In this document: in pieces, positions 1 to 64,000 of the stretch
Position numbering within the stretch: position 1 is the first letter of the stretch
Layout of the letters: every line of letters begins with the position of its first letter
DNA from: Fimicolochytrium jonesii
Lineage: Eukaryota
Length of the DNA: 64,000 bases
Assembly: GCF_025526975.1 (NCBI RefSeq)
Contig: NW_026515677.1
Location: forward strand, 248,001 to 312,000
Direction: 5' to 3'
Position numbers and translations under genes: made by a program
The notes under the pieces: model-generated
Seen by the model: the letters and a program-made list of their open reading frames with translations, nothing else
Told to the model about the DNA's origin: nothing
Databases searched by the model: none

Positions 1-447
1 TGATACCAAATACACATACCATTTCCATTCCGTCTCGCCCGGCGGCAGAAAGTTGAGCACGTACGTCTTGTCCTTTTCTGAGACTTGGTCGTATTCTACG
101 ACTGTGCGTGGGAGGGAGGAGAACGATGAGTATGAGGCATTCGTGATGTTCCCCACGCGTATTGTACCGGATGGAGGGAGATTCAAGCAACGAATGGGAT
201 GAGTGGGATGAGTTTTTACCTTCACCCTCAAACCGCTCCACCACCGTTCCAGCCTGTCGAATAGTATGGCGTTAGTCTATTAGTGTATCAAGCGGGACAG
301 TGGGGGAAGATGGTGGCTTACGGGGAGATCAGCGTCGGCGAACAAAGCCTTCCCATACGAGACTGCACGGACATGGGACGGGTAAGTTTTGCGTGGAGGT
401 GGAAGGGAAGGGGGAGTCGCAAGCGGCGTGGTTGCGGTTGCTGCCAT
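1..447 (-). CDS. SET-domain-like protein, 5' part (continues off the window start)
   Basis: Manual splicing over GT-AG introns gives MAATATT...YGKALFADADLPAGTVVERFEGEVVEYDQVSEKDKTYVLNF..., resembling the SET N-terminal G-x-G-L-F-A...G-x-V-V-x-F-x-G pattern. Confidence 0.55.
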
Positions 448-1430
448 TGTGGATGGGCGGGGGGATGGGCTTATGGTTGGTTGGTTGGGGGACGACGAGC
501 GCAAGTTGGGAGAAGGAACGGAAGGAGTTCCGACGCGTCCATGTGTTCGGATATTGCTGTTGCAGGTAAACTCAGAGGTACCTACCTACAGTATATACAG
601 TACTGTACGTACTCTTGCCTGTATGGAACCGAACGAGAATGGGTGGATTGCTTCAACAAACTCTCGAAACGGTGCCTGCTTTGCCCACCCTCCTCTCCTC
701 TTGAAGAAGCATCAAAGCATCGCGTTCTCGGACTAATGATCGAGCCGTTGGGAGGCGGAGTTGGTGACAAGCTTCAAACGTGTGCGGGCGGACAAGCGAG
801 TCGGGAGCGCAACGTGGCACATATCTGTGCAGTATAAGTAGACTGGAAGATCCGTTTATAGATGCCCGTGCATAAGTATAGGCTTACCAGTGACAATGAG
901 TGTGTATGTACATACACGCCGTGAGAGAGGCAATGCCGCAGGCAACCTTATTGCGAGCACATCCGCGATGACGCCCCCATTGAACTTGGCAAACATCCCG
1001 CATAAACCAAAGACGACCACCCTTTCATCCTTTGCGTCCTGCTGCTGCTCTGCGTGCGTTGTCCACAATGTCGCCACATGGATGTTTAACTGGAAAGGGG
1101 GGTTTGGAACTTAGCGCGGAGGGGTAACTTAGCGCGCTTGCTAACGGTTAGGAACAACCCCCCTATTCACCGACTCGACTTGAATCCATAAGCCTTCTCA
1201 GCCGGCCCCATCGCGGGTGAGAAACTTGCCCCAAAGCCAATCCCGCCACGGAACCCCTCCCCACAGAGCATCCGCTCATAATATTTATAGGCAGTTGCCG
1301 CTCAAGTTGTGTTGCGTTGAGAAACAACAACCGTCGCGTTAGAGTCATCCTCAGAGTCATCAGTGCCTTGTGAGAACTCCCACCGAAACCCAGAGTCCTT
1401 TCGCTCACAATCTCCTAGTTCAGATACAGA

Positions 1431-4032
1431 ATGGAACCGCAGCCCCCACTCCGAGAAGACTCCGCCGGGGATTCCAAACGACCCATTTCGCTGCCGACCG
1501 GGGACCGACCCGTCACTTCTGTAGCCGACAGGCCAGCCTCGTCCATGGGCGACCGTCCCGTGACGCGAGTGAACTCCTTACGAAAGACAGGCCACGCAAA
1601 GTCGACCACATCTTCAGACAGTTTTGACAGCGATGTGGAACAGGCGGAGTCGGGTCGACGCTCGCCTAGCTCGGCCGCCCCAGCAAAGAAGAAGCCGTTG
1701 TCAAAGCAGGTGGACGAGCCCGCTCGTGGTAGCTCCGCTGCCACACAGGTGTTTGTGCTTCCAGAAGGCTGGCCACGCGGAACGTACGAAACCCGCGTCA
1801 TGCCGCTTTTGCCGAAACGACCGAAGCTTCTGGGAGGGACGCGAAAGCGGTTTACGGAGATGTATTCGAAGAAGATCGATATGATGAAAGAGAGTAAGTT
1901 GGGGCCAGCTGGATATCTGTGTGATTTGATCGGGAATTCGATGAAGGGGAAAGCTCTTGTGTCGGCATCAGCTCCCAAAAATCACAAGCGACCCTCCGCT
2001 AATGAAACTCCTTCCGTCTTGTCAGCCATGTTAAAGATTCAGGACCCAATAACAGGAGTAGAGATGAAGGACCGGAAAAAAATGTTTAAAACATATCAGA
2101 ACTCTTTTGTTGGTGAGTCGCAGATGTTTGACGCTCTCATCCGTTTCCTCGCAAATACTGATGATGGTTTATGAATCGGAACATAGGCAATGATCTTTTA
2201 AATTGGGCAATTGCGAAATGTGATTTCATGTCGAAAGAGGAGGCACTCCGTTACTGCAATGCAATGTTTGATGCCGGATACATCATATCGGTCGACTTGC
2301 ATGACAAGTTCGCCACAGGAGACATTTACATATGCCAGGTACATTGCGGATGGACCATCTTCCCTCGAAACTGGGTTACTAACTGTCAATGTTTTCATTT
2401 CGCTCATCCTGGGAATAGATACCCTACTTCTGGCCCTCGGGAAAATGGGTGGCATCAGATTTTGGTATGGAGAACGTCGAGTCTTCTCACTTGTGCGCCG
2501 TAAATGCTGACTTTTTCTCCGGCCGCAGATTATACCGTCTATCTATTTAAGCGAAATATCAACGCCAGCACAAAGTATCTCCTTCCAGAATGGGAAGAAG
2601 AGCGCCTCTTCCGCTTACAGGAGGTGTATTACGACCAATGGGACCTGGTGGAGAACACCGTGGAGGATCATTTAAGGTTCATCCGCGCGATGCATTGTTC
2701 GTTTTTCACATGGAGTTTCCGTCCTTACCCTGCCCAACCCGCACAGCCATATGAAAACAGCGCTGAGCAAAGGCGAGAGGCGGACATGGAACTTACAGGA
2801 GTACGGTTTTTGGAGAGTGAATCGGCCACCGTCGCTTGTAAGTGGGGCCTTTCGAGAGCGTGCTCGCCTAAGGGGGATGACGACTAAAGCCGAAAGGACC
2901 CATTTTGACGCGATCGTAGAGCGGGCCCCAGATGTCTATGTTTGCTGGCGAAGAGGAGAGGCTTAAGGAGTTTTATTCGAAGCGGCGCTCGAATGAAGCT
3001 TATGAAGTACGTGTGGTTCAGACCACTTTCACCTCATAAGTCTGGTCTCTGACCCAAACCCACAAACCTCAGAAAAAAATGACAGAACAAGAACTATTAC
3101 AATGGCTGGAAAAGAAGGTTGAATATCACAACGTCAGTCTGTCGTTCAACCGGATGAAGGTGTCACAAGCAGCAAAAAGGTAAGATTTTCGAAGTCCGGA
3201 CACAATCGATGATGACACTCCTCTAACTACCAAAACCAAAGCTTATTGCAACGATGCGAAATGTGGCACCCCCTCGACCCCATGCTCGCGACCCAGCCAA
3301 CCGTGGGCAATCCCTGGCTGACCGACGAGCCGTCGATGCTCGGGATACTGTCCAGCAACAGCAATGCGTTTGCGCCGAGGAAGTTCCCGACGGTTGCGGA
3401 GATCAAGCTGTGGACGACCTCGTTTGCGGATCTGATGAGGGACCCGTTGGGCGTGCAGCTGTTTCATGATTTTGTTGAGAAGGAGTTTTCTCAGGTCGGT
3501 AAACCTGCTCTAACCTGCGGTTTCAGTGTGTTTGGAGTGAAATGCTAAAGACTCCCACATATATAGGAAAACCTGGAATTCGTCCTGAAATGCCAAGCGC
3601 TAGACTCCATCTCTCAACGCGACGAATACATCTTCGAAGCGACCAAAATCTACGATGAATTCGTCAAAAAGGGCGCACCACGCGAACTGAACATCAACTC
3701 ATCCGACCGCAACGCCATCATCTCCCAGTTCGAGGCCCTGGAGAAACACCCACACAAGGATCTCAGCCACTATGTGTTCGCCGACGCCTTGAAGCATATC
3801 ATGGGCCTGATGGCGAAGGATTCGTATGTCAGGTTTTGTAACAGTGATGTCATAAGCAAGGCCTTGTCGAAGGCGGTGGAACGGGAGGCGGGGGCGTCGG
3901 ATGATTCGTCCGCTAAAGGTACGTTTTCTTGCCCTGCACATTTTACTACACAAACTTCTGCGCGAGAGGCTAGGAATGCTAATCCGCGCTATGTTATTTG
4001 ACACAGCGTCGTCACGGGCACGGCCATCGTGA
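1431..4032 (+). CDS. R7-family-like regulator of G-protein signalling (DEP, DHEX, GGL, RGS domains), multi-exon
   Basis: Spliced exons give a DEP domain (GVEMKDRKKMFKTYQNSFVG), IPYFWPSGKW...DYTVYLFKR...QEYGFWRVNRP, GGL-like RMKVSQAAKSLLQRCEMWHPLDPML...NPWLTDE, and RGS DLMRDPLGVQLFHDFVEKEFSQENLEF...LMAKDSYVRF. The 3' end is inferred from a last intron. Confidence 0.85.
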
Positions 4033-4399
4033 GCCTTCGAACTGATCTCCAGGAATCAACTGTAAAGAAGCATTCCATCGGTTTCCCAATGGGGGTATGA
4101 GGGCAGTCGGTGGTAGTGAGCCACATGTCTTCCTTGCCACGGAGAATCGCCCGCACTACAGGATTATCTCTATCACTCGTCTTCCGGGGATCGACTGCGT
4201 TCTCGGAACCGTGGATTCTGGAAAGGCACAGACGGGAAAGCAGAAGAAAACATGGATTGGTGGAAAATTTTGTTTTGTCATTCCTCCACTCCCTTCCCCT
4301 TTTTCTCCTACTCCCCTTCACGACTTTGGACCCTTTTTGTTTTCCTCCCTCTCTCCTTCCGAATGCTTGCAAGATAGATTTATTTAATGTTTTACTTAC

Positions 4400-5425
4400 A
4401 TGTCGCGCTTCTTTGATCTTTCGTGGGGCTGGCTCACCGTCTTCGTTGTCGCGGGATCGCTTTTTCCGGTCTGGAGTGGAAGAGTTTTGGGAGGTCAGAT
4501 TCCATGCGTTTCGAATCCTCGGAGGGCGGGGTGCTGCAAAAGTGGCCCGCCATCGAAGCTACGGCGCAGATGTCTCGTTGCACTCACCAAATGTATCCCG
4601 CGAGTAGTACGATGACGACGCTCCCTCCGGCACCAAAGAAAAGTTCTCGTACGTCTCCCTCTGCTGCTTCTCGCGCATCTCCTCTTCCCGCATCCGCGCT
4701 CCATATCCACCGCGGCCTTCATCGTAATCTTCCCGGTACTCATCTCGGACCTGTTGGATTGATGCCCCCCGGGGTTACTTTTGCTGGGGTTCTCTCCTTT
4801 TGAAAAGGGTTGCGACCCAGATTTCGGAACTCACTTGGCCACCACTCTTCCCCCGCCCTAAGTTCCTGCCATCTTTGTACCCAGGGTCCAGATCTGTTCG
4901 GATGATCCGCTCGTCAAGCTTTGTGCCGTTGACGTATTTCATGCAGTCTAGGGCGTCGTCTCGTCGGTAGTATCTGACACACGCGCAAACGTTCTGATGT
5001 GAGCTTTTCCTCATCATTTGAAGACCATGTCGTTGTTCACTCAGACTTGGGTGTATGCGACAGCCACGACCGATCACGTAGACAACCCCACCTCCGTCCG
5101 GCAACACGTACTCAACAAAACAGAATCCACAAGGCGTCTTCTTAAACCTATCCAGCCCCATAATAATCCGCTTAATCTCCCCTGTCTTTGAGAATAGCTC
5201 ATATATTTGCTCTTCGGTGGTGAAGAAGGACAGGTTGCCGATGTAGAGGGTTGCGGTTTGGGATATGTCTTGTTGGAAGTCTTCGTTGGAGCCCTGGAAA
5301 GTGTCATGGTGGGTGTCATTTAGAGGTAGGGAAACGACGAAGGGAAGGGAGCAGGGAGCAGTTACCCTGTAGGAGCGGTCCTTGTAGACGGAGGGCGCCC
5401 CGAGGGAGGGGACTAGTGAGGCCAT
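4400..5425 (-). CDS. CBC2: Nuclear cap-binding protein subunit 2 (CBP20), multi-exon; 3' end approximate
   Basis: [48 protein letters not shown]...[21 protein letters not shown]...[23 protein letters not shown], characteristic of CBP20. Confidence 0.93.
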
Positions 5426-5699
5426 TGGGTTGGTTGTTGCGCAAGATGTGTGTGGATCTTCCTTCCAGGAACTAGTTGTTCCAAACCGTCCCAGCGAAAG
5501 AGGCGAGTTGCGAACAGGCATAACGGCGGGTCACGTGACTGGTGAGTTCCGGACGCAAGGGTCTCGCTCCTCCTCCAGCTGGAAATTCAACCGGGTAACC
5601 CACCCAATTTCCAAGGGCCTTAGAACACACGGGTTAGCGTAAGGAGGAAGACTACACTCGCTTCAACGTCGGCAAATTGTGGAAAAACGAAACGGAACA

Positions 5700-6738
5700 A
5701 TGGTGGAATCCCCTCGAAAATCCCGCTCGCCCGCCCGCGGCCGCGCCCGCACCCGTTCAGCCTCAAGATCAATCAGCAGATCGTCACGATCCGGTAGTCG
5801 CTCCTCCTACAGCTCATACACGTCCCGCTCACGGTCCCGCTCATACTCCTCGTCCCGATCGTCGAGGAGCTCCAGGTCCTACTCGCGCTCGCTGAGCAGG
5901 AGCCGGAGCCGGAGCCGGAGCTATAGTAGGAGCAGGAGCAGAAGCCCAAGGCGAATTCCGAAATATGAGACGGAGGGTAGGAATAAGCCTAGTGGGGCTG
6001 CTGATCCCTATAACAAAAAGTACGTTCCCCGCAAGCTCTCAATCGTAGTTGCATACGTTTGTCGGCATCTGAACTTACCACCCATGACCCATAAAAAGAT
6101 TGTTCATAACGCCGATTTCAGCATCCGTGGAGGCGGACCACCTGAAAGAGATCTTCGCCAACTACGGCACCGTAACCGACGTCATCGTCCCCACAAGGGC
6201 CCCAACCCAGCGCTCACTCACCGGCAAATCCCTCAACACCGGAATCGCCTTCGTCACCCTCTCCACCCGCGACGAAGCCGACGCAGCGCTCAAATGCATG
6301 AACGACGGATGGCTTGACGGCCACCAGATTCACGTCACCTTCTACGACGCATCGAAGGTCCGTCGCGGGTCAAGGGTGGGGAAGACCATCGATTCTGGAT
6401 TGTTTGGGAAACGCGAACATAGCGAGATGAGTAGGAGTCCGAGCCCTAATCGGCGCTCATACGATAGGAGGGATGATAGGAGGGATGGCAGGGGGTTTGA
6501 CGGAAGGGATGAAAGGGTGGGCGATAGGCGGGATGAGAGACGGTATGGAGATGAAAGGCGATATGATAGGCGTGATGACAGGCGTGATGAGAGGCGAGGC
6601 AGTAGGTACGACGAGCCGGGGTACGATGGGAGACGGTCGAAAGTTGATAGCCGGGATTATGAGCGCCAACGGGGAAGGGAAAGAGATTTTAGGAGGAGCC
6701 GCTCGCCGAGTGTTGGCCGTGATAGGCGATATCGGTAG
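5700..6738 (+). CDS. RS-rich RRM protein, RNPS1-like
   Basis: N-terminal SR/SRSY repeats, one intron (~6020-6099), an RRM (DHLKEIFANYG...GIAFV...ALKCMNDGWLDGHQIHV) and an RD/RS-rich tail. Confidence 0.75.
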
Positions 6739-6941
6739 GCTGCACAACGCGTTAGATAGGGGGTTCTTTCTTGTGACTGGAAGTGGCGCGAGCTCGCCGA
6801 ACCGAGCCTTAGGCGTATCTTCCATGGATATGTATATATAGTGTGTATGAAACGATATGAGGTGAAAGAAGAGAACATGGGACCGATGTGTTGGATGATA
6901 TTGATGATACGTTTCTGCCTAACATGCAAGCCACGGCAAGC

Positions 6942-8733
6942 TCACGCCTGCGTCATAAAAATGCCCGTAACCTCATCCCCAAGCACCACCTTCCCCTCCC
7001 CCCTCACCCTCCTAATCTTCCCGCCCTCACTCCGCACCGCAACTAATCCTACCGGCGCTAGTTGAAATCTACCCTTCCACCTCGCCTCCCCGTCCCCAAA
7101 CGTCAACTGCCTGACCGGTATCGGTATCGGGCTACCCGCCTTCTTGTTATCGCTTCGGGCGAGCTGGCCGGCGCGATTGCCGCCCCATAGCAGGAGGTCG
7201 TGGCCGTACCGAGCGGGGGTGGTGGTGGCGGGTGACGACCATGGTAGCCACCACAAGCCGCTTCTAGTCGGCTCGTCAACGACGTTATCCAGCACAGCCG
7301 CACAATGGGTCCCGGTGGGCGAGACGGCAATCTCGCGGACCCGGATCGGTTTCACCTGCTTGGTCGCCTCGTCGTACTCCCGCAGCCCGCTGACGTTCTT
7401 GACGCGCACGGGGCCGCCGGTGACGTGGGTGTAGGACCCGTTCCCGAGCTGGCCGTTCAGTCCGGACCCGCAAGCGAGGACGTCGGTGGAGTCTGGGGCG
7501 TCGAGGACGAAGAGGGTGGTGTTGCCGCCTGCGGCGATTTGGGTGCAGGTGGCGGGGTGGGATTGCGCGGAGGGGAGACGGAGGGTGGTGATTTCGGTGG
7601 GGTGGGGGAAGGTGGGGTTTGTTGGGTCTAGGCCGAGTTGCTGGAAGGGGAAAGGATGTTAGTATTGCGAGACGAGATTAGATGTAAGGTATCGTATTAT
7701 AGACGCCTACCCCAAAGATGTTGGCGCCAAAGCCAAACACACGACCGCTCGTCGTGCGGATCAGGGTGTGACTGTCCCCGCACGCGGCCTCTGCCGCGGT
7801 GTCTGTTCCTAGGTCCTTGACCAACCTCCACGTCCCGACCTCGGTGCGCTCCTCGGCGACGCCCGTCCCCAACTGCCCTGCACTGTTTGCCGTTTCGGTC
7901 AACGGCATGGTGAAAACACGTCCCTTTGTGGTAACCGCTACGACGTGTTGAGCTCCAGCCGCTATGGACGCGACGCTTTCGAATCGCCACAATGCCGGTG
8001 CTTTCACACGGACGTCCGTGTGCGCCTTCACGGTAGCACCATCATTTCCTTTATCTGCGGCAGGCTTCTGCAGGGAGTACAGACTCCCATTGCGAGCCAC
8101 CGCGACCACCCTATCGCCCGTACAAGCCACCTGCACCAGATCCTTCCCACTCAGCGTGACAACAGGCGCAGACACTTTACTCCTCCCCGGTCTGCTCAGA
8201 CTCGCCTTTCCCGATCCTTCAACATGCCATTGCAGCAGATTCCCCTTCTCATCAACAGCCGCCCCCTGCTCGCGTCCCAGCGCGACAGCCCTCAACACCT
8301 TGCCCCGGAAGAACCTCGTAGCAGCAGTCTCCTCCACGCCGCCCAACCCCCACACAAACAACCCCGGATCGGACCTGGCTGCCTCAATCAGGGATCCGCG
8401 GTGCAGAACCTCCTCTCTAGTCTCCTCATATTCGCGAGTCATATCGGTGTCCGCTGTCTCGTCGGCGTCGTTGTACAGCGCGAGCGCGAAGGTGAGACCG
8501 CCGACGACTGCTCCGGCTGCGAAGGTGAGGAGACGCCATTTGACGCTGTAGCCTGACATGTGCGGGTGCTGGGATGACGGGGCTGTGGACGGTGTTACCG
8601 TGCTGCCGTAGGGAAGAGGGCGGTGCGGTGGGGCTTGTGGTTTTGTGGAGGACGACGGCATCGGTTGGGTTGTGAGCTGTCGTGCGTGACATGGCCGTAT
8701 CCTTCGGAGAGACGTGGTGCATGGTCGAAACAT
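6942..8733 (-). CDS. Mitochondrial RCC1-repeat protein, Fmp25/Bca1-like
   Basis: Arg-rich presequence-like N-terminus, one TM helix (LLTFAAGAVVGGLTFALAL), RCC1 motifs (AAGAQH, ACGDSHT, GQLG, WGGNRAGQL) and PVRVKNVSGLREYDE; one intron near 7.64-7.71 kb. Confidence 0.75.
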
Positions 8734-9025
8734 GATGGGCGTCTCGGTGAACAATAAGGAACGCTACGTAGCAGACTGGTCCTCGAGAGTGCGAGGGGAG
8801 AGTATATATGTAGGAAAAACACCCAGTGTAAGTGCGAGATCACCCGCTGTTCGCAGGTCCCAATGCTTGCCGTGCGAGAGAGAAAGAAGTGACGCGTCGG
8901 AATTTGCGCTTCTTCCTTCTTCCCATTTCGCTCAAGCTGGTCTCTACTCCCCACCCACCCAGACGCACGCTCAGATCACCCGTCCGCCCTCCCGCCTCCT
9001 ACAAACGCTCACCCACCCCGCCGTC

Positions 9026-9353
9026 ATGCCAACCTGCGACCATTTCTACAAAGACCTCCTGAAATGCCTCCTCGCCTCCCCCTGCGTCCAACAACACGGC
9101 CACTCTCCGCGGGAATGTCTCTCGCCCGTCCACGACGAGGAGAGCGTCAGTGCCGCATGTAGGCTGGCGCAGAGGGCTTATGTGGAGTGTAAGGTGGATA
9201 TTGTAAGTGTGGATTGCTTTCCCGAGTCTTGATACTCTTGGGAAAGTCGTTTACATATGTGCTTTTTTGTTTCAGATGAACCCGAGGAAGAGATTTAGGG
9301 GACCGTATGGGGGACGACCACCGAAGGAGGCTGAGGATGAGGAGGATGCGTAA
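9026..9353 (+). CDS. PET191: Cytochrome c oxidase assembly factor Pet191/COA5-like
   Basis: MPTCDHFYKDLLKCLLASPCV...ECL...ACRLAQRAYVECK, then intron 9203-9275, then MNPRKRFRG. The Cys spacing and the RKRFRG end match Pet191. Confidence 0.85.
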
Positions 9354-9879
9354 ATGGGGAAGGGGTGGGGTGGAGACGGGATATTGTGGAGGGAGTTTTG
9401 AGCTTGCAACCGCACGACGCCGGGGAGCATCGTTTTAAGACACAGTCAGCAACTGCAACTCCGGCGGTTATATACGGCGGACCAGTTTGTTTGCGATGCA
9501 TCCCAAAGGCAGACAGGGGTTCTGCTGCAGGAGAGGCACAAAGTCAGCAGCGCTTTCACGCAACCGACGTAGGAGGCTACCGGTTTGCGACATCAACGTA
9601 TTGATGCGGCACATCAAGCGGTCACAGTGGTAAAGCCGCACTCCACATCACAGCGGATAAGATTTCATGTATGTATATAGGATTCGACTAGTCTGTCTAC
9701 GCTACTGAGAGGCCGCCTGCTGGGTGGAGAGAGCCTATTTCCCCGTTCAATGCCATGGGAGCGGGCAAAATACTTTTGTAAACCGCCCATATGGTGGAAT
9801 ATCATGAAAAAATCTACCTACGCCAGACCCCCGAAAAAAAACCCAGATGGTGATGGAAAAACCGTGATGGCAGGCCTCA

Positions 9880-12394
9880 TCAAAGGTCCCTAAAACACCG
9901 ATCAGCAACCCTCACCACATCCGCCATCTCCTCCACATCATGCACTCTTAACACATTCGCGCCCCTCGCAATCGCCGCCGAACACGCCGCGGCCGTCGCA
10001 TAGATCCGCTGTTTCGCCTGCTCCTTCTTACTCGTCGCATCCAATGCCTGCGACCCCGTAACAGCTCCCTGGGACAGGAACCCCTTCCGCGACGGCCCCA
10101 CAAGCACCGGAAACCCCGCCAACGCATTCCGTGCCGCCGGCGCCTGTTGTTGTCCCTCCGAATCCAACGTCGCGGTCGCAGGTGCCGCCTCCCCGACAAG
10201 CACGGGCAGTTTCTGCAGAATTTCATAGTTCTGCGCGCCGGTCTTTACGAACCCGATGCCAGGGTCCAGGATTATATTCCACCGCCTGACTCCCTTGTTC
10301 ATGGCTTGTTGGACGGTCGAGGTCAGCGAGGCCGCGATGGTGGGTACGACTTGGCCGGCGGGGTAGTCGGTCAATTGCTGCATGGTCTTGGGCGTTCCGC
10401 GCATGTGCATGAGGCACACAGGAACCTGGGTCTCAGCCATGGCTGTGATCATGTCCGGGTCAAGGGATCCGCCCGACACGTCGTTGATGAAATTCGCGCC
10501 GGCTTTGATGGCCGCGCGGGCGACGGGGGCGCGGTAGGTGTCGATTGAGATGGGGATGTTTGCGTCGAGTTTGCGGATAGCTTCAATCACCGGCACGACG
10601 CGTCCAATCTCGATTTCCACCGGGGGTTCATCAGCTCCGGGTCGGGTGGACATGCCCCCAACGTCGATGATATGTGCCCCGGCTGCTGCCATTTTGATCG
10701 CCTGCTGGGCGGCTGCGTCCGGTGACTGGGTGTGCGCGTCGCCGCCGTCGCTGAAACTGTCCGGGGTGACGTTGAGGATTCCCATGATGTAGGTTTGGGT
10801 GGACCAGGACCAGAGGCCGGCGGTGGTTTTGAGGGGGATGACTTTGCGGATCTTGTCGGAGGGGGTTGGGGCGGATTCGTGGGAGAGGAGGGCTAGGAGT
10901 TGCGAGACGGTGCGGAAGAGGCCGGGGATCTCCATGTCTGGTGCAATGCTGTAACGAAATGAAGAGTTAACGATTGCCTTTCGTTGCACTGCGCAGAGGC
11001 GAAGGGAGACTTACTCAGCAAACGGTCTAAGAACAAACTCCCGTTCTTTAATCCGTGGATGGGGAATGATCAGCCTCTCAGTAGACATCTCCACGCGATC
11101 GTAAACAAGGATGTCCAAGTCAATAGGCCGCGGCCCGAACCGCTGGCCGTTGAAGTTGCGGCCCATCTCAGCTTCTATACCCTTCAAAAAGTCAAGCAGG
11201 TCGTTCGGTGATAGACTTGTTCGTATCTTTTTTTGGGAATGGTCAATGAACAAAAACGGTCGTGAAGGAGGGGTGCAGAGAATAACAAGGGTAACATACC
11301 GCACAACAAGCGTTGATGAAATTGGGCTGATCTGTCACATACATCGCCTTGGTTTCGTACAAGAAGGACGTGTCAATCACTTTGATGGCGGCGGATCCGG
11401 CTAGACTCGTGACGGCGTCATTGATGTTCTTTGCGCTGTCTCCGAGGTTGGACCCTAAAGCCAGGTACACGACATGCGGCAGCCGGCCCCGTGTTTCCTC
11501 GTCCACATCGTCACTGTGCGCACTGGCATCCAGGCTGGTCGCAGGCGTCGGGTCGCTCGCTCTTGCTTTCTCGCCAAAATAGGCCCTGTCCCTCGTGATC
11601 TCGACCCCAGCTGCGGCGGCAAAGACGATAGCGGAGGGCTTTTCCACTCGCACGGTCACTTTCGGGACGTGGCATTGCTTGATCAGCAGCCTCGCTATGG
11701 AGGTTGCTAGCGCTTCAACGGTCTTGTAGTTTGTGCTCTCGACGTATTTGGACACGGTCCGAGTGATCGTGCGATAGTTATGAACTTTCGGTACATGGTC
11801 GCTCAACAAAACTTGCGGGTCCAGCGCAAGGTGGATAATGAGTGTAATAACCACCCGCTGCCTTTCCTCCCGCTCCCAAGGGTTTACCCCAATAATCGTG
11901 CTAAGCGTCAAATCCTTGATAAAGATCTGGTCCTCGCCCTCCCTATCCTCCGCCTGATCCTGGTACGCCTCACCCAGTCCATCCGACCCCATCGCCCCAA
12001 TCTCCTCCTTCGTCCGCGTGATCTGCACACCCGCACAAGCAGCATGCAAGAGCGCGCGGGGCTTCTCTACGCGCACGGTTACGCGCGGGGCACCGCATTT
12101 TTCGACGCAGACTCGTGCGATCCCGGCTGCGAGGGCTTCGACGGATCGGTAGGATGTCTTTTCGGAGAACTCTTGCACGGTTTTGGAGACGGTGCCGTAG
12201 CTGATGGTCTGCGAGAGGAGATCGGTGTCGCCGGATGCATCGACCTGTTGGTGGACTGTGAGATCGATTGTCAGTGGTTGGCGCTTGGAGCGCTCCCAGG
12301 AGTCTACGCCGATGATGTTGTGGACTGTGAGTTGGCGGACCATGATCTTGTCGCCGGCCACCAGGCTGCTGTCCGTCTTCGCGAGGGCAGCCAT
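9880..12394 (-). CDS. FOL1: Trifunctional folate synthesis protein (2x DHNA, HPPK, DHPS)
   Basis: Two DHNA repeats (IIGV...WER...VRVEKP), HPPK (YLALGSNLGD, GPRPIDLDIL, IPHPRIKEREFVLRP) and DHPS (MGILNVTPDSFSDGG, LDPGIGF, SRKGF, RVHDV). Confidence 0.96.
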
Positions 12395-13403
12395 AGTGAT
12401 GTAGTTCCGGACTAGCCCCCCTCGAGTTCTTTACGGTGGATATGCGGTTCTACCAAGATATGCGGTTCGGAGCGATATGGTCCTCCCCTACAGTGAAGTG
12501 AGTTAGCGGGTGTGCTCAATGAGAAAGACCAGTATGAAGTGCTGGAGCTGCTGGGAACCTTTCCCACTTTCGTGCAAGTCCTACAGTGTACGTAGTGCGT
12601 CCACCTGTTGCTCGCAGTCTGGCTCGCAGTCAGGCTCGCAGTTGGGAGAGTTGGGGGGGCCAACGCGTCTTGGGGCGCCCCAAAAAGTCCCCTCCCCTTC
12701 TTGTTGGATGCAGTGCGTTTACCGGAAAGCACGTCTTCTCACACATGGACTACTTGCCCCGACCCACAAATCTCAGTGTGCTGTTCTTACATCACATGCT
12801 TGCGGCGGGAAAAAGAAGTAACCGAGCTACGCTTTTTTTTTTCTATTTTCTTCTTTTCGTTGACGTCTCCAAGGTCGAGTTAGATAATTGGTTAACCCGA
12901 TTAATAGAGGCCGAGGCCGAGTGAGATAGGTCCGTGCAGATACTGTAGATACACTTCTGCTTTGCTTTCAGCGTTGCATCCAATCCGTTTTGCCTCAGTC
13001 AAGCCTCCGTTCTCAACACATCAGGTCGAGGCTCGCCTGAAGTAAACGGATTGAGTGAACGTTCAAAAGAGTCTATGCTGTACTCTATTCCCGTTGCAGG
13101 CTTCAAATTCAGTCGAACGCGTGGGAAGCCACTGGAAAACACGTCCAATGTCCATGTCCAGAGCTGCGCGCGGAAGATCCTTTCGGACGTCCCTCCGACG
13201 GTGGTTCAACACTTGCAAGTGGAGGGTGACAGTTTCAAAGGCAAACATCCCCACTTCACACTGCACTTGGAAGCAGTGTTGCGCCTTGTTGGTATCGAAA
13301 GGATAGCAGCTGCTCACCACGTCAGTAACTCGAACGCAGTATTGCTCCTTTTCGGAAGTACGGAGTCAAGAACCGGCATTCACGAACTGCAGCTTGAGGC
13401 ATT

Positions 13404-25088: not shown

Positions 25089-25159
25089 AAGCTGAGAATA
25101 ACGCCTTTTTTTGACGCTTTCCAGCCCTTTTGGTTCAAAAACACAATAATCCTCAGCTT
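25089..25159. repeat. 71-bp palindrome copy 9
   Basis: aagctgagaataacgcctttttttgacg...ttcaaaaacacaataatcctcagctt; on the minus strand it is directly preceded by GTAAGT. Confidence 0.9.
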
Positions 25160-25492
25160 ACTTACAGTGCGTGGCGTTGCAAGGAGAGAAGAGAGACGGT
25201 GTGATGTGTGTGTGATGTGTTGAAGATGGCGTAAAAGTGCTGTGGAAAGCATAGGGAAAACGTGAGGGGGAGCGTCTGCAGGCTGTCTTATATATGACAT
25301 CCTTTAATTGGGGGAGTGTGTGGAAGCTAATCATGAGGCTAATCTGTTGCCATAAAAAATGAAAAATCGATTCCCCTAATCAATTGTTAAGTGTTATCAT
25401 CAAAATCGAATTCTCTGTTAAATTGCGCGCATTGACGCGTCCATTCATATGGGATCATATGTGGTGTACTATGGGAAGCGTGTACTGTGAAG

Positions 25493-25529
25493 GCCAGTAA
25501 CGCAAGACCAGTAACGCTTATAGTAACGC
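25493..25529 (+). repeat. Right cluster of CAGTAACGC motifs
   Basis: gccagtaacgc 25493-503, agaccagtaacgc 25505-17, agtaacgc 25522-29. Confidence 0.7.
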
Positions 25530-26133
25530 AGTGTGACTCACACACATCGCGCTCACGCGCATTTCATTGTACCTACTATGTACAGTGTAGCAAATAACAA
25601 GCCAATGAATGAGAGTGATGATCACAGCGTCAGAATGAAAAGCTGTCGGGGATTGAACCGCGGACGTCGTGGTCCAAGTAAATCTACGCACGGCGGTGGG
25701 GTAGCAGAGCAAGGGAATGGCATATGCAAGCAATGTGCCTCGACAGGGAAGCGTTGTCAAGGGATCTGGCAACGACGCCCGGGATGCACGCTGATGAGAC
25801 AGGACGCAGCAGGCTATCGATCACCTTGCGTCGCGGCGGTGCACAGTGTCGCAGTCCCGTGGGATGATTGACATGGGTGCAGCGCCGAAGGATTAGCGAG
25901 TTGGCGAATCGTATTTTCACGGTGACAGAAGTCTTGAGGAACGAGGGGTGCACCCTGTCATGGGCATTGCGGCGGTGCAGGTGCTTGGGCGGCCGCCTAA
26001 CTATCCGAATCGCCGTAGAAAGCATACAGCTCCTGTCCAGTTCGCAATCGGTTGGCGACCCGCGCCTTGCGACATGATAGGTTAAAACGGCCGCGGACAA
26101 GCACCAGGTCCAGCGATCGAGAACCGCGCGAGG

Positions 26134-27072
26134 TCATCCTGCATCGGAATCATCGTCCGTCTCGTCACCCTCGCTTTCGTTAGCGATCTCCTCCGCAACA
26201 CCGTTACACAGAATCAACAGCTCCCGATCATCAAGGCTCAACCATTCCGCATTCGCCATGACGGCTGGCACGGCGCCTTCGAAAGTTCGGAGGAACTGGT
26301 GCATTACGCCGGTATCTGCGGTATACAGCCAATACAGCAGAGTCGGGAAGGCGTCGGGACATGGCGGCCGTATTGAGATTGCGAAGGCTGACGAGTTTCC
26401 TGGGACTGGTGCGCCGGGTGCCATGCTGTTACTGGGTCCCTGTCGACCCTGCTGTGCTTCTTCGATGAGTTTGCGAAACGTTGGAGAGAGGTTGCTGAGG
26501 TACACTGAGTGCGCGGGTATGATGGTGACTGCAGACGGTATCGAGGCCGTGTTTGTAGGGAGCCGTGGGTCAGTCGGAGGCCTTTTCGATGAAGCGTCTC
26601 CGTTTGCAGATCCACCGACGGATGTGCTCTTTCCTGACCCAGCTCCTGCGTTCGATGCGCCGCCACCCGCCGGACTCCCGTCTGTTGCACTATCTGCTCC
26701 TGCCGGCGGGTGCACATATAGCCAACAATCGCTCGTGTCCGTATCACCCCAATACGTCCGCCCCATACTCCGCAGCTTCTCGGTGATATAAACCGCCGGC
26801 ACGCCTTCCAAGCCAACCGGCGCTGCGGCTTGCAGTCCCGCCAGCTGCTGATAGAACTGCGATGGCTGCTGCCCCCTTAAAAGTTCTGGCGGGAGCGTCA
26901 GCAGCACCGGTTGCTGCTGTGGCTGCATCGCCCACTGTGGTTGGGTAGAGAGGCCATTTGAGATGTACCCTGGCTGGGCGTATCCGTTGTATGGCACCGA
27001 CGGGTATGGAGGAGGCGGGAGCCAGATGGCTTGCTGTGGTTGTGGCTGTGGATACTGTCCGAGAACTGACAT
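26134..27072 (-). CDS. Q/P-rich protein with a BTB/POZ-like domain
   Basis: 312-aa ORF. DTSDCWLYV...IPAHSVYLSNLSPTFRKLI...PDAFPTLLYWLYT is a BTB-like pattern split by a low-complexity insert. Confidence 0.65.
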   Translation of the reverse strand: MSVLGQYPQPQPQQAIWLPPPPYPSVPYNGYAQPGYISNGLSTQPQWAMQPQQQPVLLTLPPELLRGQQPSQFYQQLAGLQAAAPVGLEGVPAVYITEKLRSMGRTYWGDTDTSDCWLYVHPPAGADSATDGSPAGGGASNAGAGSGKSTSVGGSANGDASSKRPPTDPRLPTNTASIPSAVTIIPAHSVYLSNLSPTFRKLIEEAQQGRQGPSNSMAPGAPVPGNSSAFAISIRPPCPDAFPTLLYWLYTADTGVMHQFLRTFEGAVPAVMANAEWLSLDDRELLILCNGVAEEIANESEGDETDDDSDAG

Positions 27073-27998
27073 GCTGACTTGCCCGTGTCTATATGTGTAG
27101 TAGTCAATGTGGTCGACTTGTTCCTATCGTTCGCGTACTGTACTTCTTTGTTCAAGGATAGACTGCCGGCTCTCAAGCGGTGATTCCCCCAGGTGCTCCT
27201 CGGCCCCAGCCTGCTATTTTATATTCAAACGGCGCCTTCAGAACGCCGCCACATGCCTCCGCGGAGCCTTGGGGCTCGCGTCAAGCATGGAGACACTTTC
27301 TGGGCAAAAGGGTACGTAGGCCTTGGGGAAAGGAAAACGCCGTGTCGACTGACGTGTTCGCCCTCATTCACACAGGCCCACAATCAACAGCCTTCAAAGC
27401 GCCCTTCAACCGCCGTCCGTAAGCCTGGAAACTCGCCAAACTCAATAGAGGGCTACGGTCTATGAGCCACTAAGCCCATAATATCAATTCCGGTGGCTCT
27501 TTGTTTTGTTTGTGATGCACACGATCTCAAAGGGAGCGCCTTTGGCCCTTTGTTGTGTGAAGCCTTTCATACGCGTCTACGGAGGTAAGAAACGCGATAT
27601 ATTCGGTAGCACTATACAACAATATACAGCAGGGAGGTGGGTGGGTTAAAGACGTACTATGATCCTCGGTCGTCGTGGGAAAAAAGGAAGGAACGCAAGA
27701 AGGGGAAAGAAGTAGGGGTTCGTAGTAGCCTTGCATTTAACCACACCCTTTCTTGCTGGACCTCCGAGCTCGTCTGCCGTCAATTCGAAGTGTTCCCTCG
27801 AAAGTCGGGTGGAAAAAAATTTTGACCCCCCAAGGACAGATCAAGTAGTATTCAACAAAACTTTACATATGGACGCCATTAACCACACAAAATGCACCGC
27901 AACAGTACTCTCCCAAAATCGTGCACCTCGAGCAACATCCCAAGCAACCCAATGATCCCTTCCCTTCACCTTCCCACTCATTCGCAGAGGAAGAACGA

Positions 27999-30608
27999 TC
28001 AAATTTTCAACCTCGTTCCCAGACTCCGCCCCCGCTTCCTCGTTCCCTCCCTGGGTCTAACCTCCTCATCCGAATTATCCTCCTCATCCTCATTCTCATC
28101 ATCCGCAAACCCCGTCAACCCTCTCGCAACCTCCAAAATCGCGTCAAAATCACCCACGAACGCCTGAGTGCCCAACACAGAATCGATACCCGCCGCCTCG
28201 TTGGCCGCTTCTTCGAGCTCCAGGGTCCATCCGCAATCGGGCACGTCTGCGAGTGGTCGGAGGAAGGAGAAGAACGGGTGGTCGGACCTGTTATGTCCGC
28301 GGCGGAGGCGGCGGGCGGGAGGTTTCTTGGGAGGGGCGCCTGCGGTGGGCGTTGGAGAGTCGTTTTCGGTGGAGTCTTCGTTGGCGAAGATCGTTTCTCC
28401 GAATAAAATGTATTTCGGGGGTACGGGGGATGTGAGACTCTCGGAGACGGCTTTGGCCACTAAGGCTTCGTGGTCTTCTTTGATTCGGCAGATGATGGCG
28501 TAGAGCGGTGATAAGATCCTTTTCGACGCACGAACCATCATGTTGACGTGGATCAACCCGTTGCTCACTTCCCAATCAATGTTGCACGCTCCCAGAGTGC
28601 GCGGGAGATTTTTCCACGTTTTCGTCGCCGGATTCTCGACAGCCTTTCGCCAAACAAGTCGTGGATCCTCTCCCGCGTTTCCGGCCCGATCCCCTTTCTT
28701 CTCCTCATCGGTCCAGATCATGCCGAGGTACGAACGGGTCAGACAGGGATCTCCTCGATGAAGAGTTGTAAAAGGCGCTCGGCTCTTGAAGCCCTCGCCT
28801 TTCAGCTCCTGCTGAGCATGCACGATGAACTTCTGGCTCGCCGCGTGCAGCAAGTCCCAACTCTCGAGCGCCTTATTGTACTCCATAAATTTCGGCCTCC
28901 CCAGCGACGCAAACGTAAACCAAGTGATGAATATCTCGAGACTCTTCCAAATCGCCGCGATCGGTACGGGTTCTGCTTCCAGGAGCTCCGCGTGACCCAC
29001 AGGGCATGGGAACTGAGGATGGGGCATGACCCAGACCCCTGAAGACATTGCCGTCCCGGAGTATCTGGTGTGCGGAAGTGTGCAGGTGGCGCGATTGCCC
29101 GCAAAGAGTTGGGCTGGCCTCCACTTTCCGGTTAGGTATGCGCCTCCGCCACCGCAATTTGAGCAGCGCATGTATTTGTGTCGGCAACCTGCACAGAGGA
29201 GCTCCACACCCCATTCTGGTAATCGAGATTGTGGCGGATCACTTTGTTTTTCGCTTGTTGATTCAGTGGGTTCTGCAGACGCGATCGGCACCGTGAACGC
29301 GCCAGCAGCGACTAACTTCTTGCATACAACGCATGCAACAGGTATACTACTGGGTTCAAAGTTCGTTTTCCGCTTTCTTTGCAACTGTCCCTTCCGCAAG
29401 CGCTTGTTGGTCCACACAAGCTTCTCTGCGCATGGTGCACAAGCATAGTCCGCTTTGGCCTGCTCAAAGTTCGCAAGCTGGTCCTCCGTCCCATGTATCA
29501 GGCAATCTCCGATCACTTCGGAGCAGTTCCTGCAGTTGATCGAGGCTTTGACGTGCCGCTTCACTCGACGTGCCGTCCCCGGGTAGCCTGTCCGTCCTCG
29601 CGGGATGGCGACGGGATAGGCAGGTTTGCGTGATATTGGTTCGATCGGGCTGAAGGTAACGTGTTTGACGGCGTTGGTGATTGAGATTAGTGTTTGAGGC
29701 GTTTGTGATGTTTCGGTCAAGGGAGAGGATGTGAGAGCCGGTTCTTGCATGGTAATGTGTGACACTGGCAGAGGTCCGGCATGAGACACTGGTAGGTGCT
29801 CTTCGACATGAGACGCTGGCAGTTGCTCGCCGACGCCCACCGGCAACTGAACTTCGGAATGTGATGCCAGCGGTTCCTCGTCAGGTAAGGCGAGATAGTG
29901 ATCTGGGTTGTGATCAAGTAGATCGGCACCTACGGCTTCTTGAAAGGTCTGATGGGACGGCCAGTCGGCGCTATCCAGGAGCCTCCGCATTGGCGAAGAT
30001 GGACTGTATAAGCCAAAATCGTCCTGTGTCGCCGTATGGTCTCCTGTCCACTGGTCGCTCCCATGGTGTGCGGGTCTCGAAGAAGCTACGCCTTCCGAGC
30101 GATCGACTCCGTTAGCAGGGGCCTCTGAGAGTCCGTGGTTGAGATGTCCGTAATGAGCATCCAAAAGAGTATGGGAACCCGCATTGATATTCACAGCGGT
30201 AGATCCGAAAGCAGATTGCATAGCGGCCTCATGCCTCTGCCCCAACAGGCTATGCTGTGCGTCTGAAAACTGACTCGACAAGAACGAATGCGTTGGTGGT
30301 GGTAGTCGCGGGGATTGTTCCTGTTGCTTCTTCAATAACAATATTTGCAGTTCGAGCTCTTTCAGGCGAACATCCTCCTTCTTCGCCAACAATTCAAGCT
30401 CTTTCGCCTTCGTTTGTTCTTGCAGGAGGGCTAGAAGACTTGCCTCTCGCCCGGCATGCGAAGGACCCGCTGAGCTTCGTGGGTTGAACTCATTGTCTGT
30501 GGAGACAGGGTGGAAGGCTCCTTGGTTCGAAAGCACTGCTTGGTTTGGCGCCGTGGACAGCGACTCGAGCATAAGCCGTAGCCATTCCGTTCCTTCTGTG
30601 TTTTCCAT
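27999..30608 (-). CDS. Uncharacterised 869-aa protein with multiple CxxC motifs
   Basis: Long uninterrupted ORF with a short coiled coil, then CRNC, CAPC, CVVC, CAGC, CSNCGGGG...GKWRP...TCTLPH. Confidence 0.75.
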   Translation of the reverse strand: MENTEGTEWLRLMLESLSTAPNQAVLSNQGAFHPVSTDNEFNPRSSAGPSHAGREASLLALLQEQTKAKELELLAKKEDVRLKELELQILLLKKQQEQSPRLPPPTHSFLSSQFSDAQHSLLGQRHEAAMQSAFGSTAVNINAGSHTLLDAHYGHLNHGLSEAPANGVDRSEGVASSRPAHHGSDQWTGDHTATQDDFGLYSPSSPMRRLLDSADWPSHQTFQEAVGADLLDHNPDHYLALPDEEPLASHSEVQLPVGVGEQLPASHVEEHLPVSHAGPLPVSHITMQEPALTSSPLTETSQTPQTLISITNAVKHVTFSPIEPISRKPAYPVAIPRGRTGYPGTARRVKRHVKASINCRNCSEVIGDCLIHGTEDQLANFEQAKADYACAPCAEKLVWTNKRLRKGQLQRKRKTNFEPSSIPVACVVCKKLVAAGAFTVPIASAEPTESTSEKQSDPPQSRLPEWGVELLCAGCRHKYMRCSNCGGGGAYLTGKWRPAQLFAGNRATCTLPHTRYSGTAMSSGVWVMPHPQFPCPVGHAELLEAEPVPIAAIWKSLEIFITWFTFASLGRPKFMEYNKALESWDLLHAASQKFIVHAQQELKGEGFKSRAPFTTLHRGDPCLTRSYLGMIWTDEEKKGDRAGNAGEDPRLVWRKAVENPATKTWKNLPRTLGACNIDWEVSNGLIHVNMMVRASKRILSPLYAIICRIKEDHEALVAKAVSESLTSPVPPKYILFGETIFANEDSTENDSPTPTAGAPPKKPPARRLRRGHNRSDHPFFSFLRPLADVPDCGWTLELEEAANEAAGIDSVLGTQAFVGDFDAILEVARGLTGFADDENEDEEDNSDEEVRPREGTRKRGRSLGTRLKI

Positions 30609-31355
30609 TGCTATTCTCTATAAACCCATAAGAGATCAACAAAACTGCGTGAAAACCATGCGCATCTGCGTCTGCGCTGTTCCAACGTAGGTGTGTGGTA
30701 TATATGAGAGTGTGAGTCGTCCGCCTACGATTTGGCAGCCTGCGTTTTGGGTCGTTTGTTCAGGGTAATTCGATGGGAATCTCCCACGCCGTGGAAGTGT
30801 TTCGCGAAAGCCCTGCGAACTCGTGCGCATGGGCCGTTTGATGGGGCACAGCACTTGCGGTCAGTTCCTAACGAGCCGTAACGTGGCGCCCACCCAAAAA
30901 CTGGCCGCGTTGGCCCACGGACATGTTCAACTTCCCTCGCATTGGCCACGGAGTCCTCCTGGCAACGGGACTGGCACAGGTACAGCGTACTGCGTAGGTT
31001 AGAGGACCTATGAGGTGCGAAAGAGTCGGAAGTCATGCCTTTGAGGAATAGGTACCTCATTATTTTGACAGAGTTACGGAATGCGGCAACCTTTGCGGCA
31101 ACCTTTCCGACGACGGACGATAATGGGCTGCCCTTACAGGCGAACCTCTGGACACTCGGGAGTAATGAAAGATGGACACGATGGACACGACTTTATTGAC
31201 GAATGTCAGAAGTAGAGTGATATTATCGAGAGTTCAGCAAGGAAAGCGTTTTTATGTACATAGTACGACGGGTTTGTAGGGGGTATCATCACGTAGGGAT
31301 ATTATTTCCAAAAAATAAAAAAGGGGAGGGGGAAGGATATGTTCGGACAATGAGT

Positions 31356-32177
31356 TCAAAACAGCAGCATGTTCTTCAGACTCATGCAGTCCCTTGCGGT
31401 ATTTGTTGTTGACGACGAGGCTGGAGAATACCGAGAGGGTGTAGTCAAGGAGCAACCTGGGGACAGTTCATAGTAGCGACGGTCACCGCCTTCGTATGGG
31501 TGAGGTGCTTGTGGTGGTGACTGGTGATGGTCGGACACGGACGCTTGGTCTGATGGTACGTGCTCTTGTTCAGGCACCCATCGAGAGGAGTTTTGCTCGG
31601 TCTTCGTTGCTCGAGAAGAGCGAGAATCCGAATCGTTCTCGTGCTCTTGCTCATCGATTATCTCAAGACTGAGGGTCCGTCGCTTTTGGTTGGAACCCGA
31701 GTCCTGCTGACTCTTTTGTTCCTGTTGCAATTGTTGCTTTTCGCGTTTGGCTGATTGACCAGGAAGTTGCGATTCAAGATAGCTGATGTAGTCGATCGCT
31801 CCTTGCAGGATGGTCAGCTTGTGTGCTGGCTCTTGCCCCGCCGGGCAAGAGGGAAGTAGCGCCCGCAGATGAACGAGTTTGTCGTTGATACGTTCCCGTC
31901 GACGCCTTTCGACGGCGGAGTGCGACAACCTTCGGCGGTGATCGCGGCGGAGCTTCTCAGCGGCAAGCGATTCTTCGCGAGCACACATGGCCATCGTTGC
32001 GGCGGTTATTGCCGGATCTTCGTTTGGGGATGGTCGTGCGTAGGGAATGTGCATGTGCGGGCGTTGTTGACGCTGCGGCTGGCGAGGGACGTTGGGGCCT
32101 GGATATATTGGCGCCGGTGGTGCGTAGTATTCTTGCTTGATTGGACGCATTGCGTAGTGGGCTATTGGAGACTTCAT
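31356..32177 (-). CDS. bHLH transcription factor
   Basis: RRRLSHSAVERRRRERINDKLVHLRALLP...KLTILQGAIDYISYLE. Start assigned to MKSPIAHY; the ORF is open further upstream. Confidence 0.9.
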   Translation of the reverse strand: MKSPIAHYAMRPIKQEYYAPPAPIYPGPNVPRQPQRQQRPHMHIPYARPSPNEDPAITAATMAMCAREESLAAEKLRRDHRRRLSHSAVERRRRERINDKLVHLRALLPSCPAGQEPAHKLTILQGAIDYISYLESQLPGQSAKREKQQLQQEQKSQQDSGSNQKRRTLSLEIIDEQEHENDSDSRSSRATKTEQNSSRWVPEQEHVPSDQASVSDHHQSPPQAPHPYEGGDRRYYELSPGCSLTTPSRYSPASSSTTNTARDCMSLKNMLLF

Positions 32178-35100
32178 GGTTGCGACGATTGTTGCGACGA
32201 TGGATGCGAGATGTGTTACGAGTCTTCGGTAAGAATTGCAATATATCTGTGCACTCCGGTAATGGCTCAAGCAAAGGTGTGTATGCAGGCAATGCTGTTC
32301 TGGCAAGACGGGACCTGGACGCAAGACCGTTTCCTTTATATACTGGCCACCCCAGGGATCCCATCCTTTTTCTGGGCTGTCAAATGTCCCTATCACGTCT
32401 GATCTTTTCGGAGGGAGCATACGTAGTAATCTGCCCCCCGACGTGATGATGCAAGCTCGTGAGTCGTGTGTGCGTATTCTCCGGGGCGTATAAAAAAAAA
32501 ACGTTCGGATCTGAGAGTGTCTTGCCCAACAGTCGGACCTTGACCCCCTTTGCTATCGGCCTTTGAAGAGGTGTGTGAGATCTAGTCAGTAGGCGGATTG
32601 TGCCATCATCGTTGGTTATCGCGACGCGCCCCGTCCGAAAGCGCGGCTCCAACCAGATCTAAAAGCACGCGATAGTCACGCTATGGCCCGGAGTTCAAGG
32701 TTTTGTTCTACCGCCGTGCACGCACCCACAGGGCAAACGCATCCGGCTTCACATGCCAGCAGATCTGACATGAGGAGCCAGGGGTCTGTCTGCCTTAGGA
32801 GGTTGTTGCCCACGTGGTCCAGTTACAAGCGGAATGGTCAGTCACCGATTTATGAAAACGATCGATGCTTGGACCCTTGGATTCGCGGAGGTTGGCTCCC
32901 TTTGTTTCCGAGTCCTAATCTGCACGTGCTGCGGACCAAATGCCCCTCGTTCGTCCCTGCTTGCGTGCGTTTTGCTTGTTGACCTGCACGCAAATGCCAC
33001 TTCTGGAACGTGATGCTGAATTTGAAGATAAAACTATCCTGGCGCAAACACCCCTTGTGCAAGACCCCGCGCAAGATTAAAAGCGCGTTCAAGAGGCCGA
33101 ATACCGTTCGACCGTGAACAGATCTTGGAACAGTCCTGGCGACTCAGCGAGAGACACAAGCGCATGATATGGTGCTACGCTCGAACCTTCGAGTCTCGGG
33201 CTCCGGCCACCAAAACGTGGCCGAAGCTGGCATGGAACTGGATCTGGATGGGGATGTGGAGGGAGCGCGTCAGACCAACGGCAACAGCAACGTACCATTT
33301 GGCAGGCGGCATGTGTCGGAGATGCTGGTTACCATGGCTATTGGCGGTTGTGTGTCTCCCATTACAACTCCAGTCTGGGTGGTGGCTGCGAGCACTCCAA
33401 GCATTCAAGTCGATGCATCTGGACTTTGGACTGCGATGTGTCTAGACTCTACAGTATGAGATCTACGTACATACATGCATGCGCACATCAGAGTCCCGAG
33501 CAACTCCTATGTATATAAGCCCCACACCTTCTGGCTGTCCCCCTGTCAGCGCAGGCGTCTTCACATGAAGATACACCGCGCCGAAATAGCTCAGACATCT
33601 TTGTTCTTCCAACTGTACATCGCCGTGTCGCGTTCTGAATATTCAGTTTCGAAAGTTTGAAGTCGAATGTTGCTCAGCTGCTCCATCGCAAGGGAACGGC
33701 GACCCAGATTCATACGTAAGCTCCGGCGATAATCCTCTCGACGTAGACGTGTGCGAGTGCGAGGTCAGGCCATGCCAATGGATAGCGCCTCCCGCAAATC
33801 TTGCCCTTTTCACCGCAGATATTAGATACCGGCATACGGCTGCTAGGGTACTGTATTGTGTATTTCGCGCGGGAAACGATGTATCAAGAGATATGGCGAG
33901 CGCCGAGCGGCACGAGGCAGGGCGGGCAGCGATGAACTGCTCCTTGGCATGTGGTTGTGGGATAGGCAGACAATTTCGTGAAAACTCCCTGATGAACTGA
34001 ACTCCATCGAGTGAAAGCGAGGGATGTCGGCTAGGCTCGCTAGGCTCCAACGGCAACTTATGTTTGGCAAGTGCTTTGCGATCTCAGCAAGCACGGCGAT
34101 TAATCTCGTCTTGACCGTTCTTGTTCGCGTCGCCGTTCTCCCATCCTTATCTCCTTGTTCACGTACAGCATTCGACTTTCTCGTTGGAATCGGGTTCAGA
34201 GGAAAAGGCACGAGTAAGGGAGGGGCCTAGGTTTATGCAGTGGATTCTGCGGGGCGGGCAAGGGAGCGAGAGTAGTGGTTGTCCGGCATTCTGATAAGCT
34301 GCGTCTAGCTGCGTGTTGAAGGGATAGAGTGTGCGATGTGCGGCGGATGGGAAGTAGGATTGGAGAGATTGCGAAGGGGCGGGAGCAAGGCATACGAACC
34401 CGTAAATAAGAATTCTTCAATTCCGACTCAATCTGTCCATCTCCTCATGGAGGTCGGAGGCGGGTTGCCTTTGCGTCCAAGAAAGGTCCACTGAATATGA
34501 CACATTCATCTTCCGCTCCGTCACACGGCCTACTAGTACAGTACAAGTTTTTCCCATCCTACCCATGCCCTCTACGATATCGCGAGGATCACTCACTCCA
34601 AGTGAGTACCTCGGAATCACGCTTGGGTGTATAGAGAGGCACGGGTATCGTTTTTGAGCCCATCCGCATCTACTCAATCCACAAGGTTTGGTGATTGGAT
34701 CGTGAGAGTTTCAGAGGGGAGGCCACTTCGCGAGACTTTCTTCGGGTAGGCTTTTGTCGACATTGAGAGAAGCTGCTGAAAAACGAATGAGACAGATCGA
34801 AAGAGCAGCTTTTGGAGCACATTACTGTATGTCCTATGGCTGTTAGGGTCTACCGTCTACTGTCCTTTTCCGCTGAGATTGTGGTGTTCTAACCAGCAGG
34901 GTGCTGGATTAAGGAGTTCGACACGGCCTAGCCAATCTTGACGCCACATCTGGGTGCAGATGTGCTTCAATCAGTAGCTCACTCCTTTCCGTATATATGC
35001 TTCGGGCGGTGCACAATATTTGTCTGTCCCTTCAAACTTCACCTCCTCTAACTTCTACATATTGCGTATGTCATCTCAGCGTGCGGAGTAAACGCGATCG

Positions 35101-35636
35101 AAATGACACTTTTCGCGGAGGCAAGGCGCAGCAGAATGACAGTTCCCGATCCGATTTCGACAACACCACGAGGGCTGATGTCATACCTGGTTTTTTGCCG
35201 CCGGACAGATAATTCGATCCCTTCCGTGCAGAATGAAAAGGGCTCTCTGGAGTCTCGAAAGTCAGATCGCTTGCGACGCCGGACCTCCGAGATACGTAGG
35301 ACGTACGTGGCCCTCCGTGGTTTTCAACGGTGGATCAGCCGCATGTCGCATACCCCGCACACTCCATGATTTATGGTCGCCTGTCGAACTGCCTGTCGAT
35401 CCGATCGAGCCCGATGAAAACATGCATTCCCCATCTTCCTGCTCCTTTTTGCGGAAGTCCGACTGCGATGGAGCCAACCTGGAAAGTGGAGATGTGTATG
35501 TAATGTTGGTGATGGGAAGCACGTACCGTATATAAGCAAGGTGGCAGCCAGAGCCATGTCCGCGATAGCTTGACGTCCAGATCCACACCCATATACCGCA
35601 TCCACAGCGCAGCATTTTGAGAAGAGGACCGCAACA

Positions 35637-38438
35637 ATGCACGAGATGATTGCCGTGCAACACGACGAGGAGCACGCTCCCGACAGACCCCAACGGCAAG
35701 AAAGCCTCATCTCCAACAGTAGCGTGACCATCGACATCCCATCGGTAGAGCAGCCCAAGACAGGAGATGAACGCCCTCCATCCGGTCGGACCGTTTCGGA
35801 GGACAGGGACGCTGAAGATGATAGCCACCTGAAAGGAGGGATGGAAATCTATTGGGAAGATATCCGATATGGCGTGTCTGTTGGAAGCGGAAAGACGAAA
35901 GGGACGAAGGAAATTCTAAAGGGGGATACGGGCCGCGCGAAGCCTGGAGAGGTTCGTAAACTAGAAAGTGAAGGTCATCACAAATCTCCGTGGCTCAACT
36001 CTTGCCCCGCATCCAGCTCATTGCAATCATGGGCGGATCTGGAGGGGGCAAAACAACTTTGCTCAACATGCTGGCAGGCCGTGTCCCTGTCGGTAAACCG
36101 ACGGGCATCATCTTGGCGAATGGAAAGATCCGCGAGAAACGCAAATGGAAGCGGACGGTCGGTTACGTTGAGCAAGAGGATCTGATGTACGAGAACCTGG
36201 TACGTCAACGGCTTGCCATGCTCGATCAATGTTGCCGACACTTGCTGACGATAGGTATGGATGCGTAGACGGTGCGAGAGACATTAATGGTCGCCGCGAT
36301 GCTCCGACTGTCGTCCCGAAAATACAAAAAGGAGGAGAAAATCCAACGCGTGGAGAAGATCATGGAAGATTTGGGCATTTCGCATATCGCGGACTCCCGG
36401 ATTGGGAACTCAACTAGGGGAGGGATCTCGGGTGGGGAGAAGAAGCGTGTATCCATCGGGATCGAGCTCGTGACAGATCCGGCCGTTCTTTTCTGCGGTG
36501 AGGAACAGCATTCCGGTGTTCGGCTCAATGAAGTGAGATAAATGGCTAAGACTGTTTTCCCACTAGACGAGCCGACAACGGGTCTGGACGCGGCAACGGC
36601 GAACCACATCTGCGATATGCTCAAACGCCTGGCCAGGAAGACTGCCAAGACCATCAGTATGTGTCGCCATCCTTCTGTGCTCAGCGTTCGCCGACCTCTG
36701 TACGCGCTCTTGACTGACTTGAACCATAGTTATCACGATCCACATGCCTCGCGAGACGATTTTGGACATGATCGACAAGGTCGCGCTGATGTCTAAAGGA
36801 CGGATGGTGTGGTTTGGACCCGCATCAGATGCCTTGGAGCACTTCGAGTCGCTCGGCCATAAATGCCCAGAAAGGACGAACCCTGCTGATTGTGAGTAAC
36901 CTGCGTGATTCACCGGGAACGCAGTCAGCGCTGACGAGTGTTCCCTCAGTCTTCCTCGACCTCATCCAAGTCGATCAGCGCGACGAGGAGTCGAAAAAGA
37001 CGGTTGAGAAGCTGGTTGAGGAGTGGAAGAAAGTGGAGAAGAAACACATCCCCCCCATCAAGGACAATGAGCGGGACAAGGCTGAAGATCAGCAGAACGC
37101 TCAAAAGAGCAAACAAGGGCGCCAAGAGTTGTCCAAGAAATGGGACGATGGAGAAGATCAATTCGGAGCGAGTTGGTTCACTGAATTTACGGTGCTTCTG
37201 GAACGGAATTTCAAGGTAGGAAAGCAATTTCCCTCTTTGCAATCAAAAGAACAAGAACTGAGATCATGTATTCTTGCCAGCAAATCCTGCGAGACAAGAC
37301 GATTCTCGTTTCCAGCCTGGCGCAACAAATCCTCATCTTGCTGATGATCGGATTGGTCTTCCTGCGGTTGAAGAAAGACCAAGCCGGGGTCCAGAATCGC
37401 ATCGGTGTTTTGTTCTTCATCTGTATCAATCAAGTGAGTTCCGTCCGCAACCCTGGGTTGATACAATCCGTGAAATGATAACTAAGGCCGGTTGTATCAG
37501 ACATTCTCCTTCTTGATGCCCATCATCACGTAAGTGCCGTTGATTCTCTCAAGGGTTGATGTGTTCGACTCCCAGTATTGCTCATCTGACCTGAACTTGC
37601 ACCTGTTGCGTGCTATAGTGTTTGGCCGCTTGAGCGACGCATCATTCTTCGCGAGCGAGCGAGTGGAACGTACAGGACTACCTCTGTGTATCTCGCCAAG
37701 GCCGTCTCCCAAATGCCCACCGCGTTCGTGTTTTCGCTGGTCTTTGCAATCCCTGTGTATTGGATCGTGGGGCTGCATGCAAATGGAATCCGATATGTTC
37801 TTTTCCTGGTCATCACTGGTTAGTTTCATTGATAATATTGAATGCTCAGCCTATTCGACTAAACGTTTATTATACACCAGAGTGCCTCGTGTTCGCTGCC
37901 CAATCGCTTGGAATGCTCATCGGATCATCTGTACCCAACGTGCAAATGGCCCAAATCTTTGGACCGTTGGTCGTGGTCACGTTCGTGGTTTTCGGAGGAA
38001 ACTTCGCAAATCAGGACTCTATCACGCCCGTCTTGCGCTGGATCCAATGGTTAGAAGGCTACGCAGAGGGAGTCTCTTCTCGGACATGCACTAACCGCGG
38101 TCGTCCTTAGGATATCTCCCATTCGTTATGCATATGGAGCCTTCATGCAAAACGAGTTCAACGGACTCCAGTTCGAGTGCGGAAGCTCTTCAGGTGGAGC
38201 AGGAGGGGGCCGCTCATGCTCCCCGGAAGGGGAGAGTGCCGTCAGTGGCATAGGATTGGTAAGTGAACAGTGTTCTCGCTGATTTACTCGGAATCTCGCT
38301 AATGCCATCGCATGATAACAGGACAAACCAGGAGTTGGCATTTGCATTTTGCTTGTGATTTGCCTTGGGGTTGTCTTCCAACTCGCCGCATCACTTATGC
38401 TGCGTCGCACCACGGCTCTCAGGACCATCATCATTTAA
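35637..38438 (+). CDS. ABCG (White-type) half transporter, multi-exon
   Basis: Walker A GGSGGGKTT, GYVEQED, ISGGEKKRVSIG, DEPTTGLDA, TIHMP, NPAD, then ABC2 membrane exons (ILRERASGTY, WIQW). Confidence 0.92.
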
Positions 38439-38567
38439 GTTTACACATATGCACCATAGCATGCTCAATTTTGTTTCAGGACCTTTTTTTGTGACAATTT
38501 TTGTGACAATTTGTAAGCCATGTAGCTATTCTACAGCGATCTGTACGGTGTAGGGGAATAGAAAGTA

Positions 38568-41500
38568 CTAAGCCATCCCAGACTCTCGATCTACGTTGCC
38601 CTTCTTCCCAATCGGATAGAGATCCGGCATGGCTTCCAAAGAAGCACCCGTTTGTGTGCCCGCCGTTGCTTGATTTTCAGGATCGGTCATTTGCTTCTTG
38701 AGCCAGTCGGAGATAGACTGTTTCACGCCCGTGTAGAACGTGTCCCAGTATGCGTCGCGATAGAGTAAAATCAACTGAATGCATCGCATCGTTGCCCAAA
38801 TGATGCCTAGCGCAAACAGTCCAGAGCGAGGGCTGATGCGATCTGCTCTGGCCTCCTCAGCGATGACATCTCCCACCGTCGCTTGACAAACACCCTCCTT
38901 GCGCAGGATGCATTCGCCTGTATCGGCCGCATTGGTGCGCACCAGAGCTGAGAGAGCCCAGTATGTTGGGTTGAGGTACTGCGCCCACGCGATACCATCA
39001 TAGATGGCCGCGTCCCCCTTCTTGATCCAAATGCCACTGACGATGGCCAAAACTGCCTGACTGAAGAAGGCGACGCTTCGCGCTTCCGGCCTTGCGAGCC
39101 GGGTGCAATACACGAGGGTGAAGAGCGTGGTTGTGCAGTTGTAATAGACGACGAATAGGATCATGGCCGTGCCGATGCGAATGGGGTCAGGGTTGCAGCC
39201 GAGAATGAAGTAGGCGGAGATGACGGCGATGAAGCCTTCCATTGTCGCATTGGCGGTCTCGTACACGAGGCGGTGGACGAAGAATGTTATTGCGGCAACG
39301 GTACCATTTTGCGAATCGAAGTTGTATATGTCGCGATCATCGTAGTAATCGAACGAGATGTGGATGTTCTTCAGGGCGGGCAAACCGATGCATGCTAAGA
39401 AAGAAACAGCACATGAGTGCATGCTTCAATCGAGAGATTCCAGGGGGACCACACACACATACCCAATGCCAATCCCTTCGTTTGAAGGACCAATGAGAGC
39501 ACATCTGTGCCAGGACGGCGTTGCAAAAGCGACAGAATCAGCACTCCACAGGCGGAAACAATCATCATATTGAATTTCCGAAGAATCGGCCGTGTCGCCC
39601 ACCATCTGCCCGTGACGATGAGAACCTGGAGTGCTACAGACGGCCGGGGAGGTGCCACCTTCTTGATGGCTTTCGCGTCCTTGTTATAACTGAGGAGATC
39701 AAGAGACTGCGACGTACTTGTGGACGGTTCGATCACACTCCGTTCTCCATCCGCACTGGGTGAGTTAGCGTCCATCGCGAAAGATCGCATGGTAGTGCCT
39801 ATCTCTAGGCGGTCCTGCCAATCTGGCTTCAAAATGAAAACTCCGTTGGCCCCGGACGTCGCACGGAGCAAGGGCTCCGAGGCTCGTCGAGTGGCGCCTT
39901 GCAGGGGAACAAACACCCTGCCGCCCTCCACAACCGTCCATTTCTTTGCAACCTCCAGCGTTTCATTGAAGATATCGGTGTTCCGTGTGGTCGAAACACG
40001 GCCATTTGCCGGCTGCGGCGATCGGGATGTCATATCCTCCACTGATCCGACATCGATGGCCGTTGGTTGCACTGGCGGTCTCCCTTCCGACACCTTGGCG
40101 GCAGTATTTGCTTCTTCCTCATCAATCACGTCAAGAGGAAACCATTGCCGTGCAGCCCAAGCGGAATCAATCGGTTTGATTGTACTCGCGACGTCCAACA
40201 CCAGATCGGCAGGATTGGCGCGGTCAGCGCCCTCGCCATCTTCTCTTGAGACAATGTCGCTCCCCACAACGGAAGTTCCTTGGCGATGAACGGCGGCGTC
40301 TTCGATGACATTGTCGGTTCCAGCTTCCCGAGCCTCGAGCCGTGTGCGCAACTTCTTGAAATGCTCCACCGACTCATCTGGTGGCCCGGAAAAGAGCAGC
40401 CGACCATGCACCAAAACAGTCACTTGATCGAAAAGCGCAAACATCTCCGGTCGCGGCTGATGAATAGAGCAGATGACAGTGTAACCTTGAGAACCCAATT
40501 CGCTCATGGCCTTGGCAACATCAAGGGAGGATTTGGCGTCTGCCGAAAACAAGTCAAAGCGCTGGCCAGTCGGCTTATGCAGAACGTCTGCTCTTACCTA
40601 GGCCCGACGTAGGCTCATCGAGGAAGATCACGCTAGGTCTTTTCAGCATGGCCACTGCGATGGATAACCTCCTCATTTGACCACCAGATATTCCACCTTT
40701 GTTTGCCTCCGGCCGTTGAATTACAACATCTGCGCATGGAAGCAGATTCAGCAATCGCAGCAGGCGATGAACTCGGCGAACTTTTTCGATATTGGGGATC
40801 GTTGGAGGGAGCTGTCACGTTAAACTCGATCAGCGCTACAACGCATATGGCTGACATTCGCAGGTTTGCTCTACCTCAAGCATTGCGTTGAACATCATGA
40901 CTTCGCGCACGGTCAACCCATAGTATGGCGCATCGTGTTGCGCAACAAAGCCGGTCATTGCGCGGAACTTCTGGGCAGTAATATGTGACAAAGGTCTACG
41001 GCGATACAGAATGCGCTCTTCAACACCTGCGCCTGCCTTGAGCCTTCGTGTCAACTGCAATCGACCCACATCAGCACATTGTCAATGGAAGGAGATACAC
41101 AGGGTACACATCACTTACGAGACTCAATAGGGTAGTCTTGCCAGCCCCACTCGGTCCCATGATCGCAGTTACGGATCCAGGTCTACAGGCGATAGTCACA
41201 TCATCTAACAATCTTTTCCCATGGACAGAGTCCCCTGCTCTGTAAGTCACACTACGACATTCCACTAATACAGGATCTGGTCGCTCTTCCTCATATATAC
41301 TCTGCTTCCTCTTGGAAACAGCACTAGCCAGCTTGCTCACCAATCCCACTTGAGTCTCGTCCGCGGCCCCAGATTTCATGAGCATACTCTGATTCTTCTT
41401 CAGAGTTTTCACCGCGCTGGACATTTCCGCTTCATCGAACTCGACCGCACGGTGGATCCGCTGCAAGCGTTGCCGAAGTAGTAAGCTTCCAACTATCAAG

Positions 41501-43448
41501 CATGCTTCAATGATCACAATGGTGACCAGTAAAGCCATGGTTACGACGACCACCGTTTTGGTGAGGCCGGCGGAGTCTCGCTTCCGCGCGGCTACAGTCG
41601 CGGCATCGTCAACGGGCGCATACTGATATCCCACGTTATCCCATTTACGACATCGTGTCAATGATGGGTGTCTTGATTCCATTACTGGTTGATACACTGC
41701 CTCACTGGCTTTTGGTGCGGGGAACCGGAGAATCGGAAGCATGGCAGCATTGGCGCCCACAGATGTCCAGGCGGGCATGTTTGTAGATGGTGCGAGTGGG
41801 TCTCGACCGCCCATGAAATCCGACAAGTAAGACCGGAAGGATGAAGTGACACTCTGGGACAATGCTGGTAAAATATCTTGTTAGCTAGAACAAGCCGGGA
41901 ATGTGTTCTACCACATCAACCCTTACAATCACCCGGTGTCCTGAAGAGATAGCTTAAGTCCGTTGTGTGACAAGCATTTCCATCGCAAATGTTTCCAATC
42001 GCTTCGTCACTTCCCCCAAGCCATGGTGCTTCCAAAATGTACGCCCACACGCGAGCGGTAGACGACGTCGCTTGTAACACTTTCCGCTGTGGGCAAAGGA
42101 ATATCCAGTCGGACGTCATCTGCGTGAGGACCGGCTTCCGCGACGCTAGGTACCCCGGGCTGTCAGCATCGTAGACATTGCGGAGGACCTCGTCATGCGG
42201 GGTGTATATTGCTTCCCTTTATGAAGAACATCACGATTTAGTCAGGATTATATGACCTTGAGTCCGAGATATGCGCACGTACATGATCACATTGAAAAGC
42301 GGGGTGCTAAGATTCCCTGGATTCGCTTTGTCAATCATCAGCCAAGTTTCATTCGAGACACCTCCAATCTGAGCGCCATCAAGGATTGGAATTGACTTAG
42401 CATCGATGAAAATCATCTCATCACAAAGGTTCTGACACTATCGGCTTACCACTATCCGGAGGCCGCCAAGCAGATCATCTCGACCGAGAACATCATACGG
42501 GTTCATCGTGATATCGACCCCGTCCACGATGGGTGTCATGTCTCCTAAAGAAACGCCTGACAACGTCCTGTAGTCCGAGTCTGAGGCATCCGCATTTGCA
42601 GTCAATATGTCTCGCATGGAGTGAAGATTCAGACAAGATCTTGAAGAGCAACCGAGCTTCTTAGCAACGGCAGCTGCTTGTGCGCGACCCCGTTGGGAGG
42701 TGCGAAGGCTTAGAGCAGGGGGAGACATGAGAATTATGTTCTTGATAGTCGAGCGAACTGACGGCTGCAGTAGTTGCAGTAAAATAGATTGCGCCCCTGC
42801 TGACTGTCCTAGCAACGTAACGTCTGCGGCATTGCCGCCGAAGGAGGCAATGTTGGTTTGCACCCATGTCAAAGCCGCCCGTTGGTCCAGAATCCCAAAA
42901 TTCACTGCTGAGGGGGCAGTATCGCTGGGATCAACACCGGCGAAATCAAAGAAGCCAAAAACCGACAGGCGGTAGTTAAATGTCACCACTACAACCCCCA
43001 GCGCAGCGGCCAATTCCGCACCGTCATAAGCAGTCATCCCAGCACCACCGATGTCGAAAGAGCCCCCATGAAAGAAAACGAGAACCGGAGTTTGTGGATT
43101 GCTAAGCGGTGTCGACGTGGTCTGGATTTTTGATGAGTCGGCTGCAGGCGTCCACACATTTAAGAACAAGCAGTCTTCGCCAATACTGTCCGGACACAGA
43201 ACATCCTGGCATATCTGCGGACAGCTTTGCTTGAACTCGAATGCTTCGAGAGGAGATATCCATGGGGTCACCACTGAGGGTGCCTCCCATCTCCCAGCTT
43301 CTGCAAATGGGATTCCAAGGAAGGCGAAATTTCCCTTTGTGCTAGTTCGTCCGGTCACAGGACCTGTAGGCGCCAAGACGGTGACGGCGTGAGTATGGAC
43401 GCTGAAGACAGCGCTGGAGATCAGCAGAATATAAAGTTTGGATAGCAT
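38568..43448 (-). CDS. Carboxylesterase (type B) - ABCG half-transporter fusion, multi-exon
   Basis: Signal peptide, [49 protein letters not shown] helix; [42 protein letters not shown]; multi-TM C-terminus. Exon phases are compatible through the esterase part. Confidence 0.8.
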
Positions 43449-44066
43449 CCTGGCGCTGTAACGTCTACAGATGGATGTTCCAGTGATTGGGATGTCGTAG
43501 GCGTTTGCGCATCATCTCTTATATACGACATTCGCCTCGAGTTGCCCGTTGACGCAAGCATATGACCATCGTGCGACGCTCTCATTATAACGAACGTGCG
43601 TTTGAAGGGTTAGTTGTGCAATTTATATTTGCGTTACTTGCGTTGTTTGCGTTGACGGACCACCTCGAAAGTCGAATACATCTGTGAGTGATTGACGGAG
43701 AAACCTGGGCAAAAGAGGATAATATCAATTTGGCGGAGACTGAAGGCTTTGACTGACGAGAAAATTCGACAGCGCGTTCTCCGAGCCGTCATTCCGAGCC
43801 CCTCTTTGGACTGCTCACGAAGAACGAGTGAATCCTTAAAATGCTTATATTCAGAACACAAGGCTACTATGTACATAAGCTACATGCGCTAAAGAGGAGG
43901 AATAAGACACAGGAGCTTTAAACCGTACACGTACACATAAACGGTACCATGGCAAGTGCTTTGCCTAATTTCATAGGAACGGCCTAGCAAAGCCCAAAAT
44001 TGAGCCAGATGGCGGAGGCGACTCGGTCTCGCCCATTGTGGCTCATACAACATACGACAACCAAAC

Positions 44067-44566
44067 CTATTTCTTTAAAACGTTACGCCAGTAATTACGA
44101 AGCTGCACTGCCGTCCGGCCTTGAGAAGCGTTGAATTCTTGCTCGATGGTACTCCAGTTCCCAGTTTCCCCATATTTGTGCACAAGCTCTCGTAGAAGGG
44201 TTTTGGTATTGTCAGTCCAACCAAACTTCTTAGCCTGATGATATGAAGCTTGGAATTCAGAAGTCCGAAACCGAAGCAGTCAGCGGGTTGAAAAGTACCT
44301 TTTCCTTGTCTCCATCTTTGTCGCTTGTATTGCCTTCCATTTTGGGGAGTGGCTTGCCTTTCTTTTTGCCAGCAGTCATCTATGGAGAACAGAGTATCGA
44401 CCGGTAAATTGATACAACATCGTTATATATAGGAGGAAGATCCAGCTGCGTGCCATACCTCCTTAGCATTATCAGGATCTGCGCGACGTTTCTTTGAGGG
44501 ACTACTGGTCAGTTGTAGTTTATGCTGTTCCAGCTCTCCATCGGATTCAAGTTTGACCTTGGCCAT
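44067..44566 (-). CDS. Small single Myb/SANT-domain protein (3 exons; not in the ORF track as a whole)
   Basis: MAKVKLES...NAKE | MTAGKKK...DKEK | AKKFGWTDNTKTLLRELVHKYGETGNWSTIEQEFNASQGRTAVQLRNYWRNVLKK*, with three spaced Trp residues and phase-0 GT-AG introns. Confidence 0.75.
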
Positions 44567-44852
44567 GGGAAGGGTCAAAATAGTTCTTATCAATTCACTC
44601 GATTGGTGGGGTCTGCTAGGTAGGTAGTGAAGCTTGTGAGAGAGAGTTCCGAAGGCAGACGGGAAGGTTCTGCCAGTTCCCGCTTGAAACAGTTGCGTGT
44701 CCTGGAAAAAGTGCACACTTCAGAAGTTGTCAGAAACGCACTGTCGACAGTCATTTCAGGAGGGCCTTACAGAATCTTATTAAATCCATTATAATGATAA
44801 ATACAAGTTGCCCCCACGCCATCACTGTACATAGCCGGCAATCCCACCGTCT

Positions 44853-47800
44853 CTAATCAGTCTGGCATAGCAGACAAACCCCCCCTAATGTCCACTTTTG
44901 AGGCCTTTCCTTGGTTTTCAAATTGAATGTCCAGATGAAGGTTGGACCTCTTTGCCGCGTTCGGTACACAGGGCATTCATAAACGCCCTTCGTATCTTTC
45001 TTGTCGATTGGTATGGCTTTGATATAGATGACGGGCATTGCGGGCGTGAGCTCTTTGAGCAAACTCTCCTGAATGAGACCCGTGTTGGTGTCCCACCGGG
45101 CTCCCTCCATGAACATGCCATGGATGTACGCGCCTTCACGAGGCGCTCCGGAGAACTCCTCCTTGGCTTTCTTTGTGATATCGACGGAAAGTACCATACG
45201 GTCGAGTGGCCATTCGTTTTTCCTCGCAGTCGTTTGCATGATGGCCGTAAGGAAAGATTGCGGGTTGAACAGGCCAGGCAGCCAAACAACAGCCGGCAGC
45301 TGGAACTCTGACACCCAGCCTTCCAGCTCTTTGATTCGTTGAAGAAGATCTGCGTACCACAAGGCAAGCCCTTGTAGCGATGCGTATGCGAGCTTTTCCC
45401 AAGAAATGGGTACCGTATTCAAGTAGATAGAGTTCATCAACGCCTCCATGTTTTCAGTAATTGTCAAGTCACCCTTGAGACCGAGTTGTAGCTCTCGTAA
45501 CGAACGACGAATCTCGTTGGTTAGCGTCGACATTCGATCGCATTCTTGCAATGCAACGGATATGTAAGGTGTTCGTTCCTCGACCTTGGCCATCAATTCC
45601 GGCACGTTGAATGGATCAGGGAGCGACCCGAGAATCTCTTCAATGACTTGGCCAACCTTCTCCTCCTTGCTGGTTGCCAAACCACCACCAGTGTCCTTCG
45701 GTTGCATTTCCAAAATCGTTCGGAATAGAGTATCAGCACTCTTCGTCAGCACACCAATTTCCGCATTCGGATGTAAGCCGTAAAGGTAGGGTGATTCTGG
45801 TGGAAGGTTTTCGTCGATGTACTTGTGGTAGTCTTTGAGATCGGAAGTAGGGGGCATCGTGAATCCAGGTGCAAGCTCGAAGCTTCCTTCAAACATGTCT
45901 GGCTGAATATATGTGTCCAAGTAGGACGAGCAGAGCAGACGGTCCCAATCGTCTGAGATATGTCCTCCATACATGATGTCTCCGAACATGTATCGCAGAT
46001 CTGTCCATGGAACCTTCGCGAAGGTCTCAAGGTAGTTGTAAAGGACATCGGCAGAAATCGTTAAGTCACCAGTGCTGAAGGGATACGCCCTATTCCACCC
46101 CTGTGTTCCGAATTTCCTCCGTTCCAAAATGGCCGCATGGAAGTAGCAGAGGACGAAGAGAATTCCTCTGAACTCCGCATCTTTCGAGCATCGTTCTAAC
46201 GACTCTTGCGTGAAGTTGTCAAGTGCCCTGTGGACGTTGGCTTGCATACCCGTAGGTGGCTCGTTGGTGATCTTGACTGACGCCTGCAGAATGGATGTCG
46301 GAATAATGTGGTACGCAGGATCGCCGGCGGGCTCGGCTGAAAGGAAGACTCGGAAGTCTGGGTGCGAGCCGGTGGACAAAGCTTCAAGTTTCTTCTCGAG
46401 GACAGGTAACCACTTTGCAACCAGATGGATGTTCTCCAACATGACCCATCCGCCTTGTTTGTAAGCGAGTTCGAGCTTTTGCTCGGCAATAACCTCCTGT
46501 CCTTGCCCTAAGGACACGTAGTGGTAGTTTCCGTTGTCTTCACCTACTCCGAGGGTTCGTCCGTGAGCTTCGACTTCCTTGACTGGATCTACACCAGGAG
46601 AAAGGATAAAGAAGATCGGTGTCGCAGGGCCTGATTCCTCGTATGACTTCGTTAACGGAACCCGAGATGTGTTGATGTATTTCGGGCCCATTTTCGCGGC
46701 GATGAAGTTCGATATCGCATATGTCATACGATCCGGACGGAGACATCTCAGGATGCAAAGTTTCTCCAAGGCTGTTTTGTTCTTCCACTCTTGAGGCAAT
46801 TTCTCACTTTCAGGAACTTCCAATTCGCAATACTTCTTCCACTGCTTGGAACCTCCCTCGATATCCGAGGAGAGTGACCGGAATACCTCCATGTTTGACA
46901 AAGCTTTGACCAGCCCCCACGAAGAGTCCGAGAGCCAGTCAAACGGGCTTTTGACATTCACTACCCGAGGTCCCCGCAAGAGGAAGTCGAGCTCGGGCAA
47001 GTCCATGTCTCCCTGGCTGATGAGGATTTGGAAGGTCATCTGAGCCAGGAAAATTAGCTTGTCTCTCTCAAAGAGACCTCTCGTGGTATATATGAACACC
47101 ATGTGGGTGATAGAGTCGATCAACGCGGTAACTCGTTCCTTGATGTCCTCACTTTTGTCCGCTCGAGAGATGGCATTTTGGAACACAACTTTGTAAGCAT
47201 TGAGAGAGTACTGATACATCGGGTGAATTTGCCACAAGTCGTTTAACAAGAAGTAGAGGAGTGACGACCGAGCTGCCACAGGGCGATAGAGCTCACGAGT
47301 TTCGTTGATCTTCTTTTCCGTTTTCTTGGCCTCCTCCACTTTTTGTTCGATGTCCGTTGCGGTACTCTTCGTGATTTCGAGGTTTTCGACGAGTGCGGTG
47401 TCGCCCAAGAAGTTACCTTGAGCAGCAGAAAGACGTGACAACAACGCATCCTCAAGTTCCGTCAACTTGATTTTGAACTCGTTCTGCTGTTTCGTCAATT
47501 CGGCTTTCGTACGCTCGAGATCAGGTCGCTCAACGTTCACGACGTCAGCGAGAAGCTGGTCCTCCAAACCAGCCAGTGTAACGGTGAAGTTGATTAGCGT
47601 GGTTTGCGCCTGAATTTCTGGCGGGTAGTGCGGGTTCGGGAGCCTCGTTTGCAGAATGAGTTTGAACTTCGGATCATACTCGACTTCCTTGTCACCCATT
47701 TTGATGTACTTCCCTTTCTTGATTGTCTCGCGACCAAGTAAAGGATTCAGCACAGCGTCGATGCTTTCTTGAATATCCTCAATGAGGACGGTGTCTCCGC

Positions 47801-50800
47801 TGGAGACCGCCTTTTCAATCGCATCCAAGTAACCCTTGTGACCAAGACGAACGATCTTTAGACCAGCTCCTTCCCGGTTCTTGATCCAGACCACTCCTTG
47901 CAACTGAGGATCAATAATCAGTGGCCAACGCTTACAGCTGGTTACCATGGTTGCATTTTCGAGAGACACACGATCGCTTGGAAGGCCTTCGTTGTTCCAC
48001 TTGGCAATCTCGGCGCTCGACGTCAAAATGTCCAGTGGATCTAATCCTTCAGAGAGAGGTACTTTGTGCGGGTTGCTCGGATCGGTCAGGTATTTCAGCC
48101 AGTAATCTTGGAGCAGCTCCTCTCGGTAGCGCTTGCTGAAACATCCAACGTAGGAAACGAAAGCCGCAGACATCAGCACATCACCAGCGAGGGTCTTCTC
48201 CTGTTCCTTAAACTTGGCGACTGCTTCATTCCAACGAACGTTTTCGGATGCCAGACCTCCTACGAGACGATTCGCAAGAACGATAGTCTCTTGCGTTGCC
48301 CTAGCCTCCTCCTCACAAGCAAGCTTGTCAGCAGTTGCCTTTTCGAACTGCGCCGTCAGCTCCGCCAAATTCCTGTCGAGCTCGGCAATCTTGCCTTGGA
48401 TTTCGGCCAAACGGGCTTGAGATTCCCGCAGGGTCTCATTCGCCGCCTCCAACATCTTGCGTTTGGGCTCCACTTCCCGGTAGGTATGGTAGTAGTTGAC
48501 AATGTTCACTACCCATGAACAAAGACCAGCAGCAGCGATGGATTTTGACTTCATAAATTCCTCGTTAAAATTAGGATTGGACAAATACGGCGCTAGTGCG
48601 TCCAGATTGGAACTGTCGATGTTTTCTTTGTCGAAATTGATCAGACTTTCCAAGAAAGCGTCCACCTTCGCCATCATATTCTTCGAAGCTTTCCACGACC
48701 TATCCTTCGCAATTTTTCCAGCGGGACTCAGCAAAATCATGACTGCCGCTGCGGTATCAACGACTTCTTGGGATGGCGAACCGAAGGATTTCAGTTCCGT
48801 CAAATTGGCCTTGTTGAGCGTGTTCAAGGCGTTAGCTGCGGCTGCCAATGCAGGTTCAGCAGCTGCTAAATCCTTTTCGGCGTCAGCCTGCTTTTCCTGA
48901 ACTTCCTTGGTGATAGCATCGACCTTTTTCTCTTCCTCTGCGGCAATGGCCTTCTCTTTGTTCACTTTCTCAGTGTCGACACCAACGCGCTCGATAAGAC
49001 GCTCGGCTTCCTCATTCTTGCTCTTCAACTCGACTTCCTGCGAGGCGAGTTTCGCTTTCAGATCGGCTACTTGAGACGCGGTACTTTGCAGTTTTGTCAG
49101 GCCGTTCTCCAGACGCTCCATGCTCTTTGTAAGAGCCCTAGATTTCTGCTCCAGCATCTCCTTGTAAAGTGAGATCAAAGCCAAGAACGATTTTGGCGTG
49201 GTGTAATTGTACCGCTTCTCATTCACATGGTACTTCTTTGAGACGGTGTTAACACTCTGATGTGCGAACGCCATGAAGCGAGTGACTGGCAGCTTCAGGT
49301 CCTCGGGTACGAGTTCACTTGTAGCGATGAATCTCGTTGCCACGGACTGAAGAGCTTCTTCGGGCCATTCGTGGAACCAGTCAATCATAGTGCAATTGAC
49401 AATTGCAGGGAATTTGCGGCATCGAGAGCGAAGCGCGTTCCCGACCGGAGAGAAGCAGAGTACGACTTTCAGATTCTTGCGGACGGCTCTGATGAACAGA
49501 TCCCAGCACACTTCACGAGTATCCACTAGGCCTTGTGACTTTGCTTCATTTCGCATGCCGTTGATGATCGTTTCCACTTCATCATCTGGGAATAGACCGG
49601 GAATGTTTCCACTAGCTAACATGTCGTTAATCAGAACCAAGAACTTTTCATCCGCAATCTGGGAGTCCGTCAAGAGGAACATAATTTGAACCTTCTTCAA
49701 ACCGGTTTTCTGGTACAGAACCGCAAGGTCCGCCTTTAGATCGTTCACGGAATAGCCCTTCTTCAGAGTGATTTGGAATACCTCCATCTGGCTGATAAAT
49801 GCAGCCAGACGAGCCAACGATTGTTTTCCGCTTCCTCCCACACCAACTAACAGCGCATTTCCGCGTGGAGATTCCAGGATACGGTTGATGCGACAGACGT
49901 GAGCCATGGCGTCTTCGAAAAGCACCAGGTTCATGGCGGCATTGACTTCATCATACTGCATCTGCGCCTCGTCAAGGAGCTTTTTCAAAGCCGGCCAATC
50001 CTTCAGTTGACCGTATTTCGATTCCCCGATACCAGAAGCAAAGTGGGTGAAAAGGATCGGTTCTGCATTGATGGCGGCTTGATCCATGTCCTCGAAAGTC
50101 TTCTTCACCACTTCCTGTTGGAACTTCTGCAGCTGTTGTTGATCTGCATCATCCATCTTGTCACCGTACGTACGCGATGTCTCGTGAAGGAATAGCCGAA
50201 CCAAGTCGATGGGCTCCTTCAGCGTATCTTTGTTCGAAAATAAGAGACCTTGGAAAATATTCGACAAGTCTCGCAGATTGAAAATGTAGTGGAACTTGAC
50301 CGCTGAAGGCAAGAACGTAGCGGCAACCTTCTTGTGCAAAAGCAACGATCCGGCGACAAGCTTCTCCGCCAGTCTCTGGATGTTGTTGGGGAACTGTTTC
50401 AAGTGGCCAGAAAGGATCTGGAAATAGATACTCTGCAGCGAGTCAACACCTGGGAAATTGACCGCAAATGTTGCAAAGTGCCTTTGTAACCGCCCCGAAA
50501 TGGTGAAACTTCCGGCGGTGGGGTTCATACACGCCACATACTGGCAGTTGTGGATTTCCTTCAAAGTAAGCTTGGCTCGATCGTACCAATGCTTGTAGTC
50601 CAAATATTGCCTCAACAACGTATGTGGTGATGCGGTTCCGTATTTGTCCACTTCAGGCATGTTCAAGTCATCCAGGAAGTAGATGAGCTTTTTCGATCCA
50701 GGCGGGCCGTAGTTCCTACCAGCTTTCTTCTCAAGCGGCTTTTCCAGAATAGATTGGAGGGACCAAGCCGTCGTGTAGAAGTTGAAGGCTACATTGACGA

Positions 50801-53800
50801 TCTGGCGATCCTCCCCGTACGAGTATAGCTTGTCTTGCATGAGAACTGTTTTACCGCATCCTGCGTTCCCCACAAGCAAGACGGGCTTTCCGTTGTCCGC
50901 TAAGACATCAAGCATATATCGCATGCGCGTTGTTTCAGGAGTATGAACGAGCACTGCGTTCAAAGGCATGTCCGCATCATACACATAGGGGGGGACCTTG
51001 TCCGTCCACGGCGCAAACCGCTTTGTCTCCGCATCGACATAGTAGTCAAAGACCGTTCCTTGAGCAGGGAACTTCACGGTCTTGAACTCCCCGTTCCACC
51101 ATTTACTGAACTCCACACGATAATCCACCATCTGGTCCTGGAAGACACATCCGCCAAACGCCCAGACTGCGGCAAAGACGAAGTAAACCTCGAACCACTC
51201 CTTGTCGCATCCTTTAGGAGTGTTCTCTGGCGTCAAAAGACCTTCAAGGATATTACAGAGCGTAACAATCATGGAGAACTCCTCCACATTGGCTTGCTTG
51301 AATCTACCCGACCGGCAGGCGTCCAAGCATACATTGACGTACCGGTCGAACAAGACGCTCAAGTTCGACTTCTCGCTAGCGTCCTCGCGTTTGTCCAACC
51401 AAGATTGAACATACGGATTCCATCCCAGATCGGTCGTATTCAAATAAAGAATACCGGCTCGTGAGACCGTGGCAGGTGTTGCATATTTGAGATCCCCAAT
51501 CTCGAAAATCAGACGCATGTTCGGTTTCAATGGAATACGCTCGTTACTGGCCAAAGTCAACATTTTGTTGTCATCCATGACCGTGTTGAGGGACTCAATC
51601 CAGTTCGGGTCAATGTCGCCGTCCAAAATCATCCAGCGAGGATCCGTTCCGGGCATCCCGGCAAGCTCACGCATGATGGAAGAGAATAGTCCGTCCTTCC
51701 ACTCCCGAGTCGATGGGTTAATGCAACCAAATAGATCGTCCGTCGTGACGGCTTTCGGGTTGAGATCAGAGAAGACGCACTTCTTCCCGCTGTTGATGTA
51801 GGTTTTGGCCAACATCTTCCAGATCTGAGATTTGCCGGTACCTCCATTACCGATGATGAAGACACAGTGACGAACAGCCAGCAATTCTTCCAGTTGAACG
51901 ACTTTGAGGACGAAGACTTCCTCAGCTTGAAGACCACTCTCGAGGGTGGCCTTGCGAATGTCCTGTTCGAGCTTTTCGTCACGTTTACGAGCGACTTCGA
52001 CTTTGGGGAACAGATCGCCAATAAGACCGTGGAACACTTGCAAATCATCGGAGACAATTTTGGGCAAGTTGAAATCACGTAGTGCTCGCATGAGCACTTG
52101 ATCTTCCGGAACGTTACGGTCCGCACGCTTCAAAGCACCGGCGACCACCAACACAGATTTGATCGCACGAAGACCCCAATCGTAATGATCTTGCTTCGAC
52201 AGCAGCTCCTTGTTCAATTTGTAAAGGGTATTGAACTTTCTGGCCAACCCACTGGCCTCCACAAATCCTTCCGCCATCAGCATGATTTCCATGATGAGCT
52301 CCAGATTGGGCACACACATAGAACATGGCCGGAAAAGCGCTTTGATGTTCTCAGGAAGCTCGGCACGACCAGCGTAACCAGGGTTCATGGTGATGAAAGC
52401 TCCGACGGTTGGAGTGAGACTGATCTCCTCTCCCTGGAAAATGAAGCGCTTTTTCTTCGCCTTCAATGCATCCTGAATCGACTTGACCTGTGTGGCAATG
52501 ACGGAAAGTACTTCCACAACAATACGGTTGAACTCATCGAAACACCCCCATGTTCCGGATTGCGCGAGTCCTTTGAAAATGTTTCCGACGGAACGGTAGT
52601 CCATTTGCTCGGAGCAGTTGAACACGTAAACCATGATTCCCAAGGCTTTGCCCAAATCCTTGGTCGTCTCAGTTTTGCCGGTACCAGCAGGACCGGCGGG
52701 CGCACCTCCCATGATCAAGTGCAAGGATTGTGTCAGTGTAATGTAGCAACGATCCGTCAGCGATGTCACGACTAAACGAGGAGTATTGCCGAGATACTCG
52801 TAGCTGTAGCGGAACGAAGCATCGCAAATGTTGATGATACAATCGGATTGATCTTCGTCCCATCGAAGACGAAGTTGCGATTGCCATGAGAACACTTGTG
52901 CGGAATCGGCTTTCTCCGCAATGAGCTTCGCAACAATGTCACGAGCGTGCACATCGAGGGTACAAACCGTCATAATCATTTGACGGTGCAGCTTGGTCAG
53001 GTCTCCCTGAATTAGCGTAATCAGAGCAGTGAGCTGGTTAACCTGCTTCTTGTAGTAGTCCTTCATGGAGTTTTCGTATCCCTCCTCCAATCGTGCGAAT
53101 GTTGAATTCACTTCTGTGGTCCACCAAATTTGCGTTCCCGCAAGAGTAATCTGCGCGGGGTAGTCGAAGATCCACTGATCGCGCGGCTTCTCCTCGTAGG
53201 CGGTAACGGAGTCTCCGAGCGCAGTTCGCAGGGTCTTTCGCATCATATCCACCAATCGGTTGAGCCACACCTCAACTGGACCTGTACACTCGCAAGGTTC
53301 GATGAACTGTACGTATTCGTCTTCCCTCGAATACATTCCGACGGCGGTTTTCGTCACTTCGCCGTTGGGTCCCTTGTAGAACTCCAAAGATGCCAAACTA
53401 TCGAAGAGTTTGCCCAAATGCACAGCAACCGCTTGTGGCATGTTTCCTTTCGCCAGGATATCCAACAGATCGGAGGCAGAAACGAAATAGAAACGGGGGA
53501 AAGCCAAACGCTTGGTTTCCAGGTACTCGGCGAGAGACTTCTCACAAAGGGCCAATTGCCCTTGGAGCTTTTCGAGCCGGTCGAATAAACCCTCCTTCGT
53601 GCACGCCTCGACACAATTTGGCGTCTTAGAAGCTTCCTTCATGAGCTCCTTATATGCTGCATCGATACTATCGAAACGCTTCGAGTCTTCTGGAAGCTGG
53701 GCACGAATGTCCTCCGACCCCATGAAAATGTTCTCCAAATGGGACCAAGTTTGTTGGACTTCCAACCACAACGTGATCACGGAATCCACAGTGGACAAAA

Positions 53801-56800
53801 CATTTTGCCATTTGGTGATTTGCTCCTCGAAGTGCGCAACATATTTGGAAGTCATCATGGTTTGCAGCATGACCTGGTTGTCCTCCAATGTCTCGATAAG
53901 CTCTTCTGAACTCTTGAGTAGCGGTGTTTTCGTGCTCTCGTGTATTTCGTAAGTGAATTCCATAACACTCCATGTCTTCGAGAGGTCGTTGAGGACCTTC
54001 TCCATGGACAACTCTTTCGTCGCACGATCGACGATAACCTTCACATCGTCCTCAAACTTGTGTAACTGAAGACTGAGCAAGTCTTGGAACTTCATGTCGG
54101 CCGTCATAACGAAGGTAACGCCGGTCGTCTTCATCAGCTGCTTCCAGTGACGATCGCGAATGGCATTGCTCCTAAGCTCCCCAACAGCTCGAAGCGATGT
54201 CACCATGTCCTTCACGGCTTGATCAAGTCCCGAATAGACATCCCATCCCTTGATTTCTTTGTCCATTCGCCGCAGTTCTTTGCTCAAGTCTCGACAGTGA
54301 GTCTCCATAGCATCGGTGTCGATCGCAGTCCAAAGGGTTGTTCGCCATTGCTCGAACATGAGAGTGACTAGAGACACAACGTCCCAGACTGACTTGAGCA
54401 TCCCGATGTCGCGTCGACAGTCAGCAAGCTGTCGGTAGTTGGGCACGTTCAGCTCGAAAAGTTCGCAGGACGTTCGAAGAGCCTTTGCCTCGTTCTCCAT
54501 CGCCAGAACGTCGACGTGCACAGTGTCGATGGATTGATATGCCTTTTCGGACCCTATCTCGAATTTGAAAGGCGCCTTCTTGCGGAACTCTTCCCGGAAG
54601 TTGTGATTGCGCGTTTCGAACTTGTTGCACTTTTGCTGCAAGACGTCGACTTCACGCGCTTGAAGCGGTGCAGCTTGGTCCTTTACAGCCATCGAGAGCT
54701 TCTTGACCTCCGACCATTGTTCGGGCAAGTCGTTGAGAAGTTTATGCGTCTCATCTGGCATTTCCACACCGAATTGGCGCAAGAAATTGATGGTTTTCCG
54801 CAACGGCTCAAACATCCCGTCAATGCTTCCCGTTCGTTGCTTGATCGCATGAAGAAGACCCATCGATGATACGAGAGCATCGTAATCACCCTCCCTGATC
54901 TCACGTTGGAGGCCTTTCTTATTATGCTTGACAAAGTCGTTGAGCTCATTCAAGCTTACAATAGCATCGTCCTGCAAATGCTTTGTCAAGGTGTAGCTCC
55001 ATTTCTTGACCACGACATTCAAAGCCTGTTTCAAAGGCTTGGCGTCGATGCGGAACCAGCCTTGGAAGATGACCTCCGGCTCGATGCTCATGATTTGCTT
55101 GTGCAGTGCCTCGAACTTTCGGATCTCGTTCTCGAACCTCTCCAGTTTGCTGACGTTTTCCGTCTGCGTGACCGGCGCCTCCTCCGTGGGAGCAGCACCT
55201 TCCTCGTCTTTGGGCTTGTCAGAAATTTCGAGGAACTGCTTCATGTAGTCCTGGCGATTCTCGGTCCACAACCATGTGTACTGGTCGTATCCATCTTTGT
55301 ACAAGACGGACTCGGTCATGATCTGACGAACACGCTCCAGAATCGTAGCCCGCAATTTGCCGAGTGTCTGATCGCGACGCATTTCACCTAGGTAGGTTTC
55401 GTTTTCCATGTTGATTTGTGCCAGTTGTTTGGCGCGCAAGTCCTCTTGGTCAGCGTCGGATTCGCCATCAGCTTCGTCGGTTTGATCGTCGCTGAGCGTT
55501 TCCCCGGCGTCTGCGGCCTCCCCTGCCGCGCCGCCACCGGTAGCACCGGCTGCACCAGCTTCGCCGGATACTGGCACCATGCCCGCCCCATTCTGTAGCG
55601 GAACTCCGGGTTGTTGCGCAGGTGCCACCCGTCCCATCAAAGAGGCACAATCGTAGATGTCTTCAAGAACATCGTTGATGATATAGGCGATGCTATTCTC
55701 AGAGTCTGAAGGACGATGGAACGGCTGGAAAGTTAGAAAGGGATAATATTTGATCTCGAAAGTTGAGTAGTAACATACCTTCATCCATCGTAGGGGTGAA
55801 GACGAGAATCTCCCCGTGAAGCTCCAGCTTAGCCTCAAGAAGAGCACCAACATCAGCCAAACGCTCTGACTCCATGTTTTGAGCGATGTACTCCAAACTA
55901 GTCTTCAGAGTTTGCCAGAACCCTTCCCGAACAACCTCGTCAATGAAGGCTTGGTAGCGTTTCCACTCTTCCGACTCTTCCTTCGCCTGCACAACCTCAC
56001 GTGTTTGCGTAATGAGCTGGTGAATCGACTGTCCATCACGTTTGATGATATCGTAGGCTGTAGAAAGCTTGGTATCCTTCTCCTCCAGATTGAGAAGCTT
56101 CTTAGAGTCCTTCCGCTCAACCAATGGCGTCGCCGACCACGCCTTCATGATCTTGCGAATCTGGTTCAAGTTGCTCTTCATCAACTGCAGGACGGACGAC
56201 AAGTCGCCAACGGACGCACTGATTTCGGCAATGTAGGAAACGATGTTGTCGGATGTCCAGTTGAGATCCGTCAGCGCGTACTTGATCTGGGCGTCGATCT
56301 GGCTGATCCGATCCTCGATCAGCGGGCGTTCTACGTTGTTCACACCAGTGCGAATGCCATTGTACGACTTTGTAATGTGGTCCAGTTGGAAAATGTACTT
56401 TCGGAACACATCCGACTTGGAGTAGATCGCTGCGGCGGCTGGAGGCGGAGTGACCGTGAGTGCCTCAAAGTAGCGGACCTCACGAAGCAAGGCGACGACT
56501 TTGGGGTCGAAGTTAACGCGGAGCAAGTCATCTTCGCGGATGAGGAGCGGCTTGTTAAGGTTGGCTTCGGTCTCATCGATGATGGTATCGCTCCATTTGG
56601 TGAAGATGGAGCGCTCGTAGGTCTCGAGTGTCTCATAGAGGTTGTTATACTTTTGCGTTACGAGACCTGCTTCCTCTGAGTTCATGGCACTGTGGTTGAA
56701 CTGTACGAAGGGAAGAACTTTGAGCACGAAGTCAGGTGACAATGTGCATGGAAGCTGCATCAACTTACACTTTTCAGCTTGTCCATAGCCTTGGCAATCC

Positions 56801-58849
56801 GATCCTTCAGTTCATGCACCCAGGCGACCGCTCCAGTCACGGGCGCCATGTTATAGTGAATCGGAGGATGCGCCTTGAACTTTGCAAAGATGTGGGCGAC
56901 CTCATCCAAGTCGGCCGAGTACATCTTCAGAAGCGCAAAATACTTCTTCTCAAAATCATGCTGGATGATCGGACGGTTGAGCAGTCCAGCGAATGACTCG
57001 AGGAGACGGAAGCAAGAGTTGAGACCCGAGCAGTCATCAAAGCTCTGGCTCAAGATGGTCCCGATGCGCCGGTCGAGATCAGCGATCTTGGCGTGGAAGG
57101 CGCCCAGGTCGACGTCAAACTCGCTAAGGTTGAGGTCAAGAATGTCATACTTGAGCTTCGAAAAGCTGCCCAGGGCGGCTTGAAATTCGGAGAAGATTTG
57201 CGCCACCTGTGAGCTCAGAATCTTGCCCTTCGTGCCGCCGATCTCAATTTTCTCGAGCCGGTTGAACTCGATGATTGTGTCAAAGAGTTCGACGATGTTC
57301 TGCACACGGCCCAAAAACTTGTCGAGCCTCGCGAAGAGGACCTTGGTGTCAAAGTTCCAAGGCCGCTTCGTCTCGGCCATCTGCGCTTTGGCCTCGTAGA
57401 ACGTCTCCTTGAAGGCGTTGCAAACGCGGATGACGACCTTCAAGCGCTCTGCAGCCTCTTCAGGCTCGGAGGCGAAAATCTCTGAAGGATTGATGAAGGC
57501 GCGAGCTTGCTCGATGATGTCGTTGCATATTTCTTGCAGGACGATCGTCATGCGCTGTGGGGTGTTGTAGTATTTGGAGTGCTTCCAAATGAGCACGAGA
57601 GTGTGCATCACGCTGGGGAAGATTTGCGTCAACTCGATGAAGTCGTTGACGGAGTTGAGCCTCTCTACGGAAGGACGAAGAGCGCGGAGGTATGTTGTGA
57701 TGTCGTTGGCTTCGTCCAAAGCTGCGAACATGAGAGACAAGAGGTGATTTCAGTCTTCTAGGAGTTTTCGAGCAATTGAAGTGAGCATCACGAACCTGCA
57801 ACGACTTCATCGAAAATCATCCTAAAAGCAGGATAGTAAGTGCTTTTGCTGACTTCCAAGAGTTTGGAAATCTTCTGGATCTTTTCGTCCGTAAGTTGCT
57901 GGTGGATCGACTTCAGGTTGGCCGCTTTGGCCGCCCAGAAGTCGATCTCCACCATGGGACCGGGGTTCAGCCGCTCCTCGAGCGGAGCGGCTGAGGAGCT
58001 CTTGATGACCTCCTTGATTTGGTGGGTCCAGTCGATGACTGCGGATTCCACAGTGTGTAGGACACTGCGGTCGGCCTCGGTGGTGAGTTTGGCACCGTGG
58101 GGAAGTGGTAGCATAGTCTTGCCCTAGAGTAACGATGAATAAATACATTGCGATGATGAGGACCAAAGTTCAAGCCGATGGGCAAGATGAAATTGATGTT
58201 TGGATGTGATAATTTACCTTAGACTTGCCAGAAATAACATATACAGCGCCATTGAGTTGATGAAAATGGCGCAGAACATCACTCGCGACGACCTCAGGCC
58301 ACGATTCGAGATTCTTGGGATTGGTGAGGAGCGGCAAATACACTTCTTCCAGCAGATTGGAGAGGAATTCCAGTGGGTTGGGGGATAGATCCCCCAGGAC
58401 AAGCTCGGTGTCGAGCTTTTCGGTGACGGGGCTGCCCGTTTTGCGTTTCAGGAAATATACAGATTTCTTCTTGAGTGAAGAAGGGAAGGCGATTGCCGGA
58501 AGGAGATCCTCCTTGGGGGTGAGGAAGAAGAGGATGGTGCTGTAGTCCTTGTCCAGGAAGTCTACTATTGTTTGCCTATTGGTAGGGAAGTTGTGAAGAT
58601 CAGACGGACCGAACTATCATGCCATGCCAAGATTCTATCGATTTCCATGCAAACAACTTACAAGTTCTCTTGCGACATCGTCAACTTCTTCCACTTATCA
58701 TTCTTGATTTTCAGCGCATTGCAGACTTTGTCTTCAAACCAGCCGACACGGGCGTCGACGTGGATGGGTGCCGCGGTGTCATCTCCATCGCCGTCCTTCT
58801 TTTTCGCGCCCGGAGTGACCGGCTTGGTTGCCGCCTCCTCCGAAGGCAT
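44853..58849 (-). CDS. Axonemal dynein heavy chain, outer-arm beta type (DNAH9/11/17-like)
   Basis: AAA1 GPAGTGKTETTKDLG, WGCFDEFNR, further P-loops (GNGGTGKS, GNAGCGKT, GVGGSGKQSL), stalk coiled coil and C-terminal KWTLGGVCLL. Several 5' introns and a ~10.8 kb last exon. Confidence 0.95.
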
Positions 58850-59527
58850 GATGGTGGGCCTTGTGTAAGCGCGACCTGAGCTCCAGAGTGTGTGGTGGGT
58901 TCAGAGCGAAGAGGCGTGTGGATTTATTCCTAGGAGATGAACCAGCATCTGCCGAAGGAGATTTGATAGCAGAATCAAGAGAATGTGAGTGCAGAAAGTG
59001 GGTTTTCAGGCTCAGCGTGGGAGCGTTCGGTGTTTGTCCGCTGCCTCTTTGGCTGACATAATCTCCGCTCCTTCTACTTTTTACGCGTTGCCTTGTGAGT
59101 AATGGCTTCAATAATCAAACACGCACAGAATGCTCAGTTTGCACATGCACATCGTTTGGTAGACGGGGTGGGGATCGGGTCTATTCCCGGTCGGCTTTGT
59201 CCCGTGGCTTTGAACTCTTGTTGAGATGGTCTTGCTGGGCACGACCGTGGTGTCGATGCCGATGCTCATGATCACGCTTTGGTCCCAGCGTACTGTACTC
59301 GAGTTGCAGCACAGCGACTCAGGTGTACTTTGATTGAGCAAACTGCAGAAGACAGCACTATGTATTCATAAAGGCCCTACAGTAGTCGGAAAAGCATCAC
59401 AGATATTATACAAGCCAAATTCTAAAGTTCAAGGTTCGAAGATGTTAAACAAATCACGGCCAGCGCTAGAAGTCTAACTCGCCGGTATACTGTACTGTGT
59501 AATAGTGAGAGTCCCAATGCTTTCAGT

Positions 59528-61625
59528 TCAGTGAGTCAAAGTGTGCGAGCTCTCTTGGGGCAAGTCGTGGTGGTTGGCCGCAGGCAAGTTCGCCAAGAAC
59601 TCCTCCCATTCAGCGTCTTCCTCAGCCTTGGTGTACACGACCGGCTTGAGACCGAACAGGCGGCAGAACCGTCCATTGGGGAGACGGAACCGCGCCGTCT
59701 CGCCGTGTTTCTTGGGAAGGCGGCGATCGCGCAGGTTGGTGGGGACCGCGAGAGAGATCAACACGCCCAGACATGTAAACGCGAGAATCCACCGGAAGTT
59801 CAGATCGTAGACGTGGATCAAATCCGGTGTGAGTCTGGCAACCTCGTTCTTGTAGACCTGGTTGAAGACCAGACCACCACCGACACCAGCGAGAGCCCAG
59901 GCCGTGAGGATGACACCGTGAGTGGCACCCACGTTCTTGCTTCCGAACTGGTCCGCCAAGAAAGCGGGGATAAGTCCGAACCCTCCGCCGTAGAAGAAGG
60001 CAATGATGAAGGCGCATGTCAATGTGAGCCCGTAGTTGCCGTCTCCGATTGCGGTGGGGAGGAGGGCAAGGAACAGCGTTTGCATGGTGAGGGAGAGCAC
60101 GAAGAAGGGCTTGCGCTGTCCAACGTAGTCGGAGAGCGTAGGGAGAACGAGACGTCCAAGTAAGTTGCATCCGCCGAGGGCCGAGTTGATATTCGTAGCT
60201 GTCTGCAGGTCTTTCTTAAGTTGGTTCTGCAAAAGAGAGTCGATTAGCAAGAGGTATAATATTGAATTTTGGGAGAGGAATGCTGAACGAACCTGTACAA
60301 TAGATTGAATCTTGGCAATGATCAAAAGACCAGTGATTTCCGCGCAGAAGAACATGATGTACATCAAGATGTACTCCTTGCTTTTCAACGCTTGCGCAAG
60401 ATTGACAGCGAAGGCAGAGGTTCGGTTTGCTGGCTGCACTGTAATGGCAACGCTATCTGCCTCCTTGGAAGACTCGGCGGCTTTGCCGTTGTCCCTAGGT
60501 TCGTGAAGTTCGGCGCCCTTTACAGTGTCGATGTTGATGCCGTTAAGCTGGTACCCACTAATGAAAGAATGGGTGTCAGGGATGCGTGATGGGTCGCAAC
60601 GCGCAGATGAGCTACTTACGGTGGCGGCATACGCAAGACCAGCGACGCGGCTGACATGATCACAAAGTAGCAGCTGGCGAGGATGATAAATGTCTTGGGG
60701 ACACCAAGATTTTCCTCGCCGGTGTTGGCGTAGGTGGGTCCGATAAGAGCTTTCTGGGTGTAAGGGCTGAAGATAGAACCAGCACCGAAGCCACAAACTA
60801 TTGCATGGACACCAGAGTCAGATGGTCGCCCAACAAACGAAATTGGATGACCAAGTTCCCTGGCAAACTATTTACCTGCAAGCCCGGAAGCCAGACCGCG
60901 CAAATCCGGGAACCATTTTTGGAGCGGAGACACGGGAGAGATGTAAGAGATACCAAGACCGGCTCCACCGACGAAACCGTATCCGAAGAAGACGAGAGGA
61001 AGGCTTTGAACGTGAACACCAAGAGCTGCGAGAAGTTGACCAACGAAGAACAGAGTTGATCCGAGAAGCGCGCCCTTCAAAGGTCCGTTGCGTTCCAACC
61101 AAGGCCCCAGTAGCGCAGATGTCACACCGAAAACGGCGACGGCAACGAAGAAGACGTTACTAGCTTGACCACGGTCTACAGCTACGCCCTTTGCTGAGAG
61201 CGAAGGCCTGGATCAAGGGCGATGTCAGTCGGGAGTCAGCTGCGTCAGCACCAGTGGTGGGGCAAGACGAGGGAGAATGCTTACCCGTAGATCGCGCGCT
61301 CGATAGGCAGATTATAACCGGACCAGGCGTACAGACTACCACAGCAAACCTGCCAAACGAGGAGATTAGGTCAGATCGACGTGCCGTGGGACAATCAGCG
61401 TGTGGGGAAAAATCCAAGCGTTGGAAAATGGTATTGGACAGATTACACCAAAAGCCGACGATTCGCGATGTCTACCTGAATGAGGACCGCAGCGGGCATA
61501 AGGAAGATCCTTCGGAAGCGAAGGACGCCCGGAATGAGCCATTCCTCCCGTTTGATCTGCTTGTCGGTTCGATGGTACTCGGTCGACGAGTAGTGGTACT
61601 TGACCGCACGCACTAACGCGGACAT
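59528..61625 (-). CDS. MFS transporter, oxalate/formate antiporter (OFA)-like, multi-exon
   Basis: GSLYAWS, LGPWLERNGP, GAGLGISYISPVSPLQKWFPDLRGLASG, GRLVLPTLSD, YGGGFGLIPAFLADQFGSKNVGATHG. Confidence 0.88.
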
Positions 61626-62931
61626 CTTGAGAGCGGTGCAGAGATGCGGGGTTGGGAAACCTTTACTCTTCTTCGTCTGCTTTATAGGGGTTTGGGTTTT
61701 GATAAAGCAAACTTGGGAATGGAAAAGGAAGTCGAGCGGCGCTTGCACACCGGCCCTTTTTATATCATTTGGCAGGCTTCGATTTTGAAGCTTCATCAAA
61801 TTGGAAGGGACTTGAACCAATGACCTTTGGAACGGGTCTCCTTATAGTGAGGCCTGGTCTCGTACGCGTCCTTACTCCTTACATCCACATCCACCAGTGT
61901 GAACTTGAAGGCCAATAACTATGAGGGCATCGCTCACTTTCAGGTTCCACGATGAAGCCTCTCCAGGGCCCTCAATACGATCAGCCCATGGGAGGGCCCC
62001 GGCAGCCGCAAGCCGCAGCCTTTGGTCTTCCAAAAGGGAACGAGCCGCCATGACTTGACGGCCTTGGATTGTGGATTGTGGAGATGGCACCATGTGAGGG
62101 CAAATCTCCCACGGCCTGAACGGGCACGAGACACGCCGCACGGGGGGGGGGGGGGAGGGCCTGGAAACACCATTTCGAACTTTGAAATTCAATCATCAAA
62201 CAGCCGATTATTTGATTAGCGGATCGACCGACATACAGTACCATGTGCCTGGGTTCCGGTAGCCCCGAATCGGAGGTCGCCAGAAAAACTGACAGGGCGA
62301 TCGCCACAAATTGAACGTGGACATATTGGGCATTTTCGCTTGACCGACTTTGGACGGCTTCCCTGTCGTCGAGTGGACAACGAACCCGAGTGGACAAGGA
62401 GCGCAAATTACTACGTGTACCCATCGACTTGCTGACGATCGATACTGCGCGAGCTATGCACTCACGGAATTCATAGCTGTGTTGATGCCGCTGCTTGGGA
62501 TTTTTCGATGAAGCCACACTTGGCGAAGCCTCTATTCAATCACTGAAGACATGAATGCGCTCGGGACAGAGAGACAGCGCATACGAACTTGAGCACGGGC
62601 TGGGAGTGATACACTGGATAGAAGCCGAGAAACTCTGGAGATCTAGCATGAATCGAGTACGCATCCCTCGGATGTCCAGGTACGATTTGAAGACAGATGC
62701 TTGATACTCGTATTGGCTTAAGAAAGGAAGTATAAATTTTATGGCATTGTAAGCGCTTATAGTTTTATTTAGTCTGTCTGTTCTTTGGCTGTCCTAGCTG
62801 CTAGATATAGGAGAGAACTACATCTCGACTCGCAAAGACAACTCATCCTAGTGTACCGAAGTGTTGCCTGTGCAACCAGAAATAGATCAGTATAGAATTG
62901 GAGAATCAAAGCACATCAATTGTTCTCACTT

Positions 62932-64000
62932 TCAAGCATGCACGGGCGTTGCTGATCGCTCACCGTTGAGCGATTTTTTACTTTGCGTCCGGCTAGGAGT
63001 TCTGAGAGGCTGCGTCGTTTGCGATTGAGAAGTCAGAGACTGACGGCTTCCGGAACGGCTCAGAGGCCGAGACCCCGCACTGCTACCAGCTATATATGTC
63101 GGAACTGGCGCGGTATAAGTGTCAGCCGCCCGTTTGAGATTCTGCTCCGCCTTTTCCGTGATTGGAAATTTGGGAGTCTCGACGTTCGAGCCGTATTCTT
63201 GCCCACCCGTCACGAGCTGATCCCGCAACGAAAGATTGTACGTCGATGCTGGCAACGGTTGGGATGCTGCCAAATCTACGCTGCGCGAGCGTTCAGGCTG
63301 AGAGCCTTGTAAGTTTTGAGCACTACGCAGGCTCTTCCTCGAACCCGATTTCGTTAGGTCCTGACGGTTGCCGTTCTTCTGCTGACCCGCGTCACTCACA
63401 TTGGCGACACTGGCTGCGTTGGACTGCGGAAGTCCGATGGCGGCGGCTATGTCGACACTCTTCGCAGTGCGCGGGTTGACAATGTCCGCCGTGCTGGAAT
63501 GTTTGTCGGCATGTCCCCGCACGTCCACAGGTGGCGGAGGAACATCCGGGGGTCCATCAGAGTCCACGCGTCGATGACTTTTGTCGGCCGATGCGTGATC
63601 GTTGAGCATGGGGGTGCTCCGGCCGAGTTTTCCGGAAGCGCCGTCCAGGTTTCGCGCGCTACCTGCACGAGAACTCGGCTTGGCGAGGTTCGACTGGCTC
63701 TTGGACTTTTGCTGGTGCTGGCGGAGATCATGTTTGCTTCCCGCGACACTCTGAGCATTGGACGCAGGAAGTGGGACATTGGCAGCGAGATCCGTGCTCC
63801 TCGCTTTGCTTAGGCTTTGAGTACTGTGTGATGGCACTTCTGACACATTGTGGTCTGATTTGACAATATATGCTCCAGGTAGGGTCGTCGTATCGGTCAA
63901 AGCCTGGGTGCTGCCTGCGACTCTGTTGGTGCTACCACTGGCAGTATCGCTCCGACGCACATCGGCTCTACTCGAAGAGTTGATGTTTGCGGTGCTCTGA
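62932..64000 (-). CDS. Ser-rich low-complexity protein, 3' part (starts beyond the window end)
   Basis: Open frame of at least 342 aa with a recurring SxDLAAxxPLPxS motif. Confidence 0.6.
   Translation of the reverse strand, partial: QSTANINSSSRADVRRSDTASGSTNRVAGSTQALTDTTTLPGAYIVKSDHNVSEVPSHSTQSLSKARSTDLAANVPLPASNAQSVAGSKHDLRQHQQKSKSQSNLAKPSSRAGSARNLDGASGKLGRSTPMLNDHASADKSHRRVDSDGPPDVPPPPVDVRGHADKHSSTADIVNPRTAKSVDIAAAIGLPQSNAASVANVSDAGQQKNGNRQDLTKSGSRKSLRSAQNLQGSQPERSRSVDLAASQPLPASTYNLSLRDQLVTGGQEYGSNVETPKFPITEKAEQNLKRAADTYTAPVPTYIAGSSAGSRPLSRSGSRQSLTSQSQTTQPLRTPSRTQSKKSLNGERSATPVHA

Follow-up and report, generated by a model that had tools for sequence, protein, structure and literature searches.

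A chytrid gene encoding a predicted extracellular carboxylesterase fused to an ABCG half-transporter

The minus strand of the window, by which we mean the whole 64,000-nucleotide stretch of Fimicolochytrium jonesii DNA analysed here, carries a gene whose spliced model contains seven introns of 58–81 nt, all with GT-AG ends (Table 1). The domains of its 1472-aa product are arranged in the order signal peptide, type-B carboxylesterase, one membrane helix, ABCG NBD and ABC2 membrane domain. A conventional ABCG half-transporter gene lies beside it on the plus strand. The two proteins share 34% identity, in the NBD only, and belong to separate clades. The idea that the neighbour is an obligate partner of the fusion is unsupported, as both proteins have complete ATPase motifs and fall in different clades. 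The nearest sampled Geranomyces relatives of the neighbour (40% identity, perhaps not orthologues) lie on contigs that differ in length from those bearing the fusion, which is a weak test.

Table 1. Features of the fusion gene and of the adjacent ABCG gene, in window coordinates
Feature	Position	Strand	Basis or remark
Whole fusion gene	38568..43448	-	Spliced model, 8 exons, 1472 aa, single terminal stop
Exons 1-4	43448-42450, 42368-42283, 42216-41927, 41864-41119	-	
Exons 5-8	41054-40875, 40811-40598, 40539-39463, 39394-38568	-	
Predicted signal peptide, aa 1-21	43386..43448	-	Hydrophobic N-terminus
Type-B carboxylesterase domain, aa 22-540, exons 1-4	41620..43385	-	Pfam COesterase E 5.7e-70; cholinesterase and CEL matches
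Catalytic Ser216 (GQSAG)	42801..42803	-	Aligned to AChE GESAG serine; S in 22/23 covering family rows
Predicted triad acid Glu340, exon 2	42348..42350	-	E in 22, D in 1, among 23 family rows
Cys403, likely partner of Cys530	42093-42095	-	Cys in 31/32 rows
Predicted triad His445, exon 3, after C-x4-C pair	41967..41969	-	H in 27/27 family rows
Met476, start of public annotation, within esterase domain	41812..41814	-	
Cys530, last conserved esterase cysteine, in bridging exon 4	41650..41652	-	Cys in 33/33 covering rows
Single membrane helix between esterase and NBD, ~aa 561-590	41470..41559	-	Hydropathy 2.8
ABCG NBD, aa 658-901	40352..41268	-	Pfam ABC_tran; closest PDB entries ABCG and PDR NBDs
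NBD motifs	Walker A 41134-41157, signature 40677-40691, Walker B DE 40614-40619, H-switch 40460-40462	-	
Linker, poorly conserved, aa 902-1139, likely cytosolic and disordered	39638..40351	-	Mean identity 23%, 18 rows
ABC2 membrane domain, aa 1140-1412	38751..39637	-	Pfam ABC2_membrane E 2.6e-8
Lys1206, invariant basic residue, TM2	39369..39371	-	K in 29/29 family rows
Conventional ABCG half-transporter, 686 aa, 12 exons	35637..38438	+	Gene model; convergent with the fusion gene, whose stop is 129 bp away

The bridge between the two halves is exon 4, the coding part (41864–41119) of a stop-to-stop minus-strand ORF at 41071–41880, in which 41071–41118 is read-through into intron 4. In a single frame, exon 4 encodes the C-terminal stretch of the esterase with C530, one hydrophobic helix and the Walker A motif GPSGAGKT, and Pfam detects ABC_tran in it (E 1.9e-7), confirming the continuous frame from esterase end through a membrane helix to Walker A that a preliminary description of the locus had reported. 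The same description held that the fusion does not depend on splicing, which is true of C530, the helix and Walker A but not of the catalytic core. Specifically, Pfam detects COesterase in exon 1 (E 5.7e-70) and exon 3 (E 9.5e-5, below the curated cut-off) and none in exon 4, so the core is joined to exon 4 through three splices, whose ends are GT-AG throughout. Each of the six frame-keeping donor/acceptor pairs of intron 3 leaves the frame open, and orthologues are best matched by the 62-nt version, whose acceptor is at 41864; with an acceptor at 41876 the product would have 1476 aa.

The locus could also be read as two adjacent genes, a secreted esterase and an ABCG starting at Met476. The RefSeq F. 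jonesii protein XP_052925902 (P0001) is identical to residues 476–1472 of our model and begins at Met476, omitting the esterase, and the JGI model P0057, from one Geranomyces assembly, is a 348-aa protein with an esterase only. However, a stop after exon 3 would remove ~80 residues of the esterase fold, including the invariant C530, and in place of an intergenic gap there is just the 62-nt GT-AG intron 3 with its branch-like GCTAAC. Moreover, P0057 ends exactly at the position of intron 1, and in two metagenome sequences, P0060 and P0061, a single intron-free ORF spans everything from the esterase start to Walker A. Two separate genes are thus very improbable, and the gene almost certainly encodes one fused protein, as first proposed; orthologues, intron-free homologous ORFs and the congruent trees described below all bear this out.

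The esterase half retains the Ser-Glu/Asp-His triad and the oxyanion glycines in sequence alignment, the oxyanion GG being kept in 22/22 family rows. We take Glu340 to be the triad acid from the family motif. The predicted model of an orthologue (P0327) matches the AChE fold in this half with a TM-score of 0.72–0.74 by target (Foldseek). Ten cysteines are conserved across the family, and the C-x4-C pair before His445 is kept at C439 in 31/33 rows and at C444 in 30/32. The first disulfide loop holds two additional cysteines in 17/18 parsed family rows, a pair absent from the commonest classes of 117 other esterases. Cys403 and Cys530 presumably pair with each other, as in the AChE disulfide pattern. 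Cholinesterases carry their choline-binding Trp on a long omega loop; here the loop falls about ten residues short of its AChE counterpart, that segment being absent (an alignment gap), and we rejected a cholinesterase role on this ground. Neither exon 3 by itself nor P0060, at a strict cut-off, matched any sequence in the PDB.

In the ABCG half, Walker A, Q-loop, ISGGQ signature, Walker B DE, D-loop and H-switch are all intact in the window protein. The esterase Ser and His motifs and the ABC motifs are therefore present as originally noted, along with the acid Glu. Across the family the Walker A Lys (27/27), signature Ser and Gln (28/28), Walker B DE (29/30) and His (30/30) are nearly invariant, and the Q-loop Gln is found in 24/28 rows. 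In Quaeritorhiza, none of the four copies retains the Q-loop Gln and the signature is changed, suggesting that ATP-driven transport may be dispensable in some members. The NBD precedes a six-helix ABC2 membrane domain, as in an ABCG half-transporter (Pfam, orthologue model and Foldseek), and in structure comparison the orthologue model aligns with complete chains of ABCG25 and ABCG2, at TM-scores of 0.72–0.85 by target among the top 14 rows. A search of the ESM Atlas returned generic ABCG clusters only, at 0.89. The linker between NBD and membrane domain is much shorter in Boothiomyces. Judged from motif conservation, both halves are very probably active.

The membrane domain is the better conserved of the two halves, with a mean identity of 54% versus 37–44% for the esterase, and C1359 and C1367 in its large outer loop are Cys in 28/28 and 29/29 rows, respectively. 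The match of Lys1206 to ABCG2 S440, beside F439, comes from a single profile alignment of low identity, in which a gap lies five residues upstream; F439 and S440 contact drugs in cavity 1. Lys occupies this position in 0/26 motif-matched non-family membrane domains, a small, motif-selected set. Lys1206 hints at an anionic cargo, and together with the conserved membrane domain it may indicate a narrow one.

These features bear on a possible detoxification unit, in which the ectodomain destroys ester toxins outside the cell and the pump expels those that get in. Xenobiotic defence classically involves carboxylesterases and ABCG pumps alike, and passages of PMC2848647 describe fungal PDR proteins in this role. 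However, where ABCG2 has F439-S440-S441 in TM2 the fusion has L-K-N, so that Leu at the F439 position and the adjoining invariant Lys are unlike a polyspecific aromatic clamp. The fusion is, in addition, seen as one copy in most species (four in Quaeritorhiza), whereas resistance families tend to expand. Detoxification is thus quite unlikely.

Exactly one helix precedes the NBD in 34/34 family rows, and it is one long helix in the orthologue model. Of the 25 family rows that reach the start of the esterase, 15 have a leader similar to that of the window protein; the other 10 have none in their annotated form, likely owing to truncated gene models. Sequons per 100 aa number 0.89 in the esterase versus 0.45 in the NBD. 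The signal peptide, the conserved cysteines and the single helix before the NBD make it a well-supported prediction that the esterase faces outside the cell, in accordance with the ecto-esterase proposed in the preliminary description.

The same architecture, whole or 5′-truncated, occurs in records from 18 named species and 14 chytrid genera, and no named record outside Chytridiomycetes was found among the family records. Six full-length orthologues are 51–58% identical to the window protein over ~1450 aa. PF00135 and PF00005 occur together in 18/21 family rows, and PF00135 in 0 of the other 99 rows listed. The fusion is found in soil saprotrophs, in B. salamandrivorans, a pathogen of salamanders, and, as four copies, in an algal parasite; it appears to be missing from Chytridiales, Synchytriales and B. 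dendrobatidis. A search of metagenome contigs with generic esterase patterns gave no fusion among the 80 loci listed. The architecture, which had been called unfamiliar, is therefore already in the public predicted proteomes of many chytrids; it is unfamiliar in that no description was found in the literature searched, and five locus tags had no matches in papers.

The fusion arose once, in early chytrids. Fusion NBDs form a single clade (26/26) among 516 NBDs (SH 0.977), and fusion esterases form a single clade (23/23) among 191 esterases (SH 1.0), whose sister-group support is 0.70. The two trees have 13/17 splits in common (shuffled mean 0.15, maximum 2), which together with the single clades indicates one old fusion; congruent trees are evidence of co-inheritance, not of functional coupling.

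The esterase might nevertheless be tethered only. As an ectoenzyme or ligand-binding domain anchored in the membrane, it would then have its polypeptide, location and expression in common with the pump but hand it no substrate. The helix and linkers are the least conserved parts of the protein (22–29% identity), and unrelated cysteine-rich ectodomains sit at the same place in other ABCGs, implying that the position tolerates different domains. Against this, no full-length family transporter free of the esterase was found among the 150 + 120 rows listed, except the split annotation P0001, and the fusion has been retained across 14 genera and through the Quaeritorhiza duplications. Tethering alone is therefore unlikely, and the two halves would probably serve one pathway.

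As to what that pathway might be, our tentative reading is that the ecto-esterase, outside the cell, likely cuts an ester, and that the pump, likely a homodimer, would take up the acid freed. A carboxylesterase reaction always gives a carboxylate. Catalytic activity, the homodimer, inward transport and the passing of substrate from one half to the other are our inferences, as is the anionic cargo, which we deduce from Lys1206. Most characterised ABCG proteins are exporters according to passages of PMC2848647, which makes uptake the rarer case; the same passages offer Aus1p and Pdr11p as precedents for fungal ABCG uptake. More specifically, and rather doubtfully, the protein could be a eukaryotic ABC importer with a built-in digestive enzyme, a chytrid-specific cut-and-import machine in a single polypeptide, whose ectodomain would cut pollen, algal or other host lipid esters at the feeding surface and whose Lys-lined ABCG cavity would receive the acid for ATP-driven uptake. 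Lipid or sterol esters had been suggested as a substrate; nothing in the data favours sterols in particular.

Alternatively, the pump may export an ester-linked lipid or metabolite, and hydrolysis or trans-acylation by the tethered ectodomain would follow at the cell surface, perhaps to build a wall, cyst or adhesive layer or to release a signal. Such an order is in keeping with the usual direction of ABCG proteins in passages of PMC2848647 and with the fold match to the exporters ABCG2 and ABCG25. K1206 aligns to the ABCG2 substrate cavity, a cargo could bear both an ester and an anionic group, and the strong conservation of the membrane domain suits a dedicated endogenous cargo. On the other hand, there is no candidate cargo, no conserved biosynthetic neighbour of the fusion gene was seen in the 64-kb window, and a cargo that is already a free acid could undergo no further hydrolysis. 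We consider export followed by processing possible, if fairly unlikely.

The domains are familiar and the architecture is already listed in databases. Nevertheless, a catalytic ectodomain is not known to us from any characterised ABCG, and the literature searched yielded none. The fusion family offers a handle on the purpose of Adp1-type ABCG ectodomains, as the chytrid ectodomain has an assayable (predicted) activity, and on whether the ABCG fold can couple to an enzyme and run inward. As an old, chytrid-restricted surface protein, it may mark an undescribed part of chytrid feeding or development. Spizellomyces punctatus, whose orthologue is SPPG_09314, can be transformed.

Yeast Adp1 (YCR011C) represents fungal ABC-G Group VII of Kovalchuk and Driessen 2010 (PMC2848647). 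As described in passages of that paper, Group VII proteins have a large N-terminal soluble domain followed by a membrane segment, one NBD and an ABC2 membrane domain, and in this topology, an ectodomain and a helix ahead of a single NBD, the early comparison with Adp1 stands. It does not extend to the ectodomain itself, which in Group VII, by the same passages, has EGF repeats and in the chytrid fusion is a carboxylesterase with a triad; Pfam finds no EGF domain in exons 1 and 3 or in orthologues, but COesterase instead. Fusion NBDs lie outside the clade of eight sampled ABCGs with cysteine-rich ectodomains, in a tree of 516 NBDs that has weak backbone support and contains no fungal Adp1. The fusion resembles White/ABCG2/ABCG25-type half-transporters (PDB 6eti, 8i39) in NBD-TMD order, full fold match and complete ATPase motifs, but has ~650 extra N-terminal residues, and its TIGR00955 scores of 240 and 189 bits fall short of the 736-bit cut-off. 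The esterase shares with the PF00135 family (AChE, CEL, p-nitrobenzyl esterase) its fold, GxSAG, oxyanion GG and triad positions, and differs from other members in the extra cysteine pair, the C-x4-C before the His and the fusion to a pump. In PCAT/SunT-type peptidase-containing ABC transporters, which are bacterial and have an ABCB-type fold, a cysteine peptidase in the cytosol processes the cargo. They provide an analogy only, in that an enzyme domain is fused to an ABC half-transporter; in the chytrid protein the transporter has an ABCG fold and the enzyme is a serine esterase predicted to be extracellular.

Under GT-AG splicing, the region resolves into one minus-strand gene of 8 exons, encoding 1472 residues and ending at a single stop. 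Its introns are 58–81 nt long, similar to those of the adjacent ABCG gene (58–89 nt). Six donor/acceptor pairs keep the frame at intron 3, among which the 62-nt intron fits six orthologues best (778 versus 726–752 summed bits for the alternatives). Pfam COesterase matches exon 1 (E 5.7e-70) and, weakly, exon 3; ABC_tran matches exons 4 and 6, and ABC2_membrane matches exon 8. The continuous frame that the preliminary description had proposed as the bridge between the two halves is exon 4, which encodes the final ~80 residues of the esterase, Walker A and, between them, a single membrane helix. Residues 476–1472 are identical to the public record P0001 (RefSeq XP_052925902, Fimicolochytrium jonesii, Spizellomycetales), a model that begins at Met476, within the esterase, and has no esterase Pfam match; the fusion is therefore hidden in this genome's public annotation.

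Coordinates of the fusion gene and of other loci in the window
Feature	Coordinates	Strand	Remarks
Fusion gene, exons 1–8	43448-42450, 42368-42283, 42216-41927, 41864-41119, 41054-40875, 40811-40598, 40539-39463, 39394-38568	(-)	GT-AG splicing
ABCG half-transporter	35637-38438	(+)	Conventional, 686 aa, 12 exons, Walker B FCDE; converges on fusion gene, 129 bp between the stops
NDC10_II/GCR1_C ORFs	19356-22286	(+)	Pfam domains NDC10_II at E 6.9e-21, GCR1_C at E 2.5e-13; resembles a Crypton-type tyrosine-recombinase element
Histone-fold ORF	23096-23650	(-)	Divergent (Pfam Histone E 2.2e-13), H3-like by eye; could be a histone variant, or a decayed copy beside a putative mobile element
CxxC ORF	27999-30617	(-)	Intron-free, 872 aa, several CxxC pairs; no Pfam match at E 0.001
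Folate gene	9880-12430	(-)	Trifunctional, with two FolB, an HPPK and a pterin-binding part in the usual arrangement of fungal FOL1
Dynein heavy chain gene	44853-57749	(-)	Open frame of 3683 aa; by eye of axonemal type, as fits a flagellated fungus

A search with the bridging exon returned six full-length fusions among 54 matches, from Powellomyces, Geranomyces (3), Thoreauomyces and Spizellomyces (SPPG_09314), which share 51–58% identity with most of the 1472-aa model. Two metagenome proteins, P0060 and P0061, came from a profile search; their esterase, helix and Walker A lie in a single ORF that stops just past Walker A, the site of intron 4 in the window gene. When HMMER was run with P0001 over 1.84 billion representatives and the best 150 rows were considered, at least 20 rows among the matches listed, besides P0001 and a further record, P0007, fit the family membrane-domain profile (58–458 bits; next row 41), many of them being seeds of that profile. 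COesterase and ABC_tran occur together in 10 of 25 proteins Pfam-scanned from this list. In the best 120 rows of the final search, the family occupies the top 21 (415–642 bits; next 303); PF00135 and PF00005 are both present in 18 of these, and PF00135 in none of the 99 non-family rows listed.

Named members comprise at least 18 species in 14 genera among the matches listed: Fimicolochytrium, Powellomyces, Geranomyces (2 species), Thoreauomyces, Spizellomyces (2), Gaertneriomyces (2), Rhizophlyctis, Blyttiomyces, Hompol1 (which we take to be Homolaphlyctis), Batrachochytrium salamandrivorans, Polyrhizophydium (2 loci), Gorgonomyces, Boothiomyces (2) and Quaeritorhiza (4 copies). Only part of the esterase is present in the records from Rhizophlyctis and Blyttiomyces. 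Among these matches, no named member lies outside Chytridiomycetes and none comes from Chytridiales, Synchytriales or B. dendrobatidis; about a dozen further members have no taxon name. The public models P0329 (Polyrhizophydium) and P0326 (Boothiomyces) bear extra ankyrin-kinase and ubiquitin-like domains, respectively, and are probably merged gene models.

In a FastTree phylogeny of 516 NBDs, from which six rows had been removed as near-duplicates or as incomplete, all 26 from the fusion fall into a single clade (SH 0.977), separate from the neighbouring ABCG gene and from a clade with eight cysteine-rich-ectodomain ABCGs, and with no supported sister. All 23 esterases of the fusion also group as a single clade (SH 1.0) among 191 esterase domains, with a sister support of 0.70, so that no donor can be named. 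For 20 members analysed with IQ-TREE, 13 of 17 splits recur in both the esterase tree and the NBD plus membrane-domain tree (mean 0.15, maximum 2 with labels shuffled), which shows that both halves have been co-inherited since one early fusion. The fusion is real and conserved, with support from orthologues of the same architecture, from the single-ORF metagenome homologues and from congruent half-trees; that esterase and transporter are two separate genes is highly improbable. The congruence speaks to co-inheritance, not to coupling. An esterase tethered to the pump without coupling is a reading that we consider unlikely. Gaertneriomyces sits on a long branch, apart from other Spizellomycetales, which may reflect fast evolution or paralogy; its proteins P0209 and P0325 are very divergent (23–26% membrane-domain identity), yet retain both the triad and the Lys-Asn pair of TM2. 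The four Quaeritorhiza copies cluster together in both half-trees. According to one phylogenomic preprint, Quaeritorhiza is basal to Polyphagales, an order that is not listed in the preprint's Rhizophydiales, Spizellomycetales and Rhizophlyctidales clade (10.1101/2023.06.28.546836); on this placement, the fusion would be old within chytrids.

Motifs were counted in 32 rows (38 minus six near-duplicates), with the rows covering each site as denominators. The esterase motifs, reported as apparently intact from the window alone, look so across the family: S216 is kept in 22/23 rows and H445 in 27/27, E340 is Glu in 22 and Asp in one of 23, and G128 and G129 are kept in 22/22. The ABC motifs are largely kept as well, with Walker A Lys in 27/27, signature Ser and Gln in 28/28, Walker B Asp and Glu in 29/30, the H-switch in 30/30 and the Q-loop in 24/28. 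The one mismatch each at S216 and at Walker B falls at the end of a truncated record. Judged by these residues, both halves look active. All four copies in the algal parasite Quaeritorhiza haematococci (P0187, P0330, P0331 and P0192; the locus tags of two are adjacent) retain the esterase triad, but their Q-loop Gln is lost and their signature has become SAGQ or STGQ. For the 1155-aa Boothiomyces orthologue, a stand-in for the window protein, the AlphaFold2 model (37 sequences; pLDDT 78, pTM 0.65) gives TM-scores of 0.72–0.85, by target, against whole ABCG25 and ABCG2 chains (top 14 rows) and 0.72–0.74 against AChE.

A signal-like leader is present in the window protein and in 15 of 25 rows covering the esterase start; the other ten begin at or inside the esterase domain and likely miss first exons. 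Exactly one hydrophobic helix lies between esterase and Walker A in 34/34 rows, the density of N-glycosylation sequons in the esterase is double that in the NBD, and the esterase contains ten conserved cysteines. On these features, the esterase is predicted to be extracellular or lumenal.

Canonical ABCG profiles match the membrane domain only remotely (Pfam E 2.6e-8), but inside the family it is conserved: its mean identity to the window protein is 54%, compared with 55% in the NBD, 37–44% in the esterase and 23% in the long linker. TM2 residues K1206 and N1207 are present in 29/29 rows, while none of 26 non-family domains matching a nearby motif has Lys at the K1206 offset. In a family profile alignment of low identity, K1206 corresponds to ABCG2 S440 and L1205 to F439, both of which touch drugs in cavity 1 (10.1101/2021.02.18.431786). 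On this alignment, a fixed positive charge at that position suggests an anionic cargo. The product of a carboxylesterase is a carboxylate, and the pump appears adapted to an anion; the simplest reading that joins the two is that the esterase would cut an ester outside and that the pump would then take up the freed acid. We put this forward tentatively: export is the direction of most ABCGs, but uptake has a precedent in Aus1p/Pdr11p (PMC2848647). Export followed by processing by the esterase would follow that usual direction and appears somewhat unlikely, and a role in detoxification quite unlikely. Nothing in the evidence singles out sterol esters, an example offered in the preliminary description, as the substrate.

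The architecture had been called unfamiliar. Public databases already carry it, as predicted proteins; no description was found in the literature searched, with subscription papers and bioRxiv supplements outside its scope, and the fusion is apparently undescribed there. The word 'esterase' is absent from the main text and two supplements of PMC2848647 and from the available text of PMC4692070. None of three family motifs turned up in the PMC2848647 sequence table, a weak negative in that cells end at ~400 characters and, of the 13 rows for S. punctatus ABCGs, 7 are covered. The nearest known layout is that of Adp1/Group VII, with six genes in S. punctatus, in which an EGF ectodomain precedes a single NBD (PMC2848647).
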